In this document: positions 1 through 64,000 of the stretch, in pieces
Position numbering within the stretch: position 1 is the stretch's first letter
Layout: each line of letters opens with the position of its first letter
Assembly: GCA_025384855.1 (NCBI GenBank)
Contig: JALAHT010000001.1
Coordinates: 561,064-625,063, forward strand
Direction: 5' to 3'
From: Luteirhabdus salina
GTDB taxonomy: Bacteria > Bacteroidota > Bacteroidia > Flavobacteriales > Flavobacteriaceae
DNA: 64,000 bases
Notes under the pieces: generated by a model
Seen by the model: the letters and a program-made list of their open reading frames with translations, nothing else
What the model was told of the DNA's origin: nothing
Database searches by the model: none
Program-made: the position numbers and the translations under genes

Positions 1-663
1 TGGCCGGTATATGATAGCTTCGACATTTTCGTAGCCGATTTGGATGGCAACATTACGGCCCAACTTACCGATGAACCTGGCTATGATGCTGAAGCAACGG
101 TAAGTCCGAAAGGCGATAAAATTGTATTTACCAGCGATAGAAGTGGCGATTTGGAATTGTACACCATGAATTTGGATGGTACCGATGTAAAGCAAATTAC
201 CGATGAGCTAGGCTACGACGGTGGTGCCTTTTTCTCGCCCGACGGGACCAAATTGATCTTCCGTGCCTCGCGTCCGAAAACTAAAGCAGAAGTAAAGGAA
301 TACAAAGATCTTTTAGCAAACGGGCTGGTCCAACCTACCGAAATGGAACTTTTCATCTGCAATGCTGATGGTAGCGATATGCGTCAGTTGACCAACCTCG
401 GAAACGCGAACTGGGCACCGTTCTTTCATCCTTCTGGTGAAAAAATCTTGTTCTCCAGTAATTTTGAAGCCGAACGTGGTTTTCCGTTCAATCTTTATAT
501 GATTGACTTGGATGGCAAAAATATCGAGCGTGTTACCCATGGTGAAACCTTCGATGCCTTCCCGGTATTCTCAAACAACGGGAAGTATTTGGTGTTCTCC
601 TCTAACCGAAACAATGGTGGCACACGAGATACCAACCTGTTTATAGCGGAGTGGGTTGATTAA
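1..663 (+). CDS. TolB-like periplasmic protein with WD40-like beta-propeller (PD40) repeats; 5'-partial, since the reading frame is open from base 1
   Basis: Translation carries repeated PD40-type motifs (SPKGDKIVFTSDRSGDLELY, SPDGTKLIFRAS, HPSGEKILFSSN, SNNGKYLVFSSNRN). The frame is continuous back to position 1, and a stem-loop terminator follows the stop. Confidence 0.7.
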   Translation, partial: WPVYDSFDIFVADLDGNITAQLTDEPGYDAEATVSPKGDKIVFTSDRSGDLELYTMNLDGTDVKQITDELGYDGGAFFSPDGTKLIFRASRPKTKAEVKEYKDLLANGLVQPTEMELFICNADGSDMRQLTNLGNANWAPFFHPSGEKILFSSNFEAERGFPFNLYMIDLDGKNIERVTHGETFDAFPVFSNNGKYLVFSSNRNNGGTRDTNLFIAEWVD

Positions 664-667
664 CCCC

Positions 668-727
668 AGACCCGCAGGGTTTCCAATACCCTGTGGGTCT
701 AAGAATGTAAAACCCCGCGGGTCTTTT
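668..727 (+). terminator. Intrinsic terminator region with alternative hairpins. Segment 668-680 (agacccgcagggt) is complementary to both 688-700 (accctgtgggtct) and 712-724 (accccgcgggtct). The latter is followed by a TTTT run.
   Basis: Inverted repeats read directly from the sequence; T-run at 724-727. Confidence 0.6.
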
Positions 728-741
728 CGTATCTTCGTTCT

Positions 742-2145
742 ATGACCGATTTTTTAAAGGCGTATCGTATTCCATTGCTCTTTGCATTGAGCAGCATTGC
801 CCTTTATTTTGCTTTTGCCTATAACTTGGAGCGAAGCGATTTTCCAAAGTTGATTATGCTCTATGGCGCTTTGTTCTTTTTGGCGTATAAGCTTCTACAA
901 ATAACCAAGGGGAGTTTTTGGGTCTTGGCAGGAATCGGGATTGCCTTCCGGTTGGTGTTTATTGTAGCATTGCCCAATCTTTCGCAGGATTTTTATCGTT
1001 TTTTATGGGACGGACGCTGGTTGGCGCAGGGCGTGAATCCGTATCTGTTCACTCCTGAAAACTTTATGAAGGGATTGGAATCGCTACAAGGCGCTACGAT
1101 TGCCCAAGCTGAAGTGTTGGTAGAAGGCATGGGAACCTTAAATGCGAGTCATTATAGTAACTATCCACCCGTTAATCAATTGTTTTTTGCATTGGCAGGA
1201 CTTCTGGCTGGGAAAAGCGTGTTGGAATCTGTTATCGTTTTACGATTGAGCATCATTTTGGCCGATATAGGGATTCTTTACTTCGGCAGGAAACTGTTAC
1301 GGAATTTAAAGAGGAACCCCCATCATATTTTCTGGTATTTCCTGAATCCTTTTATCATTATTGAAATGACGGGCAACCTTCATTTTGAAAGCGTGATGCT
1401 ATTCTTTTTGGTTTGGTCGTTGTACCTGCTTCAGAAGAAAAAATGGCTTTGGGCCGCGGTGCTGTTTGGGGTTTCTATTTCGGTGAAATTGCTTCCGCTA
1501 TTGTTTTTACCGCTGTTGTTGAAGTTTTTTAGGAAGAAGGAGGTCTCGACTGCCGTGCCCGCCGGCAGGCGGGCGCTCGACCTGACAAAGCTGTTTACCT
1601 TTTGGACAATAACAATCGCCACTGCTTGTATCACCTTTCTAACCTTTCTTTCTGCTGAATTCCTGCAGCACTTTTCAGCGACTATTGCGCTTTGGTTTCA
1701 AAAGTTTGAGTTCAATGCGAGTATCTATTATATCATTCGGTGGATTGGGTTTGAAGTCGTTGGCTGGAATATTATTGGAACGGTCGGTAAGATTCTGCCA
1801 ATCATTACCATATTGCTTGTGGCGGCCTTGGCCCTTTTTAGGAGAAATAATTCAATCTCTTCACTTGCTACGGCGATGCTGTTCGCGGTGTTTGGCTACT
1901 TTCTGTTATCGACCACCGTACATCCTTGGTATGTCGCAACCCCGCTTTTGCTTTGCCTTTTCACCAACTACCGCTTCCCTTTGGTCTGGAGCTTTATGGT
2001 AGTACTAAGCTATACCGCATATGGCAAAGAAGGATTTGATGAAAATTTATGGTTGGTGGCATTGGAGTATGTTGTGGTGATTGGATATTTCTATTGGGAA
2101 GTATTCTTTAATAAACCGCAACACAAAGAAATCGCTACTTCTTAA
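742..2145 (+). CDS. Polytopic integral membrane protein, probably a GT-C-type glycosyltransferase-like / DUF2029-like protein
   Basis: 467-aa ORF with many hydrophobic helices along its whole length and no soluble domain. The family assignment is tentative. Confidence 0.5.
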   Translation: MTDFLKAYRIPLLFALSSIALYFAFAYNLERSDFPKLIMLYGALFFLAYKLLQITKGSFWVLAGIGIAFRLVFIVALPNLSQDFYRFLWDGRWLAQGVNPYLFTPENFMKGLESLQGATIAQAEVLVEGMGTLNASHYSNYPPVNQLFFALAGLLAGKSVLESVIVLRLSIILADIGILYFGRKLLRNLKRNPHHIFWYFLNPFIIIEMTGNLHFESVMLFFLVWSLYLLQKKKWLWAAVLFGVSISVKLLPLLFLPLLLKFFRKKEVSTAVPAGRRALDLTKLFTFWTITIATACITFLTFLSAEFLQHFSATIALWFQKFEFNASIYYIIRWIGFEVVGWNIIGTVGKILPIITILLVAALALFRRNNSISSLATAMLFAVFGYFLLSTTVHPWYVATPLLLCLFTNYRFPLVWSFMVVLSYTAYGKEGFDENLWLVALEYVVVIGYFYWEVFFNKPQHKEIATS

Positions 2146-3664
2146 CCCGTTCCAAACGGTAGAAATCCTTCCGCCTGTCTTTTAGATTTTTAACCGCCCC
2201 AAAGTTGTGTAGTTCGCGTAGCAAGTCTAAATCGACATCGGCCACCAAGATCATTTCGGCATTGGCGGTGGCTTCGGCTTTTATGCCATTATTCGGAAAA
2301 GAGAAATCGCAGGGCGTAAATACCGCCGATTGCGCATACTGAATGTCCATATTATGAACCTTTGGCAAATTTCCGACACTTCCAGCAATAGCCACATAGC
2401 ATTCGTTTTCAATGGCGCGCGCCTGGGCACAAAGCTTCACTCTGGAGAAACCATTTTGGGTATCGGTCAAAAAGGGAACGAAGAGGATATCCATTCCATC
2501 ATCGGCCAACAAGCGCGACAGTTCAGGAAACTCGGAATCGTAGCAGATTAAGATTCCGATTTTACCACAATCGGTATCGAACGTCTTCAGCTCATGGCCG
2601 TTTTGCATCCCCCAGACCTTTGCTTCATCGGGAGTGACATGTATTTTTTCATAGCGCTCAGTACTTCCATCGCGTCGGCATAGATATCCAACATTATATA
2701 AAGTATCATTCACCACCTCTGGCATACTTCCGGTAATGATGTTGATGTTATATGAAATGGACAGTTGTGCCATACGGTTGGTTATTTCATCCGTATACTT
2801 CGCCAATTCCCGAATGGCTTCCGCTTCACTTAAATGATTGAAATCGGCCATTAACGGCGCATTAAAAAACTCTGGAAATACAGCGAAATCACTTCGATAG
2901 CCCGCCACACTATCGATAAAATATTCCGCTTGGTGCATCAAGTCTTCCAACCCATCATAGGGTCGCATTTGCCACTGAATCAATCCAAGGCGAACGACAT
3001 TCTTAACACTCGATGGTTTTTTGGTCGGTTTGGTATAATAGATATTGTCCCATTCCATCAACACTGCAAATTCACCTGAAGCGGTATCCCCTTCCAGATA
3101 ATTCTTCAGAATACGAACCGGGTGAAAATCGTTGGACATCTGGAAATTCAGGACCGGATCTTCAATCTCTTTGTGTCGAACCTTATCGATATACTGTTTT
3201 GGGGTGAGTTCCCCCGAGTATTTATGATAGTTGGGAATTCTTCCACCGAAAACGATTCCCTTCAGATTCAACTTTTCACACAACTCCTTCCGATAATCGT
3301 ATAAACGTCTCCCCAGTCGAAGTCCGCGATAATCGGGCTTGATAAACACATCAATGCCATACATCACGTCGCCCTTGGCATCGTGTATCTTAAAATCGGG
3401 ATCGGCCGTAATATCGTCATAGGTATGCTGATCTTCAATTTTATCAAAATCGACGATGATGGAAAGCGCACAGCCTGCAATGTTACCGTCTACTTTAATA
3501 ACCACCTGACCTTCAGGGAAAAGGGTAATTAATCGACCAATTTCCTCCAGTTTCCAATACGAATTGGGCATCCCGCCGTACGATTGCAAGGTAGCCTGTT
3601 TTAGCGCCTCATAATCGTCGAGGGTGAGATACGATAATTCAATATTTTCGATTTTGTTTTCCAT
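2135..3664 (-). CDS. Bifunctional GNAT N-acetyltransferase / carbon-nitrogen hydrolase (nitrilase superfamily) protein
   Basis: The N-terminal ~170 aa are GNAT-like. The C-terminal half has the CN-hydrolase Glu-Lys-Cys architecture (FPEFFN...E, ...K..., GILICYDSEFPE with catalytic Cys). It is last in an operon with polyamine genes. Confidence 0.75.
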   Translation of the reverse strand: MENKIENIELSYLTLDDYEALKQATLQSYGGMPNSYWKLEEIGRLITLFPEGQVVIKVDGNIAGCALSIIVDFDKIEDQHTYDDITADPDFKIHDAKGDVMYGIDVFIKPDYRGLRLGRRLYDYRKELCEKLNLKGIVFGGRIPNYHKYSGELTPKQYIDKVRHKEIEDPVLNFQMSNDFHPVRILKNYLEGDTASGEFAVLMEWDNIYYTKPTKKPSSVKNVVRLGLIQWQMRPYDGLEDLMHQAEYFIDSVAGYRSDFAVFPEFFNAPLMADFNHLSEAEAIRELAKYTDEITNRMAQLSISYNINIITGSMPEVVNDTLYNVGYLCRRDGSTERYEKIHVTPDEAKVWGMQNGHELKTFDTDCGKIGILICYDSEFPELSRLLADDGMDILFVPFLTDTQNGFSRVKLCAQARAIENECYVAIAGSVGNLPKVHNMDIQYAQSAVFTPCDFSFPNNGIKAEATANAEMILVADVDLDLLRELHNFGAVKNLKDRRKDFYRLERVKK

Positions 3665-3679
3665 TGAATTGTTTAGGAG

Positions 3680-4666
3680 TTACATATCGAGAAGGTAAGC
3701 AAAAATCAACGGAGCGACGATGGTAGCATCGCTTTCAATGATGAATTTCGGCGTATCGATATCTAGTTTTCCCCAGGTGATTTTTTCATTTGGAACGGCT
3801 CCTGAATAACTTCCGTAACTAGTAGTAGAGTCTGAAATCTGGCAGAAATAGCTCCAGAAAGGGGTGTCGGTACGTTCCATATCCTGATACAACATCGGTA
3901 CCACACAAATTGGGAAATCGCCGGCAATTCCACCGCCGATTTGGAAAAACCCGATTCCGTTTTCAGAATTATCGGTATACCAATCGGCTAAGAAGGTCAT
4001 ATACTCGATCCCACTCTTCATAGTAGAAGCCTTCAATTCACCTTTTAACACATAGCTGGCGAAAATATTCCCCATCGTACTATCTTCCCATCCAGGAACC
4101 ACGATCGGCAAGTTCTTTTCAGCCGCAGCGTACATCCATGAATCCTTGATATCGATTTCATAGTATTCTTCCAACACACCGCTTAACAGCATTTTATACA
4201 TAAATTCGTGTGGAAAATAGCGTTCGCCTTTCGCTTCAGCATCTTTCCAAATCTTGACAATATGTTGTTGTAAGCGACGGAATGCCTCTTCCTCTGGAAT
4301 GCAGGTATCGGTAACACGGTTCAAGCCGTTTTCCAATAAGTCCCATTCCTCTTTCGGCGTAAGATCACGATAGTTTGGCACTCTTTTATAATGTGAATGC
4401 GCCACCAAGTTCATAATATCTTCTTCCAAGTTCGCACCCGTACAGGAAATGATATGCACCTTATCCTGACGGATCATTTCTGCGAATATTTTTCCCAATT
4501 CCGCAGTACTCATGGCACCTGCCAAGGACACCAACATTTTTGCGCCACCGTTTAGTTGTTCCTCGTAGCCCTTTGCGGCATCTACGAGGGCGGCTGCATT
4601 AAAGTGCAGGTAGTATTTTTCAATAAATTGGGTAATCGCTCCTTTAGTACTCATTTTTTTCGTCAT
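3680..4666 (-). CDS. Deoxyhypusine synthase family protein (homospermidine-synthase-like). The start is probably at MTKKMSTKG, not at the upstream Met of the 352-aa ORF.
   Basis: DHS-like Rossmann sequence (GGAKMLVSLAGAMSTAELG, IISCTGANLEEDI). The longer ORF would overlap agmatinase by 95 nt, while an internal Met gives only a small overlap. Confidence 0.75.
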   Translation of the reverse strand: MTKKMSTKGAITQFIEKYYLHFNAAALVDAAKGYEEQLNGGAKMLVSLAGAMSTAELGKIFAEMIRQDKVHIISCTGANLEEDIMNLVAHSHYKRVPNYRDLTPKEEWDLLENGLNRVTDTCIPEEEAFRRLQQHIVKIWKDAEAKGERYFPHEFMYKMLLSGVLEEYYEIDIKDSWMYAAAEKNLPIVVPGWEDSTMGNIFASYVLKGELKASTMKSGIEYMTFLADWYTDNSENGIGFFQIGGGIAGDFPICVVPMLYQDMERTDTPFWSYFCQISDSTTSYGSYSGAVPNEKITWGKLDIDTPKFIIESDATIVAPLIFAYLLDM

Positions 4667-5579
4667 TAAATTTTGAAACTCCTTTTTTCGGCTCATGGAA
4701 GTTGCTTTCAAAAGCATCATCTTCCTCTTCACCTTCAAACTTATAGCTCAACATTTTGTAATACAGCTTTGCAGCAAGGAAATCGGATGATTTTTCATTT
4801 TCATTTGGGCAAAGCTCCACAATATCGAAGCCTACCACATTTTTTTCGTCAAAAACCTGCTTTAAGAAATCCATGGTTTCATACCAAAACAAACCACCAG
4901 GTTCTGGGGTGCCGGTCGACGGCATAATGGAAGGATCGAAAGCATCCAAATCGAAGGTAATAAATACGTTATCGCCCAGCGCTTCAATTACATTATCCAT
5001 CCAATATTCATCGCCTGCCATTTCGTGTGCCAACCACGTCTTATCTGAATCCATTACGGTCGTTTCGGCAACGTCCATGCTACGTACTCCCACTTGAATT
5101 AAATTCGTGGTCTGACTCGCTTCATACACCGCACAGGCATGATTGCATTTTGAACCTTCATATTCCTTTCGAAGGTCAGCGTGCGCATCGATATGCAACA
5201 CAGTAAGATCGTCGAAGCATTCATTGAAGGCACGGATCGTACCAATTGAAATACTGTGCTCGCCGCCGAAGATGGTGACGAACTTATTCCGAAGGATGTA
5301 TTCTTTTGTCATTTTATGCACTGCTTCTACTACCGCTTCAGGTGAAGCGTTTTCGGTAATCGGTTCTGCAAGGTAGATACCTTGTTTATACACTTCAGTC
5401 TCCGTCTCGATATCGTAGAGTTCCATATTTGCGGAAGCTTCCAAAAAGGCACGCGGTCCTTTGTCGGCTCCTTTCTGCCAAGTACTGGTGCCATCGTACG
5501 GCACTGGGATTAATACAATTTTACTGGTGTCCAGCCCTGCATATTTTTTCGGGATCCCGGCATAGGTCTTAGTTTCCAT
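4644..5579 (-). CDS. speB: Agmatinase (arginase/ureohydrolase family)
   Basis: Arginase-family Mn-binding motifs (GGEHSIS, DAHADL, DLDAFDPS) at canonical spacing. Lies between ADC and the DHS-like gene. Confidence 0.85.
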   Translation of the reverse strand: METKTYAGIPKKYAGLDTSKIVLIPVPYDGTSTWQKGADKGPRAFLEASANMELYDIETETEVYKQGIYLAEPITENASPEAVVEAVHKMTKEYILRNKFVTIFGGEHSISIGTIRAFNECFDDLTVLHIDAHADLRKEYEGSKCNHACAVYEASQTTNLIQVGVRSMDVAETTVMDSDKTWLAHEMAGDEYWMDNVIEALGDNVFITFDLDAFDPSIMPSTGTPEPGGLFWYETMDFLKQVFDEKNVVGFDIVELCPNENEKSSDFLAAKLYYKMLSYKFEGEEEDDAFESNFHEPKKGVSKFNDEKNEY

Positions 5580-6966
5580 ATCCTAAAATATTGAGCAATT
5601 GCTCGCTTGTTTGTTGTTCTGAAAATAATTTGTGGGTAATCTTACCCGAGTCGTCTTTGTCGATTAGCACATGCTTGGGCGACGGAATCAAGCAGTGTTG
5701 CAGTCCACCGAAACCACCAATAGTTTCCTGATAGGCTCCGGTATTGAAAAAGCCAATGTAAAGTGGCTTATCCTTTTTAAATTTTGGTAAATAAATGGCG
5801 TTCATGTGCTGTTCACTATTGTAGTAATCGTCACTATCGCAAGTCAATCCGCCCAGCAACACCCGCTCGTATTCATCGTTCCAGCGATTGATAGCCAACA
5901 TAATAAATCGCTTGCTAATAGCCCAAGTATCGGGTAGTGTGGTGATGAATGAGGAATTGATCATATTCCACTTCTCGCGATCGTTTTGTTGCTTTTGGTA
6001 AAGCACTTCATAAATGGCGCCACCGCTTTCACCTACGGTGAAGCTACCAAACTCGGTGAAGATATTCGGCACATCCACTCCGGCCTCTTTACATGAAACG
6101 TTGATTTGGTTTACGATTTCATCGACCATATAGGTGTAGTCGTATTCAAACGCCAAAGAGTTTTTGATCGGGAAACCACCGCCAATGTTTAGGCTGTCCA
6201 AGGTCGGACAAATCTTTTTGAGTTGAATGTACACCTTTAGACACTTCAATAACTCGTTCCAGTAATAGGCTGTGTCGCGAATGCCCGTATTGATGAAAAA
6301 GTGAAGCATGCGAAGGTTCACCTGATCGTTATTTTCGATTTGCTTTTGGTAAAAAGGCACGATATTACGGTAGCCGATTCCGAGACGGGAGGTATAGAAC
6401 TCAAATTTGGGTTCTTCCTCTGAAGCGATACGGATACCGACTTCAAAGTTTCCATCGATTTCCTCGGAAAGCAAGCCAATCTCTTCATAGTTATCGATAA
6501 TCGGAATGCAATTCTTATGACCGTTATTGATCAGGCGACCAATATTGGTAATGTATTGTTCCCGCTTGAAACCGTTACAGATAACATACGTATCATCGGT
6601 GATCTTTCCTTCTTTCTTTAAGTTCTCAACAATGTTGATATCGAAAGCAGAAGAGGTTTCTATATGGATATCATTTTTTAGGGCTTCATTTAGCACATGC
6701 TTAAAGTGCGAACTCTTGGTACAATAGCAATAGTTGTAGTTGCCTTTGTAATCGTGTTTTTCAATGGCATCGTTAAACCATTTTTTTGCACGGTTGATGT
6801 TATCTGAAATCTTTGGAAGATAGGTGAACTTTAAAGGAGCACCGTATTCCTTCACCAGATCCATCAAATGGATATCATGAAATTCTAGCGTATCATTTTT
6901 TAAGGTGAACTCTTCCTGTGGAAAATAATAGGTCTGATCGATTAGATCTTTGTACTTAATATTCAT
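5569..6966 (-). CDS. Arginine (Orn/Lys/Arg) decarboxylase, fold-type III PLP enzyme (short SpeA-like)
   Basis: YCTKSS (cf. YAVKAN) PLP-Lys region and the NIGGGFPI glycine-rich motif of the ODC/ADC family. First gene of the minus-strand polyamine operon. Confidence 0.75.
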   Translation of the reverse strand: MNIKYKDLIDQTYYFPQEEFTLKNDTLEFHDIHLMDLVKEYGAPLKFTYLPKISDNINRAKKWFNDAIEKHDYKGNYNYCYCTKSSHFKHVLNEALKNDIHIETSSAFDINIVENLKKEGKITDDTYVICNGFKREQYITNIGRLINNGHKNCIPIIDNYEEIGLLSEEIDGNFEVGIRIASEEEPKFEFYTSRLGIGYRNIVPFYQKQIENNDQVNLRMLHFFINTGIRDTAYYWNELLKCLKVYIQLKKICPTLDSLNIGGGFPIKNSLAFEYDYTYMVDEIVNQINVSCKEAGVDVPNIFTEFGSFTVGESGGAIYEVLYQKQQNDREKWNMINSSFITTLPDTWAISKRFIMLAINRWNDEYERVLLGGLTCDSDDYYNSEQHMNAIYLPKFKKDKPLYIGFFNTGAYQETIGGFGGLQHCLIPSPKHVLIDKDDSGKITHKLFSEQQTSEQLLNILGYGN

Positions 6967-7338
6967 TATATGAAATAGGTTGGTAGTTAAAAATAAAAAT
7001 GATTGCAGCTATTCCAATGGAGGAAGCAGCAGTATAACAAAATTTTAACCTGTTTTTCAGATACGGATCGGCTGAAGTCGATAAAGGAAGTAGTATACCT
7101 CGGAAAAATCCTCGAAGAGAAGGGCAAGACCTTGAATACGTCTTGAGAAACCGGAAGCTAGCTTTAAGGTTCGGTGGTCCGCCTTGCGGATTGCTTTTGA
7201 AGATGACTTCCTAACTTTCAAAAGCCCGAACGTAGAAACACATTTCAATTTGTTCAGCTAAAATCTCGGCAAATGTATGCTATTTTTTGAAACGACAATG
7301 TTTTTTGGGAAGAATTTGAATCAATTGAGGAACAAAGC

Positions 7339-7360
7339 TGCAAAGGGGCAAAGGGGCAAA
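7339..7360. repeat. Tandem GCAAAGG-type repeat (gcaaaggggcaaaggggcaaag). Related caaag-rich tracts open the other two islands (about 9055-9100 and 10420-10460).
   Basis: Read directly. Confidence 0.7.
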
Positions 7361-7404
7361 GAATTGAGAATTGAGAATTATTAGGTAATACTAAAATTCT
7401 TGTA

Positions 7405-7520
7405 GCCTACATCTAGAATATACGATTTTAGATTTACGATTGTAATTTTTTGTAATTTCACATCCACCTTCGAGCGAAACCTACAAAGACTATCGACTAC
7501 GGACTAGAGATTATAAATTG
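7405..7520. repeat. About 115-bp conserved intergenic module (copy 1), …gtaatttcacatccaccttcgagcgaaacctacaaagactatcgactacggactagagattataaatt. The paralogous copy lies at 9157-9252.
   Basis: About 80-85% identity by eye between 7405-7520 and 9157-9252. Confidence 0.7.
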
Positions 7521-7530
7521 GGTGTTGGGA

Positions 7531-7586
7531 GTTAGGAGTTAGGAGTTAGGAGTTAGGAGTTAGGAGTTAGGAGTTAGGAGTTAGGA
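7531..7586. repeat. Perfect tandem heptamer array, (GTTAGGA)x8
   Basis: Eight exact consecutive copies read in the sequence, with partial copies on either flank. Confidence 0.95.
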
Positions 7587-7724
7587 GAATAAAGAACATA
7601 GAAAAGAGAAAACTACAGTAGATTGCGCATAAACGATTGAAGATTTCCCGATTTGCAAAGGATTTCTTTTCGTACGATTAACCTTTAACTAATAACTGCA
7701 AAGACTTTTGGGGTGCCGGGTGCT

Positions 7725-7743
7725 GGATGATGGATGATGGATG
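7725..7743. repeat. Short tandem heptamer array, (GGATGAT) x about 2.7
   Basis: ggatgatggatgatggatg. Confidence 0.8.
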
Positions 7744-7746
7744 TAG

Positions 7747-7859
7747 GAAAAGAAATAGTAAAAAGGTTCAAATGTAAAATTTCAAAACCTATCGCTTATA
7801 GCATACAGCTTACTGCTTAAGGCTTATAGAGTACAGCCTACGGCGTACAGCCAACTATT
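7747..7859. repeat. Conserved intergenic module (copy 1): aaagaaatagtaaaaaggttcaaatgtaaaatttcaaaacctatcgcttatagcatacagcttactgcttaagg… followed by a degenerate period-7 nTAnnGC tract. Paralogs lie at 9297-9395 and 10520-10600.
   Basis: Three copies with high identity across about 80 bp, each placed immediately 3' of a tandem heptamer array. Confidence 0.8.
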
Positions 7860-7884
7860 CACGGATCACGGTTCACGGATCACG
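7860..7884. repeat. Tandem heptamer array, (CACGGAT/CACGGTT) x about 3.5
   Basis: cacggatcacggttcacggatcacg. Confidence 0.8.
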
Positions 7885-8068
7885 ACCATAAAGACATTGG
7901 CTTCGACCCTTCGATGCTTCGACTGCGCTCAGCACAGGCTTGCTCAGGGTGACAACTAACAACCAATTTAATCAGCCTCAGCCAACAGTGTTTGTAGTTT
8001 GGAACTTAGAATTTTAGTTAGTAATCGCTTATTGCGTATTGCTTACAGCGTACGGCATAATGCGTCCA

Positions 8069-8935
8069 CTACATCATACTAAACAAATTCACCTCTTCTT
8101 TGGTCAGAATCTTCCAGCGACCACGGGGAAGGTCTTTTTTGGTTAGGTGAGCGATGGTAACACAGTCTACACGTACTACATCATAGTTTAAGTGGTTAAA
8201 AATATCGCGAATAACGCTATTCCCCATGTTCTTGATCTTAAGACCGACTTCTTTTTTGGGTGAATGGTCAACATAGCTAATTTCCTCTACTTCTATTGTT
8301 TTCCCATCGACAGTAAGCCCTTCCTTGATTTTCTGAAGATCATCTGCCTTTAGGTTCTTATCCAATTCGATATGAAACAAACGTGGCATTCCTTTCGAAT
8401 GGAGTTTTTTCATCAAATCGTCATCGTTGGTGAACAGCAGCAATCCAGTAGCGTTCCGACCTAAACGACCGATGGGCTTCACTTTTGCTGAAGTAGCATT
8501 GCTGATAAGGTCCATAACGGTTAACCCTTTATTATCGCTAGTGGTGGTAGCCACGCCTTTCGGCTTGTTCAGCAATACATAAGTATTTGGTTCGGGATTG
8601 ATACGGCGACCATCGAAGCGCACATCGTCTTCCAACTGAACCTTATGGCCCATTTGAGTAACCACTTCACCATTTACGGTTACCAAGCCGGTTTTGATAT
8701 AGGTATCGGCATCGCGACGGGAGCAAATGCCACTGTTCGCAATGTATTTATTTAAGCGAATGCCATCAGGGTTTTTTTGATGGTTGGTCTTCCCCGCTTT
8801 GTTCTGGCGACCCGCTTGCTTATTGGTATTTTCTTTTTTGAAAGGAGCATTTCCTCTTGCACTGCTTCTTTTACGGGTATTGTTTCCCCCACGTCCTGAA
8901 GCCTTTCCTTTTCCTGATCTGTCTTGTCTGCTCAT
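8069..8935 (-). CDS. rluB: 23S rRNA pseudouridine synthase (RluB/RsuA family) with S4 RNA-binding domain and a basic low-complexity N-terminal tail
   Basis: S4 motif (NKYIANSGICSRRDADTYIKTGLVTVNG), RsuA-family catalytic region (…LGRLGRN…) and a Lys/Arg/Gly-rich N-terminus typical of Bacteroidota RluB. Confidence 0.85.
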   Translation of the reverse strand: MSRQDRSGKGKASGRGGNNTRKRSSARGNAPFKKENTNKQAGRQNKAGKTNHQKNPDGIRLNKYIANSGICSRRDADTYIKTGLVTVNGEVVTQMGHKVQLEDDVRFDGRRINPEPNTYVLLNKPKGVATTTSDNKGLTVMDLISNATSAKVKPIGRLGRNATGLLLFTNDDDLMKKLHSKGMPRLFHIELDKNLKADDLQKIKEGLTVDGKTIEVEEISYVDHSPKKEVGLKIKNMGNSVIRDIFNHLNYDVVRVDCVTIAHLTKKDLPRGRWKILTKEEVNLFSMM

Positions 8936-9156
8936 AATATAATGTCAGTTTTACTGACGTTTACTGCCCTGTAATTGGGCGATTTATTGAAATGCAAAGA
9001 TACAGGATAATTGTGCGAATTAAGAATTAAGAATGTGGAATTAAGGAAAGAAACAAAGTTTCAAAGGCGCAAAGACTCAAAAGGTGCAAAAGAGTTAAGA
9101 ATTAAGAGTTAAGAGTCAAGAGTTGTGAGATTTGAGATATGAGAAGTGAGAGTATA

Positions 9157-9252
9157 GAATTTAGATTTAGGATTGTAGCTTTTTGTAATATCACATCGAC
9201 CTTCGAGCGAAACTTCTAAAAACTATCTACTACGTACTAGAGACTATAAATT
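9157..9252. repeat. About 100-bp conserved intergenic module (copy 2). Paralog of 7405-7520.
   Basis: tttgtaatatcacatcgaccttcgagcgaaacttctaaaaactatctactacgtactagagactataaatt matches copy 1. Confidence 0.7.
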
Positions 9253-9268
9253 CCGAGTTAGGAGTTAG

Positions 9269-9296
9269 TGTTGGGTGTTGGGTGTTGGGTGTTGGG
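9269..9296. repeat. Tandem heptamer array, (TGTTGGG)x4, preceded by two GTTAGGA-like units
   Basis: Read directly. Confidence 0.9.
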
Positions 9297-9395
9297 ATAA
9301 AAGAAATAGCAAAAAAATTCTCAAATGTAAAATTTCAAAACCTATCGCTTATGGCATACAGCGTACTGCTTATACCGTACAGCCAACTATTCCCC
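9297..9395. repeat. Conserved intergenic module (copy 2): ataaaagaaatagcaaaaaaattctcaaatgtaaaatttcaaaacctatcgcttatggcatacagcgtactgcttataccgtacagccaactattc
   Basis: Paralogous to 7747-7859 and 10520-10600. Confidence 0.8.
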
Positions 9396-9421
9396 GCCTG
9401 CCTGCCGACTAGGCAGGTTCA

Positions 9422-10384
9422 CTATTCACCATTCGTAAACTTTACAGTCGACTGACGTTCGGTATTAACGACTAGTTGTGTGACATCGGGTCTGGAGTAA
9501 TGGCCGACGGGGTCAAAATTTTGGCGTTCTTCCAATACGCGATCAAAGTCCAGGGTTACGTAGAAGTTCCCAGACTTGTTAAGAATCGGTTCGAGAATCC
9601 ATTCCCCATTTGGACCCGCTACACAGCTTCCGCCGTTGGCAAGCGTTTTTGGAGCGTTCTCAAGGATTTTTTCTAGGTAGGGCGTGTCTTGTGGGAAGTC
9701 TTCTACATTCATCAACGCTGAAACGGAAACAACATAGCTTCTTGATTCCCGAGCGATAAAACGGGTAATTTCTTTAGTGTTATGATCGCTTCCCGGCCAA
9801 ACTGCAACATGCAAGTTTTCACCTTGGGCATAAAGCGAAGCACGTGGTAGCGGCATCCAATTCTCCCAACAATTTAGTCCGCCAACGGTAAAAGGAGGTA
9901 GTTTATGCGTTTGCAGTCCGTTCCCATCGCCGGGTGACCATGTTAGTCGCTCGTCGTAGGTAGGTTGCAATTTACGGTGTACCGATTCGATATTTCCTTC
10001 TTTTGAAATATAGACCAAAGAGGCGTAAATGCTATGCCCTCCCCTATCCTGTGGTCGTTCAATGATGCCAAGGTAGATGGCAATTTCATTTTCTTTCGCC
10101 GCCGCACAAACCTCATCCAAGTCGCCCTCCTCGATACAAACCGCCTGCTTCGCATAGTGCGCATGTAGTTCTTTATTGATGTTGGTATTCCATTCTGCCC
10201 CTCCGGTAAGGGCTAGCCAAAATGGATACCCCGGCACCAAGGCTTCACCAAAAACAATCAGATTGGCATCGTTTTTACCCGCTTCTTCAATCTGTGTAAT
10301 CACTTTTTCCAAGGTCTTTGACCGATTAAGCCAAACAGGAGCTATTTGAGCTAATGCTACGGTAAGTTGAGATGAATTCTTCAT
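9422..10384 (-). CDS. Carbon-nitrogen hydrolase family protein (nitrilase/amidase-like)
   Basis: CN-hydrolase catalytic triad context: FGEALVPGYPFW (Glu), RKLQPTYDER (Lys), GGLNCWENW (Cys). Confidence 0.8.
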   Translation of the reverse strand: MKNSSQLTVALAQIAPVWLNRSKTLEKVITQIEEAGKNDANLIVFGEALVPGYPFWLALTGGAEWNTNINKELHAHYAKQAVCIEEGDLDEVCAAAKENEIAIYLGIIERPQDRGGHSIYASLVYISKEGNIESVHRKLQPTYDERLTWSPGDGNGLQTHKLPPFTVGGLNCWENWMPLPRASLYAQGENLHVAVWPGSDHNTKEITRFIARESRSYVVSVSALMNVEDFPQDTPYLEKILENAPKTLANGGSCVAGPNGEWILEPILNKSGNFYVTLDFDRVLEERQNFDPVGHYSRPDVTQLVVNTERQSTVKFTNGE

Positions 10385-10491
10385 GGTTTAAAGATAGTGA
10401 TAACTTGATAAGAAGCAGCAAAGTTTCAAAGAGACAAAGAGGCAAATGGGCTGCAAAGAGTTAGGAGTTAAAGCTAGAAGCAGATTACAGA

Positions 10492-10519
10492 TGTAGGGTG
10501 TAGGGTGTAGGGTGTAGGG
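10492..10519. repeat. Tandem heptamer array, (TGTAGGG)x4
   Basis: Read directly. Confidence 0.9.
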
Positions 10520-10600
10520 ATAAAAGAAACAGTAAAAAGATTCAAACATAAAATTCCAAAGCCTATTGCTTATAGCGTATAGCTTACAGCTTACTGATCA
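10520..10600. repeat. Conserved intergenic module (copy 3): ataaaagaaacagtaaaaagattcaaacataaaattccaaagcctattgcttatagcgtatagcttacagcttactg
   Basis: Paralogous to 7747-7859 and 9297-9395. Confidence 0.8.
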
Positions 10601-10610
10601 CCGTTCACGC

Positions 10611-11516
10611 CTAAATAAACCGATTCAACAACAGATCGATATCGATTAGTACAATACTGAAGACCCCAGCAACAATGATAAACTTCAAGATGTTATGCAG
10701 CACTACATAGTGAAGTTTTCGTTTTGATTTCCAAAGAATCACCAAAAAAATAATTAATGCCGCGATACTTCCGAAGAAATAATACGTCATATACCCAATT
10801 TCAAAATTGAAGATCAGCAGCAGCGTCGGGATTAAGGTCAATATGCTGAGTAATGTCAACATCCGTTTCGAAACATGTTCACCATACACTACGGGAATGG
10901 TATGGTAGTTCTGTGCCAAATCGCCCTTTAGGTTTTCCAGATCCTTCACGAGTTCACGCATGGCGATCAGTAGAAACAAAAAGGTAGCATGGACAAATAT
11001 TACGATATCGAAATTTCGATAGTAGATAAAGACCGCAAAGAAAGGCACGACTGCCAATGTGCTGGCAACAAAATTCCCTACGAAAGGGTAGCGTTTCAGT
11101 TTATGTGAATAAAACCAAATTCCGAATATATAAAGTGAAAAGAAGATCACCGCCCGAAAGGAAACATAGCTCGCAAAAATCACCGAAATGAAGTTCAGGA
11201 TAAAATAGCCGGAAAGTTTAGTCCGCTGACTCACTAGTCGATCCAACATCGTTTTTCTTGGACGATTAATTAGATCCTTTTCGCTGTCGTAAAAGCTGTT
11301 GATGATGTATCCAGAAGCAATCGCAGCCGAAGATGCCAAAACGATCATAAGAAGATTGACATCAAAAACGACGTGACGCACGGCTAGGTTCGGCGCTAGA
11401 ATATACACCGAGGTGAGATACTGAGCAATAACAATAATGAGAATGTTGTACCCTCGTACAATAGAAAACAAGCTGAAAAACTTCAACAACAGATGCTTTT
11501 GTTTTCGGCTTAGCAT
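10611..11516 (-). CDS. UbiA-family aromatic/polyprenyl prenyltransferase (integral membrane)
   Basis: About 300 aa with about 8 TM helices. Asp-rich loop after TM2 (FYDSEKDLINRPRK) resembling a UbiA NDxxD motif. Sits next to mevalonate-pathway genes. Confidence 0.65.
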   Translation of the reverse strand: MLSRKQKHLLLKFFSLFSIVRGYNILIIVIAQYLTSVYILAPNLAVRHVVFDVNLLMIVLASSAAIASGYIINSFYDSEKDLINRPRKTMLDRLVSQRTKLSGYFILNFISVIFASYVSFRAVIFFSLYIFGIWFYSHKLKRYPFVGNFVASTLAVVPFFAVFIYYRNFDIVIFVHATFLFLLIAMRELVKDLENLKGDLAQNYHTIPVVYGEHVSKRMLTLLSILTLIPTLLLIFNFEIGYMTYYFFGSIAALIIFLVILWKSKRKLHYVVLHNILKFIIVAGVFSIVLIDIDLLLNRFI

Positions 11517-11539
11517 GAATATGTTAGGTTGAAAAAGTG

Positions 11540-12478
11540 TTAGAAATTATAAACTACTTCCAATTTATAATCCTTTAATGCCTCGCGGGCCTTATCGATA
11601 TCTTCAGTGAAGCCAAGCATATAACCACCGCCGCCAGAACCACAAAGTTTTAGGTAATAGGCATTGGTATCGATTCCTTTTTTCCATAAGGTGTGAAACT
11701 GTTTCGGAATCATCGGCTTAAAGTTATCGAGCACCACTTTTGAAAGTTGCTTCACGTTTCCGAAGAGTGACTTAACATCGCCATGCAGAAAATCATGGAC
11801 ACAGGCATCGGTATGCTTCACAAATTGATCCTTCAACATATTCCGGAAGCCTTCCTGCTTCATGTTTTCCATAAAAATCTGCACCATCGGAGCAGTTTCA
11901 CCCGTTGTACCACTATCCAATAAAAACACAGCGCCTTTGCCTTCTTCCGTTTGCGATGGAATACCGGCAGGTTCGATATTGTCTTTGGAATTGATAAGAA
12001 TCGGCAGGCTTAAGTAGCTGTTCAACGGATCGAGTCCAGACGATTTCCCATGGAAAAAAGACTCCATTTCAGCAAAAATTGCCTTCAGTTGAAGTAGCTT
12101 TTCACGCGTTAAATTCTCGAGTACCGTAATTTTATCGGTGGCATATTGATCATAAATTGCCGCCACCAAGGCACCACTACTTCCCACACCATAGCCTTGC
12201 GGAATACTACTATCGAAATACAAACCTTTTTCAACATCGGCCTTTAAACTAGCCAAATCGAACGTGACCAATTCTGGTTGCTGCTCTTGAAGATTTTGTA
12301 GGTAATCAGCAAATCGGCCTAAGGCATCGTTGCTCTTTTTAGTTGAAATGGTCTTATGTTCATCGATTTTAAGGGCTCCCTTATAAAAGTTGTAGGGGAT
12401 AGAGAGTCCTTTGGAATCCTTGATGATTCCATATTCACCGAACAGTAGGATTTTGGAGTAGAAAAGGGGACCGCGCAT
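11540..12478 (-). CDS. GHMP-family kinase, probably mevalonate kinase
   Basis: GHMP ATP-binding motif (PQGYGVGSSGALVAAIY). Adjacent to diphosphomevalonate decarboxylase. Confidence 0.6.
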   Translation of the reverse strand: MRGPLFYSKILLFGEYGIIKDSKGLSIPYNFYKGALKIDEHKTISTKKSNDALGRFADYLQNLQEQQPELVTFDLASLKADVEKGLYFDSSIPQGYGVGSSGALVAAIYDQYATDKITVLENLTREKLLQLKAIFAEMESFFHGKSSGLDPLNSYLSLPILINSKDNIEPAGIPSQTEEGKGAVFLLDSGTTGETAPMVQIFMENMKQEGFRNMLKDQFVKHTDACVHDFLHGDVKSLFGNVKQLSKVVLDNFKPMIPKQFHTLWKKGIDTNAYYLKLCGSGGGGYMLGFTEDIDKAREALKDYKLEVVYNF

Positions 12479-12579
12479 AAGCTTTGTAAGTTACTTCGTT
12501 AGTGCAAAGATACTATAGAATCGTTATACATATCAGAAAAAATACTTAAAATCTGCTACCTAACGCACTAAAAGCCTTA

Positions 12580-13662
12580 CTATTTCAAGGTTTTAGCACC
12601 TTTCCCTGTACGATCCTCAATGAATTTACCTTCCTTACAGAAAATCTTCAATTCGGATTGTATAAACTGCAACACTTCTGATTTTTCGTTTTTCAGATAT
12701 AGAACATGCACATTCGCACCCGCATCCAAGGTAAAGCAGATATGGCTTCCGGTTTCCCTACGATATTTCCATATCCGATTGATGATTTCCAAGGTATTGG
12801 GTTTCATTAAAATGAAATAAGGATTCGAGGTCATCATCATGGCATGGAGTGACAGCGCTTCACTTTCAACAATATTGATAAATGCTTCTACATCACCTTC
12901 CTTCAAGATAGGAGTCAATTTTGAAAGGTTGCCGTTCGCTTGCTGAAACCGCTGCTCCGAAAATGGATGATCGTGCATCAAATTATGACCGACCGTACTG
13001 CTCACCTGTTTCTCCCCTGTTTCAACCAACAGAATCGTGTTTTGATAATCCTGAAAAACCGGGTGTACTTCATAGGGGTACAAGGTTCCCACCAAATTGG
13101 AGCTCCCTTTAATCTTTGGATGTTTTCCCCAAACCACTAGCGGTCCTTCGATGCTTCGCGCTGCACTTCCGGAGCCGAGACGAGCTAAAAAAGATGCCTT
13201 CTGCAAGCCCTGTTCATGCGACATTGGTTCTGAAAGAAGTTTTTGTTCCAATTCCACCAAACACATGGCCAATGCACTCATCCCGCTGGCCGAAGAAGCA
13301 ATGCCGCTACTATGAGGAAAGCTGTTAGTCGTTTCGATAATAAAATCGTACTCCTTCACAAGCGGTATATACCGTTCGATCCGAGCAAAAAACTGCTCGA
13401 TTTTCGGTTTAAAATTTGGCGCTAAGGTTTCATCCAAATACACTTCAAATACAGAATCTTCACCGATTTTAGGCTTGTATTTTAAGGTTGTTTTGGTATG
13501 ACAGTTTGAAAGTGTAAAACTAATGGATGCATTCTTCGGCAACTGTTCACCATACTTTCCCCAATATTTTATCAGGGCAATATTACTAGGCGATTGAACG
13601 GTAACGCTTCCCTCTAATTGAGAAGAATAGGTTTCGGTAGGCAGAAATTGATCTTCAGTCAT
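12580..13662 (-). CDS. mvaD: Diphosphomevalonate decarboxylase
   Basis: MVD N-terminal signature (NIALIKYWGK…) and GHMP-fold motif (SSGIASSASGMSALAMC). Confidence 0.8.
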   Translation of the reverse strand: MTEDQFLPTETYSSQLEGSVTVQSPSNIALIKYWGKYGEQLPKNASISFTLSNCHTKTTLKYKPKIGEDSVFEVYLDETLAPNFKPKIEQFFARIERYIPLVKEYDFIIETTNSFPHSSGIASSASGMSALAMCLVELEQKLLSEPMSHEQGLQKASFLARLGSGSAARSIEGPLVVWGKHPKIKGSSNLVGTLYPYEVHPVFQDYQNTILLVETGEKQVSSTVGHNLMHDHPFSEQRFQQANGNLSKLTPILKEGDVEAFINIVESEALSLHAMMMTSNPYFILMKPNTLEIINRIWKYRRETGSHICFTLDAGANVHVLYLKNEKSEVLQFIQSELKIFCKEGKFIEDRTGKGAKTLK

Positions 13663-13723
13663 CCAAATAATTTAGGCCTCAAAGATACGCAATTCGATTT
13701 CGGAGTTGTAAAAAATTACTGTT

Positions 13724-14938
13724 GTGATGATGACATTCCGAAATTCTTCCGATGAGAAGAAAACACCTACAACTATGAACGGTTTACAGCTATTTGGTTT
13801 AAGTCTCTTTGCAATGCTTTTCAGCGGATGTTTCTTCGGAAACGAAAATCCGGAGAACGATTTTTTTGAAGACGAGGCCTATTACGGAAAAGAAGAGGAA
13901 TACGTTGACGATAGCTCCTACAGAGAGCCTTTAGAACCAACACAGTCTTATCAAAATTCAACAAAAGAAAAGAAAATGGAAGCACAGGAAAAACTACGAA
14001 ATTTTGAAAACCGCGATCAGAAAACGGGCATGATATCTAGCACAATACCTTTTCCCGCTTCTTGGCGACAAATTCAAAATAACAACGAATGGACTTTTGA
14101 GGGACCAAACGGACTGAAAGTTAGCGGATCTTTTGGTCAGCAGTTTTTTTATGGCGGTCAGCCGAATCCCTACAGCGACAAGTATCGCAATCCGATGGGA
14201 ATTCAACAAATAATCGATGAATTCTTTATGCCCACGGCCCAGCGCACTCAGCGAACGCTAATATCCACCTACGAGCTTCCGAAAGTAGCAGCCGCCACCC
14301 AAGCCTTTCGGGACCAACTATGGCAATATGCCCCTACCCAAAAAACCACTAGAGCATATGGGATGGAATGGAAAGACCCCCAAGGGATGCACTATTTAAC
14401 AGTTTTAAATGTTACCGACGATCGCTCACCACTTGGAAACAATTGGATGTTTTACGGTCAGTTTATCCAAGCAAAAGCTGACGATTTCGAAGAAGCCAAA
14501 AAAGCATTTTTATATGGCATTATAAACACTAAGTATAACCCGCAATGGATTGCAGCCTTCAATCAGCGCGAACTACAACGGGCAAATATTAGTGATGCCG
14601 CGCATCGAAAAAGATTGGCAGCTATCAATGCACGTGGCCAAGCAACGCTCGACCTCGGGAAAACCTATAGTGAAATTTCCGATATCAGTCATGCCGGATA
14701 CCTTAATAGGAGTAATATGAATAGCCACGGACACAATAAAACCATTAGCGGTATAAACGAAACCGTTACCATCGCAAATCATGGTACTGGAGAGCATTAT
14801 AGTGTTCCAATGGGTACCAAACACTATTGGGTTTCAAATGATGGCACGTACTTTGGAACAAATAACACCCTATACAACCCTAATACCGATAAACGCATGT
14901 ATGATAAGGAATGGACACAATTTGAAGTTGAACAATAA
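13724..14938 (+). CDS. Hypothetical lipoprotein (Trp/Asn/Gln-rich). The true start may be the internal Met at 13775.
   Basis: Signal peptide with lipobox (LFAMLFSGC). No recognisable catalytic motif. Confidence 0.5.
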   Translation: MMMTFRNSSDEKKTPTTMNGLQLFGLSLFAMLFSGCFFGNENPENDFFEDEAYYGKEEEYVDDSSYREPLEPTQSYQNSTKEKKMEAQEKLRNFENRDQKTGMISSTIPFPASWRQIQNNNEWTFEGPNGLKVSGSFGQQFFYGGQPNPYSDKYRNPMGIQQIIDEFFMPTAQRTQRTLISTYELPKVAAATQAFRDQLWQYAPTQKTTRAYGMEWKDPQGMHYLTVLNVTDDRSPLGNNWMFYGQFIQAKADDFEEAKKAFLYGIINTKYNPQWIAAFNQRELQRANISDAAHRKRLAAINARGQATLDLGKTYSEISDISHAGYLNRSNMNSHGHNKTISGINETVTIANHGTGEHYSVPMGTKHYWVSNDGTYFGTNNTLYNPNTDKRMYDKEWTQFEVEQ

Positions 14939-14985
14939 CGGAATGATTTTAAAAAATATGTATCTTTCTTCCTCTGTTACAACCA

Positions 14986-15570
14986 ATGGGGAAGGTAAAA
15001 CATTTAGCGAAACAATCGCAACTCGTAGAGGCTGTAAAACGGAACGACGAACAGACGTTGCGCTCGCTCTATACCCAAAACTATTACAAGACCGAAAAAT
15101 ACGTGCTTCAAAACAGTGGCTCGAAACCGCAGGCCAAGGATATTTATCAGGAAGCTTTTATAACCGTTTGGAAAAATGTAAAAGCTGGAAAGTTCATCCC
15201 TAAAAACGACACAGCACTTCAGGGATACCTATTCCAAATTTCCAAAAACAAATGGTTGGATGTACTGCGCTCCTATCAATATCGAAAGACCCGCCAATTA
15301 GACACCAACTATCTTAATGTACATGAAGATGAAAACGCCATGGACACGGTAGAAGAAAAGCACACGAAGCAGAAACAACAACAACTTATCATAAAGGCCT
15401 TTTCCCAGTTGGGAGAGGACTGCCGACGTCTTTTAGAAGCATTTTATTTTGAAAAGCAAAGCATGCGAAATATTTCATCCCTATTCGAGATAACCGAAGC
15501 TTCTGCTAGAAATAAAAAATACAGATGTATTGAACGGTTGCGCGAATTAACAAACCTCCCCCCATCATGA
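14986..15570 (+). CDS. RNA polymerase ECF-type sigma-70 factor
   Basis: Sigma region 2 (LYTQNYYKT…YQEAFITVW) and region 4 HTH (ISSLFEITEASARNKKYRCIERLREL). Confidence 0.85.
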   Translation: MGKVKHLAKQSQLVEAVKRNDEQTLRSLYTQNYYKTEKYVLQNSGSKPQAKDIYQEAFITVWKNVKAGKFIPKNDTALQGYLFQISKNKWLDVLRSYQYRKTRQLDTNYLNVHEDENAMDTVEEKHTKQKQQQLIIKAFSQLGEDCRRLLEAFYFEKQSMRNISSLFEITEASARNKKYRCIERLRELTNLPPS

Positions 15571-16301
15571 AAAAGAAAATCGAAATATCCCAGGAAACCT
15601 TCGAACGAATCGAAGCGTATCTTTCGAATGAGCTGTCTGAAACTGAAGCGCTGAAATTCGAAAGCAGAATTAAATCCGATGCACAGTTTGCTACGCAAGT
15701 TGCGGAGGTAGAAGCTTTTCTAAACGCTATTGAAGTCGCAGCTTTAAAGCCGAAGTTAAACGACTACCATAGTGAAATTGCTACTAAAACAACTTCACAG
15801 GGCGGGAAAAATTATATAAAATATGCTGCCGCAGCCTCCATCATTTTGGCTATTGCACTCGTGTGGTTGTTTACGAAAACAAATCCACGGGAGGAATTAT
15901 ATGCTACCTACTATTCTCCCGATCCCGGCTTACCGACAATTATGAGTGCTACCTCTCAATTTGAGTTTTATGATGGAATGGTAAGCTACAAGCAGGGTAA
16001 TTATGAAGAAGCCCTATCGAAATGGCAACCTTTGGTCGAAGAAAAACCTGAGAACGACACCCTGAGCTACTTTATGGGAATGGCCCATATGGCCACCGAT
16101 GAAATAACGTCGGCACTTCTTTATTTGAACTCAACTATTGAAAAAACTACTTCTACCTTTTATTCGGAAGCTATCTATTACAAAGCGCTCGCTTTAGTAA
16201 AGGCTGCTAAGCTAAATGAAGCTATTCAGCTTTTGGCGGTGCATCCGTCAGATAAAAACCAATCGCTCTTAAACGCTATTCGTAAATTAAAAGATGAATA
16301 A
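15567..16301 (+). CDS. Putative anti-sigma factor (single-pass membrane protein with TPR-like periplasmic part)
   Basis: Start overlaps the sigma-factor stop by 4 nt (ATGA). One central TM helix (AAAASIILAIALVWLF). Assigned by position. Confidence 0.5.
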   Translation: MKKKIEISQETFERIEAYLSNELSETEALKFESRIKSDAQFATQVAEVEAFLNAIEVAALKPKLNDYHSEIATKTTSQGGKNYIKYAAAASIILAIALVWLFTKTNPREELYATYYSPDPGLPTIMSATSQFEFYDGMVSYKQGNYEEALSKWQPLVEEKPENDTLSYFMGMAHMATDEITSALLYLNSTIEKTTSTFYSEAIYYKALALVKAAKLNEAIQLLAVHPSDKNQSLLNAIRKLKDE

Positions 16302-19300
16302 ACGCTTCTTCACCTTAATGCTATTTATGATTCCCTATATAATTTGGGGGCAACATGATTCGCTAGTAGGGGTATCCAGAATGACCGAACTGGTGCAGGC
16401 AAAAAAAATTAAAGAAGCAAATACATACCTTGCGCAACAGCTTTCAAAATTCAAAAAAGAAGAAAAAGCTGATAGCATCGCCAAGTACATCGAATTCATC
16501 GGAAGCTTTTCACTTAACCAAGAAGATTGGGACCGTGCCTTAGAACGCACCAACAAATGGGTAACCTACATTTTAAGCTTTAATGACCCCTTCGCTTCAA
16601 AATATGCATACAAAGAATTAGCATGGGTACAAAGCGATGCCGGACGACCCGATCTTGCCTATCTTTCCGTAGAAAAAGCCTTGCATTTTGCAAAAAAGGA
16701 TAGCTCTAACGCACCGCCTACCGAGGACGATATGCACTATAATCTGGGATATTATGCCAGCAGTATGGGAAATTATGTAGCCTCTAAAAACCATTATCAA
16801 AAAAGCCTGGAAACATTTAATAAGCGGAAGGAAAAGAATTACGTATCGCTGCAACAGGTATACAATGCGTTAGGGGGAGTCATGTGGCGGGAAGGCAAAA
16901 TGGATAGCTGCCAGTATTATTTTCAAAAATCCTTGGAAGCTCTAAAGAAAACCGAGAACACCCCCGAAAACCAATACTACCGACCCGCACTTGTTATGAT
17001 GAATATGGCCGTTGTCTCTAATGTGCTGGGCAAAAATCAAGAAGCGATAGCGTATTCTCAAAAGGCCATCAACGATTTGAATGACTATATGGTTAATGGC
17101 ACCGACGAACAGCGTATCAGTGCAGCAGAAGCCAGCAAGTTTGCTGCTATCGATAATCTAGGGGCTTTCCATAATGCTGTTGGTGAATTTCGCAAAGCGG
17201 AAGAGCTTATCGAGTATTCCTATCAGCGTAAGCTCAAAACTCGAAATCCAAATGACCCCAATGTCATTATTTCAAAAATCTTACTTGCACAGGCGAAGTT
17301 AAACACCAGGGATTTAAACAATGCTTTGTATTTGGTTGAAGAAGTGCAACAACAAATCAATGAAAATCCTGCCATTCCTGAATATTGGAAAGGATCTGCC
17401 TTTACCACCTACGGAAAAATTTTGGAAGCCTTAAAACGACCTAAAGAGGCCGGACCTGCCTATGAAAAAGGTCGCGAACTATTCTTACAATCGCTTGGTG
17501 GAAACTACAACAACGACCTGCTCTCGGAAATTGCTAACATGGCGGTTTTCTATGCGAAAAACAACCAACGAAAAAAGGCCCTTGCCACTGCAGAAGAGTT
17601 ATACTCAGCGTCGAAAAAAAGTGAATTTCACAAAACCCAACAAGGTCTCCATTATATTTTGGCCGTAGCGGAAACCTATTTCCAACTCGGAGAATTTGAG
17701 AAAGCAAAATCGTTTTCACAAGAAGTAATCGATGCGATTGAAGTACCAAAACAGCAACAAAAAGTCTCGCCCGATGTTGTACTTAATAGCTTTCAATTGC
17801 CTCGGGCCATCTTAATCCATGCCCAATCTGAATATGCTTTACTTCCCGCAATAACCCTCTCCAAAATCAACCAGCTTTCAAATTCGCTAACCAACGCATT
17901 CGAAGTACTTCAATTACGGCAATCGTTCTTACAGAATTACGAGGATGTTCGTTTTTTGATTTCACAAAACACCGACCTTTTCAACTTTGCAAAAAAACTA
18001 CAACTCCAAGCCTATCAAAAATCGAAGGATTCAAAATATTTGGAAAAACTGATTCAATACCATGAATCGAGTATCTACAACCGAATTCGAGCCCGATTAG
18101 CTCTACGGGAATATCAGCCTTCCGATAAGCTTCCAGCAAGTATTCTTCAACAGGAATCAGAACTTAAAGCTAAACTTTCCAGCGCACTACAGAATTCTTC
18201 CGAAGAAGGGATTTCAACGTTCATCAAAGCTTCCAACGAATGGGAAACACTTCGCGAAACCCTGAAAACCGACTATCCCGATTATTTTTCATTGAAATAT
18301 GGATCCATTCTTCACGAGAAAAACGATTGGAAAAATGAAATTCCAGCCAATACCACATTGATTCGGTATCTTTTTGTAGAAGATGAATTATATTCGTTAG
18401 TCCTTACCAACAACAGCAGCACGCTTCAAAAACACACCACAAACAAGCTTTCCGAAACCATCGAAGCGCTACAGCAGCATTCCAATACTGTGGAAGCGTA
18501 TCGAGAGCCAATGTATATTTTATACGAACAGCTCTGGGGCACAATTGCCGATAACGTTGCCACAGAAGAGGTCATAATTATTCCAGACGGTCCCCTCTTC
18601 AACCTTAGCTTCGATCTTCTAACCAAAACCCCGATAGCCTCTTTTAAGGAATTAGCGACAAAAGGACTCTTGGCCAACCATTGCATTTCATACGAACCCA
18701 GTCTTTATATGTTGCAAAACGGTACAGCCGAAGTACCTCAAGAAAGATTTGTAGCCTTCGCTCCGACCTTCGATGCTGAAATGAAGGTACGATATAAGAA
18801 TGCACAAAAGGATTCTACCGCTATCGACAAAACCTATCTTACATTACTTCCGCAGCCGTTCATTCGTGAAGTCGCGGAGAAATATAGCAAATTGTTTCGG
18901 GGGACGGCCTACCTTAACGATGACGCTTCGAAAATGCGATTTTTATCGGAAGCAGACCAACATAGCATCATTCATATTGGCACCCATGCGGAAAGCAATA
19001 ATGTAAGTCCAGAGCTTTCGCGACTAATTTTTGCCAAAGGCGAATCATCAGAAACGGTATCAGAAGAGAATTCCCTATATGCCTACGAGCTTTACAATTA
19101 CGAACTTTCATCCGAACTCGCCATATTAACGGCTTGTGAAACGGGAAAGCCTTCTTATCAGCCTGGGGAGGGAATGCTTTCCTTAACCCATGCCTTCACC
19201 CATGCTGGCAGTCAGAGTATTCTAACCAGCCTATGGAATGTAGACGAAAAGTCGAGTGCGGCTATCGTTGCAGCTTTCTACGATCATCTGGCCGACGGTG

Positions 19301-19518
19301 TCCCAAAAAATAAAGCGTTGCAGTTGGCAAAACTCGAATACCTTTCACAGGCAAAGGGACGCGTACAAGCGCCTCCCTATTGGGCAGGATTGATTTTAAT
19401 GGGTAATACCGAACCGCTAAAAATGACATTAGATCATTCCAACTGGATTCTTTATGGAGGAATCCTTTTAATAGTTATTGGACTTCTTTTTTGGCTGTGG
19501 AGACGCAAAAAAGCTTAA
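16294..19518 (+). CDS. TPR-repeat / CHAT-domain (caspase-like protease) protein with C-terminal TM anchor
   Basis: N-terminal TPR-like helical repeats. C-terminal CHAT fold with His (…SIIHIGTHAESN…) and Cys (…LAILTACETGK…) dyad. Terminal TM helix (ILYGGILLIVIGLLFWLW). Overlaps the anti-sigma stop. Confidence 0.8.
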   Translation: MNKRFFTLMLFMIPYIIWGQHDSLVGVSRMTELVQAKKIKEANTYLAQQLSKFKKEEKADSIAKYIEFIGSFSLNQEDWDRALERTNKWVTYILSFNDPFASKYAYKELAWVQSDAGRPDLAYLSVEKALHFAKKDSSNAPPTEDDMHYNLGYYASSMGNYVASKNHYQKSLETFNKRKEKNYVSLQQVYNALGGVMWREGKMDSCQYYFQKSLEALKKTENTPENQYYRPALVMMNMAVVSNVLGKNQEAIAYSQKAINDLNDYMVNGTDEQRISAAEASKFAAIDNLGAFHNAVGEFRKAEELIEYSYQRKLKTRNPNDPNVIISKILLAQAKLNTRDLNNALYLVEEVQQQINENPAIPEYWKGSAFTTYGKILEALKRPKEAGPAYEKGRELFLQSLGGNYNNDLLSEIANMAVFYAKNNQRKKALATAEELYSASKKSEFHKTQQGLHYILAVAETYFQLGEFEKAKSFSQEVIDAIEVPKQQQKVSPDVVLNSFQLPRAILIHAQSEYALLPAITLSKINQLSNSLTNAFEVLQLRQSFLQNYEDVRFLISQNTDLFNFAKKLQLQAYQKSKDSKYLEKLIQYHESSIYNRIRARLALREYQPSDKLPASILQQESELKAKLSSALQNSSEEGISTFIKASNEWETLRETLKTDYPDYFSLKYGSILHEKNDWKNEIPANTTLIRYLFVEDELYSLVLTNNSSTLQKHTTNKLSETIEALQQHSNTVEAYREPMYILYEQLWGTIADNVATEEVIIIPDGPLFNLSFDLLTKTPIASFKELATKGLLANHCISYEPSLYMLQNGTAEVPQERFVAFAPTFDAEMKVRYKNAQKDSTAIDKTYLTLLPQPFIREVAEKYSKLFRGTAYLNDDASKMRFLSEADQHSIIHIGTHAESNNVSPELSRLIFAKGESSETVSEENSLYAYELYNYELSSELAILTACETGKPSYQPGEGMLSLTHAFTHAGSQSILTSLWNVDEKSSAAIVAAFYDHLADGVPKNKALQLAKLEYLSQAKGRVQAPPYWAGLILMGNTEPLKMTLDHSNWILYGGILLIVIGLLFWLWRRKKA

Positions 19519-20054
19519 TTCGACACGTTTTTAAGTAATGTCAAGACCTTTTTCATCGTTCTATAATTTCGTGTGGTAGCTGTCACTTTCAGCTTCTTCT
19601 CAAAATAATTGTTGTTGAATTTGGCGCGCCCATAGCCGTTCTCGGGATAGAAATAAATACATGTTTCTGCAATGATAAATTCTTCTTCTTTGGAAGCTTC
19701 CGAAGCAATAGCCGTTCTTTCTACGGAATTTGGAATGGCGTGAAGCAAGGTGAAGTAACTATTCTCTTTTTTTTCTTGCGAAAAGGGACAGTGCTTTACA
19801 ATAGCTGCTATTTCTGAAGTGGTTTTAATCAGGATTGGAACTTCCCAACCATATTTTTCCGAAATGGCAGTTTGTATTTCGGAAGTGGCTTCTTTTGAAG
19901 TTTTTTGTGTTTGAAAAACGACATTTCCAGTTTGGAGATAAGCCCGATTATTTTTGTAGCCCAAGGCTGAAAACAATCGTTCTTGGTCGGACATCGAAAA
20001 TTTCTTCTGCCCTCCAACATTTATTCCCCTTAAAAAGGCCACGTAGGTATTCAT
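19515..20054 (-). CDS. DUF1697 domain protein
   Basis: N-terminus MNTYVAFLRGINVGGQKKFSM matches the DUF1697 consensus start. Confidence 0.65.
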   Translation of the reverse strand: MNTYVAFLRGINVGGQKKFSMSDQERLFSALGYKNNRAYLQTGNVVFQTQKTSKEATSEIQTAISEKYGWEVPILIKTTSEIAAIVKHCPFSQEKKENSYFTLLHAIPNSVERTAIASEASKEEEFIIAETCIYFYPENGYGRAKFNNNYFEKKLKVTATTRNYRTMKKVLTLLKNVSN

Positions 20055-20455
20055 CAGTTCTTCTGGCGCATTTCAGCTTTTCGCATCGGCATGTTATCTA
20101 TTTTTGAAAAGAAAACGCTTGCGGGTTCGGGACGATTCGATTGATATTTTTCACCCCCATCCAAACCGATTAGTGTAATTTGAAAATCTTCTCCTACGGC
20201 AATTTCACTTTCACCAGTAACTTCAGTATTGAAGTTTGTTTTATACCCCTCAGATGTTACGTGGTAAATGACCAACTTTCGGTCTTTCAATCCTGACATT
20301 TTCTTTTTCAACATAGTAAGTTGTCGTTGTGCAAGATGATTATCGAAGGTTTCAGAGGTTATGACCAATAAACGGTCGTTCCATTGGTGCTTGGTGAGGT
20401 TTTGGGAAAACATAGCAAATGAAATAAAAAATAATAGTAGGGAAAGCATTTTCAT
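20054..20455 (-). CDS. DUF4174-like secreted protein
   Basis: Signal peptide plus small conserved core. Weak family recollection. Confidence 0.4.
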   Translation of the reverse strand: MKMLSLLLFFISFAMFSQNLTKHQWNDRLLVITSETFDNHLAQRQLTMLKKKMSGLKDRKLVIYHVTSEGYKTNFNTEVTGESEIAVGEDFQITLIGLDGGEKYQSNRPEPASVFFSKIDNMPMRKAEMRQKN

Positions 20456-20501
20456 AGGTACAAGGTACTATACTTGAAGGCGAATTTGCCTTAAGGAAGT
20501 A

Positions 20502-21728
20502 CTAAAGTCTATCGGAAATTGCCTTGGCTACCATAAATCCTCCCGTCCATGCATTCTGAAAATTAAAGCCTCCCGTTACGGCATCGATGTTTAGCACTTC
20601 TCCCGCCAAGTATAAGTTTCGATGTTTTTTGCTTTCGAAGGTTTTGAAATCGACTTCCACTAAATCCACCCCTCCGGCAGTGACGAACTCTTCCTTAAAG
20701 GTGCTTTTTCCTTCTACTTGAAAAGTAGCATTGGTAAGTTGTTGGGCCAACGTTGAAATATCGGCGTTCGATAAGTGCGCCCAATTCGCTTCCTTTGCAA
20801 TTTTGGAAGCTGTTACCAACCGTTTCCAAAGACGTTTCGGTAAGTCGAATTGTGGATGGGTAGCGACTTGTTTTTTGGCAAGCGATAGTTTCAATTCCTT
20901 CAGCATTTCCACACATTCCGCTGCGGAAACATCCATCAGCCAATTCACTCTAATAGAAAAATGATACTCCACCGTAGCCAAATCGCGTGCACCCCAAGCG
21001 GAAAGTTTAAGAATCGCCGGACCGCTCATTCCCCAATGGGTAATCAGTAATGGCCCATCCGCTTCAAGTGATGTATTTGATAGTCCTTCAATTCGAATTG
21101 TGGCTGGCGTAGAAACCCCTGCCAAACCTTCAATTCGGGAATCTTGAATATTAAAGGTGAACAAGGAAGGTACGGGTGAAATAATGGTATGTCCCAACCG
21201 TTTCAACAGCTTCCATATCTTCGGATTGCTACCCGTAGCAACCACTACGGAAGAAGCAACAAACTGTTCTTCTTTTGTTTCTATATGCCAATATTCATCA
21301 TCAAAGGTGACCTCTTGTACCGAATGACCTGTCAACACCTCAACCCCTAACCGATTGGCTTCACCTAAAAAACAATCGATAATAGTTTGGGAATCGTCTG
21401 TTATGGGAAACATACGGCCATCATCTTCGGTTTTCAGCGGAATGCCCTTTTCTTCAAACCAACCGACTGTATCGCCCGTCATAAAAGTATGAAATGGGCC
21501 TAAGAGCTCTTTTTTTCCACGCGGATATTGTTCCACCAATTCCTTTGGAAGAAATTCGGCATGGGTAACATTGCAGCGTCCGCCTCCAGAGATTTTGACC
21601 TTCGTCAATACTTCCTTCCCCCGCTCCAAAATGATGATTTTGAGATTCGGCTTTTGTTCCGCTAAGTTAATAGCTGTAAAAAACCCCGCGGCACCACCGC
21701 CAACGATTATGACGTCGGCCGATATCAC
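20502..21728 (-). CDS. HI0933/BaiN-like FAD-dependent flavoprotein (aminoacetone oxidase family)
   Basis: N-terminal dinucleotide fold (VIIVGGGAAGFF), GGGRCNVTH motif and C-terminal GGFNFQNAWTGG. Confidence 0.8.
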   Translation of the reverse strand: MISADVIIVGGGAAGFFTAINLAEQKPNLKIIILERGKEVLTKVKISGGGRCNVTHAEFLPKELVEQYPRGKKELLGPFHTFMTGDTVGWFEEKGIPLKTEDDGRMFPITDDSQTIIDCFLGEANRLGVEVLTGHSVQEVTFDDEYWHIETKEEQFVASSVVVATGSNPKIWKLLKRLGHTIISPVPSLFTFNIQDSRIEGLAGVSTPATIRIEGLSNTSLEADGPLLITHWGMSGPAILKLSAWGARDLATVEYHFSIRVNWLMDVSAAECVEMLKELKLSLAKKQVATHPQFDLPKRLWKRLVTASKIAKEANWAHLSNADISTLAQQLTNATFQVEGKSTFKEEFVTAGGVDLVEVDFKTFESKKHRNLYLAGEVLNIDAVTGGFNFQNAWTGGFMVAKAISDRL

Positions 21729-23164
21729 CTGTTCAGTTTTTCAGCGCCAAATCCTTCACATAAATCGATGGTTTCCTTTACGTGTTCCATCGTCGTACGT
21801 GGATTGATCAAACACATACGAAGTACAATCTGGCCGTTTAAAACAGTAGTTACTAATAAAGCTTCACGAGAGCCGACCACCTTTTCGGAAATATATTGGT
21901 TCAATTTATCGAGCTCTTTTTCACCCAACTTTTCCTTAATCGGATTGTACCGAAAGTTGATCACTGCTAAGGTCGCTGGAGAAATTACTTCCCAATACGC
22001 ACTTTTACGAAGTAAGGCCTCGGTGCGCTCTGCCATTTCAATATTGTAGGTAATCGCTTTGCGAAAGGCTTTTAGTCCGAAAGTCTTTACGCTCATGTAG
22101 AATTTCAAAGCTCTGAAACGCCGGGTAAGCTGAACTCCGTGGTCGTAAAAGTTTATTTCACTTTCATTTCCTTCTACATCGCGCAGGTATTCTGGTTTTT
22201 CGGTGAAGGTATTCTTCAGCCATTTGCTGTTTCGGACTAACAAACAGCCCATTTCATAGGGTTGAAAAAACCACTTATGCGGATCGACCGTTAACGAATC
22301 AGCTTTTTCGATGCCTTTCAGCAATTGCTTACCGTTTTTCGCTAAGATTGCAGCACCACCATAGGCGCCATCTATATGAAACCAAAGTCCTTCACTTTTA
22401 CAGATTTTGGATAGTTCGGTAAGCGGATCGACCGTTCCTGTGTTCGTGGTACCTGCCGTTGCCACCATGCAAAAAGGTTGAAGTCCTTCTAACTTGTCTT
22501 TTGCGATAGCATTTTTCAGCTTATTGATGGAAAGCTTGAACTCTATGTCGGTGGGAATGATGCGAATTTGTTCTTTTCTAAACCCTAGAATTCGGATGGC
22601 CTTGATATTCGATGAATGCGCCTGATCGGAAAGATATATAACCGCCTTGCTAAAATCGTCTCCGCACTTAATGCGTCGTGCCGTTACGATAGCCGTTAAA
22701 TTTGCCATCGAGCCTCCGCTGGTAAAGATTCCGCCTCCCTTTTTTGGTGGGAAGCCGAAGATTTTCAACAACCAGTTAAGCGTAACAATTTCCAATTCTG
22801 CCGCGGCTGGACTTGCAGCCCATCCCCCAGAAAAAATATTAAACCCAGTAGCCAAGGTATCGGCCATGGCACTGACGTAGTTGCTTGGTCCCGGAACGAA
22901 GGAGAACGATTTTGGATGTGAAACGATAGCACTTTGCGTCATTACATTCTGAAGCACAAAATCTAATACCTCTTGCGCATCGGACGGTTTTTCGGGTGCT
23001 TCTTCCAGAAACATCCTATCCATTTCGGAACGAGAGGCCAATGCCACCGGTTTCTTGTCATTTTGCGTAGCCGTATGGTCTACTACGGCATCCACGATGG
23101 AATAACCATATTCCTTCATTTGCTCCTTCGATAATTCCAACCTTGCATTTGCGTCCAGTTTCAC
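21725..23164 (-). CDS. Group II PLP-dependent amino-acid decarboxylase (aromatic-L-amino-acid / DABA decarboxylase family)
   Basis: SGGSMANLTAI… and the DPHKW PLP-lysine motif. Confidence 0.8.
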   Translation of the reverse strand: MKLDANARLELSKEQMKEYGYSIVDAVVDHTATQNDKKPVALASRSEMDRMFLEEAPEKPSDAQEVLDFVLQNVMTQSAIVSHPKSFSFVPGPSNYVSAMADTLATGFNIFSGGWAASPAAAELEIVTLNWLLKIFGFPPKKGGGIFTSGGSMANLTAIVTARRIKCGDDFSKAVIYLSDQAHSSNIKAIRILGFRKEQIRIIPTDIEFKLSINKLKNAIAKDKLEGLQPFCMVATAGTTNTGTVDPLTELSKICKSEGLWFHIDGAYGGAAILAKNGKQLLKGIEKADSLTVDPHKWFFQPYEMGCLLVRNSKWLKNTFTEKPEYLRDVEGNESEINFYDHGVQLTRRFRALKFYMSVKTFGLKAFRKAITYNIEMAERTEALLRKSAYWEVISPATLAVINFRYNPIKEKLGEKELDKLNQYISEKVVGSREALLVTTVLNGQIVLRMCLINPRTTMEHVKETIDLCEGFGAEKLNR

Positions 23165-23272
23165 GATTCAATAGGGTTTAAAATTCGCTGCAAAAGTACG
23201 GCTTTAAAAGGGTTTCCGCATAAAAAAAGCACGCCAAGATTAGGGCGTGCTTTTTTATTTGAAATTAATTTT

Positions 23273-24745
23273 CTATCGAACAACCAACTTTCGGATGGCC
23301 GCCTCGGTATCAGTTTCAAAACGGATAAAGTAAACGCCTGCAGCTACAGGAAGGTTCACCGTATTTTCACCACTAACGACCGCTACTTCAAATACATTCT
23401 TCCCTGTAACATCATAGACGGAAAGCGTTTCAAAGCCTACCATATTATCGAAATTGATGGTTCCTTTGGAAGGATTCGGATAGAAGCTAAAGTCTTGTAA
23501 GATTTCATCTTCAACAGAAAACTCTGCACAGCTAATTGGATCAAAAATTACTTCACCCAAAGAACTATCGTCGGGTTGATGAAAGATTACTTCTTCCGCA
23601 TCGGCTAAAGAATTCGGGGCATCATTTTCTTTCCAACAGTTATTTTTCGCCTGAATCGTATTTGGTGTGTTGTTGTATAAAGCAAAGGTTTGACCACTGT
23701 TTTCATTTTCGGAAAAGATGTTATCCCCAGAATTGTTTACTTCATCACCCAAGTTGATTGATGCTTCCCCTTGTAGCGTAATGCCCCAAAGGTTTCTGCG
23801 AATTTCATTTCCTTGCGCAATCACTTCCATTCCGCCAGAAGATGTATTAAGGTTAATACCACTTCCACCTAGGTTAGGATCGCCTTGGGTGTTATTGTCT
23901 TCAATCACATTAAAACGCATATAGGCGAACGAATTATTCCCTAGCATGGTAATTCCATACCGGTTGTCGGTAATAACATTATCATCAATTATCGCTCGGA
24001 TGTTGCCACCAACAAAGTTTGCAATGGCAATTCCCCCCACTTGGTCAAGGGCAGGATCGCCTTTAATCGTGTTTTGAATAATCTTTAGTGAATCGTTCAC
24101 TTTCGTGATTCCCAAATTGATTTGCGGACGGTTGCTATTCTCTTGTGTATTCCCTTCAATATAATTGTTGAAGATGTAGGGTGAAACTTCAATATTGGCA
24201 CCCGATGAAATCGCCGGCAACTGATTAAAAGTTATCGTATTATTCGTGATTTGTGGTACTCCCCGAGAAAGGGAAATGGTTCCGCCGGTAGTAGCACCTT
24301 CTACATTGTTTGTCAACGTACAGTTATTTAAGGTGAAGGTTTCGGTCAACACTCGCAATCCACCCCCAAATTGGATGGTACTGTTTTGAATATTGATCTC
24401 TGAGAATTCCTCGAAGCGAAATCCTTCGTATGGTGCTGCTTCATCGATGGCAGTAAAGGTGACATCATCGGCCGTAACCTCAAATGTTCCAAATACCGTA
24501 ATCAAGAGATCGGCATCGATGGATAAGGTTAGGTCTTCATCGATAATTACTGTATCGGAAGCGGCAATTTCAAGATTTTCCAACAACTCGTATTGATCGC
24601 CACTAACCGTAATCGTACTCGGGCTCGCATTCGCGATATCGTCGAGCGTCCAAACGACTCCAGTATCGGGAGTTGTAAACGTCTGTGCCAATAAAACAGC
24701 TGGCGTAATAAATAGTAAAAGGAGTAAAAAAGTATTCTTTTTCAT
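23273..24745 (-). CDS. T9SS-secreted protein with right-handed parallel beta-helix repeats and C-terminal Por sorting domain. Start taken at MKKNTFLLLLLF (signal peptide).
   Basis: Signal peptide. Beta-helix-type Asn/Gly/Thr-rich repeats. C-terminal about 80 aa with T9SS CTD character (…FYPNPSKGTINF…LSVYDVTGKNVF…GVYFIRFETD…). Confidence 0.75.
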   Translation of the reverse strand: MKKNTFLLLLLFITPAVLLAQTFTTPDTGVVWTLDDIANASPSTITVSGDQYELLENLEIAASDTVIIDEDLTLSIDADLLITVFGTFEVTADDVTFTAIDEAAPYEGFRFEEFSEINIQNSTIQFGGGLRVLTETFTLNNCTLTNNVEGATTGGTISLSRGVPQITNNTITFNQLPAISSGANIEVSPYIFNNYIEGNTQENSNRPQINLGITKVNDSLKIIQNTIKGDPALDQVGGIAIANFVGGNIRAIIDDNVITDNRYGITMLGNNSFAYMRFNVIEDNNTQGDPNLGGSGINLNTSSGGMEVIAQGNEIRRNLWGITLQGEASINLGDEVNNSGDNIFSENENSGQTFALYNNTPNTIQAKNNCWKENDAPNSLADAEEVIFHQPDDSSLGEVIFDPISCAEFSVEDEILQDFSFYPNPSKGTINFDNMVGFETLSVYDVTGKNVFEVAVVSGENTVNLPVAAGVYFIRFETDTEAAIRKLVVR

Positions 24746-24902
24746 GATTTTATTGAATTTTTTCCAAAAATACGTACTCATGTTGCAGTACCCAATGAAT
24801 TCCCTAAAAAGATTAAGGGTTGAAGTGAAGTTTCCTCTTAAATTTTTCTCAAATTGAAGGGTGTGGTTTAACAAGGTCAAAAAATCCCCGTACTTTTAAA
24901 GA

Positions 24903-25958
24903 ATGGAAATCGTACTATACGTCCTTACCGTATTTTTTATCGTTACGCCATACCTGCCAGCCACCGAGCATCCGCATTGGTTTTATCGGATGCCCGATTT
25001 TGTGCGACTGCAAACCATTGGGATACAGCTATTGCTAATCGTATTATTTTTCTTCATAATACAACCGTGGCACTTAGCCGACTACATCATGGTGGCAGCA
25101 TTGCTGGTTACCCTAATTTATCAAATTGTAAAAGTATTTCCCTACAGCAAGTTGTATCCAAGGCAAAAACCCGATTTTGAAAGCGGGGGTTGTGTTTCCA
25201 TCTTGGCCGGTAATGTTTTTCAGGACAACCACAGCTACGATAAGTTTATTGCAGAAGTAAAACGATTCGATCCAGATATGGTATTGACGATGGAGTCTGA
25301 CCAGAAATGGGAAGATGGTTTGAGCGAATTAGAAGAAACCTATCCCCATACAACCAAGATTCCGTTGGATAATTATTACGGAATGCATCTTTACAGCAAA
25401 ATTGCCCTAAAGAATTTGGAGGTTCATTATCATGTTGAAGACGACATACCTTCTATTTTATTCGAATGCCCCGTAACCGAAGCCCAAGATGTATTCTTTG
25501 CCTGTTTGCATCCTGCCCCACCAAGTCCGACTGAAAATGAAACCTCGAAGGAGCGCGATGCTGAGTTGATGATGGTAGGTAAAAAGATTCGTGAAATGAA
25601 AAAACCAGTGGTGGTGTGTGGCGACATGAATGATGTGGTTTGGAGTAGAACAACACGATTGTTCAAAAAAATGACGGCTATGATCGACCCGCGTATCGGA
25701 CGCGGTTTCTTTCCTACCTACCATGCGGGATATCGATTAATGCGGTTCCCTCTCGACCATTTGTTCCATACCAAGGATTTATTTGTGAAGACGATGATCC
25801 GTAGTAACAACTTCGACAGCGATCATTTTGCGATGTATTACGAAATTCACTTACGTGCGGGTAGAGGACCTGAAACGAAAGGCGAATTGGATACAGAGGA
25901 AAAACATGAAGTGGAGGAAAAGATTGAAGAGGGCATTGAAAAAACCAAAGAATCTTAA
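24903..25958 (+). CDS. Endonuclease/exonuclease/phosphatase (EEP) family membrane-anchored hydrolase
   Basis: N-terminal TM helices. EEP C-terminal motifs (…DHLFHTKDL…SDHFAMYYE). Confidence 0.7.
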   Translation: MEIVLYVLTVFFIVTPYLPATEHPHWFYRMPDFVRLQTIGIQLLLIVLFFFIIQPWHLADYIMVAALLVTLIYQIVKVFPYSKLYPRQKPDFESGGCVSILAGNVFQDNHSYDKFIAEVKRFDPDMVLTMESDQKWEDGLSELEETYPHTTKIPLDNYYGMHLYSKIALKNLEVHYHVEDDIPSILFECPVTEAQDVFFACLHPAPPSPTENETSKERDAELMMVGKKIREMKKPVVVCGDMNDVVWSRTTRLFKKMTAMIDPRIGRGFFPTYHAGYRLMRFPLDHLFHTKDLFVKTMIRSNNFDSDHFAMYYEIHLRAGRGPETKGELDTEEKHEVEEKIEEGIEKTKES

Positions 25959-28900
25959 TTTCTATCCAATCCCTTTTCCAAAACCGAACGAATGCCTTCT
26001 AAATTAGTACTAAATTCCATCATCTGAAGCAGCAGTTGTGCCATTTCATTTTTATCACCCAATCCCTTTAGTTTATTGTTCTTTTCAAAGGTTTCCTTAA
26101 TAGATTCCCATCGCTCCTTTTCTTCAGCCGTGAGTGTTCCTCGCAATTCTCTAAATTTCAAAAGGTTTGCTTCTGCGGAAGCATTTAGCGTTTGGGCTTC
26201 ACTTTCATAATGTGAAAGAAGGAGTGTATCGATTTCCTTTGTATTCATAATCGGTACAACTTTCGCCACCAACTTATTCATATCCCGATAAGAGCCTTGA
26301 AGCTTGAAAGGGGGTTCGGTTCGATACGCATCTTCCATAGCAGCACTTTTGATGTATGTTTTATTTACGGCTAACACTGTTTCACGCACCATGACAATTT
26401 TTTCCAATACCGATTCGTAGTCCTTTACTTCCTGCGAACTATAGTTCCCAAGTAATTGACCATCGGCTGTATGGTTTTCAACCCGATCCAATAAGGTATA
26501 GAAATCTTCAAAGTGAACGCTGCTTAATTGGTGCATCAGCGGATTTGAGGTTAGTGCGTTTTCAACCAAACTCAGTTTAAACAGATGTTCGGTATCCCCG
26601 ATAATATCTCCCAAATTGTAAATATCGGCCCGGTTTGCTAACATATCTGGTATCTGGAATTTTTCACCACTTTCCGTATACGGGTTTCCCGCCATCACCA
26701 CGCAGAACTTTTTTCCGCGTAAATCATAGGTTTTCGATTCGCCTTTATGAACCCCCTCAATTTTTCGGGTTCCATCAGAAAGAGATATAAATTTCTGCAG
26801 AAATTCGGGACTACAGTGTTGGATATCATCCAAGTAAAGCATCACGTTATTCCCCATCTCAAAAGCGAGGTTCAGTCGCTTTAATTCTTCTCGGGCGGCA
26901 CTGTTAGTCGCTGCCATGGGGTCGACAGAGGTAACTTCATGACCGATGGCCGGACCGTTAATCTTCACAAATACCAACCCGAGTCTATTGGCAATGTATT
27001 CCATCAAGGTTGTCTTACCATATCCTGGTGGTGAAATGAGCAGCAGCATTCCCATTCGGTCCGTTCGCTTGGCATCGCCTACAGTTCCCAACTGCTTCGA
27101 CAAATTATCGCCAATCAACGGCAAGTACACTTGGTCTATCAGTTTGTTACGTACGAAGGAGGTAAGCACTCTAGGCTTAAATTCTTCAAGCTTTAAGTTC
27201 TTCTTCATCTGCTCTATAACAGCATGTTTCGTCTTACGGAAATGTTCGAAAGCCGGCACCTTTTCACCTAAGAAGATAGCCATTGAATTCATGAATTCAT
27301 GGTAATCGAATTGGAATGCTCCCTCCTTAATAGTTTCATGACTACCTTTTAGGTTTTTGATAGTTGCGGTAGGCGATGCATTTTTGGTGGCTGAAACTGA
27401 GGCATCTTCAAAAATGATTGCACAAACTACCTCATCGATATACTTGCGATGCGTAGCGAGGTTCTCCGTAGCCGAAGTACTTTTGATATATGCCGAAACC
27501 CACTGACGAACCAATCGGATTTTAGCCTCGTATGATGATGCCTCTTCATAGCCTTTCTTAAATTTGATATCGGCCTGTTGTTTCTTTAAGGCTTTTTGGA
27601 AGTTATCACTTAGTGTCCCTGCTTCCGCGCTCTGGATAAATGTTGCATCACCTTGCAATTCCTCAAAAATGTATTGAGCGATATTTTTGGTCATTACAAC
27701 ATCAAAAAGCGGAGCTTCCTGCAGGAAAACTTCAATCTGACGACAAATTTTTTCAATAATATAATCATATTCAGCGCTGTTGGGAAAACATTGAATAACC
27801 ACTCCAGAAGCTTTTATAGCGCGGTCTAGTATGCCGCGATGTTGCGCCTTCATTCCATGCCAAAAGAATTGCGCATTGGCTCTGATCTCTGGGTGAAATT
27901 TTAATAATCCTAAATCGAGATGTTTTTGAATCAGCACTTGTAAAATTGCCGTCGCATCATGATCGTGAACTCCCTTGATGTATCCTTCCGCATACGATTC
28001 TCTACTCAGGTTTTGAACAAACTGGAGCAGTTCGCCATCGTTGTGGTGAAGTGTATCTTCATTACTTACTTTCGCAAAAGCCTTGTACGCTAGGTACGCG
28101 CCTCGATATACCGCCTTGTTTTCCGAGATATACTCTTGTTCCCACAAGTCAGCGGATTCCAAAAGGGTTTCATCGGTGATGCTTTCATAATAGTCCGTTC
28201 CGGTGAGGTGGGCCTGCAAGCCCTCTTTTTTGTGAACGATAGTAAGGTCTAACGGTTGTCGGTTTACACCAAATTTATGACTACCCAATCGAATAACATT
28301 TTCACCATCCTCATACAGTTCGTTCTTATCCTTTAGTTTTCGCAACGCTTCTTCGCGAGCGGTTTTCAATTTGGTTTCAATGGCTTCCGCTTTTCCACTA
28401 TCCTCCATTTCACGAAGCTTCTGAATAATGTCGCGTACCTTATTCACCATTAGGTCAGAAGCAAAATATCCATTCACTTCAGCACCGGTAGTGAAACGCT
28501 CTGCCTTTTTCTGAACACCATTTAGGATACGCGTTGCGGCACTTTCAAAAGCAACGGCTTTTTTGTTTCGCTTTTCAACCAATGCATTTTTCTGGGCTTC
28601 GAAAGCGGCATACACCTCTTCCCTTTTTTCGATAATCACTTCAATAAAAGCTTCGAAATCGGCAAACTTCCCTTCCAATTCCTCTAGCTGAACCGAAATC
28701 TTATTTTGAAATTCATCACATTTCTCCGGCGTGGCAGCCATATCGAGATAATTGATGATACTTTGGTCGATAAGCTTCAGTTGCGCCGCAAAATCGGCTT
28801 CGGCCTCGGCTTTAACCAAAGACTTCCGCTTGTTTTTCAAGCTTGCTTTCAACTGATTGATAGAAGCGAAGATTAAGGAAATATCATCGATAATCTTGGT

Positions 28901-30847
28901 GCTCTGAGCAGTATCTTCAATGGAAAGATTTGAAACAATGTCGATCAACATTTCAAGTCCCTCCGCAATCTCATTAATTTCAGCTTCTAGCTTTTTAGCT
29001 TCGGTAACCTTCGACACTTTTTGAAGCATCTTTTCCTTTTCGGCCACGGCATCCTGATATGGTTGAAGCGCTTTCGGATTCAATAGAAATTGAACACAGC
29101 GCTCTGAAATCCGTTCTGTTTGCGTAGCGATTTCTTCCTCTAGCGATTCGGCGAAAGAAATCTCGACATACCGGATGTCCTTCAAGGAGATTGTTTCTCC
29201 CCTCACGCCCCTTAACTTCGACAAGGCCTGCACATACTCCTGAATCGATCGAAAAGAAGTGCTTTTTATCTTTCCGAATAAATCCTCAACTTTTTTAGAA
29301 ACCTCCTGCGAAGCATTCTTGGCCTTTTTCTTCAGTTGCTGAACCTTTTCGAACTCCTCGATTGCAGCATTCGCTGCATCATTTATTTCACCTAAAGGCT
29401 CATTAAGTTTCTTGGTCTCTGGCTCTGGCAACCAATAGTAGGCGTCCAGGATATCCTTCGAAAACTTTGCAATATCGCTATAAAGACTTTGGTAACTATC
29501 TTCTTTGTTCAATAGCGTAATTAGCCCATTAATTTCAGCCATCGCCTTCACGATATCCTTGTTACCGATTTTATACAGCAAACTATCCTCGTGTTGCGAT
29601 GGCATATAATCGCCCTTCAAAAAAGGTGTTTGCCAAATCTGAATAACGTGATGCTTGGTCTGTTCGGCCTCCGTCTTAAAGTAACACAATTCACCTTGCT
29701 CTAAAATGGTGAATCCATTACAGATAATCGGCGTTTTAATTTCTTGTGAAATGACGTTATACGCCATCAGATTATAAAGGCTTTTATCTGGCGCATAAAA
29801 GACATATAGAAAATCTTCCCCATTGGGAGAAACAATCTTTTCCTGAAACTGGACATTGGGAATGGCATTATCGAAAATGGAATACTCCCCTGTCTGAAGG
29901 TAATATCCCGTTGGAAAAATAATGCCTTGATCGTCTGGCAGCAATACACAGGTATCCTTAATACTTTCAATCTTTTGTACTTCCTTGATTTTATGGTTGT
30001 ATACAAAATATCGTGGAGGTTCCTGAAAGGGTTTTATTTCTAATACCACTAGGTTGCCAAGGTTTGCATAACGATATTGACCGTCATCTAGGGTTTGATC
30101 CTTATGCTCGACACCTTCCGAAAAAATACCCTTGCCATCTTCGGTATTGTCCTCAATTTTTATGGTTAGGTCACCACCGACGGTTTCTACGAATACTTTA
30201 TCCAAAATGGATACATGTGGGTGTACGCCATAACGATGCATATCTCGTGTAACCTCCTGCCAATTGAATTCGTGTTGCGCTGGAAACGTATACTCATGAT
30301 CGCTTCGGTTATCGACATAGGACAACGAATCGTCCTTTATCAACCACTTGAAGGTCTTGATATCCGATGTACTCTCACTTAATTGAAATACCATATACAG
30401 ATAGTTTCCAATTATCGAAAACTTCGAGAATATGGTATTCCGGTAATATTTATAAAGATTGGTGAAATCGGTAATAAAGGTTTCGTCCTGCAGCATTTCC
30501 ATAGGCAGCGGTTCGAACCTATTATCCTTAAAGCGGTATAAACTGAAGACATCGTCTAGGGTGATATCTGTTCGAAGACCGAAATGGACATTATAACCAA
30601 ATAAACACGTATTTCCTAGTGAAACGATATCGCGCGCAATACAGTTATTTTCAGTATTGATGCGATCGTTGGCCACCAACTTCGTTTCCAGCGAGCCAAA
30701 AACCGTCTTGCGCTCGTCGTTGAGCGCTTGCAGGCGATTCTGCAGCGTTTGTTTCTGCTTCTGAAGGCGATTCTGAATGATTTCATAGGTACCACCATCA
30801 AGCGTAGGGTTTTGCTGTACTTTTTGTTCGTCGGATGTTGATGCCAT
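25955..30847 (-). CDS. Giant (1630 aa) coiled-coil protein with a single C-terminal MoxR/AAA_5-type ATPase module. Sometimes carried in annotations as 'DNA repair ATPase-like'.
   Basis: Walker A (LISPPGYGKTT), Walker B (VMLYLDDIQH), MoxR-like sensor segment (VVMAGNPYTESGEKFQIPDMLANRADIY). About 500 aa of heptad-rich coiled coil in the middle. Intergenic spacing suggests co-transcription with the flotillin, NfeD-like, PspA and YbjN-like genes downstream. Confidence 0.8.
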   Translation of the reverse strand: MASTSDEQKVQQNPTLDGGTYEIIQNRLQKQKQTLQNRLQALNDERKTVFGSLETKLVANDRINTENNCIARDIVSLGNTCLFGYNVHFGLRTDITLDDVFSLYRFKDNRFEPLPMEMLQDETFITDFTNLYKYYRNTIFSKFSIIGNYLYMVFQLSESTSDIKTFKWLIKDDSLSYVDNRSDHEYTFPAQHEFNWQEVTRDMHRYGVHPHVSILDKVFVETVGGDLTIKIEDNTEDGKGIFSEGVEHKDQTLDDGQYRYANLGNLVVLEIKPFQEPPRYFVYNHKIKEVQKIESIKDTCVLLPDDQGIIFPTGYYLQTGEYSIFDNAIPNVQFQEKIVSPNGEDFLYVFYAPDKSLYNLMAYNVISQEIKTPIICNGFTILEQGELCYFKTEAEQTKHHVIQIWQTPFLKGDYMPSQHEDSLLYKIGNKDIVKAMAEINGLITLLNKEDSYQSLYSDIAKFSKDILDAYYWLPEPETKKLNEPLGEINDAANAAIEEFEKVQQLKKKAKNASQEVSKKVEDLFGKIKSTSFRSIQEYVQALSKLRGVRGETISLKDIRYVEISFAESLEEEIATQTERISERCVQFLLNPKALQPYQDAVAEKEKMLQKVSKVTEAKKLEAEINEIAEGLEMLIDIVSNLSIEDTAQSTKIIDDISLIFASINQLKASLKNKRKSLVKAEAEADFAAQLKLIDQSIINYLDMAATPEKCDEFQNKISVQLEELEGKFADFEAFIEVIIEKREEVYAAFEAQKNALVEKRNKKAVAFESAATRILNGVQKKAERFTTGAEVNGYFASDLMVNKVRDIIQKLREMEDSGKAEAIETKLKTAREEALRKLKDKNELYEDGENVIRLGSHKFGVNRQPLDLTIVHKKEGLQAHLTGTDYYESITDETLLESADLWEQEYISENKAVYRGAYLAYKAFAKVSNEDTLHHNDGELLQFVQNLSRESYAEGYIKGVHDHDATAILQVLIQKHLDLGLLKFHPEIRANAQFFWHGMKAQHRGILDRAIKASGVVIQCFPNSAEYDYIIEKICRQIEVFLQEAPLFDVVMTKNIAQYIFEELQGDATFIQSAEAGTLSDNFQKALKKQQADIKFKKGYEEASSYEAKIRLVRQWVSAYIKSTSATENLATHRKYIDEVVCAIIFEDASVSATKNASPTATIKNLKGSHETIKEGAFQFDYHEFMNSMAIFLGEKVPAFEHFRKTKHAVIEQMKKNLKLEEFKPRVLTSFVRNKLIDQVYLPLIGDNLSKQLGTVGDAKRTDRMGMLLLISPPGYGKTTLMEYIANRLGLVFVKINGPAIGHEVTSVDPMAATNSAAREELKRLNLAFEMGNNVMLYLDDIQHCSPEFLQKFISLSDGTRKIEGVHKGESKTYDLRGKKFCVVMAGNPYTESGEKFQIPDMLANRADIYNLGDIIGDTEHLFKLSLVENALTSNPLMHQLSSVHFEDFYTLLDRVENHTADGQLLGNYSSQEVKDYESVLEKIVMVRETVLAVNKTYIKSAAMEDAYRTEPPFKLQGSYRDMNKLVAKVVPIMNTKEIDTLLLSHYESEAQTLNASAEANLLKFRELRGTLTAEEKERWESIKETFEKNNKLKGLGDKNEMAQLLLQMMEFSTNLEGIRSVLEKGLDRN

Positions 30848-30967
30848 AGGGCAATTGAAATTACTTCGGTTTCACTTTAAAAAATGGGAATAGTAGCTAT
30901 ATGAAACTATCCATAAACAGCGCTAACGGCCTTCCGCAATACACGGAAGGCTGCTACGCCACTTCAC

Positions 30968-33034
30968 TTAAGATAGTTTTTTGGAATCTAGTCCTAGTCC
31001 TTTCGCAAGGTTAAACAGATTGCTAAACAAAGTCTGTTCTTCTGCGTCGTCTGATCGCTTCTTCAGGTCCATTAATAGATTGGCGATGGTCAGGTTCTTG
31101 ATATCTTCGGAAGAGATGCCATATTTTTCAGCAAACTCCCGAACTTTTTCAAGTAAGTTGCCTTTTACATCTTCACTACCAAGGATAGCATCCTTCACCT
31201 GCTGAATGTTTTGACTGTTTTCGACGAGTCGATCGAATCCTTTTCCTTTTGTAATCTGACCGATAATTTGCTCGAAGAACATAGTTTCACCACCCACGAT
31301 ATCGATCTTCGCTGCTTTTAAGGCATCTCCGATTACCTTCGCTTGGGCGTCGGCGATATCTTTTTGGATATTGATATGAGCAAGGTCTACCTGAAGTTCT
31401 TTATCTAGGCGTAACTTGAACTCTTCGTGGTCTTTTCCAACGCCATCCAATTTCTTCATGGCATTTGCTTTCTCTTCGATTCCGGCTGCATCGGCAAGGG
31501 CTTTTTCCTTGATGACTTCAGCCTCTGCCATTCCATCCTTACGCTTTGCTTCCGCTTTCGCCTGAATACCGGCAGCTTCAGCGGTAGCGCGTTTTTCGAT
31601 GATAAGAGCTTCCACAATACCTTGACGCTCGTTGGCATCTGCTTTGGCATGCATTACTTGTGCTTCTGATAGTCCAACCGTAGCCTCTTCTTTCGCTTGT
31701 GCTTCTGCAAGAATCTTACGTGCCTCGGCTTTCTTCTCACTTGCTTCCTTATCGGCTTGTGCTTCGATATTGATTTCCTCTGCGCGTTGTTTAGCGGCCT
31801 CTTTTTGAGCTTCGGCAGCCTTGATCGTTTTAATAAGATCTTCCTGGGCGTTTGCCTCTGCGACAGTAATCTTCACCTGCTTATCACGGTCGGCGGTTTT
31901 AAAGGCTTCAATATCCTTCATATTCTCCTGCTCTTCAACCACGCCTTTTTCAAGCATTACGCGGTCGCGAATAACATCTTGGATATTTTTCTTTTCAACC
32001 TCAACAACCTTTTCTTTTTCAATTTGCGCTAAGGTTACTACTCGTTCGCGCTCGGTAGCTTCCAACAGGCGATCTTTCTCTACGCGCTCTGTCTCAACGG
32101 CATCTGTTCGTTGTTTGTTTTTCAGGGCAACGATAATCTGTCGCTCCATGTTCTCTTCGGCTATCTTCACCTTTTCATGGGTTGCGATACGAGCCGTTTC
32201 AGATTTTAAGCGCTCTTCTTCTGACACTTTTAAGGTTTCGGCCTCTTCGCGCGCTTTTATATTAGCTATTTCACGTTTTTGCTGCTCTTCTTTTTCTGAA
32301 AGTTGCTTATCAAGCTCCAAAATTGCCTCCCGCGCTTCCACATCTTGCTTGCGGATGGTTTTTTCCTCATCTCTTTTGATAAGGTTCGCCTTGATATTTT
32401 GGGCTGCGGTAAGCTCTGTAATCTTTTTGATACCCTCTGCATCCAAAATATTGTCTGGCTTCAAAGAAGTAACAGCGGTTTGCTCTAGGAAGTCGATAGC
32501 ACAATCCTCCAACGTATAACCATTTAGGTCGGTACCGATAATGTTTACGATTTCGTCACGGAACTCGCGTCGCGCTTCATAAAGTTCGGTAAACTCAAAT
32601 TTCTTACCTACGGTTTTCAAGGCTTCCGAAAACTTCGCCTCGAAGAGATCCTCTAAAGTTTCGATACGGGAAGCACGGTTTACCCCGATGGTTTGGGCTA
32701 CCTTTTTAATATATTGGATATCATTGTTCACTCGAACAAAGAATGCTACCTTAATATCGGCCCGCATATTATCCTTACAGATAAGACCTTCAACACCTAG
32801 GCGTTCAATTTGGATTTTCTTGACCGAAACATCCATAATTTCCACCTTGTGAAAGACCGGTACGACATATAGTCCTTTATCGGTGGCAACTTTCGTACCT
32901 CCAAATCCAGTTCTTATAAGCGCTTGTCCTTGCGCCACTTTTTTGTAAAACATCGCGATTATCGCGAAGTAGACAATAATTAGGAAAAGGAGTATACCTA
33001 TCCCTGTGCCAATAATTGGTAAAATTGATTCCAT
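30968..33034 (-). CDS. Flotillin-family (SPFH/band-7) protein with extended Glu/Ala/Lys coiled-coil region
   Basis: N-terminal TM, SPFH domain (…YVVPVFHKVEIMDVSVKKIQIERLG…) and long EAxxK repeats. Confidence 0.85.
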   Translation of the reverse strand: MESILPIIGTGIGILLFLIIVYFAIIAMFYKKVAQGQALIRTGFGGTKVATDKGLYVVPVFHKVEIMDVSVKKIQIERLGVEGLICKDNMRADIKVAFFVRVNNDIQYIKKVAQTIGVNRASRIETLEDLFEAKFSEALKTVGKKFEFTELYEARREFRDEIVNIIGTDLNGYTLEDCAIDFLEQTAVTSLKPDNILDAEGIKKITELTAAQNIKANLIKRDEEKTIRKQDVEAREAILELDKQLSEKEEQQKREIANIKAREEAETLKVSEEERLKSETARIATHEKVKIAEENMERQIIVALKNKQRTDAVETERVEKDRLLEATERERVVTLAQIEKEKVVEVEKKNIQDVIRDRVMLEKGVVEEQENMKDIEAFKTADRDKQVKITVAEANAQEDLIKTIKAAEAQKEAAKQRAEEINIEAQADKEASEKKAEARKILAEAQAKEEATVGLSEAQVMHAKADANERQGIVEALIIEKRATAEAAGIQAKAEAKRKDGMAEAEVIKEKALADAAGIEEKANAMKKLDGVGKDHEEFKLRLDKELQVDLAHINIQKDIADAQAKVIGDALKAAKIDIVGGETMFFEQIIGQITKGKGFDRLVENSQNIQQVKDAILGSEDVKGNLLEKVREFAEKYGISSEDIKNLTIANLLMDLKKRSDDAEEQTLFSNLFNLAKGLGLDSKKLS

Positions 33035-33049
33035 AAAGCAAATTTGGTT

Positions 33050-33760
33050 TTAATCGTTATAAGCTTGCACTAAAAAATAGTTGTGGTCTGCCGACCGTTT
33101 TATGATGAGCACCTGGGTTCCATAGGCCAAGGGAGCACCGTCTAACGACTTTACATAAATAGCATTGCTATTTCCCTCGACGACAACTTCGGCATTGCCC
33201 ATTTTATCTTCTGAAATAGATGACAGCAATAGCGCCTGGCGTCCGAGATAATCGATAGGCGCGTCGCCATCCTTATTAAGGTTCTTGAAAAATCCTTTGA
33301 ACGGGGTGGTAAAGATCTTATTGATAAACAAAGCTGGAAACAGCGCCAATAGCATCACTAAGAAACCGATGAAATTATCATAGGTAAAGGTAAGCGCGGT
33401 TACCAGTACTGTCGTAAACCACCAAATAAAGATCCAACAGGTGAAGGTGAACATAAATGGCAGTCCGACAAAGTTGAAATAGATCAAAAATATCTGCCAC
33501 CACTTTAATGGCTTCCTACGCTTCCCAACTACGTCTTCCTGGTTCACTTCGGCATTAGAAATGTCTTGGAAATCCATGTTGCCGCCTTCAATCCCCGAGT
33601 CTACATCGATATCAGCATCGACATCCACCTCTACATCAAAGTCGAGGTCGAAATCCAACCCACCAATCATCGTGATGATCCAATAGATAATGAGAAGGAT
33701 GAGTAGAATTGACAGGACACTATTTACCTCCGAAAAAAGTATGTTGAAAAAATCGCTCAC
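33050..33760 (-). CDS. NfeD-like membrane protein (TM helices, acidic DVDVD linker, C-terminal OB-fold-like beta domain)
   Basis: Two hydrophobic blocks. C-terminal …AEVVVEGNSNAIYVKSLDGAPLAYGTQVLIIK… resembles NfeD short-form beta-barrel. Adjacent to flotillin, as NfeD genes typically are. Confidence 0.45.
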   Translation of the reverse strand: MSDFFNILFSEVNSVLSILLILLIIYWIITMIGGLDFDLDFDVEVDVDADIDVDSGIEGGNMDFQDISNAEVNQEDVVGKRRKPLKWWQIFLIYFNFVGLPFMFTFTCWIFIWWFTTVLVTALTFTYDNFIGFLVMLLALFPALFINKIFTTPFKGFFKNLNKDGDAPIDYLGRQALLLSSISEDKMGNAEVVVEGNSNAIYVKSLDGAPLAYGTQVLIIKRSADHNYFLVQAYND

Positions 33761-33762
33761 GT

Positions 33763-34479
33763 TTAGGCGTCTTTACCGTCGTTCATCCCCAATTGTGCCT
33801 TCAATTTATCAAGTTCTTCATCTGCTTTTGCCTCCGATGTATCGGCGGCTTTGTCCAGTTCCTCATCGACCGACTTATTCGCATTTGCGATATCGCCATA
33901 GGCTTCAGCCAGTGCTTCTTCCTGTGCCACCTTTTCCTTCATACGTTCCAGCATAGAAACCGTTCCCGCACTGTCCAACTCTGCCATTTGTTTGTTAAGG
34001 TTCTTGGTAGCATTGCTTACCTTAACGCGTGCCTTCAGCGTTTTAAGTTCGTTTTCCCAGTTGCTGATATTGGCTTTTATGGTTTGAACATTTTTCTGCA
34101 ATTGTGCCACATTATTATCGAATTTCTCAGATTCGTTTTTGGCCTGTTCTGCTTGCTTTTCGGCAGCTTCTTTTTGCATCAAGGCTTCCTTGGCCAAACG
34201 ATCGGCTTCGGCAGCGTCCATTTCCTTATTATGTCCTTTTTTCAGAATGATGATTGCCTTATCCTGATATTCCTGCGCTTTATTTTGATGGTTTTCCTGG
34301 TCGTTTTTAGCCCGAATTGCTAAAGCTTTCACTTTTGCCAATGCCTCAAGGCTTTTTTCAAGATCTAGTTTCATATCGCGGATTCCCTGCTCCGTCATTT
34401 TGATAGGATCTTCCATCTTATCGATGGCTGCATTCGTTTCCGCTTGTCCGATTTTAAAGAGTCGTCTGAAGATATTCAT
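33763..34479 (-). CDS. pspA: PspA/IM30 (Vipp1) family protein
   Basis: N-terminus MNIFRRLFKIGQAETNAAIDKMEDPIKMTEQGIRDMKLDLEKS is the canonical PspA/IM30 start. All-helical coiled coil. Confidence 0.85.
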   Translation of the reverse strand: MNIFRRLFKIGQAETNAAIDKMEDPIKMTEQGIRDMKLDLEKSLEALAKVKALAIRAKNDQENHQNKAQEYQDKAIIILKKGHNKEMDAAEADRLAKEALMQKEAAEKQAEQAKNESEKFDNNVAQLQKNVQTIKANISNWENELKTLKARVKVSNATKNLNKQMAELDSAGTVSMLERMKEKVAQEEALAEAYGDIANANKSVDEELDKAADTSEAKADEELDKLKAQLGMNDGKDA

Positions 34480-34491
34480 AGTACGTCGATT

Positions 34492-34887
34492 TTAATAGTT
34501 AGAAAATTCAATGATTTGTTCGGAATACTCACTTAGCAATAAGCTTAGGGAGTTAAGGCTGCCTTCCAACTCGTTCAAATCCATATTCTCAATTTGAAGG
34601 GTATCGCGGAAAATAACTTTCCTTCCGGTTTCATCAAGCACAAAAGCACCATGAATAATGTCGCGATTCTTCTGCAACAGATTTTGAAACACTTTTTCTG
34701 ACTGGTTGTTAATCGTAAAAATAAATTGCTCTAGGATTAAAATGGGAGGCGCTACTCCCAAAATCAGATTACGTATTCCTGCATTTTCCTTTTGAACTAC
34801 CAAAACACCATCTTCCTTATTTTCATGTGTAATGTTGAAATTCAACTCCAATAGAAAATCTCTTGTGATGGTAAAATGGTTTTTCAT
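34492..34887 (-). CDS. YbjN-like small cytosolic protein
   Basis: About 130 aa. Pattern recalled from YbjN family members that are frequently encoded with PspA. Confidence 0.45.
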   Translation of the reverse strand: MKNHFTITRDFLLELNFNITHENKEDGVLVVQKENAGIRNLILGVAPPILILEQFIFTINNQSEKVFQNLLQKNRDIIHGAFVLDETGRKVIFRDTLQIENMDLNELEGSLNSLSLLLSEYSEQIIEFSNY

Positions 34888-35101
34888 GTTAAAAAAGTTT
34901 TAAAAATGAAACAAGATGTCAATAATACAAAATTATTTTAGCCTTCGCCCGTATTTTTTTTCACACCCTATTAATGATTACAATTAAGTAAACTACCGAA
35001 GCAATAATGCTCAAGAAATTAGCTATACTTAATCTTTTTCGCTAATATTGTTAGTCAAATATATCACTTATTTTTAATATTGCAAATAAAATTAGCAATT
35101 T

Positions 35102-35857
35102 ATGTCAAAATTTGGCAAAAATATCAGAAAAATTAGAAGCGTGAAGACTCTTAGTCAGCAGGCCTTTGCAGAGTTATTCGGGCTCAAGCGCGGTACATTG
35201 GGCGCTTATGAAGAAGGTAGAAGTGAACCGAAAATAGAGACCATTATAAAAATTGCTAATCATTTTAGCATCCCTATCGACGACTTGCTAACGAAGGAAC
35301 TTACCGTCAATAAACTTTTAAAATTTAAAGGCGATTTGGCTATCGAGGATTCTTCCTCACCTACGGAAACCTTTGCAAGAGTACCGTGCATCACACCGAA
35401 GACCAGTGGTGAATATATGCATCGTTATAAAGATAAATCGTTCTTACTACAACTTCCAGCACTTTCGCTTCCTATCAATCCAGAAAAACGCTTCCGAGGA
35501 TATACAGTGGAAAATTTGGAAATGGGCAGCAACGACAAAGGGTTGTTTCCGAAGGATATTGTGATTGGGGAGGTAGTTCCAAAAAATGTCTACAAGAAAT
35601 TAAACAACGGCGTTTTGGTCTTGGTACTAGCAAATAACGCGTTGATTCTACGTCGCTTGTATATTGCGAAGGACATCGCCACCCTTCGTGCCGATCATAA
35701 GAATGTAGAAGAGATGAGCATACCGCTTTCAGATATAGAAGAGCTATGGCGTATTCGATATGTGTTCTATCACCGCTTACCTGATCTAAAAGAAGGATTG
35801 GAGGAAAAACTTCAAAAATTGGAAAAGGAGTTTGCTAAAATTCGCAAAGGGCTATAG
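35102..35857 (+). CDS. XRE-family HTH transcriptional regulator with uncharacterised C-terminal domain
   Basis: N-terminal HTH_XRE (IRKIRSVKTLSQQAFAELFGLKRGTLGAYEEGRSEP). Confidence 0.7.
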   Translation: MSKFGKNIRKIRSVKTLSQQAFAELFGLKRGTLGAYEEGRSEPKIETIIKIANHFSIPIDDLLTKELTVNKLLKFKGDLAIEDSSSPTETFARVPCITPKTSGEYMHRYKDKSFLLQLPALSLPINPEKRFRGYTVENLEMGSNDKGLFPKDIVIGEVVPKNVYKKLNNGVLVLVLANNALILRRLYIAKDIATLRADHKNVEEMSIPLSDIEELWRIRYVFYHRLPDLKEGLEEKLQKLEKEFAKIRKGL

Positions 35858-36046
35858 AATAGCCTATGACATTAAATCTTCTGCATTTTTAGGTAGCAAT
35901 GGGGAAATGTTGGGAAAGCATCTTACACTTTCGGTATTTAGACAAGGCACCTTTCTAAAAGCACACTTTACAGAAGCGGTGGCAGGCTGTGATTGGACGA
36001 AGGTTACGGATCCAATTCGGATATATGCTAATCAAACCTCAATTAA

Positions 36047-36075
36047 TTCAAAAAGCCTCTCAAAAAGAGAGGCTT
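36047..36075 (+). terminator. Intrinsic terminator: perfect 9-bp stem (aagcctctc / gagaggctt) with AAAAA loop, then TTTACTT
   Basis: Read directly. Lies between the XRE gene and the tRNA fragment and could act bidirectionally. Confidence 0.75.
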
Positions 36076-36081
36076 TACTTG

Positions 36082-36140
36082 TGCGGCTGAAGGGAGTCGA
36101 ACCCCCACGCCTTGCGGCACTAGATCCTAAGTCTAGCGTA
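36082..36140 (-). other. Partial tRNA-Leu(TAG): 3' fragment (anticodon arm, long variable arm, T-arm, 3' acceptor strand) with no 5' acceptor or D-arm. Interpreted as an att-site remnant at the left end of an integrated element.
   Basis: Minus-strand reading: CTAGA-CTTAGGA-TCTAG (anticodon loop with UAG), GCCGCAAGGC variable stem-loop, GGGGG-TTCGACT-CCCTT T-arm, CAGCCGC 3' acceptor plus discriminator A. The complementary 5' acceptor GCGGCTG is absent downstream. Confidence 0.6.
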
Positions 36141-36235
36141 CATTTGCCTAAATAACACCAAAGTCACTCATTTTCAATTGATTATAAAAAACATCATTTT
36201 CTTTGATATCATCTAATATCAATTGATTTCAGCAT

Positions 36236-36341
36236 TTGTTGTACCTATGTTGTACCTAAAAAGTCTAATAAATTTGTATCTTTATCGAAAGTTTACAACA
36301 AAAATTAAGCTCAAAATACAATGTTGTACCTATGTTGTACC
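36236..36341 (+). promoter_or_regulatory. Two copies of the 21-bp direct repeat tgttgtacctatgttgtacct (four TGTTGTACCT units), 85 bp apart, upstream of the integrase. Candidate arm-type recombinase/regulator binding sites.
   Basis: Exact repeats at 36236-36256 and 36321-36341. Confidence 0.55.
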
Positions 36342-36374
36342 TGATTTGACTTTCGTACTCAAAACAGGTCAATT

Positions 36375-37589
36375 ATGTCGTCAAATGCAAAAATAGTACT
36401 ACGCAAAAAACCGAACAGTAAAGGTCTATATCCACTAGCTATTCGTATCACAAAAAATCGTCGCTCAACATACCAATATATTGGTCATTATATCGACTTA
36501 GAGGATTGGGACGAAAAAAACATTCGAGTAAAAAAATCAAATCAAAACGCAGAAAGTTTAAACAAGTTGTTATCACAAGAACTTTCTGATGCCAATAAAG
36601 CACTTATTGATTTGCAATCAGAACACAAAGATGCTTCTGCAAACCAAATCAAAAAAGAGCTATACGCATTGGGTAATACTTCTACCTTTTTTGAACTTGC
36701 CCAAGAGCATCTCAATGAATTGAAAGCTGCTGAAAAATTAAACCGCCTATCCACAGATAGTGCTTTGGTAACTTATATCTTAAAATTCAATAAATCCAAA
36801 CAACTTTCCTTTCAGGAAATCGACGAGCGTTTCCTGAAGAAATTGATGATATATCTAAAAGTTGAACATTCTCTAGCTGAAACGTCAATAATGAATATAC
36901 TGGTATTTATCCGCTTATTGTTCAATAGGGCAATAAAGCTTAAAATTGTTAGTAGGGAATTGTACCCTTTTGGTGGTGATAAGATTAAAATTAAATTTCC
37001 GGAAACAAATAAAATTGGGTTGAATATTATTGAAGTAAGAGCTATAGAGGCTCTTGATAATTTAACGTTAGCTGAAATGCACACAAGAAACGTTTGGCTT
37101 TTCAGCTTCAATTTTGCAGGAATGCGAGTTACTGATGTACTATGGACAAAGTGGTCCGATATTTATGACGGCAGACTACATTATAGAATGAATAAAAACT
37201 CGAAATTATTATCATTGAAAATACCAGATAAAGTTTTTAAAATTTTAGACTACTACAGGGACGACAAGAGATACCCAACGGATTTTGTTTTCCCTGAATT
37301 GAAAAAAGCGAATCTCGATGACGCTAAAGACATCTATAACAAAAGAAAGACAGCTACCAAAAAATTTAATGATAATCTAAAGTCTATTGCTAAAAAGGCA
37401 AAAATAGATAAGAAGGTTACTATGCACATTGCGAGGCATACTTTTGGTAACATCGCTGGTGATACCATTCACCCCTTAATGCTTCAGAAGCTATACCGCC
37501 ATAGCGATTTAAAGACAACATTAAATTATCAAGCTAATTTTATACATAAAGAAGCTGATGATGCCTTGGAAAGCGTAGTAAATTTCTGA
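36375..37589 (+). CDS. int: Tyrosine-type site-specific integrase (phage integrase family)
   Basis: C-terminal catalytic region with R…HxxR…Y (…MHIARHTFGNIAGD…LYRHSDLKTTLNYQANF). N-terminal SAM-like/core-binding domain. Confidence 0.85.
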   Translation: MSSNAKIVLRKKPNSKGLYPLAIRITKNRRSTYQYIGHYIDLEDWDEKNIRVKKSNQNAESLNKLLSQELSDANKALIDLQSEHKDASANQIKKELYALGNTSTFFELAQEHLNELKAAEKLNRLSTDSALVTYILKFNKSKQLSFQEIDERFLKKLMIYLKVEHSLAETSIMNILVFIRLLFNRAIKLKIVSRELYPFGGDKIKIKFPETNKIGLNIIEVRAIEALDNLTLAEMHTRNVWLFSFNFAGMRVTDVLWTKWSDIYDGRLHYRMNKNSKLLSLKIPDKVFKILDYYRDDKRYPTDFVFPELKKANLDDAKDIYNKRKTATKKFNDNLKSIAKKAKIDKKVTMHIARHTFGNIAGDTIHPLMLQKLYRHSDLKTTLNYQANFIHKEADDALESVVNF

Positions 37590-37699
37590 AAAAAATATTA
37601 AAACAAAATTTAGATAGCTTAAGTTCTATTCTTCTGAGCAAAATTAAAATTCTGTTAATCACGATAAAAAATGTTAAATTTTTGTAATTTTGCATTTAA

Positions 37700-38119
37700 A
37701 TGAATCAATATATTCACAAATCAATGGCGGTTTTTATGGCAGCTGTAGTCTTTATGACTACGATGTCATTTACTATTGATATGCATTACTGTGGAGATTC
37801 TTTGGTAGATTTTTCATTCGTTCAGAAAGCGAAAACTTGCGGGATGGAAAAAGCTCAGGCTACTACAAGTTGTGAGAACCCAACCCTTTCAGAAAAAACG
37901 TGTTGTACGGATAAGCAAGTCGTTAAAGAAGGAAAGGATGATTTAAAAGTTTCATTTGACCAACTTACCTTAGAGCAACAAGTCTTTGTTGCCTCATTTA
38001 CATATTCGTATTTAAGTCTTTTTGAAGGAATTGAATCTAACGATGTTCCTTTCATCGATTACCCGCCCCCCTTTGTCAAACGGGATGTGCAAGTGCTGCA
38101 CCAGACTTTTTTAATTTGA
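37700..38119 (+). CDS. Hypothetical secreted Cys-containing protein
   Basis: Signal-peptide-like N-terminus and several Cys (CGDS, CGMEK, CEN, CC). Confidence 0.45.
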   Translation: MNQYIHKSMAVFMAAVVFMTTMSFTIDMHYCGDSLVDFSFVQKAKTCGMEKAQATTSCENPTLSEKTCCTDKQVVKEGKDDLKVSFDQLTLEQQVFVASFTYSYLSLFEGIESNDVPFIDYPPPFVKRDVQVLHQTFLI

Positions 38120-38227
38120 TTTATTAGACTTTTGAAACAAAGCCCAACAGTTACGCTGTAGTGGGCTAAAGCTCGTGTACAGTATTTTCTACTTTGCACA
38201 ATTTCAACTATCTAATAATCATATCGT

Positions 38228-41200
38228 ATGCTAAATAAAAGCATAAAATTTCTCATAGAAAACAAACTTGTTGCCGTTATACTACTCGCCCTATTCGTAG
38301 GTTGGGGAGTCGTTAATGCACCCTTCAATTGGGAAACAGGTATTTTACCAACTGATCCTGTAGCGGTTGATGCCATTCCAGACATCGGCGAAAATCAGCA
38401 AATTGTTTTTACCAAATGGCAAGGGCGTTCACCGCAGGATATCGAAGACCAGATTACCTATCCGCTCACAACTTCATTGTTGGGAATTCCTGGTGTCAAG
38501 ACCATCCGAAGCTCTTCAATGTTCGGTTTTTCCAGTATCTATATCATTTTTGAAGAAGATGTAGAATTCTATTGGTCACGCAGCCGCATCCTTGAAAAGC
38601 TCAATTCGCTTCCCGCAAACTTATTGCCCGATGGTGTAAACCCTGCATTGGGTCCAGATGCTACAGGCTTGGGACAAATTTTTTGGTACACGCTGGAAGG
38701 TCGAGATAAAGAGGGCAACGTAACTGGCGGTTGGGATTTACAAGAATTGCGTAGCATACAGGATTACTATGTAAAATACGGATTGTCTTCGGCAAGTGGT
38801 GTTTCAGAAGTAGCCTCAATTGGTGGGTATGTTCAAGAATACCAAGTGGATGTTGACCCTGAAAAAATGCGTCAGTACAACATCGGCTTGACCGATATTG
38901 TAAAGGCGGTAAAGGAAAGTAATCAAGACATTGGTGCGCAGACTTTGGAAATCAATCAAGCTGAATATTTGGTTCGTGGTTTAGGGTATGTGAAATCTGT
39001 TGCAGATATTGAAAATGCGGTAGTCGCTTCTGAAAATTTTACTTCTATCAGAATCAAGGACATCGCCAATGTCCATTTGGGACCGCAGACACGTCGTGGT
39101 ATTTTAGATAAAGAAGGTGCCGAAGTGGTAGGCGGTGTCGTGGTAGCCCGCTATGGTGCAAACCCATTGGAAGTCATCAATAATGTAAAAGACCAAATAG
39201 CTGAATTATCATCCGGACTACCTACAAAAACCTTGGCAGATGGTCGTACATCACAAGTGACTATCGTTCCCTTTTATGACCGAACGCAACTTATTCAGGA
39301 AACACTTCACACGCTCAATGAAGCCCTTACACTTGAAATCCTGATTACCATTTTGGTCATCATCGTAATGGTGTTCAATCTGCGTGCATCCATTCTAATT
39401 TCTGGCCTGTTGCCTGTTGCCGTTTTAATGGTTTTTATAACAATGAAGCTCTTTAATGTAGATGCCAACATTGTTGCCTTGTCAGGAATTGCCATTGCTA
39501 TCGGTACAATGGTGGACGTGGGCGTTATACTTGCCGAAAATATGATTCGGCATCTGGAAGATGAAAAATTACGCTTTCGCGAAAGCGGAATAGAATACAC
39601 TACAAACGAAATCATCTACAACGCTACTGCGGAAGTTTCTGGTGCAATTTTAACCGCTGTGCTCACGACGATTATCAGTTTCCTACCTGTGTTTACGATG
39701 ATAGGTGCCGAAGGGAAACTCTTCAGACCATTGGCTTTTACAAAAACAATGGCACTTGCTGCATCGCTTGTAATCGCGCTGTTTTTAATACCGCCTTTTG
39801 CCGCGTTTCTTTTTAAGAAAAGTAACCTAATGGAGCGCTCAAAGTACATTATTAATGGTGTTCTGATCGTACTTGGTATCACAGCCATTTTTTATGGCTA
39901 TTGGCTTGGTCTCATTTTGATTGCCTACGGTGTTGTTGCGCTTTTGAGCGTAAGGGATAGAATTACAGAAAATCGAGCTAATCTTATTCATATTGTTATT
40001 TCCTGTATGGCGATTGTTTTTCTACTCGCCGAATACTGGCGACCGCTTGGTTTTGACCGAAGTATTCTAATGAATTTGATTTTTGTTGCCATTATCTGTT
40101 TTGGATTACTTGGTGTGTTTACTGTTTTCCGAAAATACTATGACCGCATTTTGCGCTGGGCACTTCAAAATCGATACCTATTTTTAATTATTCCAACCAC
40201 GGTGCTGATTTTAGGTGTGGTCATAATGCGCAACACAGGGAAGGAATTTATGCCGGCACTTAATGAAGGTTCATTCCTGTTAATGCCGACATCCTTACCG
40301 CACGCTGGTGTCGAAGAGAACAAGCGTGTCTTGCAACAGCTGGATATGGCCGTGGCAAGCATCCCTGAAATTGAAACTGTAGTGGGAAAAGCAGGTAGGA
40401 CAGAATCTGCCCTCGACCCTGCACCACTCTCAATGTATGAAAACGTGATTCAGTACAAGTCTGAATATATGCGAAATGAGAATGGCGAAAGACAACGCTA
40501 CCGTGTAAACGATGATGGTCTATTTGTTCTGAAAAATGACAAGTTCATTATAAACCCAAATAATGAAATCGATGATGATGCTAACTATGAAGCGTCACAA
40601 CTCAAAACAAGTGCAACACGCAATGATTTGATTGAAGATAACGATGGGGAATATTATCGAAACTGGCGACCGGAAATAAGCAGTCCTGATGACATTTGGA
40701 ATGAAATTGTAAAAGTAACCAAGTTTCCAGGCGTGACTTCTGCGCCCAAGTTGCAGCCCATAGAGACACGACTCGTTATGCTACAAACAGGTATGCGAGC
40801 ACCAATGGGAATCAAGGTAAAAGGACCAGATTTAAAAACCATAGAAAACTTTGGACTGCAACTGGAAGATATTTTAAAACAAGCCGAAGGTGTCAAAGAA
40901 CAAGCTGTTTTTGCAGACCGCATCGTGGGTAAACCTTATTTATTGATTGACATTAAACGAGACCAGTTAGCACGCTATGGGATTTCCATAATGGATGTTC
41001 AGGAAGTCCTTCAAGTAGCTGTGGGCGGTATGCCACTTACCCAAACAGTAGAAGGACGTGAGCGCTATGGTGTAAGAGTACGCTATCCACGGGAATTGCG
41101 AGCAAATCCAGAAGATTTAAAAAGTATCTATGTACCTGTATCAACTGGAAGTCCGGTTCCTTTGGGCGAACTGGTAGAAATACGCTACGAGCAAGGCCCA

Positions 41201-41980
41201 CAAGTCATTAAGAGCGAAGATACATTTTTGATAGGGTATGTCCTCTTTGATAAACTCGATGGCTTTGCCGAAGTAGATGTGGTTGAAAATGCCCAAGCGC
41301 TCATTCAACAGAAAATAGATAATGGCGATTTGGTCGTGCCACAAGGAATCAGTTACCGATTTACAGGAACATACGAAAATCAATTACGGGCAGAAAAAAC
41401 GTTATCGGTGGTTGTGCCACTTTGTTTGCTGGTCATTTTCTTGATTTTGTATTTCCAGTTCAAGTCGGTTTCTACGTCGCTTATGGTTTTTACAGCAATC
41501 GCCGTAGCCTTTGCAGGTGGCTTTATAATGATTTGGCTTTATGGGCAGGATTGGTTTTTCAATTTCAGCTTTTTTGGCGAGAACCTACGGGACTTGTTCA
41601 ATATGAAAACCATCAATTTAAGTGTGGCCGTGTGGGTCGGTTTTATTGCCCTTTTCGGTATTGCAACTGATGATGGTGTTGTAATGGCAACCTATTTAGA
41701 CCAATCTTTCAAAAGTAACGAACCAGATAGCAAAAAAGGCATACGTCTCGCCACATTGGAAGCCGCAGGAAAACGAATACGCCCGTGTTTGATGACCACC
41801 GTGACCACAGTTTTGGCATTGTTGCCAGTACTCACATCTACAGGAAAAGGAAGCGACATTATGATACCGATGGCAATCCCCATTTTTGGCGGAATGATAA
41901 TCGACGTCACATCCTATTTTCTCTTACCAGTTTTATATAGCTGGAAAAAAGAATACCAACTTAAAAGAGCAAACAAATGA
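38228..41980 (+). CDS. cusA: CusA/CzcA-family heavy-metal efflux RND transporter
   Basis: 1250 aa with 12-TM RND topology, large periplasmic loops, and the HME-family length and profile (…AIGTMVDVGVILAENM…). Confidence 0.9.
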   Translation: MLNKSIKFLIENKLVAVILLALFVGWGVVNAPFNWETGILPTDPVAVDAIPDIGENQQIVFTKWQGRSPQDIEDQITYPLTTSLLGIPGVKTIRSSSMFGFSSIYIIFEEDVEFYWSRSRILEKLNSLPANLLPDGVNPALGPDATGLGQIFWYTLEGRDKEGNVTGGWDLQELRSIQDYYVKYGLSSASGVSEVASIGGYVQEYQVDVDPEKMRQYNIGLTDIVKAVKESNQDIGAQTLEINQAEYLVRGLGYVKSVADIENAVVASENFTSIRIKDIANVHLGPQTRRGILDKEGAEVVGGVVVARYGANPLEVINNVKDQIAELSSGLPTKTLADGRTSQVTIVPFYDRTQLIQETLHTLNEALTLEILITILVIIVMVFNLRASILISGLLPVAVLMVFITMKLFNVDANIVALSGIAIAIGTMVDVGVILAENMIRHLEDEKLRFRESGIEYTTNEIIYNATAEVSGAILTAVLTTIISFLPVFTMIGAEGKLFRPLAFTKTMALAASLVIALFLIPPFAAFLFKKSNLMERSKYIINGVLIVLGITAIFYGYWLGLILIAYGVVALLSVRDRITENRANLIHIVISCMAIVFLLAEYWRPLGFDRSILMNLIFVAIICFGLLGVFTVFRKYYDRILRWALQNRYLFLIIPTTVLILGVVIMRNTGKEFMPALNEGSFLLMPTSLPHAGVEENKRVLQQLDMAVASIPEIETVVGKAGRTESALDPAPLSMYENVIQYKSEYMRNENGERQRYRVNDDGLFVLKNDKFIINPNNEIDDDANYEASQLKTSATRNDLIEDNDGEYYRNWRPEISSPDDIWNEIVKVTKFPGVTSAPKLQPIETRLVMLQTGMRAPMGIKVKGPDLKTIENFGLQLEDILKQAEGVKEQAVFADRIVGKPYLLIDIKRDQLARYGISIMDVQEVLQVAVGGMPLTQTVEGRERYGVRVRYPRELRANPEDLKSIYVPVSTGSPVPLGELVEIRYEQGPQVIKSEDTFLIGYVLFDKLDGFAEVDVVENAQALIQQKIDNGDLVVPQGISYRFTGTYENQLRAEKTLSVVVPLCLLVIFLILYFQFKSVSTSLMVFTAIAVAFAGGFIMIWLYGQDWFFNFSFFGENLRDLFNMKTINLSVAVWVGFIALFGIATDDGVVMATYLDQSFKSNEPDSKKGIRLATLEAAGKRIRPCLMTTVTTVLALLPVLTSTGKGSDIMIPMAIPIFGGMIIDVTSYFLLPVLYSWKKEYQLKRANK

Positions 41981-43275
41981 AAAATATAAAAATCATAATC
42001 TGTCTTTTGTTTGTTTCCGCTGAAGTTTATGCTGAGCGAAGACGAAGTGCGAAAGCCCGCCTGAACGCACTACTAATTATAAGCATTGGACTGATTTCAA
42101 TCGGCGGGCAGGCGCAACAATTACAGTCCTACATTGAAGAAGCTGAAGCTAATAACCCAGAAATTCAGGCTTTTGAATTGCGCTACAATATTGCCGAAGA
42201 AAAGGTCAATGAAGCAAACTGGCTACCTAATACGGAAGTAAGCGCAGGCTATTTTGTAAGTGAGCCAGAAACAAGGGTGGGCGCACAACGAGCACGGATA
42301 GGCGTAAAACAGATGTTGCCTTGGTTTGGAACCGTTACCGCACGTGAAAATTATGCGACTTCTATGGCCGAAGCTGAATATGTGGAAATCACAATTGCCA
42401 AACGGAAATTGGCGCTTTCAGTAGCGCAATCTTATTACAGATTGTATGAAACAAGAGCAAAGCAAGAGGTACTTGACGAGAACATTCAACTATTAAAAAC
42501 CTATGAGCGACTTGCCCTTACCTCGGTAGAAGTGGGCAAGGCATCTGCGGTAGATGTATTGCGGTTGCAGATTCGTCAAAATGAATTGCAGCAGCAAAAA
42601 GAGGTTTTGGAAGAGGAATTTAGCGCAGAACAAACAACATTTAATAATCTTCTCAATCGGGATGATAATAGCACGGTTGATATAGTTGCAATAATGGAAA
42701 TCCCAGAGGATGACCCTATAAACGGCACGGAAGCTTTATCGCTCAATCCTGAACTGCTCAAGTACGATAAATTATATGAATCCATAGCACAATCAGAATT
42801 GCTCAATCAGCGTGAGAGCCTACCTATGGTTGGCTTTGGCGTGGATTACCTGCCAGTAACTGCACGTAATGATGTAATGTTCAGTGATAACGGAAAAGAT
42901 ATCTTGATGCCAATGGTTTCGGTTTCCATACCCATTTTTAACAATAGGTACAAGTCTATTACAAGGCAAAATGAGCTACGCCAGCAAGAAATCGAAACTC
43001 AAAAGGAGCAACGATTGAATGTTTTGGAATCCGCTTTCGCGAAAGCGTTATCCCAACGCAACCAAGCCCGAATTAAATTCAATACTCAGACTAAGAATTT
43101 AAAGCAGGCTAAAGATGCCGAGCAAATTCTAATCAAGAATTATGAAACGGGAACCATCGATTTTAACGATGTGCTTGATATACAGGAACTGCAATTAAAA
43201 TTTCAAATGAATCAGATAGAATCTGTTCAGATGTATTACGTGCAACAATCCATCATAAATTATTTAATTCAATAG
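41977..43275 (+). CDS. TolC-family outer-membrane efflux protein (CusC/CzcC-like)
   Basis: Signal peptide and two coiled-coil/beta repeats. 4-nt overlap with the RND gene. Confidence 0.7.
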   Translation: MKNIKIIICLLFVSAEVYAERRRSAKARLNALLIISIGLISIGGQAQQLQSYIEEAEANNPEIQAFELRYNIAEEKVNEANWLPNTEVSAGYFVSEPETRVGAQRARIGVKQMLPWFGTVTARENYATSMAEAEYVEITIAKRKLALSVAQSYYRLYETRAKQEVLDENIQLLKTYERLALTSVEVGKASAVDVLRLQIRQNELQQQKEVLEEEFSAEQTTFNNLLNRDDNSTVDIVAIMEIPEDDPINGTEALSLNPELLKYDKLYESIAQSELLNQRESLPMVGFGVDYLPVTARNDVMFSDNGKDILMPMVSVSIPIFNNRYKSITRQNELRQQEIETQKEQRLNVLESAFAKALSQRNQARIKFNTQTKNLKQAKDAEQILIKNYETGTIDFNDVLDIQELQLKFQMNQIESVQMYYVQQSIINYLIQ

Positions 43276-43277
43276 CA

Positions 43278-43841
43278 ATGGTAAAAGATTTTTACATAAA
43301 AAATATGGTGTGCGACCGTTGCATCAAGGTGTTGAAGGATGAACTGAAAGCAAATCACATCAAGTTGCATCAGATTGAATTGGGTCGGTTACAGCTGGAC
43401 ATTGATGCCCTTGATTTGGACAAACTCGAAGCGGTATTGAAAGAAAACGGTTTTTCGCTCATCGATAGTACGGAAGATAAGTTGACCGAACGGGTAAAGG
43501 TTGAACTCATAAAAACGATGCAGGAACTACCGATTCAACTTGATAAAAAACTGTCCGAACATTTGGTGGATGCCTTGGGACACGAGTATTCAAAAATCAG
43601 CAAGGTATTCTCTTTTACGCAAGGTGTTACTATTGAAAAATATTTCATCAAACTAAAAATTGAAAAGGTAAAAGAACTCGTACAGGCTAACGAACACAAT
43701 TTTACTGAAATGGCGCAACTGCTCGATTACAGTCACATCAACCATTTGAGCGGACAGTTTAAAAGCGAGACGGGAATGAGCCTTTCGACCTATAAATCCC
43801 AACAAAAGAATTTTAGGAATTCGTTGGACAAAATTATGTAG
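43278..43841 (+). CDS. AraC-family transcriptional regulator with N-terminal HMA-like metal-binding domain
   Basis: N-terminal MxCxxC (NMVCDRC). C-terminal AraC HTH (…MAQLLDYSHINHLSGQFKSETGMSLSTYKS). Confidence 0.7.
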   Translation: MVKDFYIKNMVCDRCIKVLKDELKANHIKLHQIELGRLQLDIDALDLDKLEAVLKENGFSLIDSTEDKLTERVKVELIKTMQELPIQLDKKLSEHLVDALGHEYSKISKVFSFTQGVTIEKYFIKLKIEKVKELVQANEHNFTEMAQLLDYSHINHLSGQFKSETGMSLSTYKSQQKNFRNSLDKIM

Positions 43842-43923
43842 ATAAGAACCAAAATTATGACACAAGCTGTTGATTTACAGCAGTAATTTCCCTTGGAAAT
43901 TAAATGTTTAATTAAAAACAAAA

Positions 43924-44247
43924 ATGATGAGAAACTCTGAATTAATTAGCGCCCTTGGCAATTGTATCAACCATTGTAACTATTGTGCAGATGCCTGTTT
44001 AGAAGAAGAAAATGTAAAAATGATGGTCAATTGTATTCGTACAGACCGCGTCTGTGCAGAAGTATGCAGCACTTTGGCTCAGGTGTTGGCAACCAAGTTT
44101 GAAGACGTAGATGATTTGGTACGCTACTGTCAAAAAGTTTGTAACGCTTGTGCAGATGAATGTTCACAGCACGACCACAAACACTGTCAAGATTGTGCAG
44201 AAGCCTGTAGAAAATGTGCTGAGGCCTGTGAAAGCTATTTAGCATAA
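43924..44247 (+). CDS. Four-helix-bundle copper-binding protein (Csp/DUF326 family)
   Basis: Repeated CxxxC motifs along predicted helices (CINHCNYCADAC, CAEVCS, CQKVCNACADEC, CQDCAEACRKCAEAC). Confidence 0.8.
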   Translation: MMRNSELISALGNCINHCNYCADACLEEENVKMMVNCIRTDRVCAEVCSTLAQVLATKFEDVDDLVRYCQKVCNACADECSQHDHKHCQDCAEACRKCAEACESYLA

Positions 44248-44294
44248 AACAAAACTGATTTTACAGACCATACATTTAATTTAAAATAGCACTT

Positions 44295-46640
44295 ATGAAT
44301 TCAAAAATCTTAATTCTTTTGATGATTCTTGTATCATCAACTGCCATAGCACAGACCGAGCCTTCCGTAGAAGGCAATGTAGATAACCTGCCCGTAAGGG
44401 AATATACCCTTACTCTACGGGAGGAGCTCGTAAACAAAGCAGACAAGGAAGTTATGGGGATGACCATAAATGGCCAAATCCCCGGGCCAACACTCAATTT
44501 TAATGAGGGCGAATATGCCGTAATTTATGTCAAGAACGAGATGAGCGTGGAATCATCGATACATTGGCACGGCCTTCTGTTGCCAAATTTCTACGATGGC
44601 GTTCCCTATCTATCCACCCCACCTATCGAACCTGGCAAGACTTTAAAATACGAATTTGCTATTAAGCAAAATGGAACCTACTGGTATCATTCCCATACAA
44701 TGCTACAGGAACAAAGTGGTATCTATGGTCCTTTTGTAATACAGCCCAAGGAAAAAACAGATTTAGAATATGATAAAGAGCTCGTGCTACTACTTTCAGA
44801 TTGGACTAACGAAAAGCCAAGGGATGTACAACGATTTTTAAAGCGTGGCACAGAATGGTACAATATCAGAAAAGGGACGGCCACGCCACTTAACCAAGTA
44901 ATTGCGAGAGGTGCTTTGGGTGCGCAGGTCGATTTTTGGAGGCAACGAATGGAAGGAGCCGATATTGCCGATATCTATTACCCAGCATTTCTTATCAATG
45001 GAGAAGAGAAAATTGAATATCCCGAATTTAAACCAGGAGAGAAAGTACGTCTGCGCATTATCGATGGTTCTGCATCAACCTCTTTTTGGATGACCTTTGG
45101 AGGGGAAGACCCATTGATGGTGGCAGCTGATGGAAAGGATGTAGTTCCCGTAAGAAAGAACAAGACTTTTATTGGTGTTGCAGAGACCTATGATTTTATC
45201 GTCACGATACCTGACAACGGAAAACTCGAATACAAGATTATGGCACAGGATGGTTCTGGCACAGCTACTGCCTATTTGGGCCAGGGAGAGGTGATAGCTG
45301 CACCAGATATACCAAGACCAGATAAAATTGCGATGATGCAGCAAATGGCGAAGATGAAAATGAAAATGGGAGCACCAGCATTAAAATTTAGACCAAGAAA
45401 GGATGAGCGCTACGAAATGAAGGAAAAGTGGGGAATGCAAAAGAGCGATATGACAATGGGAGAAATGGAAATGGAACAATCGGCTATGAAGGGAGGAGAC
45501 AAGATGAAGAATATGTCTATGGAAAAGCCAAAGGATTCAATGCAGATGGACCATTCCAAAATGGGAAAAATGGATAAAAAAATGGATGATATGAAAATGG
45601 ACGAACCGGATGGAATGCAGGGAATGAATATGTTTTCAGAATACAACTACGATTATCTTAAATCACCCGAGAAAACCAACTATGACCCCGACGTGCCTGT
45701 AACCGAAATTTTGTTGAACCTTACTGGAAATATGCAACGGTATATCTGGAGCTTGAACGGTGTACCTCTTTCTGAAGCGGACAAGATAAAGATAAAGGGA
45801 GATGAAGTAACCCGAATCACGTTCAATAACTTAACGATGATGCACCACCCGATGCACCTACACGGACATTTTTTTAGGGTCATCAACGAGAATGGGGAAT
45901 ACTCACCCCTAAAACACACGGTAAATGTACCGCCTATGCAGGAAATAACCATCGAGTTTTATGGTAATGAATATGGCGACTGGTTTTTTCACTGTCACAT
46001 ACTTTATCATATGATGGGAGGTATGGCTCGTATTGTGAGTTATGATACACCTCGCGACCCACGATTAGAAGAGTTTCCAGTATCTAAACTTATACACGAA
46101 ACAGACCAATTTTATTCTTGGGGTATGGTAGATGCTGCATCACATATGACCACCTTGAACTTAGTAAGCTCAAACATCCGTAACCAGTTTTCACTGAGGG
46201 GCGAATATGGATGGAACAAGAATATGGAAGTAGAGGTAGCATATGACAGGTATCTATATGATTATTTGACCGTTTTTGGTGGTATAAATATTGAAAATGG
46301 AATGGAGGATAGCCTTGATGAAATAACAACTACAGCGATAGCAGGAATACGATACCTCACCCCTTACCTCTTTACACTTGATGTCCGTACGGACAGTAAG
46401 TTGCGCCCACAGATAAGTTTGAGTCGTGCCATCTCAATTTTTCCAAGAACCATCATATTTGGAATGTATGAATACCAAATGGATTTTGGTTGGGTAGATG
46501 ACCTGCCACAAGGGGTTAATTTTAAAGAAGAGGTTACTTGGAGCGCAGGAGTAGAATATTTACTATCAAAGAATTTTTCACTAATGGGAAGCTACGACAA
46601 CCGTTTTGGTGCAGGTGGTGGGCTTTCTCTAAGATTTTAA
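44295..46640 (+). CDS. Multicopper oxidase (CopA/CueO-like) with Met-rich insert and a C-terminal beta-barrel-like extension of about 190 aa
   Basis: Cu-site motifs HWHG (T2/T3) and HCHILYHMMGGM (T1). Met-rich segment (MMQQMAKMKMKMG…MDHSKMGKMDKKMDDMKMDEPDGMQGMNM). Past the T1 site, alternating-hydrophobic segments ending …GGGLSLRF with C-terminal Phe. Confidence 0.85.
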   Translation: MNSKILILLMILVSSTAIAQTEPSVEGNVDNLPVREYTLTLREELVNKADKEVMGMTINGQIPGPTLNFNEGEYAVIYVKNEMSVESSIHWHGLLLPNFYDGVPYLSTPPIEPGKTLKYEFAIKQNGTYWYHSHTMLQEQSGIYGPFVIQPKEKTDLEYDKELVLLLSDWTNEKPRDVQRFLKRGTEWYNIRKGTATPLNQVIARGALGAQVDFWRQRMEGADIADIYYPAFLINGEEKIEYPEFKPGEKVRLRIIDGSASTSFWMTFGGEDPLMVAADGKDVVPVRKNKTFIGVAETYDFIVTIPDNGKLEYKIMAQDGSGTATAYLGQGEVIAAPDIPRPDKIAMMQQMAKMKMKMGAPALKFRPRKDERYEMKEKWGMQKSDMTMGEMEMEQSAMKGGDKMKNMSMEKPKDSMQMDHSKMGKMDKKMDDMKMDEPDGMQGMNMFSEYNYDYLKSPEKTNYDPDVPVTEILLNLTGNMQRYIWSLNGVPLSEADKIKIKGDEVTRITFNNLTMMHHPMHLHGHFFRVINENGEYSPLKHTVNVPPMQEITIEFYGNEYGDWFFHCHILYHMMGGMARIVSYDTPRDPRLEEFPVSKLIHETDQFYSWGMVDAASHMTTLNLVSSNIRNQFSLRGEYGWNKNMEVEVAYDRYLYDYLTVFGGINIENGMEDSLDEITTTAIAGIRYLTPYLFTLDVRTDSKLRPQISLSRAISIFPRTIIFGMYEYQMDFGWVDDLPQGVNFKEEVTWSAGVEYLLSKNFSLMGSYDNRFGAGGGLSLRF

Positions 46641-47099
46641 AAGTTCCTTGATTAACACCTTAACAATAAGTATTAAGATTAACGAACAATAATAAAATGA
46701 TAGGAAGGGGTACTCATATGATGGGAAAATTGACAAAGGAGCGAAAACAACATATAGAGGGTAATCTTTCTTAAAACGATAATTATAAAAATTAAAGGTA
46801 TGATGATATTTTGGTGGATAATAGGACTTGCCCTTTTGGGATGGTTAATATTTTTTATAGCCGGTAAAAGAAAAAAGTAATAACTCAATAATAGGGATAC
46901 AGGAAGGTTCTGAAGTTTAACAGTATCGGATTTTTAAAACCAATGTATCGACCTAAAACAATAACGCTTTTCGATATTGTTTTTATAAAAAATAATTAAA
47001 CAGTTGATTGTTGAATGTCTATTATAATCTGATGATATTTAGATGGAACCTACAGGTCATTTGTAAAAGTTTAAAGAGTAACAATTTAAAATAAGAATA

Positions 47100-47636
47100 A
47101 TGAAAACACTAATGAAAACAACAATCGCAGCTTTTGCACTTATAGCATTTATTAGCTGCAAGGAAAAACAAACTGTAGAGATTAACACACCTGAAGAGGT
47201 AAAGACCGCAAAAGAAAACACTGCAGATGTGGCAGACCAAGGCTTTATAGACGGGATGACCGGGAAGGTATGGCACAATTACCTTGAAATCAAGATGGCG
47301 CTGGCAAAAAGCGATGAGAGTCAAGCAAAATCCATTAGCAAGGATATGGCAGCATCATTTGGTGAAGAACGAATGGAGATGAAACAGCTCGCACAACAAA
47401 TGGCTGATGCTCAAGATATAGAAGAGGTCAGGGAACTTTTTGCACAGTTCACGGAAAAGGCGGGGCCTATGTTTGAAGATGCCTTATCTGAAGGAACCAT
47501 ATACAAAAAATACTGCCCAATGGCATTTAACAATGAAGGAGCCTATTGGTATGCAGATGTAAAAGAAATTACCAATCCCTATTTCGGAGAGAAAATGCTG
47601 AAGTGCGGGTCGGTCAAAAAAACCATTAATAAATAA
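47100..47636 (+). CDS. DUF3347 domain protein (periplasmic; candidate metal-binding)
   Basis: Lipoprotein signal (FISC). C-terminal conserved block YKKYCPM…YWY…[12 protein letters not shown]. Confidence 0.7.
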
Positions 47637-47653
47637 CCCTTAAATATATAATT

Positions 47654-48271
47654 ATGAAAATGATGAAACAAAATGTAATGATTGCCGGACTGGCATTAGT
47701 TCTATTTAGTGCTACTGCCTGCAAAGACGGAAACAAAAACGAACCCACAGCGCCTATGAGTAATGAGATGCATCAAGAATCGATGGATGATATGATGGAT
47801 GATAAACCAATGAATGAAGATGATGAAATAGCAATGAACAATGGTCAAGACGCAAAAGCAGAAGCTATTTTGACCGACTATTTTAAACTTAAGGACGCTT
47901 TGGTTAACGATGATAATGCCAAAGCCAAAGAACTTGGGGCAAGCCTCGCAACAACCTTAGGAAAGCTCGATATTTCAGAATACACCGATACGCAGCAATC
48001 AGATTTAAAGGACATCGTTGAGGATGCGGTAGAACACGCAGAGCACATTTCAGAAAGCGATATAACACACCAGCGAGAGCACTTTAAAGTATTGAGCAAG
48101 GATGTAACAGATATGGTTGCTATTACAGGAACAGAAAACACCTTGTACCAACAGTTTTGCCCAATGTATGATGGCGGTAGCGCTTGGTTGAGCACGAGCA
48201 AGGACGTTAAGAATCCGTATTACGGTAGTAAAATGTTAACCTGCGGTAAAGTCCAGAAAGAAATCAACTAA
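47654..48271 (+). CDS. DUF3347 domain protein with Met/Asp-rich N-terminal region
   Basis: Lipobox (TAC). [16 protein letters not shown]-terminal [15 protein letters not shown]…[12 protein letters not shown]. Confidence 0.7.
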
Positions 48272-48724
48272 ATGAAGATTGTAAAAATCATAGCGGGAAT
48301 TCTTTTGGTGGCGCTTGTGCTCATTCAGTTTATTCCGGTGAACTATAACCAAAACGATACCGTGCCCCAAACAGATTTTATGGTGGTGCATAAGGTTCCG
48401 GAGGCTATTCAGAAAAAGATACAGGTTTCCTGCTATGATTGTCACAGTAACAACACCCAATATCCTTGGTATAATCGAGTTCAGCCAGTTGCTTGGTTCT
48501 TGGAAGACCACATTAAAGAAGGTAAGGCAGAGCTAAATTTCAACGAATGGGATTCATTGTCAAGTCGCAGAAAGACAAGTAAATTAAGGTCTATCATCAA
48601 GCAAATTGAAAGTGGTGAGATGCCCTTGAATTCATACACCTTAATTCATAGAGACGCCAAGTTCTCGAAAGAAGAAACGGAAGAAATCATCAATTGGGTA
48701 ACACAATTAAAAGACAGTTTATAA
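48272..48724 (+). CDS. Haem-binding-domain protein (CxxCH)
   Basis: TM/signal N-terminus. CYDCHS motif plus conserved [14 protein letters not shown]. Confidence 0.6.
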
Positions 48725-48744
48725 ATAATCTAAAAATTAAAATT

Positions 48745-49299
48745 ATGAAAAAGATAAAAATGAGTATAGCAGCAATGCTATTGTTAACAGTTTCTTTTGT
48801 TTATGCACAGGAAAAAGATAAAATGGACCACATCAATATGAAAATGGACCATAGTAAAATGATGGATACCAAGACTGATGCAAAGGCAGAAGTAATTTTA
48901 AATGACTATTTCAACCTAAAAGATGCCTTGGTGGCTGATGATACCAAAAAAGCGGCACAATTAGGCACTACATTAGTGGCTTCCTTAAAAGCATTTGACA
49001 GCAGTAACTATACAAAAGAACAACAAAGCGAGCTGGCAGATATTATAGAAGATGCCACCGAACACGCCGTGCATATTGCCGAAAGCGCCATAGACCACCA
49101 ACGCGAACATTTTAAAACGTTAAGCAAGGATATCACGGATATGGTGGCCATTACTGGAACAAAAAATACATTGTACCAACAATTTTGCCCAATGTACGAT
49201 AATGGTAGCGCGTGGTTGAGCCAAAAGGGTGAAGTGAGGAATCCGTATTACGGGAGCAAGATGCTTAAGTGTGGCAAAGTAGAAAAGACTATTCAATAG
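48745..49299 (+). CDS. DUF3347 domain protein with His/Met-rich N-terminal region (paralog of 47654-48271). Start taken at MKKIKMS.
   Basis: [16 protein letters not shown]-terminal [15 protein letters not shown]…[12 protein letters not shown]. About 60-65% identical to the preceding paralog over the C-terminal 130 aa. Confidence 0.7.
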
Positions 49300-49989
49300 A
49301 TTATCCCTATCCAAGAAGTCCTTTTCTTGTTCTGGTTTATTAGTTAACAGATAGTTATAGAGTTTTTGGAGAATATAGAATAGTTTATAAGTCCTGTCGT
49401 GGGAAGGAAAATAATTGATGGTTAGTGTTAGTTCCTTCCCAAGTCAGGCAAAAATTTAAGTCCTAATAAGAGAGAGGGCACGTATTTCTGGTTGGTTTTT
49501 AAGGCCCTTTCTCTTAATTAGGCACAATAAATTTATTGAAAAAGAAAAGTTGATTTGGTTAATAGTAGCCCGAATATGGAAGAGACGATGCATCAATTAG
49601 TGATGATGAAGCTCTTCCCTTTCCGGGCAAAATAGAGGATTATTGAAAAAGAGAAGTTTAGTGAAGATTACTTGATTTTGGGAGGTGAGCATTTCAGATT
49701 GGTTTATTGGTTAATACCAGTTCGCCTCTCATCTTCAAGTATAACCTAATAATTTCAGTTTCATAATCTCAAGCTGAAAAAATATATAAAGTTGATGAAG
49801 GATTGCTGCAATACAAATAATGGCAAAGCGCAAAGTAAAAGTCCATTAAAGAAATGGACTAACTATATAGTGTATACAATCCTAACATTAATAATTGGTG
49901 GTGCATTGGCGTTGCAGTTTTTTGGTTAGAAGAATAAGCAAACTCGAAACAAAGACCTATGATGAGATTTTTACAGTTAACAAATAAGA

Positions 49990-50538
49990 ATGGATAAAGA
50001 AAAAGACATAGAAACCACAGAGGCGTTTTATGGGCAGCTTTTCAATAGCTCAAAGTATGTTCTATTGGTGCTGCTTATTGCTTCAGTAATCGAACTGTAT
50101 GCGCTACCTACTATGGAAGGGGTTTTGGCTATAGGTATACTTCTTGCCTTAACATTACTAAAAATAGGATTTATTATAGCCTTGTCCTTTAACCAATTAA
50201 TGAAGATAATTGGTCAGAGCCATCTATTGAGCCACGTACTGGTCTTGTTCGGATATCTGATTGTGTTGATAGTTTTATCGTTTACAATAGATTACACGGC
50301 GTTACAGTTTGTGGATGCTATTCATTTTAAAATGAACAACAGTATTGGCAATGATGGACTGTCGGTATTTTTTGATTTATCCTATTTTAGTTTGATAACA
50401 TTCTCATCAGTAGGATATGGTGATATAGTCCCAATTTCCTTACCCGCGAAAATCCTGGTGGCGCTTGAAGTGGCACTGCGGTTTTTCGTCCTGGTCTTTG
50501 GTATCGCAAATGTGAATAGAATTCGAGTAAATAAATAA
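49990..50538 (+). CDS. Two-TM potassium channel family protein
   Basis: K+ selectivity filter TFSSVGYGD between two hydrophobic helices. Confidence 0.75.
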   Translation: MDKEKDIETTEAFYGQLFNSSKYVLLVLLIASVIELYALPTMEGVLAIGILLALTLLKIGFIIALSFNQLMKIIGQSHLLSHVLVLFGYLIVLIVLSFTIDYTALQFVDAIHFKMNNSIGNDGLSVFFDLSYFSLITFSSVGYGDIVPISLPAKILVALEVALRFFVLVFGIANVNRIRVNK

Positions 50539-50556
50539 CCTTTAAAAACTAAAAGT

Positions 50557-51033
50557 ATGAAAACACTAAAATTAACTACGGTGGTAATGTTGCTCATAAT
50601 AGCGACAAGCCCACTATTTGGACAAGATGCAAAAACAGAAAAAGAAGCAGTGCTTACAGTAATGAAAAGCTATAAGGATGCCCTACAAAACCTAACGACC
50701 GATGGTACTTTCGAATTATTTACCGAGGATTCCGAGGTTTTTGAATCGGGAGGCGTCGAGGGTACGTACAGCCACTATATAGAACATCATTTAGGACCGG
50801 AATTGGGTCACTTTGAAAAATTCGAATTTACAGATTATGAAATCGATGCCAAGGTAGATGTACCCTATGCCTTTACTACCGAAACGTACATATATACCAT
50901 TGTCCTCAATCCGGACGACAAGGGAAATAGCCGGACCATAAAGAAAAAAGGGGTAGCAACCTCAATCCTTAAAAAAATAGATGGAAAATGGAAAATAATA
51001 AAAACCCATTCATCTTCAAGAAATACTAAGTAA
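50557..51033 (+). CDS. Secreted SnoaL-like/DUF4440-like protein (NTF2 fold)
   Basis: Signal peptide. About 140-aa alpha+beta-pattern domain. Family call tentative. Confidence 0.45.
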   Translation: MKTLKLTTVVMLLIIATSPLFGQDAKTEKEAVLTVMKSYKDALQNLTTDGTFELFTEDSEVFESGGVEGTYSHYIEHHLGPELGHFEKFEFTDYEIDAKVDVPYAFTTETYIYTIVLNPDDKGNSRTIKKKGVATSILKKIDGKWKIIKTHSSSRNTK

Positions 51034-51039
51034 CATCCG

Positions 51040-51618
51040 ATGAGTAGATATATTTCAATTAGTATAGTGTTCGGTCTTCTTCTTATTATCAGTTGTAAAG
51101 AGAAGAAAACCGAGCCATTGCCGGAACAGTCGAAAGAAAAAACCATAGAACAACCGCCAAAAAAAGTGTTAAGCCCCCACACCTCTGCAATGGCGACCAT
51201 TGGTAATGCGCACATCCATATTGATTATTCATCGCCAGGGGTTAGGGACAGGATGATTTTTGGTGGTTTGCTGGCGTATGACAAAGTCTGGCAAGCAGGA
51301 GCACATATGGCTACGTGGATAGAGACGGATACGGATTTAGAAATAGATGGTAAGGAACTGAAAGCAGGTAAATATGGATTTTTCACCATTCCTTCAAAAG
51401 AAGAATGGACCATCATTTTAAATTCCAATTGGAACCAGCACGGAAAGGATGAATATGACGAAAATGATGATGTGATACGGTTTAAGTTAAAACCTATTAT
51501 TGCGGATAGTCTAAAAGAACACTTAGAATATAGTATCCATAAGATTAGCGATACTGAAGGTGAGATAACATTGGCTTGGGAAAAAGTTAAAGTAGTAATT
51601 CCATTCAAAGTAAAATAG
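51040..51618 (+). CDS. DUF2911 domain lipoprotein
   Basis: Lipobox (IISC). Core …HIHIDYSSPGVRDRMIFGGLLAYDKVWQAGAH…. Confidence 0.6.
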   Translation: MSRYISISIVFGLLLIISCKEKKTEPLPEQSKEKTIEQPPKKVLSPHTSAMATIGNAHIHIDYSSPGVRDRMIFGGLLAYDKVWQAGAHMATWIETDTDLEIDGKELKAGKYGFFTIPSKEEWTIILNSNWNQHGKDEYDENDDVIRFKLKPIIADSLKEHLEYSIHKISDTEGEITLAWEKVKVVIPFKVK

Positions 51619-51704
51619 CAAGATATGGTCAACCAAAGCTCAATGATAAAGAAATTAAAAACACGTGTATCATCAACGAATAAAAAACTAATACAGTTTA
51701 AACC

Positions 51705-52931
51705 GTGAACGAATTTTTAAAACAATGGGGCGAAGCCGCCTATACGACTACCGGATTTTTCTGGATGGCGCTTTGGGCATTCATTTTGGGTTATATCATC
51801 AGTAGTATGATACAGATTTTCGTGACCGAAAAGAAGATGCAAAAAACAATGGGCGAAAACGAAGGCAAAAGTGTGCTTTTGGGCACGTTTTTCGGTTTTA
51901 TAAGTAGCTCGTGCAGTTTTTCTGCTTTGGCAGGTACAAAATCCATTTTTAAGAAAGGGGCAAGTTTTGTGTCTTCCATTGCCTTTCTGTTGGCATCGAC
52001 CAATCTCGTCATAGAATTGGGGATTATCATTTCCATCTTTTTGGGTTGGCAGTTTGTGGTGGGCGAATATGTAGGTGGTATTCTCTTGATTGGTATTTCG
52101 TGGATTTTGATACGACTCATCAATCCTAAAAAACTCATCGAAAAAGCCCGCAAAAGTCTGGAAAATGAAGATGATGATGAGATGGACGGTTCCAAAGATT
52201 GGAAGAAACAAATCAAGAACGAAGACAGTTGGGCGCGCGTTGCCAAAAAATACAAGATGGAATGGCAAATGGTCTGGAAGGATGTAACCGTAGGTTTTAC
52301 CGTTGCGGGTATTACAGCGGCTTTTGTGCCAGATTCGTTCTTTCAGACCTTATTTATCAATAGCGGTCAAGGCAATACAGATTTCACATTTTTCGAAATT
52401 CTGGAACATATCGTGGTCGGTCCGGTTGCCGCATTTTTGACTTTTATCGGTTCAATGGGCAACATTCCGTTAGCAGCGTTACTATTCGGAAAAGGCGTGA
52501 GTTTTGCTGGCGTAATGGCCTTTTTTTTTAGCGATTTGGTGGTTTTTCCAGTACTGAGAATCAATGCAAAGTATTATGGTTGGAAAATGTCATTGTTTAT
52601 CACGTTTTTATTGTTTACAGCATTAATTGGTACGGCATTGACGCTACATTATGGGTTTGATGCATTGAATATGCTACCAGATTCATCACAAGTGAAGATT
52701 CAGGATAGCGAATTTTTCAAGATTGATTATACCTTTTTCTTGAACGTTGCTTTTCTCATCATTTCGGCCTATCTCGTTTATCTGGGTTTTTTCAAGAAAA
52801 AAGATGTAGAACATTCAATGAGCGAGATGGTACCCAAAAGTCCATTGTTGGAAAGTGTTTTAAAATATGCAGCCTTCATCTGTTATATATGGCTTGCAGG
52901 AGGACTGATTGTAAAATTTTTAATCAACTAA
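51705..52931 (+). CDS. Predicted permease (DUF318 / ArsP-like family)
   Basis: About 10 TM helices in two repeats with cytoplasmic charged loop. Cys cluster SSSCSFSA in TM2 region. Confidence 0.65.
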   Translation: MNEFLKQWGEAAYTTTGFFWMALWAFILGYIISSMIQIFVTEKKMQKTMGENEGKSVLLGTFFGFISSSCSFSALAGTKSIFKKGASFVSSIAFLLASTNLVIELGIIISIFLGWQFVVGEYVGGILLIGISWILIRLINPKKLIEKARKSLENEDDDEMDGSKDWKKQIKNEDSWARVAKKYKMEWQMVWKDVTVGFTVAGITAAFVPDSFFQTLFINSGQGNTDFTFFEILEHIVVGPVAAFLTFIGSMGNIPLAALLFGKGVSFAGVMAFFFSDLVVFPVLRINAKYYGWKMSLFITFLLFTALIGTALTLHYGFDALNMLPDSSQVKIQDSEFFKIDYTFFLNVAFLIISAYLVYLGFFKKKDVEHSMSEMVPKSPLLESVLKYAAFICYIWLAGGLIVKFLIN

Positions 52932-52942
52932 AATTAGTGGCT

Positions 52943-53236
52943 ATGAAAACATTCGATACCCTTTCCCAAACAATGACCCACTTGCAAAAGAAAGGTTATA
53001 CCTACGATTTTAATTTATGTTCGGGACACATTGAATGTAATGCGCTAAAGCTAAAATTACATCCAGAGGATTTCGATGTAGATGAGATGCATCGTTTTGA
53101 AGGAATGAGCAGTACCGATGACAACAGCGTTCTTTACGCTATTTCATCAAAAAATGGAATTAAAGGATTATTGGTCGATGCCTATGGTGTCTATGCAGAG
53201 AATATTTCTGAAGCAATGCGAAAAAAATTAAGATAA
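52943..53236 (+). CDS. Small hypothetical protein (about 97 aa), recurrent in Bacteroidota metal-resistance islands
   Basis: Start chosen at MKTFDTL. No motif recognised. Confidence 0.45.
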   Translation: MKTFDTLSQTMTHLQKKGYTYDFNLCSGHIECNALKLKLHPEDFDVDEMHRFEGMSSTDDNSVLYAISSKNGIKGLLVDAYGVYAENISEAMRKKLR

Positions 53237-53237
53237 A

Positions 53238-55754
53238 ATGAAACATACCTATCACATACACGGAATGACCTGCAAAGGTTGCCAGAATCACGTCGAAAAA
53301 ACCCTTTCCAATATAGAGGGAGTAACCAGTGCATCAGTCAATTTGGAAAAGGCAGAAGCCATCATAGAAATGGATAATCACATTCCTATCGAGACTTTTC
53401 AAAAGATATTAAATGATGACGGCGGTACGTATTCTATCCACAAACCAGGCGAGCATCATCATAAAGAGGATTCCGCTTCCGCTAAAAAGCAAAAACCCAA
53501 AGATAAGGGAACGGGAACGTTCTATTGCCCAATGCACTGCGAGGGAGACAAGACCTATGAAAGGCCGGGCGATTGCCCCGTCTGCGGGATGGATTTGGTC
53601 GAGGAACAAAATTTAACCGCCACCACTTCCGAGCAATGGACCTGCCCTATGCACCCTGAAGTTGTTAAAGACGGACCTGGAGACTGTCCTATTTGTGGGA
53701 TGGACCTGGTGCCGATGAAACCCGATATTTCCGCAGAAGAAAAGACCTATAAAAAATTGCTCAAAAAGTTCTGGATAGCAGTCGCTTTTACATTGCCTAT
53801 ATTTTTCATAGCAATGTCAGAAATGCTGTCAAAAAATCCCTTGGAAAGTATTCTCGAAATAAAATACTGGAACTGGATTCAGTTTGTGCTTTCCCTTCCC
53901 GTTGTTTTCTATGCCACGTGGATGTTTTTTGAACGTGCGTATCGCAGTATCGTCACCTGGAATCTAAATATGTTTACGCTCATTGGGATAGGTACCGGAG
54001 TGGCTTGGGTTTTTAGTGTTTTCGGGATGCTGTTTCCGCAGCTTTTCCCCCAAGAATTTTTAACCGAATCAGGAACTGTATTTGTTTATTTTGAGGCGAC
54101 CACAGTTATTTTAACGCTCGTGCTACTCGGACAGGTACTTGAGGCCCGTGCGCACAGTAAGACCAATTCTGCGGTCAAGGAACTCTTAAAACTTGCGCCC
54201 AATAAAGCTATTAAGGTAGTCGATGGAAATGAAGAAGAAGTTTCCATCGACCAGATAGAAAAAGGAGATATATTACGGGTGAAACCAGGAGATAAAATTC
54301 CTGTTGATGGCAAAATTACCGAAGGAGAAACTACTGTAGATGAATCGATGATTTCGGGAGAGCCCATTCCAGTTAATAAATCTGTAGATGACAAAGTAAG
54401 TAGCGGTACCATAAACGGCAACCAGTCGTTCTTGATGGAGGCCGAAAAAGTAGGTAGCGACACATTACTTTCCCAAATCATCAAAATGGTAAATGATGCC
54501 AGTCGCAGTCGTGCCCCTATCCAGAAATTGGCCGATACGGTTTCAGGCTATTTTGTGCCAATAGTCATATTTATTGCGGTCATAACCTTTATCGTTTGGG
54601 CAATCTGGGGTCCGGAACCCGCTTATGTCTATGGGTTTGTGAATGCCATTGCCGTATTGATTATCGCCTGTCCGTGTGCATTAGGATTGGCAACACCGAT
54701 GTCCGTTATGGTGGGTGTTGGTAAAGGCGCTCAGAATGGCGTACTTATCAAGAATGCCGAAGCCCTTGAAAAAATGGACAAGGTAGATACCCTTATTGTT
54801 GATAAGACCGGAACAATTACCGAGGGAAAACCCACGGTGGAGAAGGTAGGTTCTTTTGATGATAAACAATTTAGCGAAAGCGAAATTCTACATTTTATTG
54901 CATCTCTAAACAGTTCCAGCGAGCATCCATTGGCCGAAGCTACTGTGAAATACGGAAAGCAGCAGAATGTTGAACTATCAAAAACCGAAAATTTCAGCGC
55001 AATAACGGGAAAAGGCGTAGAAGGTACTGTTGATGGCAAGAAGCTCGATTTAGGAAACGATAGGATGATGGAATATGCCAAGGCTACTATTTCATCTGCT
55101 ATGAAAGATGAAGCACAATCCTTTCAAAAACAAGGGAAAACCGTTTCGTATTTAGCTATTGATGGTAAGGTTTCAGGCTATGTCGTGATAGGCGACAAAA
55201 TCAAGAAAACAAGCGCCAAGGCCATCAAGGAATTACAGGACAAGGGGATTGCCGTGATAATGCTCACGGGCGATAACCACGATACAGCACAGGCCGTAGC
55301 ATCAGAGCTAAACCTTGCTGACTTTAAAGCCAGTATGTTACCTGAAAATAAGTTGCAGGAAGTTGAAAAATTGCAGAATGAAGGGAAGGTGGTCGCAATG
55401 GCAGGTGATGGCATCAATGATGCACCAGCACTGGCAAAAAGTAATGTGGGAATCGCTATGGGGACAGGTACAGATGTAGCCATAGAAAGTGCGATGATAA
55501 CCTTGGTAAAAGGTGATTTGCACGGTATCGTAAAAGCTAAAAATTTAAGCCATATGGTTATGCGAAATATCAAGCAGAATCTCTTTTTCGCTTTCATCTA
55601 TAATACCTTAGGTGTGCCCATTGCGGCTGGAGTCCTATTTCCGTTTTTCGGTTTGTTATTATCACCTATGATTGCAGCTTTGGCAATGAGTTTTAGTTCC
55701 GTATCGGTTATTGCAAATGCCTTACGATTACGTACCAAAAAAATCGATAGCTAA
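53238..55754 (+). CDS. copA: Copper-translocating P1B-type ATPase with N-terminal HMA and two CPxCG metal-binding modules
   Basis: HMA GMTCKGCQNH. Two CP(M)H…GDCPxCGMDL modules. TM CPC motif (ACPCALGLATP). DKTGT phosphorylation site. GDGINDAP hinge. Confidence 0.9.
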   Translation: MKHTYHIHGMTCKGCQNHVEKTLSNIEGVTSASVNLEKAEAIIEMDNHIPIETFQKILNDDGGTYSIHKPGEHHHKEDSASAKKQKPKDKGTGTFYCPMHCEGDKTYERPGDCPVCGMDLVEEQNLTATTSEQWTCPMHPEVVKDGPGDCPICGMDLVPMKPDISAEEKTYKKLLKKFWIAVAFTLPIFFIAMSEMLSKNPLESILEIKYWNWIQFVLSLPVVFYATWMFFERAYRSIVTWNLNMFTLIGIGTGVAWVFSVFGMLFPQLFPQEFLTESGTVFVYFEATTVILTLVLLGQVLEARAHSKTNSAVKELLKLAPNKAIKVVDGNEEEVSIDQIEKGDILRVKPGDKIPVDGKITEGETTVDESMISGEPIPVNKSVDDKVSSGTINGNQSFLMEAEKVGSDTLLSQIIKMVNDASRSRAPIQKLADTVSGYFVPIVIFIAVITFIVWAIWGPEPAYVYGFVNAIAVLIIACPCALGLATPMSVMVGVGKGAQNGVLIKNAEALEKMDKVDTLIVDKTGTITEGKPTVEKVGSFDDKQFSESEILHFIASLNSSSEHPLAEATVKYGKQQNVELSKTENFSAITGKGVEGTVDGKKLDLGNDRMMEYAKATISSAMKDEAQSFQKQGKTVSYLAIDGKVSGYVVIGDKIKKTSAKAIKELQDKGIAVIMLTGDNHDTAQAVASELNLADFKASMLPENKLQEVEKLQNEGKVVAMAGDGINDAPALAKSNVGIAMGTGTDVAIESAMITLVKGDLHGIVKAKNLSHMVMRNIKQNLFFAFIYNTLGVPIAAGVLFPFFGLLLSPMIAALAMSFSSVSVIANALRLRTKKIDS

Positions 55755-56464
55755 TGGTCAATAGAAAAACAGCAAAATGGATTCGAAAAGCCCACCGCTA
55801 CTTGGGTATCTTCCTGGGTATTCAGTTCCTGATGTGGACGATTAGCGGGATGTATTTTAGCTGGACGGATATTGACGAGATACACGGCGACCATTTCAAA
55901 AAAGAGATTCCTGAACAAACTGCATTTTCAGGTTTGGTGGGAAGTTCTCAACTAAATATTCAGGAACCGATTAAGTCATTAGAATTACTTGAAATAGCGG
56001 ATGCGCCCTATTATTGGATTAATGAGACTGTGCTTTATAATGCACTTACAGGAACAAAGAAAGACGAGCTCACAGAACAAGAAGCAATCAAAGTGTCAGA
56101 ACGCTATATGTTGGCAGATTTAGAATTTGACCAAATACGAAGAATTGAATCTGTTGGCGACCACCACGAGTACCGCGGACGACCATTACCTGCTTATGAG
56201 ATTTCATATAAAACCGATGAAAATTTAAAAGCCTACGTGGCGATTGAGAATGGTGCTTTTCAAACAGTACGTCATCGCGATTGGCGCTGGTTCGATTTTT
56301 TATGGATGACCCACACAATGGATTATCAGGGAAGGGATAACTTCAACACTATTGTTTTAAGAGCTTTTTCACTGTTAGGCTTGATAACAGTATTGAGTGG
56401 CTTTATCCTTTGGTATATTTCATCACCAACTCTTAGAAAATTAATTAAAAACAATCGTAAATAA
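55754..56464 (+). CDS. PepSY-associated TM helix protein
   Basis: N-terminal WIRKAHRYLGIFLGIQFLMWTISG motif. C-terminal TM. Confidence 0.65.
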   Translation: MVNRKTAKWIRKAHRYLGIFLGIQFLMWTISGMYFSWTDIDEIHGDHFKKEIPEQTAFSGLVGSSQLNIQEPIKSLELLEIADAPYYWINETVLYNALTGTKKDELTEQEAIKVSERYMLADLEFDQIRRIESVGDHHEYRGRPLPAYEISYKTDENLKAYVAIENGAFQTVRHRDWRWFDFLWMTHTMDYQGRDNFNTIVLRAFSLLGLITVLSGFILWYISSPTLRKLIKNNRK

Positions 56465-56485
56465 GTAACATTAAAATCAACTATT

Positions 56486-56974
56486 ATGGAAAATTCAATG
56501 GAAAACAAAAAGAAAAATCAATACACAAAATTTGTAGGAATGCTCGCTGCATCCTTCGTGGCTATGTACATCACAATGTACCTAAACACTTATGAGTGGG
56601 ACCACGTATGGTTCAGCCTAACCCGCTTTTATATGGTCTGTTTAGGGATTGCAGCGATGGCCATTATTATGTTTGTTGCAATGCGCGGGATGTACAAAAA
56701 CAAGAAAAAGAATATCGCAATTGTTTTAGGAAGTATAGTATTGTTTGTAAGTGCTTTGACCTTGGTGCGTGAACAAAAATCAACTGTGGGCGATGTGCTC
56801 TGGATGAAAGCAATGATACCGCACCATTCAATAGCAATTTTAACAAGTAAAAGAGCAGATATCAAAGACCCTGAAGCTAAAAAATTGGCAGAAGAAATTA
56901 TTGAGGCACAATTACGGGAAATCGCACAGATGAAAAAAATAATTTACAGATTAGAAAACGAAAAAGAGGAATAG
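56486..56974 (+). CDS. DUF305 domain protein
   Basis: MIPHHSIAI…EIIEAQLREIAQM matches the DUF305 conserved His-rich core. TM N-terminus. Confidence 0.7.
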   Translation: MENSMENKKKNQYTKFVGMLAASFVAMYITMYLNTYEWDHVWFSLTRFYMVCLGIAAMAIIMFVAMRGMYKNKKKNIAIVLGSIVLFVSALTLVREQKSTVGDVLWMKAMIPHHSIAILTSKRADIKDPEAKKLAEEIIEAQLREIAQMKKIIYRLENEKEE

Positions 56975-57005
56975 TACGAGTACTAATTTCTATAAAATTA
57001 TTATT

Positions 57006-58748
57006 ATGAAAAAGAACATTATTTATATAAGTATTGCAGTTATCGCAGGCTTATTGGCAGGATATCTCATATTCGGAAATTCAGGAACAGAACAAAATGC
57101 TGTTAAGGATTTATCCGATATGTCAGATACCCACGACCATTCCGGCGAGTCGGAAAACCAAATGTGGACCTGCTCAATGCACCCACAGATTATGCAACCC
57201 GAACCAGGCGACTGCCCTATATGTGGAATGGACTTGATACCTGCCGAATCTGGTGCCGATGGCCTTGCAATGAATGAGATTAAAATGACAGAGAACGCAA
57301 TGGCACTGGCCAACATTCAAACTACTATAGTGGGTAATGGTACAATGTCTGAAGCCGATGGGATGATTTCACTTTCGGGCAAAATCGATACCAACGAAGA
57401 AAACAATGCCGTACAAGCAAGCTATTTTGATGGGCGTATCGAACGTTTGAATGTCAATTATGAAGGCCAAAAAGTAAATCGTGGTCAATTGCTGGCCACC
57501 ATTTATGCGCCAAATTTGGTCGCTGCACAGCAAGAATTGCTCACAACAGCTTCATTAAAAGAATCGCAGCCTGAACTGTATAAAGCAGTTCGAAATAAAT
57601 TGAAAAATTGGAAGCTTTCCGATAACCAGATTAATGCCATAGAATCCTCTGGAAATGTACGCGATAATTTTCCTGTATATGCCACTGTTTCAGGAACGGT
57701 TTCAGAAGTGATGGCACGTGAAGGCGACTATGTAAAACAAGGTCAGCCTATTTTGAAGGTAAGCAATTTGAATTCGGTTTGGGCAGAATTTGATGCCTAT
57801 GAAAATCAAATTTCAGATTTAAAAGTAGGTCAGAAAATAAAGGTAGTAACCAATGCCTATACCAATAAAGAATTTGACGCCACGATTTCGTTTATTGACC
57901 CCATACTTAACAATGCAACAAGAACGGTTACCGTTAGAGCAACACTTAAAAATACAGAAGACCTATTTAAACCAGGTATGTTTGTAACTGGCAAACTCAA
58001 AGGGGAAATGAAGATGAACAACCAAGTTATTACAGTTCCTGCAAGTGCCGTAATGTGGACAGGCGAACGCTCATTGGTCTATATAAAAACCAACCCCAAC
58101 GAACCTGTTTTTGAAATGCGTGAAGTAACCATAGGAAATCGAAATGGCGAAAATTATACTGTGATAGAAGGCTTACAGACTGGCGACGAGATTGTGACCA
58201 ACGGAACCTTTACAGTAGACGCAGCAGCCCAGCTACAAGGCAAAAAATCTATGATGAATCAGGGAAAAGAACAGGCACCTGAGATGCCTATGTCTCAAAT
58301 GAAAATGGAATTTACAGAGAATTTTCAAAAGCAATTTAAAAAGGCCCTCAAGCCTTATTTGCAGATGAAAGATGCATTGGTAGCGAGCGATGCCAGTCAA
58401 GTTTCCGCTTTTGCGAAAGCGACATCAACATTTTTAAAATCCGCTGATATTAAAAGTCTCGGTAGTATGGAACAATCACATATTAAGAAAAGTATCGAAA
58501 TGCTCGATGCCATTGCGGCGAATGACAACTTGGAAAATCAACGTGACCATTTTGTAATATTAAATGAAAATATGGTGCCCATTGCGATGAGTGTAAATGG
58601 AACTGATGCGATACTATACGTTCAGAAATGCCCAATGGCCAATAAAAATAAAGGCGCGGTCTGGCTAAGCACGGAAGAAGAAATTCGTAACCCTTATTAT
58701 GGCGATGCGATGTTGACGTGTGGTAGTGTGATTGAGGAAATAAAATAG
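57006..58748 (+). CDS. cusB: CusB-like efflux RND periplasmic adaptor (MFP) with N-terminal CPxCGMDL metal-binding module and C-terminal DUF3347-like domain
   Basis: MWTCSMHPQIMQPEPGDCPICGMDL. Biotinyl-lipoyl/beta-barrel MFP core. C-terminal …YVQKCPMANKNKGAVWLSTEEEIRNPYYGDAMLTCG. Confidence 0.8.
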   Translation: MKKNIIYISIAVIAGLLAGYLIFGNSGTEQNAVKDLSDMSDTHDHSGESENQMWTCSMHPQIMQPEPGDCPICGMDLIPAESGADGLAMNEIKMTENAMALANIQTTIVGNGTMSEADGMISLSGKIDTNEENNAVQASYFDGRIERLNVNYEGQKVNRGQLLATIYAPNLVAAQQELLTTASLKESQPELYKAVRNKLKNWKLSDNQINAIESSGNVRDNFPVYATVSGTVSEVMAREGDYVKQGQPILKVSNLNSVWAEFDAYENQISDLKVGQKIKVVTNAYTNKEFDATISFIDPILNNATRTVTVRATLKNTEDLFKPGMFVTGKLKGEMKMNNQVITVPASAVMWTGERSLVYIKTNPNEPVFEMREVTIGNRNGENYTVIEGLQTGDEIVTNGTFTVDAAAQLQGKKSMMNQGKEQAPEMPMSQMKMEFTENFQKQFKKALKPYLQMKDALVASDASQVSAFAKATSTFLKSADIKSLGSMEQSHIKKSIEMLDAIAANDNLENQRDHFVILNENMVPIAMSVNGTDAILYVQKCPMANKNKGAVWLSTEEEIRNPYYGDAMLTCGSVIEEIK

Positions 58749-58775
58749 TTTAGAAATAGAAAATGATTTAATAAA

Positions 58776-59402
58776 ATGAACAAAGCACTGCAGTTACACT
58801 ATGGTTCCCAATTTGAACAAGCACTGTTAGAGGAAATAAATCAGGTAGCAACCTTTATGGAAGTTCCGGAAGGACAAGATTTAATAAGACCAGGACAATT
58901 TATAAAGTCTATGCCTTTATTGTTATCAGGCAGTATAAAAATTATGCGTCCAGATGCCGATGGAGAAGAGTTGTTACTATACCATCTTGAGAAAGGCGAT
59001 ACCTGTGCAATGACAATGACCTGCTGTATGGGAAATACGAAAAGTGAAATACACGCAGTTACCGAGACCCCTACAAAGCTCTTGATGATTCCTATAGGTA
59101 AAATGGAAGAATGGTCAAGAAAATACAAAACTTGGCGAAACTTTGTATTTGCAAGTTATCACGCACGTATGATGGAAATGCTCGAAAGCATTGATAACAT
59201 TGCCTTCAATAATATGGATGAACGTTTGGAAAATTATTTAAATAATAAAATTGAATTACTAAACAGTAAACACATATATACAACACACAAAGAAATTGCA
59301 GCAGACCTTCATACCAGCCGTGTGGTTATTTCCAGACTGCTTAAAAAAATGGAAAAGGACCTTAAAATAAAATTACACCGCAGTTTTATCGAAGTACTGT
59401 AA
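58776..59402 (+). CDS. Crp/Fnr-family transcriptional regulator
   Basis: cNMP-binding beta-roll. C-terminal HTH (HKEIAADLHTSRVVISRLLKKME). Confidence 0.8.
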   Translation: MNKALQLHYGSQFEQALLEEINQVATFMEVPEGQDLIRPGQFIKSMPLLLSGSIKIMRPDADGEELLLYHLEKGDTCAMTMTCCMGNTKSEIHAVTETPTKLLMIPIGKMEEWSRKYKTWRNFVFASYHARMMEMLESIDNIAFNNMDERLENYLNNKIELLNSKHIYTTHKEIAADLHTSRVVISRLLKKMEKDLKIKLHRSFIEVL

Positions 59403-59462
59403 CATCGGTTACAAACATTTAATATACTGACAGGTACATTTGTCTCATAACTGGTTTGACAA

Positions 59463-60266
59463 ATGGAAATCGTAGAAATTTTAGGATATATAGGGGCGCT
59501 GCTCATAGGGCTCGTTTTAGGTTTAATTGGCGGCGGTGGCTCAATCCTTACTGTTCCCATTTTGGTATACGCACTCTCTCTCAATCCCGTAATCGCTACA
59601 GCCTACTCATTGTTTGTCGTGGGTGCAACTTCACTTGTTGGAGCATTTAAAAATATGATGAAGGGAATGGTAGATTTTAAAACTGCCATCATCTTCGCCA
59701 TACCTGCATTTATCGCAGTATATCTTACTAGAGCCTTTTTAATTCCTGCCATACCCGAAGAGCTTTTTCAAATAGGCGATTTTATGGTCACTAAGAATCT
59801 GGCTATTATGCTGTTTTTTGCTATCATAATGCTATTGGCTTCCGTTTCGATGATACGAAATAAACGTAAGGAAACGGATGAGGAAACGGAAATCACCTAT
59901 AATTATCCACTTATCATAGTTGAAGGTATTATTGTGGGAACAATTACAGGTATTGTAGGTGCTGGCGGTGGGTTCTTGATTATTCCGGCTTTGGTTCTGT
60001 TGGCAAAGTTGCCTATGAAAAAAGCGGTGGCCACTTCACTTTTAATTATTGCAATTAAATCTTTGATCGGGTTTTTGGGCGATGTTCAAAATTTAGATAT
60101 TGATTGGCCATTCCTGCTTATTTTTACAGGAATTTCAATAGTGGGTATTTTTATTGGAATATGGCTAAATAAATTTATCGATGGAAAAAAATTAAAGAAA
60201 GGATTTGGCTGGTTCGTGTTGGTAATGGGTATCTATATTATCTATAAGGAAATTGCCAAGCAATAA
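59463..60266 (+). CDS. TauE/SafE-family sulfite/anion exporter
   Basis: Duplicated 4-TM repeats with GGGGS/GAGGG motifs (LGLIGGGGSILTVPIL; GIVGAGGGFLIIPAL). Confidence 0.8.
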   Translation: MEIVEILGYIGALLIGLVLGLIGGGGSILTVPILVYALSLNPVIATAYSLFVVGATSLVGAFKNMMKGMVDFKTAIIFAIPAFIAVYLTRAFLIPAIPEELFQIGDFMVTKNLAIMLFFAIIMLLASVSMIRNKRKETDEETEITYNYPLIIVEGIIVGTITGIVGAGGGFLIIPALVLLAKLPMKKAVATSLLIIAIKSLIGFLGDVQNLDIDWPFLLIFTGISIVGIFIGIWLNKFIDGKKLKKGFGWFVLVMGIYIIYKEIAKQ

Positions 60267-60268
60267 CT

Positions 60269-61168
60269 ATGGGAAAATACATTGAAATAATAAAACAATC
60301 TTTTTCAGGGTATTACAACTACCTAATTCAAGAAATAACCAATCCCTCGTGGACCAATTATTTTTATTGGCTCATAGGGTTGTCTTTACTTGTATTTCTA
60401 TTGGAAATTATCATCCCTTGGCGTAAAAAGCAACCTGTTTTGAGAAAGGGATTTTTTCTGGATGCCTTTTATATTCTTTTTAATTTCTTCCTGTTTTCCT
60501 TAATTGGTTACAATGCACTCTCTAATGTTGGTGTAGAATTATTTAATGATTTCTTGGGCCTTTTTGGCATTACAAATATAGTAGCCATAGAGGTGCAGAC
60601 ACTTCCGGTATGGTCGCAACTTTTAATAATGTTCATCATTGCAGATTTTGTGCAATGGAATGTTCATAGGATGCTGCACAGAATTCCATGGATGTGGAAA
60701 TTCCATAAAATTCATCATAGCGTTAAGGAAATGGGTTTTGCCGCACAATTTCGGTTTCATTTTTTGGAGACCATCGTGTATAAGTCCATACAGTACATAC
60801 CACTGGCAATGATAGGTTTCGGTATCGAACAGTTTTTTGTGGTACATATGTTTGCCGTTTTTGTAGGGCATCTCAACCACGCAAACCTTGACTGGAGCTA
60901 CGGAAAGCTGGGCTACATATTCAACAATCCACGTATGCATATTTGGCACCATTCTAAAGAGCTTCCCAAAAGCCATCCCTATGGTATGAATTTCGGACTT
61001 ACCTTGAGTGTCTGGGATTATTTATTTAATACTGCCTATGTACCCAAAAGTGGTCGAGATATTGTATTAGGTTTTGAAAACGACACGAATTTTCCAAGGA
61101 CGTTTTGGGAACAGCTGAAGTATCCGTTTGTTCGAAATACAGATAATTCAAAAAAACATAACTCATAA
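60269..61168 (+). CDS. Fatty-acid hydroxylase / sterol desaturase superfamily membrane protein
   Basis: His boxes HRMLH, HKIHH, HIWHH. Confidence 0.75.
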   Translation: MGKYIEIIKQSFSGYYNYLIQEITNPSWTNYFYWLIGLSLLVFLLEIIIPWRKKQPVLRKGFFLDAFYILFNFFLFSLIGYNALSNVGVELFNDFLGLFGITNIVAIEVQTLPVWSQLLIMFIIADFVQWNVHRMLHRIPWMWKFHKIHHSVKEMGFAAQFRFHFLETIVYKSIQYIPLAMIGFGIEQFFVVHMFAVFVGHLNHANLDWSYGKLGYIFNNPRMHIWHHSKELPKSHPYGMNFGLTLSVWDYLFNTAYVPKSGRDIVLGFENDTNFPRTFWEQLKYPFVRNTDNSKKHNS

Positions 61169-61252
61169 GGCTTCACCATTTGACTAATCTGTTGTTATGT
61201 ATCAAAGGTTACAGAAAATGCCGTAGACCTTTTTTAATTTTACAAAAAAACA

Positions 61253-62587
61253 GTGATTATGAATATCAAACAATTTGAATACAAGCCACTTGCCCACTAC
61301 TCTTATGCAATTGTAAGCAATGGTAAGATGGCGGTAATAGACCCAGAACGCAACCCTGAGCAGTATTACGCTTTCGCGAAAGCTAACGATGTAGAAATCG
61401 TTGCAGTAATCGAAACACATCCACACGCTGATTTTGTAAGCTCGCATCTCGAAATCCATAAAAAGACAGGCGCTGTAGTGTATACCAGTACAAAAGTAGG
61501 TGCAGACTACCCGCATCAATCCTTTGATGAAGGTGCAAGTATAAAATTAGGAACAGTTATACTTAAGGCAATAAATACCCCAGGGCATTCGCCAGACAGT
61601 ATAACCGTAGTGGCAACTGAGGGCGAGGAAACGGTATTATTTACTGGTGACACTCTTTTCATAGGCGACGTAGGCCGTCCAGATTTACGTGAGAAGGCGG
61701 GTAATATGAAAGCCAAACGAGAAGAACTGGCCGAAATGATGTACGAAACCATTACAGATAAATTCAAGAATTTACCTGATGATGCTTTGGTTTACCCAGC
61801 ACACGGTGCAGGTACCCTTTGCGGAAAGAGTATAGGTAATGATTCTAGCAGTACCCTAGGCAATGAGCGTATGGGCAATTGGGCATTTAAAGAGCAGTCC
61901 AAAGAAGAATTTATAGACACCTTACTTGATGGTCAACCCTTTATTCCTTCCTATTTTGGTTATAATGTGGATGTCAATAAAACTGGTGCAGCAGATTTGC
62001 AACCTTCCATTGAAAACATTCCATTCACTGAAAATACAGTTGCGGAAGGACTTATAGTTGATACGCGAGACGAAGCCACATTTAAAAATGGACATTTGAA
62101 GGGAAGCATTAACATTCAGGCTGTATCAGAAAACGCGAAGTTCGAAACCTGGTTGGGTTCTATTATTGAGCCTAGGGAAAAGTTTACCTTGGTTATAGAC
62201 AAGGTCGAAAACAAGGATAGTTTATTACACCGTGTGGCAAAAATAGGCTACGAAAAACAGCTGAAACAAGTTATCACCCTTTCTCAAGAAAATCTGGTAA
62301 AAACCGAAAAACTGGACTTGTCTGACTTTAAGAACAATCCTAAAAAGTACACCATAGTTGATATACGCAATACAAGCGAGGTAGAAGAAGAAAAGTTTTT
62401 CGACAGCGCCATTTCACATCCTCTTAATGAGCTGAGAGAAACTGCTAATGATATCCCTACAGATAAACCTATTGTAGTGCACTGTGCAGGCGGTTACAGA
62501 AGTGCTGCAGGAAGTAGCATAATTAAAAATAAAATTTCTGGAACTAAAGTATATGACCTAAGCGATGATATCGAAAAATTTAAATAA
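61253..62587 (+). CDS. MBL-fold metallo-hydrolase fused to rhodanese domain (persulfide-dioxygenase-like)
   Basis: MBL motif ETHPHADF. C-terminal rhodanese active-site loop VVHCAGGYRS. Confidence 0.8.
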   Translation: MIMNIKQFEYKPLAHYSYAIVSNGKMAVIDPERNPEQYYAFAKANDVEIVAVIETHPHADFVSSHLEIHKKTGAVVYTSTKVGADYPHQSFDEGASIKLGTVILKAINTPGHSPDSITVVATEGEETVLFTGDTLFIGDVGRPDLREKAGNMKAKREELAEMMYETITDKFKNLPDDALVYPAHGAGTLCGKSIGNDSSSTLGNERMGNWAFKEQSKEEFIDTLLDGQPFIPSYFGYNVDVNKTGAADLQPSIENIPFTENTVAEGLIVDTRDEATFKNGHLKGSINIQAVSENAKFETWLGSIIEPREKFTLVIDKVENKDSLLHRVAKIGYEKQLKQVITLSQENLVKTEKLDLSDFKNNPKKYTIVDIRNTSEVEEEKFFDSAISHPLNELRETANDIPTDKPIVVHCAGGYRSAAGSSIIKNKISGTKVYDLSDDIEKFK

Positions 62588-62593
62588 TTTTCT

Positions 62594-63814
62594 ATGGATA
62601 TTCGTTTAGGGTTAAGGGAGAACTGGAAACAGTTTTCTCTTTTAATTTTGGTAAGCGCCTTTGTTGGCGGTATGGTTGGATTGGAACGCAGCATATTCCC
62701 TGAATATGCACAGAAGGTTTTTGGGATTGAATCAAAAACAGCAGTACTTTCATTCATAACAGCATTCGGAATTACAAAGGCTCTGACCAATTACTTTACC
62801 GGGCGCCTGGCAAATCTAATAGGTAGAAAAAATTTATTGATTTTTGGATGGTTATTCGCCATTCCTGTTCCTTTTATTTTAATGAATGTAAGCAATTGGA
62901 ACTGGGTGATAGTTGCCAATCTTCTTCTAGGAATCAATCAAGGTCTGACCTGGAGCAGTACCGTGGTAATGAAAATTGATTTGGTAGGGGAGAAAAATCG
63001 CGGACTGGCTATGGGGCTCAATGAATTTGCAGGTTACTTTGCCATCGGTATAGTAGCATTCTTATCAGGTTATGTCGCGGACCAATATGGTATAACCCCA
63101 TATCCGTTTTACATAGGAATTGTCATATCAATTATAGGACTTTTATTGAGCCTCTTCTTTATAAATGATACCGGTAAGTTTGTGAACCTAGAAAGTAAAA
63201 CTGATGATTCTACCTCACTTAAAAATGTTTTTTGGGAAACCACCTTAAAAGATAAAACCCTTAGTTCTGTGAGCCAAGCAGGGCTGGTAAACAACCTTAA
63301 TGATGGAATGATATGGGGGCTATTGCCAATGATTTTGCTTCAGTCCAACTACGATTCTCAAAATATAGGGATTATAACCGCTATCTACCCTACGGTTTGG
63401 GGATTGGGACAATTATTTACGGGCAGGATGTCAGATGTATATTCTAAAAAAGCAATGTTATTCTGGGGAATGCTTTTGCAAGGTATTGCGATTTTAATTT
63501 TACCCTTCATTACAGAGAGCTACATAATTCTAGTTGTCTTAACTTTTACGTTGGGGATTGGTACTGCACTGGTCTACCCTACTTTCTTGTCTACAATTGC
63601 AGCTGCTACGAACCCATCCCAACGTGCAGAAAGCATAGGAACTTTTAGATTGTGGCGAGATTTGGGGTATGCTATTGGAGCAGTAGTTTCCGGCATTATC
63701 GCAGATTTATTTGGTGTGTCGATGGCAATACTGACTATAGGAGGCATAACCATACTATCGGCAATGGTAATCAAATATAGGATGCCACAACTTAAGTTAA
63801 TAAAGAATTTTTAA
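62594..63814 (+). CDS. MFS transporter
   Basis: 12 predicted TM helices. MFS motif A-like GRLANLIGRKN. Confidence 0.8.
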   Translation: MDIRLGLRENWKQFSLLILVSAFVGGMVGLERSIFPEYAQKVFGIESKTAVLSFITAFGITKALTNYFTGRLANLIGRKNLLIFGWLFAIPVPFILMNVSNWNWVIVANLLLGINQGLTWSSTVVMKIDLVGEKNRGLAMGLNEFAGYFAIGIVAFLSGYVADQYGITPYPFYIGIVISIIGLLLSLFFINDTGKFVNLESKTDDSTSLKNVFWETTLKDKTLSSVSQAGLVNNLNDGMIWGLLPMILLQSNYDSQNIGIITAIYPTVWGLGQLFTGRMSDVYSKKAMLFWGMLLQGIAILILPFITESYIILVVLTFTLGIGTALVYPTFLSTIAAATNPSQRAESIGTFRLWRDLGYAIGAVVSGIIADLFGVSMAILTIGGITILSAMVIKYRMPQLKLIKNF

Positions 63815-63881
63815 AGTTCTTTTGGCGACCCTTGCTACAAACTATGAAATTTTTAAAAATGATAATTAACAAATAAAATTT

Positions 63882-64000
63882 ATGTGTATGAATTGGATAT
63901 ATGAACCGTGGCCGTGGTATATCGCAGGACCACTTATTGCACTTGTGATGTTGTTATTGTTGCTCGTTGGAAAGCAATTTGGTATGTCCTCAAACTTACG
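63882..64000 (+). CDS. YeeE/YedE-family (sulfur-compound transport) protein, N-terminal fragment running off the window
   Basis: MCMNWIYEPWPWYIAGPLIALVMLLLLLVGKQFGMSSNL matches the YeeE/YedE N-terminal consensus (W..GP..G…GK.FG.SS). Not in the supplied ORF track because it is truncated. Confidence 0.5.
   Translation, partial: MCMNWIYEPWPWYIAGPLIALVMLLLLLVGKQFGMSSNL

Follow-up and report, generated by a model that had tools for sequence, protein, structure and literature searches.

Repeat islands in three adjacent gaps

The window, a 64 kb stretch of DNA from the marine flavobacterium Luteirhabdus salina, carries three repeat islands in the gaps 6967–8068, 8936–9421 and 10385–10610 (1102, 486 and 226 bp), which the first-pass annotation had described as unusually long and which indeed rank among the longest of the 51 ORF-defined gaps in the window. 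The flanking genes are co-directional housekeeping genes, and each island lies between the upstream gene's stop codon and the native core promoter of the co-directional gene that follows; island 1 is flanked by the stop codon of an rluB-like gene (8069) and the speA promoter. Heptamer arrays and shared repeats in the three gaps were confirmed by Tandem Repeats Finder (TRF) and block comparisons. Block A is present twice and block B three times in the gaps, along with a 'caaag' tract, and all share one orientation, in support of a composite repeat family common to the three gaps. The segment 6967–7299, previously counted with the repeat, belongs to speA as its conserved promoter and leader, and the leader contains a covarying structured RNA. 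The individual features are as follows.

7270–7277, − strand: native speA −7 box TACATTTG, bounding island 1 outside the repeat
7327–7363, + strand: caaag tract of island 1, GCAAAGGG, period 8 (TRF, family comparison)
7344–8078, + strand: island 1 period-7 domain (lag-7 identity of at least 0.5, sliding profile, 7-nt register print-out)
7360–7379: (AGAATTG) array (TRF)
7424–7518, + strand: module A copy 1 (family comparison; lag-7 identity 0.49)
7524–7587, + strand: (GTTAGGA) array (TRF, 9.1 copies, 98%; 8.6 perfect copies)
7588–7714, + strand: module C, single-copy in the window (lag-7 identity 0.39)
7724–7743, + strand: (TGGATGA) array, 2.9 copies, directly 5' of module B1 (TRF)
7748–7819, + strand: module B copy 1 (family comparison)
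7794–7884, + strand: degenerate GCnTAnn heptamer tract, then (TCACGGA), 3.7 copies (TRF, family comparison, register)
7859–7884, + strand: (TCACGGA) array, 3.7 copies (TRF)
8024–8068, + strand: second degenerate GCnTAnn tract, adjoining the rluB-like stop codon (family comparison, lag-7 profile, register)
8995–9002, − strand: native rluB-like −7 box TATCTTTG, kept in the island-free relative L002
9017–9392, + strand: island 2 repeat domain (TRF, lag-7 windows, register, block comparison)
9017–9045: (GAATTAA) array (TRF)
9090–9124: (AAGAGTT) array (TRF)
9268–9296, + strand: (GTGTTGG/TGTTGGG) array (TRF, 4.1 copies, 100%)
9273–9296, + strand: canonical G-quadruplex motif GGGTGTTGGGTGTTGGGTGTTGGG (motif scan); for the flanking genes this is the template strand
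10389–10396, − strand: −7-like box TATCTTTA native to the nitrilase gene, 4 nt upstream of the ATG, kept in L002
10413–10610, + strand: island 3 repeat domain (TRF, lag-7 windows, register, block comparison)
10492–10519, + strand: (TGTAGGG) array (TRF, 4.0 copies, 100%)
10496–10519, + strand: canonical G-quadruplex motif GGGTGTAGGGTGTAGGGTGTAGGG (motif scan)
10568–10594: (GCTTACA) array (TRF)

Island 2 is made up, in order, of the (GAATTAA) array, a caaag tract (9048–9084), (AAGAGTT)/(GAGATGT) arrays (9090–9151), module A2 (9157–9251), two GAGTTAG and four TGTTGGG units (9255–9296), module B2 (9299–9372) and a GCnTAnn tract (9347–9392). The order in island 3 is a caaag tract (10413–10449), a GAGTTAGGAGTTA remnant, the four TGTAGGG units, module B3 (10522–10593) and a GCnTAnn tract (10561–10606). 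Module A is, as annotated, common to islands 1 and 2 (7424–7518 vs 9157–9251, 86% identical), and the three copies of module B are 82–93% identical, B1 and B2 being 93% identical. The caaag tract, which reads CTTTG on the gene-sense strand, is present in all three islands as claimed, although its period is 8, not 7. Further heptamer repeats, such as (TGGATGA), (TCACGGA) and the degenerate GCnTAnn tracts, were borne out. The proposed rule that each array is followed by a similar module holds for islands 2 and 3, where B comes after the array, but not for island 1, where the (GTTAGGA) array leads into block C and module B follows (TGGATGA)3.

Each island is a single period-7 array

The modules are not the unique conserved sequences for which they had been taken: lag-7 identity is 0.49 in module A, 0.50 in B and 0.39 in C, against a background of ~0.27, and the modules are in register with the arrays. 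Module A1, for instance, consists of decayed heptamers (e.g. CTATCGA CTACGGA CTAGAGA TTATAAA). In the 64 kb, 96 windows of 84 nt reach a lag-7 identity of at least 0.5, and all lie within 7344–8078, 9045–9387 and 10431–10626, far more than chance would allow, a level of identity almost never attained in such windows at other lags, and at the L. pelagi locus these windows are likewise confined to its three islands. The phase is constant across array/module borders in 9017–9300 and 7327–7740, with the G-first register unbroken over 9094–9190 and running into module A2, and the sole interruption of the island 1 domain is a non-periodic stretch at ~7885–7975. Every island is a single long heptamer array whose parts have decayed to different degrees. 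Adjacent units differ by 1–2 substitutions with the register kept, a pattern also seen in metagenome islands. The units nearly all have more G than C on the + strand, against the local GC skew, which pure slippage does not predict.

Phase coherence across 280–410 nt and a consistent strand polarity of the units (GGA/GGG on the + strand, CU-rich on the − strand) could also be expected of a binding array for a protein reading the 7-nt register on DNA or RNA, an idea raised for TAACTGA repeats with S1, Csp or CsrA-type binders (MacGregor, PMC4679880). Moreover, GTTAGGA and its one-step variants recur across over 120 unrelated contigs from metagenomes, in every case in intergenic positions. However, the same coherence would come from slippage in 7-nt steps, the wide unit differences within and between islands leave no single motif, no candidate protein emerged, and in the metagenomes the GTTAGGA unit favours neither strand with respect to genes (29 vs 25). 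We regard a binding array as highly improbable.

Turnover between related genomes

The corresponding gaps of L. pelagi are 1192, 892 and 388 bp long, and unit types and block placement differ between the two genomes. The GTTAGGA array has 8.6 copies in the window vs 6.1 at the matching L. pelagi site, and L. pelagi island 2 carries a second, new GTTAGGA array of 6.6 copies; the description of the arrays as slippage substrates agrees with these differences in unit number and unit sequence at matching sites. Module C, found in island 1 of the window, has about three copies in L. pelagi island 2 (91%, 80% and 75% matches), the window copies B1 and B2 are only 75–76% identical to the B copy of L. 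pelagi island 2, and the A type with CTTCTAAAAA is located in island 2 of the window but in island 3 of L. pelagi. Since B similarities, A type and block C placement all differ, exchange or loss between islands appears to have occurred. Turnover is high overall and also includes the insertion of five 55-nt hairpins.

The orthologous island segments that have been retained are 87.6%, 92.3% and 93.7% identical to those of L. pelagi (the last being the tract 8024–8068), above the 80% identity at 4-fold sites (69–87% per gene), which hints at constraint or at recent recombination between the lineages. Six relatives (L002, L006, L007, L129, L132 and L135) have the same gene order with short gaps, no islands and no period-7 signal.

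Dispersal, mobility and RNA structure

No copy of the blocks was found beyond the three gaps in the 64 kb plus 21 kb searched. In 185,579 species genomes, a degenerate module-B 27-mer, the sole query of the genome-wide scan, matched only the same locus of L. pelagi, and it matched no contigs in the JGI metagenomes. Restriction of the blocks to three adjacent gaps is what the first-pass annotation had itself equated with a local duplication, as opposed to the dispersed family it proposed. That family was likened to REP/BIME or MITE repeats and thought to specify a small RNA or structured terminator, as similar, composite, modular intergenic copies in a single orientation might suggest. Yet the islands contain neither palindromic units nor terminal inverted repeats, do not fold in excess of shuffled controls on either strand (z −1.65 to +1.4), match no Rfam family even at E values as high as 1 and give only weak consensus folds, without covariation; the modules themselves are in-register heptamer DNA. 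The islands are neither a mobile element nor an RNA gene, and the dispersed-family explanation, largely refuted, retains very little credence.

The sense RNA of the − strand is untranslated and unstructured, with C>G tracts and regularly spaced YC dinucleotides, and could conceivably act as a Rho-dependent terminator or insulator whose rut-like sites stop transcripts of the upstream gene ahead of the promoter that follows. The + strand has 22–25% G and 12–14% C, giving sense RNA a C/G ratio of ~1.7–1.9 over hundreds of nt, and this RNA folds no better than shuffles and often worse (z +0.3 to +1.4 in four of six − strand segments). Intrinsic terminators are lacking downstream of the stop codons of the upstream genes, and the single − strand terminator match within the islands sits just before the rluB start. 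However, the argument is compositional, absolute C content is only ~22–25%, and the relatives cope with gaps of 8–124 nt, which makes Rho-dependent termination very unlikely.

Promoter-like boxes and G-quadruplex motifs

All three copies of module B contain a predicted Bacteroidetes sigma-A −7 box (TAnnTTTG) on the − strand, oriented to the downstream gene: TACATTTG at 7769–7776, directed to speA, TACATTTG at 9322–9329 and TATGTTTG at 10543–10550. In 6900–10700 the motif occurs five times on the − strand, three of them in module B, and never on the + strand; in the window, 18 of its 51 occurrences fall in the intergenic 10.6% of the sequence, mostly just upstream of starts. In four of the five module B copies (L. 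pelagi included) all variation of the box is confined to the two free positions (TACATTTG, TATGTTTG and, in L. pelagi, TATATTTG). Flavobacterial −7 boxes lie at −12 to −5 relative to transcription start sites (PMC9723704), and the module-B box may add an upstream start that would yield a long, pyrimidine-rich, unstructured leader. The native promoters lie outside the repeats: the speA box is kept in seven of eight aligned genomes, the exception being Ulvibacter with TTCTTTTG, the start of island 2 is 15 nt upstream of the rluB-like box, and the perfect arrays are upstream of the native core promoters, not between promoter elements.

The 64-kb window, scanned on both strands, holds just two canonical G-quadruplex motifs, which are the two four-unit arrays; such motifs are likewise confined to island arrays in genome L001, and the units of island 1 are GG-type only. 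With the G-rich arrays, a stretch predicted to be able to form a G-quadruplex comes to lie in the template strand, which may well affect expression.

Each island could be a selected regulatory cassette, that is, a portable promoter plus insulator, in which module B would be an extra sigma-A promoter, the CTTTG tract a −33-like TTTG beside the native promoter, and the four-unit G-rich array a template-strand G-quadruplex blocking read-through or tuning transcription, with heptamer number setting leader length or structure. Such a role is consistent with the strand bias, intergenic preference, position and restricted variation of the box, the confinement of G-quadruplex motifs to island arrays (exactly four units each in the window pair), the four-unit preference of the repeats of Rehm et al. 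and their preference for spacers between aligned ORFs (PMC4692102), and the higher conservation of retained segments than of 4-fold sites. However, there is no canonical −33 TTTG 19–21 nt upstream of the module-B box, the implied leaders of 154, 382 and 798 nt far exceed those of Flavobacterium psychrophilum (median 24 nt, mean 65 nt; PMC9723704), and, of the five B copies, that of L. pelagi island 2 has lost the box. In addition, the arrays are 92–333 nt away from ORFs, those of Rehm et al. within 50 nt, island 1 has only GG-type units, and in the six relatives short island-free gaps suffice for expression of these genes. We consider a selected cassette unlikely.

Origin of the islands

In our view, the islands are best explained, with a probability of about 0.6, as a cluster of heptanucleotide simple-sequence DNA that is local and specific to this lineage, shaped by slippage, decay and inter-island exchange. 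Arrays of 7-nt units would expand and contract through replication slippage, 7 nt per step; point mutation would create variant units (AGGAGTT, AAGAGTT, AAGAATT, GAGAATT, GGGTGTT, GGGTGTA, GGATGAT and others) that would be re-amplified beside the parent array, and old arrays would degrade into the seemingly unique modules A, B and C. A composite of ~350 bp (caaag tract, AT-rich heptamers, A, G-rich array, B and GCnTAnn tract, in this order) would have been copied among the three adjacent spacers and may still be exchanged or differentially lost through ectopic recombination or gene conversion, the islands being 1.2–1.7 kb apart. We infer slippage, variant re-amplification and decay from the anatomy of the islands, and copying and exchange from the comparisons. 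The first entry of the composite into three non-homologous spacers is not accounted for by this reading, against which the conservation of retained segments, the G excess of the units on the + strand and the restricted variation of the module-B box also weigh. On this reading, the islands are tolerated spacer DNA.

Comparison with known repeats

The islands are a local, fast-changing case of a known, poorly understood kind of bacterial simple-repeat DNA. Heptamers are also reported for the cyanobacterial STRR sequences, reportedly described by Mazel and colleagues in 1990. Long simple sequence repeats of 5–11 nt (Mrazek et al., 2007) and STRR share with the islands extragenic tandem 7-nt units, several unit families and 7-nt length steps, but they occur genome-wide in tens to hundreds of sets, whereas here all period-7 DNA of the 64 kb is confined to three adjacent gaps. 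Heptamers are, according to Mrazek et al. (2007), the commonest class of long simple sequence repeats, with polymerase slippage as the hypothesised cause.

The GGGNATC and GGGGA(C/T)T repeats of Xanthomonas and Nostoc (Rehm et al., 2015, PMC4692102) resemble the G-rich arrays in having a single G3 run in each 7-nt unit, exactly four units (as in two arrays here), a location between co-directional ORFs, and length and sequence that vary widely at conserved positions between related genomes. They differ in unit sequence and in their closeness to ORFs, and the arrays of the islands are embedded in larger repeats, with the G-quadruplex predicted from motif. In Haemophilus influenzae, the phase-variable hmw1A (ATCTTTC)n repeat forms, together with a G-rich arm, a hairpin that is cleaved by RNase III and controls an adhesin (PMC12721329); it is similarly a heptamer repeat upstream of a gene, possibly in a transcribed leader, but the islands have no complementary arm or hairpin and adjoin housekeeping genes. 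REP/BIME and MITEs are also short, non-coding intergenic repeats of modular look, unlike the islands in their palindromic units, terminal inverted repeats and dispersal.

Gramella forsetii KT0803 and Aequorivita sublithincola DSM 14238 have long intergenic regions with mixed heptamer repeats where close relatives have short repeat-free gaps in the same gene neighbourhood, and Elizabethkingia anophelis has two occurrences of nearly identical repeat-bearing intergenic regions (MacGregor, 2015, PMC4679880). The TAACTGA unit described there is absent from the islands, and that work describes neither decayed modules common to several gaps nor a set of three adjacent islands, nor phase coherence or inter-island exchange. 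Both cases nevertheless come from the family Flavobacteriaceae and combine several heptamer direct repeats per long intergenic region with relatives in which the gaps are short.

Gene setting and repeat architecture

The genes around the islands (the repeat DNA of the gaps 6967–8068, 8936–9421 and 10385–10610, numbered 1 to 3) all lie on the minus strand, and the islands are spacers between co-directional genes. Tandem Repeats Finder reported ten period-7 arrays between 7360 and 10594, arranged head-to-tail and all located outside coding regions within the three gaps; every copy of each shared block has the same orientation.

Genes and repeat features of the island region
10611–11516, minus strand: UbiA-type prenyltransferase gene, first in transcription order
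9422–10384, minus strand: nitrilase-family gene, second
8069–8935, minus strand: RluB/F-type pseudouridine synthase (rluB-like) gene, third
5569–6966, minus strand: arginine decarboxylase gene speA, fourth, then the agmatinase gene
7424–7518 and 9157–9251: module A, 86% identical
7748–7819, 9299–9372 and 10522–10593: module B, 82–93% identical
7588–7714: block C, island 1, directly after the GTTAGGA array
All three gaps, one in each: caaag tract, period 8
Island 1: (GTTAGGA) array, 9.1 copies by Tandem Repeats Finder, 8.6 perfect copies
Island 2: (TGTTGGG) array, 4.1 copies by Tandem Repeats Finder
Island 3: (TGTAGGG) array, 4.0 copies by Tandem Repeats Finder

The first-pass annotation had described tandem heptamer arrays accompanied by shared modules, and Tandem Repeats Finder, alignment and a repeat search all agree with this description, including the presence of module A in both islands 1 and 2. 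Its statement that module B immediately follows the array holds for islands 2 and 3; in island 1 it is block C that comes after the GTTAGGA array, module B being preceded by a (TGGATGA)3 array. Within the gap 6967–8068, the part 6967–7299 is not repeat DNA but the promoter and leader of speA, which are kept in relatives without the repeats. An assembly artefact is ruled out, as the architecture is common to two independent assemblies. At ~7900–7965, island 1 carries a non-periodic GC-rich insert of ~70 nt (gcttcgacccttcgatgcttcgactgcgctcagcacaggcttgctcagggtgac); at the same site L. pelagi has only ggcttcgagagcctcagcc.

Modules as decayed heptamer DNA

The lag-7 identity, i.e. the share of bases that match the base 7 nt away, was 0.49 in module A, 0.50 in module B and 0.39 in block C, as compared with ~0.27 at other lags and in other intergenic regions; in the modules, lags 14 and 21 were raised as well. 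When 84-nt windows were scanned across the whole 64 kb, all 96 windows with a lag-7 identity of at least 0.5 fell within 7344–8078, 9045–9387 and 10431–10626, and this level was almost never attained at any other lag. Written in rows of seven, island 2 keeps an unbroken G-first register from the perfect arrays into module A (9094–9190), and the G signal holds its phase across 9017–9300 and across 7327–7740. Module A ends in CTATCGA CTACGGA CTAGAGA TTATAAA and module B passes into CnTAnnG units. The units AGGAGTT, AAGAGTT, AAGAATT, GAGAATT, GGGTGTT, GGGTGTA, GGATGAT and GGATCAC share one register and make up a series of single mutational steps. From the in-phase period-7 signal in the modules and this series of units we infer that each island is a single long heptamer array, composed of young, perfect stretches and old, decayed ones.

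Phylogenetic distribution

When each block was searched for by blastn throughout the window and in the related loci, copies turned up in the three gaps and nowhere else, and period-7 DNA was confined to these gaps in the 64 kb plus 21 kb scanned. A degenerate 27-mer of module B, which matches all three copies in the window and is present in two of L. pelagi's three islands, was found among 185,579 species genomes in L. pelagi alone, at the same locus, and had no matches in metagenome contigs. The copy search was genome-wide for module B and covered 85 kb for A and C. A dispersed repeat family had been proposed, with the proviso that copies restricted to this locus would indicate a mere local duplication; in the sequence so searched, copies occur in three adjacent gaps only, and the latter description applies.

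Syntenic relatives with short, island-free spacers and no period-7 signal
84% relative (L002–L004)
Altibacter (L006)
Two uncultured relatives (L007 and L129)
Ulvibacter (L132), in which the nitrilase gene is also present
Marinirhabdus (L135)

Aequorivita sinensis, which has retained only the rluB–speA part of the locus, is likewise devoid of islands. The short, repeat-free gaps of the relatives and the restriction of matches to this locus point to an expansion of the islands in the Luteirhabdus lineage. Integron-like cassettes are ruled out, as the intervening genes have housekeeping roles and keep their synteny in the island-free relatives.

Mobile elements and RNA genes

The first-pass annotation had compared the islands to REP/BIME- or MITE-like repeats. 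Islands 2 and 3 proved free of inverted repeats, those of island 1 are all short (12–21 nt), and the terminal inverted repeats of MITEs were not found in the islands. As for REP/BIME traits, there is no palindromic stem-loop unit and there are no dispersed extragenic copies (of B genome-wide, of A and C in 85 kb). The islands therefore lack the defining traits of both REP/BIME elements and MITEs. In L002, the nearest island-free relative, the empty sites are too diverged for island borders or a target-site duplication to be defined.

The suggestion of a small RNA or structured terminator fared no better. Rfam gave no match in the whole window at the gathering score, nor in 6900–10700 at E up to 1. 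The minimum free energies of seven segments, on both strands, were within the range of their shuffles (z from –1.65 to +1.4, nothing significant), and consensus folds, computed for modules A and B on either strand, were weak, with almost no covariation. A scan for sigma-70 promoters and intrinsic terminators, which is ill-suited to Bacteroidetes promoters, returned counts at the level of shuffled sequence.

Turnover relative to L. pelagi

The same three islands are found in L. pelagi (locus L001), whose flanking genes share 92–96% nucleotide identity with those of the window (80% at 4-fold degenerate sites) and whose rluB-like protein is 99% identical; a look-up found no exact copies of the window's rluB-like and nitrilase proteins on record.

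Islands in the window and in L. pelagi
Gap lengths, islands 1, 2 and 3: window 1102, 486 and 226 bp; L. pelagi 1192, 892 and 388 bp
GTTAGGA, island 1: window 8.6 copies; L. pelagi 6.1 copies, plus a new 6.6-copy array in island 2
(TGTTGGG)4, island 2: present in the window; missing at the module-B junction in L. pelagi
(TGTAGGG)4, island 3: present in the window; a mixed 7/8-nt array in L. pelagi

The CACCGTT-type tail also differs between the two genomes (one unit vs three), and the units GAGCCAA, GAGTTAT, GGAGGCT and TCACCGT are new in L. pelagi. The repeats had been predicted to be prone to slippage, and copy number has indeed shifted in 7-nt steps in this comparison of two genomes with ~93% identity in their flanking genes. 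Blocks have changed places, too: block C lies in island 1 of the window and, in ~3 copies, in island 2 of L. pelagi, and the variant of A with CTTCTAAAAA is in island 2 of the window and island 3 of L. pelagi. In the window, the island-1 and island-2 copies of module B share 93% identity, but only 75–76% with the island-2 copy of L. pelagi; the island-3 copy is 95.8% identical to its positional orthologue. Such copy-number shifts and relocated blocks are the pattern that would be expected of slippage combined with gene conversion or differential loss among adjacent direct repeats.

A GC-rich palindrome of ~55 nt (cccgcccgtaccgaacgc...gttcgggcggg) occurs five times in L. pelagi (L001 positions 11490–11434, 11423–11368, 9620–9564, 9811–9757 and 9348–9294) and is absent from the window. 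Each copy sits within a heptamer array of island 1 or 2, all point the same way, and their G runs complete G-quadruplex (G4) motifs; the palindrome could be a small hairpin element for which the arrays are either a target or a site where it is tolerated. L. pelagi also has two extra genes (L001 1700–3181 and 4325–6808) encoding type-IX-secretion C-terminal domains, inserted among mevalonate-pathway genes and missing from the window, so that the gene content of the neighbourhood differs beyond the islands.

Promoter boxes, strand polarity and possible function

In flavobacteria, the sigma-A box TAnnTTTG spans –12 to –5 relative to the transcription start (PMC9723704). The stretch 6900–10700 has five such boxes, all of them on the minus strand.

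TAnnTTTG boxes
7270–7277, minus strand: native speA box, kept in the island-free relative L002
8995–9002, minus strand: native rluB box, kept in L002
7769–7776, 9322–9329 and 10543–10550, minus strand: module-B boxes, one per module B

On the upstream side of each native box the repeats stop ~15–50 nt short of it, so that the space between the upstream stop codon and the core promoter is occupied by the islands. The perfect arrays are upstream of the native –7 boxes; only transcription from an active module-B box would place them in a 5′ UTR. In that case the predicted leaders would be 154, 382 and 798 nt long, far in excess of the 24-nt median of Flavobacterium psychrophilum (PMC9723704). At 10384–10396 (minus strand), where the nitrilase gene begins, a –7-like box (TATCTTTA, 10389–10396) ends 4 nt before the ATG, a layout kept in L002; with this box at –12 to –5, the nitrilase mRNA would be leaderless, starting at the A of the start codon.

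In the islands, the plus strand is rich in purines and in G (G 22–25%, C 12–14%), a bias that runs against the local GC skew. Counting both strands, the window has just two canonical G4 motifs (9273–9296 and 10496–10519), and both are the four-unit arrays; island 1 has GG units only. The G4 motifs of L001 are confined to its three islands, and L002 has none. On purely compositional grounds, Rho loading by the unstructured sense RNA of the islands, in which C exceeds G, is possible. The cumulative GC skew of the window has its minimum at ~34000–38000, in a low-GC stretch (33–38%) where gene orientation changes from minus to plus. A replication origin at this switch (~36 kb) was considered and rejected, as DnaA-box-like sites are not clustered there, and the switch probably reflects gene orientation.

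Retained orthologous segments of the islands are 87.6%, 92.3% and 93.7% identical, as against the 80% at 4-fold sites. Together with the uniform strand polarity of the units and with a –7 box that is conserved in module B (in four of the five copies in the window and L. pelagi, variation is limited to its two free positions), this keeps alive a regulatory role for the islands, which we nevertheless judge unlikely. More doubtful still is a stronger version, in which the islands would be a self-propagating period-7 cassette of ~350 bp under selection that spreads into adjacent spacers with its own sigma-A box and four-run G-quadruplex tract, insulates or re-drives co-directional housekeeping genes and is tunable through heptamer number; segment identities above those of 4-fold sites, the single strand polarity and the long-range period-7 phase fit such a scheme.

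A structured leader upstream of speA

In the non-repeat part of the first gap, the speA leader (7145–7268, minus strand) folds into a conserved structure of five helices, which begins ~10 nt past the –7 box of speA. Across eight genomes (the window, L. pelagi, L002, Altibacter, L007, L129, Ulvibacter and Marinirhabdus), 98.4% of cells are paired and eight pairs carry compensatory changes; slid controls gave pairing of 27–51%. On four of five measures none of 500 shuffles matched the observed value; on the fifth, further pair types, 71 of the 500 reached the observed count. The structure is absent in Aequorivita sinensis; Rfam, searched at E up to 1, holds no counterpart, and no description of it was found in a literature search. 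We consider it a candidate cis-regulatory RNA of the arginine decarboxylase/agmatinase (polyamine) operon.

Implications and comparison with known systems

With islands 1–2 kb apart, six island-free relatives and a second genome in which they are rearranged, the locus is a compact natural experiment. Here it can be seen directly that 'modules' which look unique can consist of heptamer arrays in decay, that amplification of variant units diversifies the arrays and that blocks shift between adjacent spacers. An active promoter in module B, or quadruplex formation by the four-unit arrays in vivo, would make the locus a testable case of function for such repeats in Bacteroidetes; failing both, it stands as a well-documented instance of spacer DNA that is tolerated and evolves fast. 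Annotators should regard the direct repeats around the rluB-like and nitrilase genes as deletion substrates.

Heptamers are reported to be the commonest long simple-sequence repeats of bacteria (Mrazek et al. 2007). We found (GTTAGGA)3 in more than 120 metagenome contigs with GC contents of 30–67%, one of them clearly cyanobacterial and another pairing GTTAGGA with ATTAAGA, like the window. By crude ORF calls, all classifiable (GTTAGGA)n arrays in these contigs are intergenic. Many contigs have several arrays with units one to two substitutions apart, and in some (e.g. L111 and L118) arrays occupy most intergenic regions. When the islands were compared by blastn with 120 of the (GTTAGGA)3 contigs, only array–array matches were obtained, with no module homology. 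There is no strand bias relative to flanking genes (29 sense vs 25 antisense), so the antisense orientation in the window is not general. Of 72 arrays, again by crude ORF calls, 46 are closer to the ORF that lies 5′ of them on the G-rich strand, often 0–30 nt from a stop codon; this proximity echoes Rehm et al.

The G4-forming heptamers of Xanthomonas and Nostoc show a preference for four units and for gaps between aligned ORFs (PMC4692102). The two four-unit arrays described here resemble the heptamers of Rehm et al. in having at least four G3 runs spaced by one unit and in lying between aligned ORFs, but are 92–333 nt from the nearest start or stop codon rather than within 50 bp of ORFs. Like LSSR/STRR heptamers, the arrays of the three islands consist of 7-nt tandem units in at least three copies, are located outside genes and change in copy number by steps of 7 nt; unlike the STRRs of cyanobacteria, which form tens to hundreds of sets genome-wide, they occupy just three gaps in 64 kb plus 21 kb. 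Long mixed-heptamer intergenic regions have been described in Gramella, Aequorivita and Elizabethkingia, the corresponding gaps of relatives being short and repeat-free (MacGregor, PMC4679880), and the present locus is a further, unusually informative case of such regions.

What the first reader, a model, noticed from the sequence alone, without database searches (positions are those of the whole stretch)
14986..19518. ECF sigma / anti-sigma / membrane-anchored TPR-CHAT (caspase-like protease) module
Seen in sequence:
- Three translationally coupled genes (stop/start overlaps).
- They encode an ECF sigma factor, a single-pass anti-sigma-like protein, and a 1074-aa protein.
- The large protein has N-terminal TPR repeats, a CHAT domain with an intact His/Cys dyad (IHIGTHAESN / LTACETGK) and a C-terminal TM anchor.

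Established knowledge:
- CHAT domains are caspase-family proteases.
- TPR-CHAT proteins act as effector proteases in type III-E CRISPR (Craspase) and other conflict systems.

Inference:
- Here the protease is hard-wired to a sigma/anti-sigma pair.
- This suggests regulated proteolysis controlling the sigma factor, e.g. cleavage of the anti-sigma factor, or a stress/defence output.
- The trigger and substrate are unknown.
Basis: partly seen in the sequence, partly recalled or inferred. Interest (0 to 1): 0.6.

Follow-up and report, generated by a model that had tools for sequence, protein, structure and literature searches.

The report
Sigma switch with periplasmic caspase-like protease
A conserved gene cluster in marine Flavobacteria links a gene-switch protein (ECF sigma factor) and its membrane-bound inhibitor to a caspase-like protease that faces the periplasm, most likely so that cutting the inhibitor turns the switch on; a fused version is known from one myxobacterium, but I found no description of this split, widespread form.

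Summary
Three overlapping genes at 14986-19518 encode an ECF sigma factor, a single-pass anti-sigma-like TPR protein and a 1074-aa TPR-CHAT protein. The His898/Cys948 dyad is invariant in 47 homologues, down to 18% identity.

The protease body is therefore periplasmic, in the same compartment as the anti-sigma TPR domain.

Both refutation tests were run and passed. Of 57 judgeable metagenomic loci, 51 (89%) keep the sigma/anti-sigma pair next to the CHAT gene, in colinear, convergent and other orientations. All four divergent anti-sigma homologues checked also have an adjacent CHAT gene.

The anti-sigma family has a very conserved motif, PDPGLPTxM[S/G], about 16 residues outside the membrane. 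It is a candidate cleavage site. A Mog1/PsbP-fold lipoprotein (13724-14938) is a frequent fourth partner.

Best reading: a split, trans-acting counterpart of Myxococcus DdvS/DdvA, with CHAT as the site-1 protease of the anti-sigma factor. This mechanism is inferred, not shown. The neighbourhood is housekeeping genes, not defence genes.

Verdict: new variant of a known kind, moderately interesting.

The parts
13724..14938 (+). Probable lipoprotein, 404 aa by the ORF call; the real start is probably the ATG at 13775 (MNGLQLFGLSLFAMLFSGC...). Frequent fourth partner of the module. Core has a Mog1/PsbP-like fold, followed by a long helix and a small C-terminal beta domain with conserved His and Asp residues.
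14961..14968 (+). TATCTTTC box about 18 nt upstream of the sigma start codon. It resembles the Bacteroidota housekeeping -7 promoter element TAnnTTTG.
   Evidence: Conserved in the window and L001-L006. TAnnTTT[CG] occurs in 21 of 39 sigma upstream regions against 12% of background windows. The full TTTG-N17-21-TAnnTTT[CG] occurs in 5 of 39 against 0.5%. The consensus itself is from my own knowledge.
14986..15570 (+). ECF (group IV) sigma-70 factor, 194 aa
   Evidence: TIGR02937 1.6e-20 (73.4 bits, cutoff 42.9); Sigma70_r2 1e-7; r4_2 2.7e-4, below cutoff. Best solved relative is M. tuberculosis SigL, 1.3e-7.
15567..15815 (+). Anti-sigma-like protein, N-terminal cytoplasmic helical domain (aa 1-83). 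Sequence pattern IExYLxxxLxxxExxxFE resembles helix 1 of class I anti-sigma domains but has no zinc ligands.
   Evidence: NF052375 'antisigma' E=0.0057, below cutoff. zf-HC2 E about 0.1 in 3 of 15 members; RslA 3hug_B E=1.3, not significant. 0 of 135 family members have HxxxCxxC.
15816..15872 (+). Single transmembrane helix of the anti-sigma-like protein (aa 84-102), oriented N-in / C-out
   Evidence: Hydropathy. Family mean is 3.0 K/R in the 15 aa before the TM helix against 0.9 after it. All 135 full-length representatives have one TM helix at aa 60-115.
15918..15947 (+). Juxtamembrane periplasmic motif PDPGLPTIMS (aa 118-127), 16 residues after the TM helix. Candidate recognition or site-1 cleavage site; suggested scissile bond Met126|Ser127.
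   Evidence: Among the three most conserved 10-residue windows in 60 sequences. Present in 110 of 135 cluster representatives, with D, G and L in 110/110 and M in 109/110. The other subclade has STLPTVR[S/N] or xxR[S/G] at the same place. The cleavage role is an inference.
15954..16286 (+). Periplasmic TPR domain of the anti-sigma-like protein (aa 130-240)
   Evidence: TPR_19 8.1e-7 and other TPR models; consensus-TPR structures in the PDB.
16294..16353 (+). Signal peptide of the TPR-CHAT protein (aa 1-20; predicted cleavage before Gln20, the Bacteroidota 'Q-rule')
   Evidence: Hydrophobic N-terminus followed by small-residue-then-Gln in 54 of 63 family members. The Q-rule is from my own knowledge.
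16372..18333 (+). Helical TPR array of the CHAT protein (aa ~27-680), predicted periplasmic
   Evidence: TPR_12 8e-23. AF2 model is all-helical here with pLDDT mostly above 85.
18520..19407 (+). CHAT caspase-like protease domain (Pfam envelope aa 743-1038). Catalytic His898 is at 18985-18987 and Cys948 at 19135-19137.
19438..19515 (+). C-terminal transmembrane anchor (aa 1049-1070) plus basic cytoplasmic tail RKKA
   Evidence: Hydropathy. Conserved in P0001-P0065. Family mean is 3.7 K/R in the tail against 0.6 before the TM helix.

Best explanation
This is an envelope signalling module in which a periplasmic caspase-like protease controls an ECF sigma factor.

Proposed arrangement: the sigma factor is held at the inner membrane by the single-pass anti-sigma-like protein, whose N-terminal domain is cytoplasmic. 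That protein's C-terminal TPR domain lies in the periplasm. The whole TPR-CHAT body lies there too: it is exported by a signal peptide and tethered by a C-terminal TM helix.

Proposed sequence of events:
1. A periplasmic signal, probably a protein or peptide bound by the long TPR array, arrives. The Mog1/PsbP-fold lipoprotein may take part.
2. The His898/Cys948 site cuts the anti-sigma protein in trans in its juxtamembrane linker. The candidate site is PDPGLPTxM|S, about 16-25 residues outside the membrane. This is a site-1 cleavage.
3. An RseP-type site-2 protease and cytoplasmic proteases then free the sigma factor.

In effect this is a split, two-polypeptide counterpart of Myxococcus DdvA.

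Shown here: the gene architecture, the predicted topology, the intact and invariant dyad, the TPR-CHAT fold, the strong rearrangement-tolerant gene linkage, and the conserved motif.

Inferred: sigma binding by protein 2, cleavage of protein 2 by CHAT, the cleavage site, the site-2 step, the signal and the regulon.
For: - Tight coupling. Overlaps are 4 and 8 bp in the window. Across 46 colinear loci the median gap from the anti-sigma stop to the CHAT start is 3.5 nt, and 39 of 46 gaps are 20 nt or less.
- Linkage from the CHAT side. 51 of 57 judgeable metagenomic loci carry the pair: 38 colinear, 3 cut by the contig end, 6 convergent and 4 elsewhere within 6 kb. It also holds in L006-L008, at 24-34% CHAT identity with different flanks.
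- Linkage from the anti-sigma side. 4 of 4 divergent homologues have an adjacent CHAT gene.
- Same compartment. Signal peptide plus C-terminal TM helix on CHAT, and an N-in TM helix on the anti-sigma protein; the positive-inside rule holds for both families.
- Conserved juxtamembrane motif in the anti-sigma family.
- Precedents. DdvA is a periplasmic TPR-CHAT fused to an anti-sigma factor; removing that domain exposes DdvA to RseP (PMC11506125). Csx29 CHAT cleaves Csx30, an inhibitor of an ECF-type sigma factor (PMC10028731). The DdvA paper's text states that a Craspase cuts after Met.
Against: - No cleavage, binding or expression data exist for this module.
- Homology of the N-terminal domain to known anti-sigma domains is not statistically significant.
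- Six judgeable loci lack the pair. In L044 and L083 the CHAT gene sits with lipoprotein-family genes only, so CHAT can evidently function without a neighbouring pair.
- In the divergent clade CHAT lies in a separate, convergent transcription unit, often with a subtilisin-like S8 peptidase. That layout suits CHAT as an output equally well.
- Catalysis by the DdvA CHAT domain has itself never been demonstrated.
- An attempt to find active-site changes matching the Met-type and Arg-type motifs was uninformative.
Confidence: 0.45

Rival explanations
1. CHAT is an output or independent effector, not the regulator. The sigma/anti-sigma pair senses envelope conditions through its own TPR domain and switches on or accompanies a periplasmic proteolytic machine. 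That machine would be TPR-CHAT with the lipoprotein or an S8 peptidase, and its substrates would be other envelope or secreted proteins such as T9SS cargo.
For: - In the divergent clade CHAT is in a separate, convergent unit, with an S8 peptidase directly upstream (L008, L013, L014).
- In L007 the sigma gene and the T9SS-cargo gene next to CHAT share a long upstream motif, which suggests a common sigma-dependent promoter.
- L044 and L083 have CHAT with lipoprotein-family genes but no sigma/anti-sigma pair.
- T9SS cargo genes lie nearby in L006, L007 and the window.
Against: - In the main clade CHAT is translationally coupled directly to the anti-sigma gene. That is typical of interacting partners made in fixed ratio.
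- That operon appears to have a housekeeping-type promoter rather than an ECF-type one.
- The conserved juxtamembrane motif in the anti-sigma protein has no explanation under this model.
Confidence: 0.25
2. CHAT is a sensor or protective partner rather than the site-1 protease. Its TPR array binds the anti-sigma TPR domain or motif and shields it, as RseB shields RseA. A signal, or CHAT self-processing, releases it. A different protease (Prc/Ctp-type, DegS-like, or the S8 peptidase) then makes the site-1 cut.
For: - Both proteins carry periplasmic TPR interaction domains.
- An S8 peptidase accompanies CHAT in three divergent loci.
- In DdvA the bulky TPR-CHAT domain was shown to block RseP, whereas CHAT catalysis was not shown, and dyad mutants behaved like wild type in unstimulated cells.
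Against: - An invariant His/Cys dyad across 47 sequences, down to 18% identity, argues that catalysis is under selection.
- The main clade has no second protease gene in the module.
Confidence: 0.15
3. It is an anti-phage sensor like DdvS/DdvA. The periplasmic TPR-CHAT detects a phage component and the sigma factor switches on defence genes located elsewhere in the genome.
For: DdvS/DdvA is the one characterised sigma/anti-sigma/TPR-CHAT system, and it controls a CBASS-CRISPR island (PMC11506125). CHAT proteases are common in conflict systems (established knowledge).
Against: - PADLOC finds no defence family, only a weak generic TPR hit.
- Flanking genes are housekeeping: mevalonate pathway, UbiA, pseudouridine synthase, DUF1697 and a flavoprotein.
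- The module sits at a stable syntenic chromosomal position across Flavobacteriaceae, which is unlike a defence island.
Confidence: 0.05

Closest known systems
[quoted passage not shown]
   Same: - An ECF sigma factor and a single-pass N-in anti-sigma factor.
- A periplasmic TPR array followed by a CHAT domain with a canonical His/Cys dyad.
- A flexible juxtamembrane linker as the proposed cleavage target.
- An RseP-type second step is proposed.
   Different: - Here the anti-sigma and TPR-CHAT parts are two polypeptides. CHAT has its own signal peptide and a C-terminal TM anchor, so any cleavage would be between proteins in trans rather than within a dimer.
- The N-terminal domain lacks zinc ligands.
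- There is no CBASS or CRISPR neighbourhood.
- It occurs in Bacteroidota, whereas the authors found DdvA-like proteins only in Myxococcota and one Comamonas.
Type III-E CRISPR Craspase: Csx29 (TPR-CHAT) / Csx30 / CASP-sigma (PMC10028731)
   Same: - A TPR-CHAT protease acting in trans on a separate protein that inhibits an ECF-type sigma factor.
   Different: - Craspase is cytoplasmic, bound to Cas7-11 and activated by target RNA.
- The window has no cas genes. Its protease is exported and membrane-anchored, and the inhibitor is a transmembrane TPR protein unrelated to Csx30.
Classical regulated intramembrane proteolysis of anti-sigma factors (E. coli RseA/DegS/RseP with RseB; B. subtilis RsiW/PrsW/RasP)
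   Same: - A single-pass anti-sigma factor and a periplasmic site-1 cut near the membrane that licenses a site-2 protease.
- A possible accessory periplasmic protein; the lipoprotein here could play a role like RseB.
   Different: - The proposed site-1 protease has a caspase (clan CD) fold and a huge TPR sensor array, and it is encoded in the same operon.
- DegS is a serine protease and PrsW a metalloprotease, and both are encoded elsewhere in the genome.
Separase and other clan CD proteases (gingipains, HetF)
   Different: Separase is a eukaryotic cytoplasmic/nuclear enzyme controlled by securin, and gingipains are secreted virulence proteases. None is genetically coupled to a sigma/anti-sigma pair.

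Membership tests
ECF (group IV) sigma-70 factors | [quoted passage not shown] | tested here: met
   194 aa. TIGR02937 scores 73.4 bits (cutoff 42.9). Sigma70_r2 scores 32.1 bits (cutoff 24). Sigma70_r4_2 scores 21 bits, below its 25.7 cutoff.
ECF (group IV) sigma-70 factors | Assignment to a numbered ECF group (ECF Hub / Casas-Pastor 2021 classification) | not testable with these tools
   No ECF-group HMMs were available. The paper's main text never mentions CHAT, and its supplement is not held.
Class I anti-sigma factors (ASD / zf-HC2 type) | N-terminal anti-sigma domain homologous to known ASDs | tested here: inconclusive
   NF052375 E=0.0057, 16.7 bits against a cutoff of 100. zf-HC2 E about 0.1 in 3 of 15 members. 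RslA 3hug_B E=1.3. The sequence pattern resembles ASD helix 1.
Class I anti-sigma factors (ASD / zf-HC2 type) | Gene immediately downstream of, and co-transcribed with, the ECF sigma gene; single-pass membrane protein with a cytoplasmic N-terminus | tested here: met
   4-bp overlap with the sigma gene. The median sigma-to-anti-sigma gap is -1 nt in 46 loci. One TM helix; K/R bias of 3.0 before it against 0.9 after it.
Class I anti-sigma factors (ASD / zf-HC2 type) | Binds and inhibits its cognate sigma factor | not testable with these tools
   Needs a pull-down, a two-hybrid assay or a complex prediction; no multimer modelling was available.
CHAT domain / clan CD caspase-like cysteine proteases | Match to PF12770 above the gathering score | tested here: met
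   131.1 bits against a cutoff of 24, E=7.4e-38, profile positions 7-289 of 289.
CHAT domain / clan CD caspase-like cysteine proteases | Catalytic His and Cys present and conserved | tested here: met
   H898 and C948 are invariant in the 47-sequence alignment A2, whose members are 18-52% identical to the window protein.
CHAT domain / clan CD caspase-like cysteine proteases | TPR-CHAT / caspase-hemoglobinase fold | tested here: met
CHAT domain / clan CD caspase-like cysteine proteases | Proteolytic activity | not testable with these tools
   Needs biochemistry.
DdvA-type TPR-CHAT anti-sigma factors | Anti-sigma domain, TM helix and periplasmic TPR-CHAT on one polypeptide | tested here: not met
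   Two separate ORFs in different reading frames with their own start and stop codons. The split is conserved in all 46 colinear loci.
DdvA-type TPR-CHAT anti-sigma factors | TPR-CHAT located in the periplasm | tested here: met
   By prediction only: signal peptide, C-terminal TM helix with a basic tail, and the positive-inside rule.
DdvA-type TPR-CHAT anti-sigma factors | [quoted passage not shown] | tested here: not met
   The window protein's N-terminal domain (aa 1-83) has no Cys and only one His, at aa 68, so it has no HxxxCxxC motif. 0 of 135 family members have HxxxCxxC.
DdvA-type TPR-CHAT anti-sigma factors | Embedded in and regulating a CBASS/CRISPR defence island | tested here: not met
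   PADLOC finds no defence family for the four proteins. The neighbours are housekeeping genes. The regulon itself is unknown.
Type III-E Craspase (Cas7-11 / Csx29 / Csx30 / CASP-sigma) | Genetic association with Cas7-11 (gRAMP) and a CRISPR array; cytoplasmic protease | tested here: not met
   No cas-like neighbours. The only ORF of comparable size in the window is a DUF3686 ATPase. The protease has export and anchor signals. The window was not scanned specifically for CRISPR repeats.
RIP-controlled ECF pathways (DegS/RseP type) | Site-1 cleavage in the periplasmic part of the anti-sigma factor, followed by S2P cleavage | not testable with these tools
   Only a candidate motif was found. The presence of an RseP homologue in this genome was not examined.

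The most novel reading that the evidence does not exclude
A large Bacteroidota family of ECF signalling modules uses a dedicated, operon-encoded, membrane-tethered periplasmic caspase-fold (TPR-CHAT) protease as the trans-acting site-1 protease of its anti-sigma factor. The protease would cut at a conserved PDPGLPTxM|[S/G] (or xxR|[S/G]) juxtamembrane motif, and a Mog1/PsbP-fold lipoprotein would act as co-sensor or inhibitor. This would be the first caspase-like site-1 protease in regulated intramembrane proteolysis. It would also be the natural two-component version that makes the unproven DdvA self-cleavage model directly testable in vitro.
Probability: 0.4. Interest if true: 0.7.

Novelty: new variant of a known kind. 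Interest (0 to 1): 0.55.

Why it matters
How a periplasmic signal destroys an anti-sigma factor is known for only a handful of protease types. In 2024 a caspase-like CHAT domain was proposed, but not shown, to do this by self-cleavage in Myxococcus DdvA, and that architecture was reported as rare.

The module here splits the same parts into substrate and enzyme, which makes the idea testable with two purified proteins. It also carries a sharply conserved candidate cleavage motif. The family is common: the anti-sigma profile gave 2,706 hits among 50%-identity cluster representatives at E<=1e-30, some of which are unrelated giant TPR proteins.

If the model holds, it adds a new protease class to regulated intramembrane proteolysis. 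It would also define an uncharacterised envelope-sensing pathway in abundant marine Flavobacteria, and show that the CHAT-to-sigma-factor logic of Craspase and DdvA extends beyond phage defence.

Tried and rejected
- **Single-sequence PDB search of the CHAT protein.** It found only TPR proteins. The full-length profile was swamped by TPR hits. Fold search was needed instead.
- **Homology of the anti-sigma N-terminus to known anti-sigma domains.** A profile of the N-terminus against the PDB and Pfam gave only sub-significant hits. The label therefore rests on architecture and gene position.
- **Pattern search of metagenomes with the anti-sigma alignment A1.** The survey was run from the CHAT side instead.
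- **ECF-type (-35 GAAC / -10 CGT-like) autoregulated promoter upstream of the sigma gene.** No consistent bipartite ECF motif was found. A Bacteroidota housekeeping-like -33/-7 promoter is enriched instead.
- **Covariation between the Met-type and Arg-type anti-sigma motifs and CHAT active-site residues.** Only 2 Arg-type pairs have a full-length CHAT protein, and 64 columns separate the groups, so the test is confounded by phylogeny and uninformative.
- **P0322 (506 aa) as a possible sigma/anti-sigma fusion.** Its N-terminal half is not a sigma factor; it looks like a tandem duplication.
- **Weak LPXTG-anchor hit at the CHAT C-terminus** (16.1 bits against a cutoff of 15.9). There is no LPXTG motif, so the hit reflects only the TM helix plus basic tail. 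A cleavable C-terminal sorting signal cannot be excluded.
- **More distant TPR-CHAT proteins** (L009 with the contig cut; L010 and L011 with tandem CHAT paralogues). None has an adjacent pair, so the linkage is a property of this clade and not of all TPR-CHAT proteins.
- **Context look-up for the Maribacter halichondriae anti-sigma homologue.** It failed because there was no exact record.
- **The ECF reclassification paper.** The main text has no mention of CHAT and the supplement is unavailable.

Full report
**Observation.** They overlap by 4 bp (ATGA) and 8 bp. Protein 1 is an ECF sigma factor (TIGR02937 73.4 bits, cutoff 42.9; Sigma70_r2 above threshold). Protein 2 has one TM helix at aa 84-102 and a C-terminal TPR domain. 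Protein 3 has TPR_12 (8e-23) and a full-length CHAT domain (PF12770, 7.4e-38, aa 743-1038), with a C-terminal TM helix. The quoted dyad contexts are His898 and Cys948. The window is 100% identical at protein level to 'Flavobacteriaceae bacterium TK19130' and 97% identical to Luteirhabdus pelagi.

The CHAT protein begins with a hydrophobic signal peptide ending ...IWG|Q. A small residue followed by Gln occurs at this position in 54 of 63 family members; this is the Bacteroidota 'Q-rule' for signal peptidase I substrates, which I cite from my own knowledge. Its C-terminal TM helix is followed by a basic tail: the family mean is 3.7 K/R after the helix against 0.6 before it. In the anti-sigma family the bias runs the other way, 3.0 K/R before the TM helix and 0.9 after. 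The predicted arrangement is therefore as follows. The sigma factor and the anti-sigma N-terminal domain are in the cytoplasm. The anti-sigma TPR domain and the whole TPR-CHAT body are in the periplasm. CHAT is tethered to the inner membrane by its C-terminus.

- From the CHAT side, five genome loci at 47-97% identity are colinear. Loci at 34%, 24% and 28% identity (L006, L007, L008) still carry the sigma and TPR-anti-sigma genes next to CHAT. They have different flanking genes, and in L007 and L008 the pair is convergent to CHAT.
- From the anti-sigma side, four divergent homologues (L012-L015) all have a ~195-aa gene overlapping upstream and a TPR-CHAT gene adjacent, convergent in three loci and colinear in one. 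That upstream gene is confirmed as a sigma factor by my locus-trained HMM only for L012, L013 and L015, and by a weak Sigma70_r2 hit for L015. The L014 copy was not confirmed.
- In a survey of 80 metagenomic loci fetched with CHAT patterns and scored with HMMs built from the above, 57 were judgeable. Of these, 38 are colinear, 3 are colinear with the sigma gene cut off by the contig end, 6 are convergent, 4 have the pair elsewhere within 6 kb, and 6 have none. That is 51 of 57, or 89%.
- In 46 colinear loci the anti-sigma stop and the CHAT start are a median of 3.5 nt apart.
- The 80 loci are the best of at least 575 relatives, so the rate describes the nearer part of the family.
- More distant TPR-CHAT proteins (L010, L011) occur as tandem paralogues without an adjacent pair. 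The linkage is therefore specific to this clade.

**The anti-sigma-like protein.** Homology of its N-terminal 80 residues to known anti-sigma domains is not significant (NF052375 E=0.0057; zf-HC2 E about 0.1; RslA E=1.3). The pattern IExYLxxxLxxxExxxFE resembles helix 1 of class I anti-sigma domains, and no member has the zinc motif (0 of 135). The label therefore rests on gene position, translational coupling to the sigma gene, and architecture.

An exhaustive HMM search found 2,706 representatives of 50%-identity clusters at E<=1e-30. Of the 146 top hits not already in hand, 135 are full-length 215-290-aa proteins, each with a single TM helix at the same place. The most notable feature is a short linear motif about 16 residues outside the membrane, P-D-P-G-L-P-T-x-M-[S/G]. 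It is present in 110 of those 135, with D, G and L in 110/110 and Met in 109/110. It ranks among the three most conserved stretches of the protein. The divergent subclade has STLPTVR[S/N] or xxR[S/G] at the same position.

**Context and expression.** The neighbours are housekeeping genes: mevalonate kinase and decarboxylase, UbiA, pseudouridine synthase, DUF1697 and a flavoprotein. The position is syntenic across Flavobacteriaceae. PADLOC finds no defence family. A conserved TATCTTTC box about 18 nt upstream of the sigma start, often preceded by TTTG about 19 nt further up, resembles the Bacteroidota housekeeping promoter. It occurs in 21 of 39 sigma upstream regions against 12% of background windows. 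This suggests constitutive expression with post-translational control.

**Mechanism.** The best-supported reading is a split counterpart of DdvS/DdvA. The periplasmic TPR-CHAT protease, on sensing a periplasmic ligand, cuts the anti-sigma factor in trans in its juxtamembrane linker. An RseP-type protease and cytoplasmic proteases then release the sigma factor.

Two precedents support this:
- DdvA has a periplasmic TPR-CHAT whose removal exposes it to RseP. Self-cleavage at the linker is proposed but unproven (PMC11506125).
- Csx29 CHAT cleaves Csx30 to relieve inhibition of an ECF-type sigma factor (PMC10028731).

I put 0.45 on this specific mechanism. I am much more confident, roughly 0.85, that the genes form one functional signalling unit containing an active periplasmic protease.

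The rivals are:
- CHAT as an output or effector acting on other envelope proteins (0.25). This is favoured by the convergent S8-CHAT units, the shared upstream motif in L007 and the loci without a pair.
- CHAT as a protective or sensor partner, with another protease making the cut (0.15).
- A DdvA-like phage-defence role (0.05). The genomic context disfavours this.

**Novelty.** Five full-text searches combining CHAT with sigma, anti-sigma or ECF terms found only the DdvA and Craspase work. The DdvA authors report DdvA-like proteins only in Myxococcota and one Comamonas. The main text of the ECF reclassification paper does not mention CHAT, and its supplement could not be read. Prior listing as an ECF group context therefore cannot be excluded. 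I classify the module as a new variant of a known kind.

**Limits.**
- Every mechanistic step beyond architecture, topology prediction, conservation and gene linkage is inference.
- No multimer modelling was available.
- The taxonomy of most metagenomic loci is unknown. The named members are all Flavobacteriaceae.
- ORF starts in the survey were taken as the first possible start codon.

Noticed in passing
window 25955-34479 (- strand): A 1630-aa protein with DUF3686 ('ATPase involved in DNA repair'), DUF7902 and AAA/AAA_5 domains. Upstream of it on the same strand are a 688-aa protein with no Pfam hit and two ~237-aa ORFs. This may be a multi-gene system of unknown function.
   Followed up: no
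window 36375-37589 (+), GC dip at 36-38 kb: A tyrosine integrase (Arm-DNA-bind_5, Phage_int_SAM_5, Phage_integrase) sits at a drop to 33% GC, followed by an RND efflux operon (AcrB-like, 38228-41980). This is probably the edge of an integrated element.
   Followed up: no
L007: upstream of 7810 (- strand) and upstream of 1753 (+ strand): The regions upstream of the ECF sigma gene and of the CarboxypepD_reg/Por_Secre_tail (T9SS cargo) gene next to the CHAT gene share a long motif: GGTTACTTTT-N-GTATAAATTGGAATTAAT against GGTTACTTTTCGTGATATTAAGGAATTAAT. This is a candidate shared sigma-dependent promoter and a hint at the regulon.
   Followed up: partly
L008 4032-5501; L013 9823-11484; L014 6782-8146: In the divergent clade a subtilisin-like Peptidase_S8 gene lies directly upstream of the TPR-CHAT gene on the same strand. 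It may be an alternative fourth component or a second protease in the pathway.
   Followed up: partly
L044 4726-9240; L083 4180-10249: CHAT genes accompanied only by genes of the lipoprotein family: one directly upstream in L044, and two weak paralogues downstream in L083. Neither locus has a sigma/anti-sigma pair within 6 kb. This suggests the lipoprotein is tied to the protease itself.
   Followed up: partly
L010, L011, L040, L094, L095: Tandem arrays of two to four TPR-CHAT paralogues. L011 (Fodinibius-like; its CHAT proteins lack the C-terminal TM helix) also has an ECF sigma gene plus an anti-sigma-like TPR gene about 3 kb downstream.
   Followed up: no
L012 6736-9821; L015 6789-9842; L045, L071: In several loci the CHAT gene is split into two ORFs, a TPR part and a CHAT part. 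These may be frameshifts, pseudogenes or assembly errors.
   Followed up: no
P0322 (506 aa, representative library): It appears to be a tandem duplication of the anti-sigma-like protein within one ORF. It has three matched stretches, and the best covers residues 253-504.
   Followed up: partly
window 19515-20455 (- strand): DUF1697 and DUF4174 genes run convergent to the CHAT gene. The DUF1697 stop codon overlaps the CHAT stop by 4 bp. DUF1697 keeps this position in L001, L016 and L017, but is absent in L003 and L005.
   Followed up: no
window 23273-24880 (- strand): A 535-aa T9SS cargo protein (Por_Secre_tail) with no other recognisable domain lies about 4 kb downstream of the module.
   Followed up: no

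Follow-up and report, generated by a model that had tools for sequence, protein, structure and literature searches.

A five-gene unit of Luteirhabdus salina, contained in the 64,000-nucleotide stretch of DNA analyzed here (the window), appears to encode a membrane-maintenance module of the cytoplasmic face, a reading to which we give slightly better than even chances. Its core would be a flotillin scaffold with an ATP-driven remodeller, extended in Bacteroidota by PspA, a CesT-like chaperone, and a repressor. The composition of the operon was already described by Ravi, Anantharaman, Aravind, Gennaro et al. (mSystems 2024, PMC11237479; bioRxiv 2020), who used Dokdonia donghaensis ANH61663.1 as an example locus and proposed ATP-dependent membrane dynamics from gene context. 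The novelty implied by the first-pass annotation therefore does not hold, and because of this comparative-genomics description the locus is an experimental lead rather than a discovery. What is added here are the linkage counts, the MoxR/dynein resemblance, the conserved hairpin, the operator-like hexamers, the DD Walker B motif, and the absence of the catalytic dyad from the regulator. A literature search found no functional study of the operon or the ATPase, in agreement with the earlier statement that no such protein has been functionally characterized.

Five co-directional ORFs were called on the minus strand from position 34887 down to 25955. In the order of transcription, they encode a CesT/Tir-like (YbjN-like) small chaperone (34492..34887, 131 aa), a yjfJ-like PspA/IM30 protein of the bacterial ESCRT-III superfamily (33763..34479, 238 aa), a short NfeD-like membrane protein of the YqiJ/YuaF type with a GTG start (33050..33760, 236 aa), a flotillin-like SPFH protein (30968..33034, 688 aa), and a cytoplasmic AAA+ protein (25955..30847, 1630 aa), with spacers of 12, 2, 15, and 120 nt. 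The first-pass annotation had recognized the gene set, the common strand, and the short gaps correctly, but its order followed plus-strand coordinates and placed the ATPase gene first, whereas this gene is transcribed last. In addition, it had overlooked two elements conserved with the unit: a divergently transcribed HTH regulator gene (35102..35857, plus strand), which is separated from the CesT gene by a control region with repeats and promoter-like sequence (34888..35101), and a stem-loop immediately 3' of the flotillin stop codon (30913..30967, minus strand), seen on folding of the spacer. A tyrosine integrase gene and a low-GC segment begin approximately 500 nt past the HTH gene, and the island adjoining the operon holds metal-resistance genes, not defense genes. 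An EEP-family gene lies downstream of the unit; its conservation with the unit was not found in a neighborhood comparison of related loci.

The 131-aa protein matched CesT_Tir_1 (PF22550) over its full length with an E value of 1.4e-55, far more strongly than YbjN (E 0.0027, under the YbjN cutoff), so that its earlier naming as YbjN-like captured a weak similarity. The 238-aa protein was confirmed as PspA by PF04012 (PspA_IM30; E 4.6e-42, 144.5 bits against a cutoff of 33.9), and it scored far under the cutoffs of both the PspA and LiaH equivalog models of NCBIfam. The 236-aa protein had no Pfam match. Its layout consists of TM1, an acidic D-x-D repeat loop, two further TM segments, and a C-terminal beta (OB-like) domain, and is kept in 25 orthologues from several phyla, among which YqiJ_N was found in 9 (best E 4.5e-7) and NfeD in 1; the proposed acidic-linker NfeD-like TM protein is thus of the YqiJ/YuaF type. 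The flotillin-like protein has an N-terminal hydrophobic anchor, an SPFH domain, a long E/A/K-rich coiled coil, and a C-terminal domain. When scanned whole against Pfam the 688-aa protein gave no match, and it showed no Pfam 'Flot' domain; residues 1-230 matched Band_7/SPFH with an E value of 1.4e-15. Close homologues from other Flavobacteriaceae genera, at 86-92% identity, carry the source names flotillin (flotillin family), YqiK, or SPFH, which supports the flotillin identity given earlier. Both the flotillin and the NfeD-like protein have N-terminal hydrophobic segments, and the ATPase has no TM or signal sequence. The cross-genus identity of the ATPase is 66-72% (72% for the Dokdonia proteins) against 86-92% for the flotillin, a contrast that fits a highly oligomeric scaffold and a less constrained enzyme.

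The ATPase family contains 730 cluster representatives at 50% identity, with full-length members of 1600-2036 aa, and at least 579 genomic matches were confirmed. Linkage was counted in the best 80 of these at least 579 matches, 65 of which had more than 3 kb upstream and were informative for flotillin and NfeD. A flotillin gene was located upstream of the ATPase gene on the same strand in 62/65 informative loci (absent there from 3/65), and an NfeD gene upstream of flotillin in 61/65. PspA was found in 32/63 loci, CesT in 31 of the 63, directly upstream of PspA, and the HTH gene, divergent from CesT and always accompanied by the CesT-PspA pair, likewise in 31/63; all three occurred exclusively in Bacteroidota. 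Each of the remaining gene families was present in at most 9 of the best 80 loci. ATPase loci were found in at least six phyla (Bacteroidota, Planctomycetota, Verrucomicrobiota, Kiritimatiellota, Desulfobacterota, and Clostridia). The linkage of the ATPase gene to its neighbors is far above chance, and free variation of these neighbors was not seen. It is therefore apparent that NfeD-flotillin-ATPase is the conserved core and PspA an add-on; the five-gene order is nearly always kept in its NfeD-flotillin-ATPase part and holds for PspA and CesT in about half of the loci. These counts reproduce quantitatively the wider spread of the shorter flotillin-YqiJ-ATPase operon reported by Ravi et al. 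(PMC11237479).

Pfam analysis of the 1630-aa protein identified DUF3686 (PF12458; residues 35-471, E 7e-182; 29435..30745, minus strand), DUF7902 (PF25472; residues 592-676, E 2.5e-28; 28820..29074, minus strand), and AAA/AAA_5 (residues 1268-1393) within a single AAA+ module that spans residues ~1230-1530 by its motif features (26258..27160, minus strand). In an AlphaFold model (pLDDT 54), the DUF3686 region forms an N-terminal helix followed by a propeller-like domain made up mostly of beta-strands. All 50 Foldseek PDB matches listed for this region were beta-propellers, with TM-scores of just 0.1-0.18, and Ravi et al. likewise assign the N-terminal region as a beta-propeller (PMC11237479). 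The earlier description of the first ~1200 aa as mostly coiled-coil/helical is therefore wrong for residues ~60-420. DUF7902 sits inside a helical, coiled-coil-like segment (~420-860) that is low in Pro/Gly and high in E/K/Q/R/L/A.

The motifs noticed at first (GYGKTT, LYLDD, and NPY...IPD...ANRAD) are all present in the protein. The AAA+ module, the most conserved part of the ATPase, has Walker A (GYGKT), Walker B (D1340-D1341), a pre-sensor-1 beta-hairpin at about residues 1362-1375, and sensor-1 (N1388), together with a candidate arginine finger (R1406) and a candidate sensor-2 in GSYR1521. Walker A, sensor-1, and the two candidate residues are invariant in 31 diverse family sequences, in which Walker B is DD and never DE. 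The best structural matches of the module were MoxR-family (NorQ, CbbQ, RavA) and dynein/midasin AAA_5 modules; RuvB, FtsH, and Vps4 ranked about level with NorQ in Foldseek, and in sequence the likeness to solved AAA+ proteins was confined to the Walker A region. The module thus resembles the MoxR/dynein clade in the predicted structures. With pLDDT values of 54 and 68, the confidence of the two ATPase models is low to moderate, so both the propeller and the clade assignments are soft. MoxR-type ATPases usually act with a VWA-domain partner, and no gene for such a partner was linked in the related loci.

It is possible, though improbable, that the ATPase specifically remodels the PspA polymer as a functional analogue of Vps4 and that flotillin and NfeD are merely its membrane platform. 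The ATPase gene shares an operon with PspA and the CesT-like chaperone here and in 31-32 of the 63 loci, genomes with the three-gene core could carry PspA elsewhere, a Vps4-like partner of bacterial PspA is unknown according to reviews, which leaves the role vacant (PMC7619361), and Ravi et al. have put forward ATP-dependent remodelling where PspA and AAA+ proteins are associated (PMC11237479). On the other hand, about half of the loci, including every one outside Bacteroidota, have no linked PspA, the AAA module is like the MoxR/dynein clade and not the classical clade of Vps4, and no MIT-like domain was detected in the ATPase by domain scans. Of the proposed energy-consuming partner of PspA and flotillin, the flotillin/NfeD part is retained, and a partnership with PspA is at best a lineage-specific extension.

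We regard as rather unlikely a mainly structural role, in which the giant protein is a tether or nucleotide-gated switch whose coiled-coil spacer connects flotillin cages to another structure and whose ATP binding controls assembly. The invariant DD in place of DE suggests that the ATPase may hydrolyze ATP slowly and serve as a switch instead of a motor, and ~440 helical/coiled-coil-like residues, a separate propeller-like head, and the failure to find a VWA partner or a recognizable substrate-handling domain point in the same direction. However, the invariance of Walker A, sensor-1, and the candidate arginine finger and sensor-2 favors a working hydrolytic cycle, and the AAA module is the best-conserved part of the protein.

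An anti-phage or conflict system on a mobile island, made up of a large ATPase and membrane effectors, is very unlikely. Giant coiled-coil ATPases are common among defense systems, and the integrase and low-GC segment are close by. However, PADLOC gave no significant match for any of the five proteins, the adjoining island is one of metal resistance, no nuclease or toxic effector domain was found linked, with the EEP-family gene not conserved with the unit, and the same gene order, with a flotillin of 86-92% identity, across Flavobacteriaceae genera is unlike patchy, fast-evolving defense loci. An SMC/RecN/Rad50-type DNA-repair ATPase placed beside membrane genes by chance is hardly credible, since only source names ('DNA repair ATPase') and the Pfam DUF3686 description speak for it, whereas a search of all PDB sequences with the family profile found AAA+ proteins, matched at no more than Walker A level, and no SMC, RecN, or Rad50, the fold is AAA+ rather than that of an ABC-type head interrupted by a coiled coil, the neighbors are invariably membrane-scaffold genes, and no paper in the literature searched mentions DUF3686; the label is very probably spurious, as had been suspected.

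The divergent regulator has an XRE/Cro-type HTH at residues 5-66 (HTH_19 and HTH_3, E ~2e-11), and its variable C-terminal domain is reminiscent of a non-catalytic LexA/CI S24-like domain. In a weak LexA alignment, Phe and Arg occupy the Ser/Lys dyad positions, and no conserved Ser or Lys was found in this domain among 16 orthologues; Ravi et al. entered the protein as 'cHTH+Protease' (PMC11237479). GCTAAT/ATTAGC hexamers at 35091-35096, 35041-35046, and 35018-35023 are candidate operators; in the related loci L001-L004, L006, L009, L015, and L017, they recur at distances of ~5, 55, and 78 nt to the start of the HTH gene. The sequence TAATTTTG, ~55 nt 5' of the CesT ATG, fits the known Bacteroidota -7 box TAnnTTTG and is a putative CesT-side promoter.

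The 120-nt flotillin-ATPase spacer has a predicted folding energy of -34.5 kcal/mol (z = -3.0; equalled by 0/200 shuffles), with a 9-bp G+C-rich stem at 30929-30951 as the hairpin core and no clear U-tract at this locus. A strong hairpin occupies the matching position in most related loci with a 30-260 nt spacer and is followed by a T-run in several of them (L013, L015, L017, L049, L063, L080). It is a candidate attenuator or transcript-stabilizing element. With such a hairpin in front of the ATPase gene, a single-transcript reading is less straightforward, and this gene could be transcribed separately.

Gene content, domain identities, the conserved linkage, and the AAA+ clade resemblance were observed; in the membrane-maintenance module that we favor, all physical interactions, the ATPase substrate, the inducing signal, and the hairpin effect are what we infer. 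The core kept across phyla consists of the YqiJ/YuaF-type NfeD membrane protein, the long flotillin-like SPFH protein, and the giant soluble AAA+ protein. SPFH proteins build cages attached to the membrane, and the AAA+ protease FtsH is surrounded by HflK/C (PMC11260169, PMC13220708, PMC12624060); SPFH-NfeD cage complexes are also known (PMC13086221). The flotillin-like protein presumably builds a large cage or cap at the inner leaflet, and a MoxR/dynein-clade ATPase ring would spend ATP on moving or remodelling this assembly or its clients, the propeller-like domain possibly being the head that binds partners and the long helical region the lever. This core would have gained PspA and a dedicated CesT/Tir-like chaperone in Bacteroidota, the present genome among them, and the chaperone may keep PspA unpolymerized or deliver it; PspA is linked to the membrane by an SPFH protein in Bacillus (PMC8581546). 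A divergent Cro/CI-like repressor, gained in the same lineages, would make the operon stress-inducible, and the hairpin probably holds expression of the ATPase below that of the stoichiometric scaffold proteins.

The locus resembles E. coli yqiJK and B. subtilis yuaF-floT in that a short multi-TM NfeD-like gene lies directly upstream of a flotillin-like SPFH gene. Neither of these operons is known to include a gene for a giant ATPase, and at about 510-550 aa their flotillins are shorter than the 688-aa protein found here. PspA shares its operon with an SPFH protein, as it does in B. subtilis pspA-ydjGHI (samGHI), where the SPFH protein has been shown to connect PspA with the membrane (PMC8581546); the Bacillus operon differs in having an SPFH protein of another, soluble type, YdjI, with YdjG/H as partners, and neither an ATPase nor a CesT-like chaperone. 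An SPFH assembly that works with an AAA+ hexamer at the cytoplasmic membrane is already known from HflK/C-FtsH (PMC13220708). FtsH, however, is anchored in the membrane, is a protease, and belongs to the classical AAA clade, whereas the 1630-aa protein is soluble, has no protease domain, is MoxR/dynein-like, and bears propeller and coiled-coil extensions. The comparison with archaeal and eukaryotic ESCRT-III/Vps4 holds for the adjacency of a PspA/ESCRT-III superfamily polymer gene and an AAA+ ATPase gene, but the different clade, the undetected MIT domain, and the tighter linkage to flotillin than to PspA make it an analogy at most. The ATPase shares with MoxR proteins (NorQ, CbbQ, RavA) and dynein/midasin an AAA_5 match above the Pfam cutoff, the NP...E.G...P...(N/D)R(A/F)D motif pattern, and the pre-sensor-1 hairpin; it differs from them in its DD Walker B, its lack of a linked VWA partner, and its single AAA module, which follows an N-terminal extension of ~1230 residues. 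The class of Ravi et al. (CesT/Tir-PspA, band-7/flotillin, YqiJ/YuaF, and beta-propeller-coiled-coil-AAA+) has the same content and order, including the divergent regulator, and the Luteirhabdus locus is a further member of it without essential difference.

The operon consists of five genes on the minus strand, which encode, in transcription order, a CesT/Tir-like protein (131 aa; 34887-34492), a PspA homologue (238 aa; 34479-33763), an NfeD-like protein (236 aa, GTG start; 33760-33050), a flotillin-like protein (688 aa; 33034-30968), and an AAA+ protein (1630 aa; 30847-25955), with spacers of 12, 2, 15, and 120 nt. The first-pass annotation was right about five co-directional minus-strand genes; the ATPase gene, which it called the first gene because the genes were listed in plus-strand order, is transcribed last. 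Ravi, Anantharaman, Aravind, Gennaro, and co-workers (mSystems 2024, PMC11237479; bioRxiv 2020) described this operon, and all six genes of their CesT/Tir-PspA-flotillin-YqiJ-AAA+ class, including the divergent HTH gene, were found in the window in the same order. Their component list includes a CesT/Tir-PspA dyad (ANH61663.1) and a 3TM protein for which YqiJ and YuaF are the type examples, and their supplementary table gives a Dokdonia donghaensis context with a divergent 'cHTH+Protease' gene; the gene order in the window agrees with this published context string. Dokdonia ATPases are 72% identical to the window ATPase. The operon is not new, having been predicted earlier by comparative genomics.

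The identities of the operon products were examined by Pfam and NCBIfam searches. The 131-aa protein matched CesT_Tir_1 (PF22550) over its whole length (E 1.4e-55; 187.2 bits, cutoff 27) and fell below the Pfam cutoffs for classical CesT (16.4 vs 22) and YbjN (18.4 vs 22). The 238-aa protein matched PspA/IM30 (PF04012) at residues 2-229 with 144.5 bits (cutoff 33.9), and scored far under the equivalog cutoffs of TIGR02977 and NF045984, which represent E. coli-type PspA / LiaH (61 vs 243 and 45 vs 380 bits, respectively). By these scores, it belongs to the PspA family without being orthologous to the PspA and LiaH that have been studied. No Pfam match was obtained when the 688-aa protein was scanned whole, probably because of its low-complexity coiled coil; when its first 230 aa were scanned alone, Band_7/SPFH was detected at residues 32-223 (E 1.4e-15; 58.3 bits vs 23.6). 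The Pfam Flot C-terminal domain (PF15975) was absent from every scanned segment. Features of the FloT/YqiK-type flotillin subfamily, namely the SPFH domain with a long E/A-rich coiled coil after it and an NfeD gene immediately preceding the flotillin gene, were recognized from sequence and context, and close homologues across Flavobacteriaceae genera (86-92% identity) bear the source names flotillin family, YqiK, or SPFH. The PspA/IM30 and flotillin identities proposed in the first-pass annotation were thus borne out, and its YbjN-like label for the small protein gave way to CesT_Tir_1.

The 236-aa protein of the window had no Pfam match, with either the YqiJ_N or the NfeD model. When it was aligned with 24 orthologues from several phyla, YqiJ_N was detected in 9 of the 25 sequences (best E 4.5e-7) and NfeD in one (E 0.0049). 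The layout common to the alignment is TM1, an acidic D-x-D-x-D loop, two more hydrophobic segments, and a C-terminal beta domain. Because model matches of its own are absent, membership of this protein in the NfeD family rests on transitive homology, the common architecture, and its place upstream of an SPFH gene, and 'YqiJ/YuaF-type short NfeD' seems a reasonable label by transitive homology. The acidic repeat loop (residues ~36-80, between TM1 and TM2) was kept in all 25 orthologues examined. A basic KRRK stretch following this loop suggests that it lies on the cytoplasmic side, and the loop might bind cations or the basic surface of a partner.

A HMMER search with the DUF3686 region of the ATPase against 1.84 billion cluster representatives gave 730 matches at E ≤0.001 and 251 at ≤1e-30. 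Full-length family members were 1600-2036 aa long, and DUF3686 was always N-terminal. With an alignment of 31 diverse ATPases, a scan covering a single genome for each species yielded at least 579 confirmed matches, and the best 80 loci (L001-L080) were fetched. These belonged to Bacteroidota (Flavobacteriia, Sphingobacteriia, Cytophagia, Bacteroidia, and Saprospiria), Planctomycetota, Verrucomicrobiota, Kiritimatiellota, Desulfobacterota, and Clostridia; genera with established genetics among the ATPase loci were Flavobacterium, Bacteroides, Chryseobacterium, and Sphingobacterium. Partner genes were counted by phmmer searches of the window proteins against the six-frame ORFs of these best 80 of at least 579 loci, among which 65 with >3 kb upstream were informative for flotillin and NfeD, and 63 with >6.5 kb upstream for PspA, CesT, and HTH. 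A flotillin gene lay upstream of the ATPase gene on the same strand in 62 of the 65 loci, with variable intervening genes in some, and an NfeD-like gene was found in 61. PspA was present in 32 of the 63 loci, and CesT-like and divergent HTH genes in 31 each. Without exception, the PspA-, CesT-, or HTH-bearing loci among the best 80 of at least 579 were those of Bacteroidota, and all-against-all ORF clustering of the same 80 loci revealed no other gene family in more than nine. It is therefore apparent that the conserved core is NfeD-flotillin-ATPase, since these partners are nearly always linked and PspA, CesT, and HTH accompany them in about half of the loci; CesT-PspA and the divergent regulator are a Bacteroidota extension of this core. 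The published accounts mention abbreviated operons of only flotillin, a YqiJ/YuaF protein, and sometimes the ATPase, which are distributed more widely (PMC11237479), as well as band-7, FloT, NfeD, and HTH genes adjoining pspA in Bacteroidota and Acidobacteriota (Popp et al. 2022, PMC9239133). The observation behind the first-pass annotation is thus real, with strong conservation of the linkage; of the five genes, flotillin and NfeD stay with the ATPase almost throughout, and PspA and CesT in about half of the loci. The emphasis of the earlier reading should shift from PspA to flotillin and NfeD.

Pfam assigned DUF3686 to residues 35-471 of the ATPase (E 7e-182), DUF7902 to residues 592-676, and a weak single AAA/AAA_5 module to residues 1268-1393. 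In the AlphaFold model, residues 1-480 form an N-terminal helix followed by ~30 beta-strands (pLDDT 54), and in a Foldseek search of the PDB all 50 of the listed matches were beta-propellers, including WD40/DCAF1, prolyl-oligopeptidase propellers, TolB, and GH43 enzymes, at TM-scores of only 0.1-0.18. Because the model is poor, as these pLDDT and TM-score values indicate, the propeller evidence is supporting only; an N-terminal 'beta-propeller' was also assigned by Ravi et al. (PMC11237479), in agreement with the model. The earlier description of about 1200 aa of mostly coiled coil is incorrect for this beta-rich part. Residues ~420-860, which contain DUF7902, have few Pro/Gly and many E/K/Q/R/L/A and are helical or coiled-coil-like. 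No relatives were detected for residues ~845-1230, a region of mixed composition in which G959, H961, D962, and D964 of a GVHDxDA motif (residues 959-965) are invariant in the family. The best conserved part is the AAA module (residues ~1230-1530). Walker A (GYGKT) and Walker B D1340-D1341 were invariant in 31 family sequences showing 29-47% identity to the window ATPase, as were N1388, taken here as sensor 1, and two candidates, R1406 for the arginine finger and a GSYR1521 motif for sensor 2. The MoxR/AAA_5 clade is marked by a helix-2 insert and a pre-sensor-2 insert; the distance from the candidate arginine finger to the candidate sensor 2 is 115 residues, a hint of an insert, and the AAA model is of limited quality.

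Sequence searches of all PDB chains with the single ATPase and with the family profile gave only Walker-A-level matches (p97/VAT, Rix7, and RuvB). In the model built for residues 1150-1630 (pLDDT 68), the strands follow the AAA+ order, and helix 3 and strand 4 are separated by a beta-hairpin, which would be the pre-sensor-1 hairpin. Foldseek with the AAA model left the clades unseparated, returning RuvB, FtsH, Vps4, NorQ, Rubisco activase, and PspF all at E 1e-5 to 1e-3. MoxR/dynein/midasin/McrB proteins came first by structural similarity, and both the AAA_5 profile match and the motif NPYTESGEKFQIPDMLANRAD agree with a MoxR/AAA_5-type ATPase. An N-terminal MIT domain, the classical second region of homology, and classical-AAA proteins as nearest structural relatives, as would be typical of Vps4, were not found. 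Together with the predicted pre-sensor-1 hairpin, these results support, at the clade level, the 'MoxR/AAA_5-type' label that the ATPase had been given, and argue against a Vps4-like classical AAA protein. A VWA-domain partner, which is usual for MoxR systems, was not linked to the ATPase among the recurrent genes in the best 80 of at least 579 loci.

We consider it somewhat probable that the operon encodes a flotillin/NfeD membrane scaffold with its own AAA+ remodeller of the MoxR/dynein clade, extended in Bacteroidota by a PspA system. The scaffold would sit on the cytoplasmic face of the membrane, with the AAA+ protein as its dedicated remodeller. In Bacteroidota, PspA and a PspA-dedicated chaperone would extend the scaffold, and in the PspA-bearing lineages control by a Cro/CI-like repressor would provide a response to envelope stress. 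Gene content, domain identities, conserved linkage, and the resemblance to an AAA+ clade are shown by the data, whereas all physical interactions in this scheme, the substrate of the ATPase, the inducing signal, and the role of the hairpin are inferred. A PspA-specific, Vps4-like role for the ATPase is unlikely, because linked PspA was missing from all non-Bacteroidota loci among the best 80 of at least 579 and because the AAA+ clade differs. Somewhat less likely still is that the ATPase acts as a nucleotide-gated tether, not a motor, an idea in whose favor the Walker B motif is invariantly DD and not the usual DE.

The 120-nt spacer between the flotillin and ATPase genes folds at -34.5 kcal/mol (z = -3.0), and contains a strong stem-loop (30913-30967, minus strand) directly after the flotillin stop codon. 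The hairpin region of the window had no match to Rfam families. A comparable hairpin was found at the same position in most related loci having a 30-260 nt spacer (L003, L012, L013, L015, L017, L031, L046, L047, L049, L063, L080, and others), and across phyla its position is conserved and its sequence is not. In several loci, e.g., L013, L015, L017, L049, L063, and L080, the hairpin is followed by a T-run, and such hairpins look like intrinsic terminators or attenuators. The hairpin suggests attenuation, which would keep synthesis of the ATPase below that of the scaffold proteins; or else the ATPase may have a transcript of its own, apart from flotillin. Small ORFs resembling, by eye, IS200/REP-type tyrosine transposases occur in this spacer in L014 (5662-6186), L056 (9316-9813), and L072 (6802-7251). 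The invasion of the spacer by small ORFs in several genomes suggests that insertions occur preferentially in this hairpin-containing stretch.

The divergent regulator (35102-35857, plus strand) has a highly conserved XRE/Cro-type HTH and a variable C-terminal domain. The latter aligned weakly with the S24 domain of LexA (E 0.06), in which alignment the positions of the Ser/Lys dyad are Phe and Arg; no conserved Ser or Lys was present in this domain among 16 orthologues. The domain is probably LexA/CI S24-like without the catalytic dyad, serving in sensing or dimerization rather than self-cleavage. Within the 214-nt control region (34888-35101), GCTAAT/ATTAGC hexamers were found at 35091-35096, 35041-35046, and 35018-35023. 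Copies of these hexamers at ~5, 55, and 78 nt from the HTH start were also found in L001-L004, L006, L009, L015, and L017, the loci with like offsets including those of Leeuwenhoekiella, Tenacibaculum, Maribacter, Aquimarina, and Robertkochia. These hexamers are plausible candidate operators of the divergent regulator. In addition, TAATTTTG, which precedes the CesT start codon by ~55 nt, conforms to the -7 box of Bacteroidota and may serve as part of a promoter.

On the downstream side, an EEP-family gene (24903-25958, plus strand), whose product has an N-terminal multi-TM segment and an endonuclease/exonuclease/phosphatase domain (E 3e-30), is convergent with the ATPase gene, the last 4 nt of which it overlaps; it was not conserved beside the ATPase in the best 80 of at least 579 loci. 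The next neighbors, encoding a protein that carries a T9SS sorting domain at its C terminus (Por_Secre_tail; 23273-24880, minus strand) and a PLP-dependent decarboxylase (21725-23164, minus strand), are unrelated to the operon. On the other side, a tyrosine integrase gene (36375-37589, plus strand; Arm-DNA-bind_5, SAM_5, and Phage_integrase domains) is located at the margin of a low-GC stretch (0.33 at 36-38 kb). A metal-resistance island follows it up to about 59000 and includes genes for an RND pump (38228-41980), an outer-membrane factor, a multicopper oxidase (44295-46640), and an ArsP-type permease, as well as for a P-type ATPase for heavy metals (53238-55754) and a CusB-like adaptor (57006-58748). 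That the operon is a defense system is very unlikely: the adjoining island carries metal-resistance genes, PADLOC gave only chance-level matches (E 0.002 or worse), all from coiled-coil or P-loop similarity, and the operon is highly conserved with a vertical-looking distribution.

In proteins of the SMC/RecN/Rad50 type, which have an ABC-type head, a long antiparallel coiled coil lies between Walker A and the Walker B/signature motif. The window ATPase is 100% identical to a protein of Flavobacteriaceae bacterium TK19130 with the source label 'DNA repair ATPase'. Neither the single-sequence nor the family-profile search of all PDB chains matched SMC, RecN, or Rad50; Walker A and Walker B are ~65 residues apart inside one AAA+ domain, unlike the SMC/RecN/Rad50 head layout, and what the fold searches brought up were P-loop NTPases, AAA+ proteins among them, and not proteins of the SMC type. 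The label is thus unsupported, as the first-pass annotation had suspected, its proposed structure and profile check having come out against an SMC-type protein, and a DNA-repair ATPase is hardly credible.

Structures of SPFH/flotillin cages have been solved recently. In this operon a flotillin and its NfeD partner, joined in Bacteroidota by PspA and a chaperone for it, are genetically tied to an AAA+ protein dedicated to them, and the operon is valuable as an experimental entry point rather than as a new discovery. Through it, two questions can be addressed: what powers bacterial ESCRT-III-like and flotillin assemblies, and how SPFH cages are opened, turned over, and loaded. Literature searches found no paper naming DUF3686 or experimenting on this ATPase, in accord with the earlier statement that no such protein had been functionally characterized. 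As a more tentative proposal, the DUF3686 giant AAA+ protein could be the missing energy-consuming remodeller of bacterial membrane scaffolds, a motor of the MoxR/dynein clade that would employ its propeller head and coiled-coil lever to assemble, open, or strip flotillin/NfeD cages and, in Bacteroidota, would work on PspA (ESCRT-III-like) polymers as well. Among known systems, SPFH proteins form membrane-attached cages (PMC11260169, PMC12624060), and the AAA+ protease FtsH is surrounded by HflK/C (PMC13220708). Cage complexes of SPFH and NfeD proteins are known, and unfolded proteins are stabilized by FloA-NfeD, as cited in PMC13086221; in Bacillus, PspA is anchored to the membrane through an SPFH protein (PMC8581546). 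Bacterial PspA/Vipp1 polymers are members of the ESCRT-III superfamily, and a Vps4-like ATPase is apparently absent in bacteria, according to a 2025 review (PMC7619361). If the remodeller reading is true, the giant ATPase would be the first ATP-driven regulator known for any flotillin and a non-homologous functional counterpart of Vps4.
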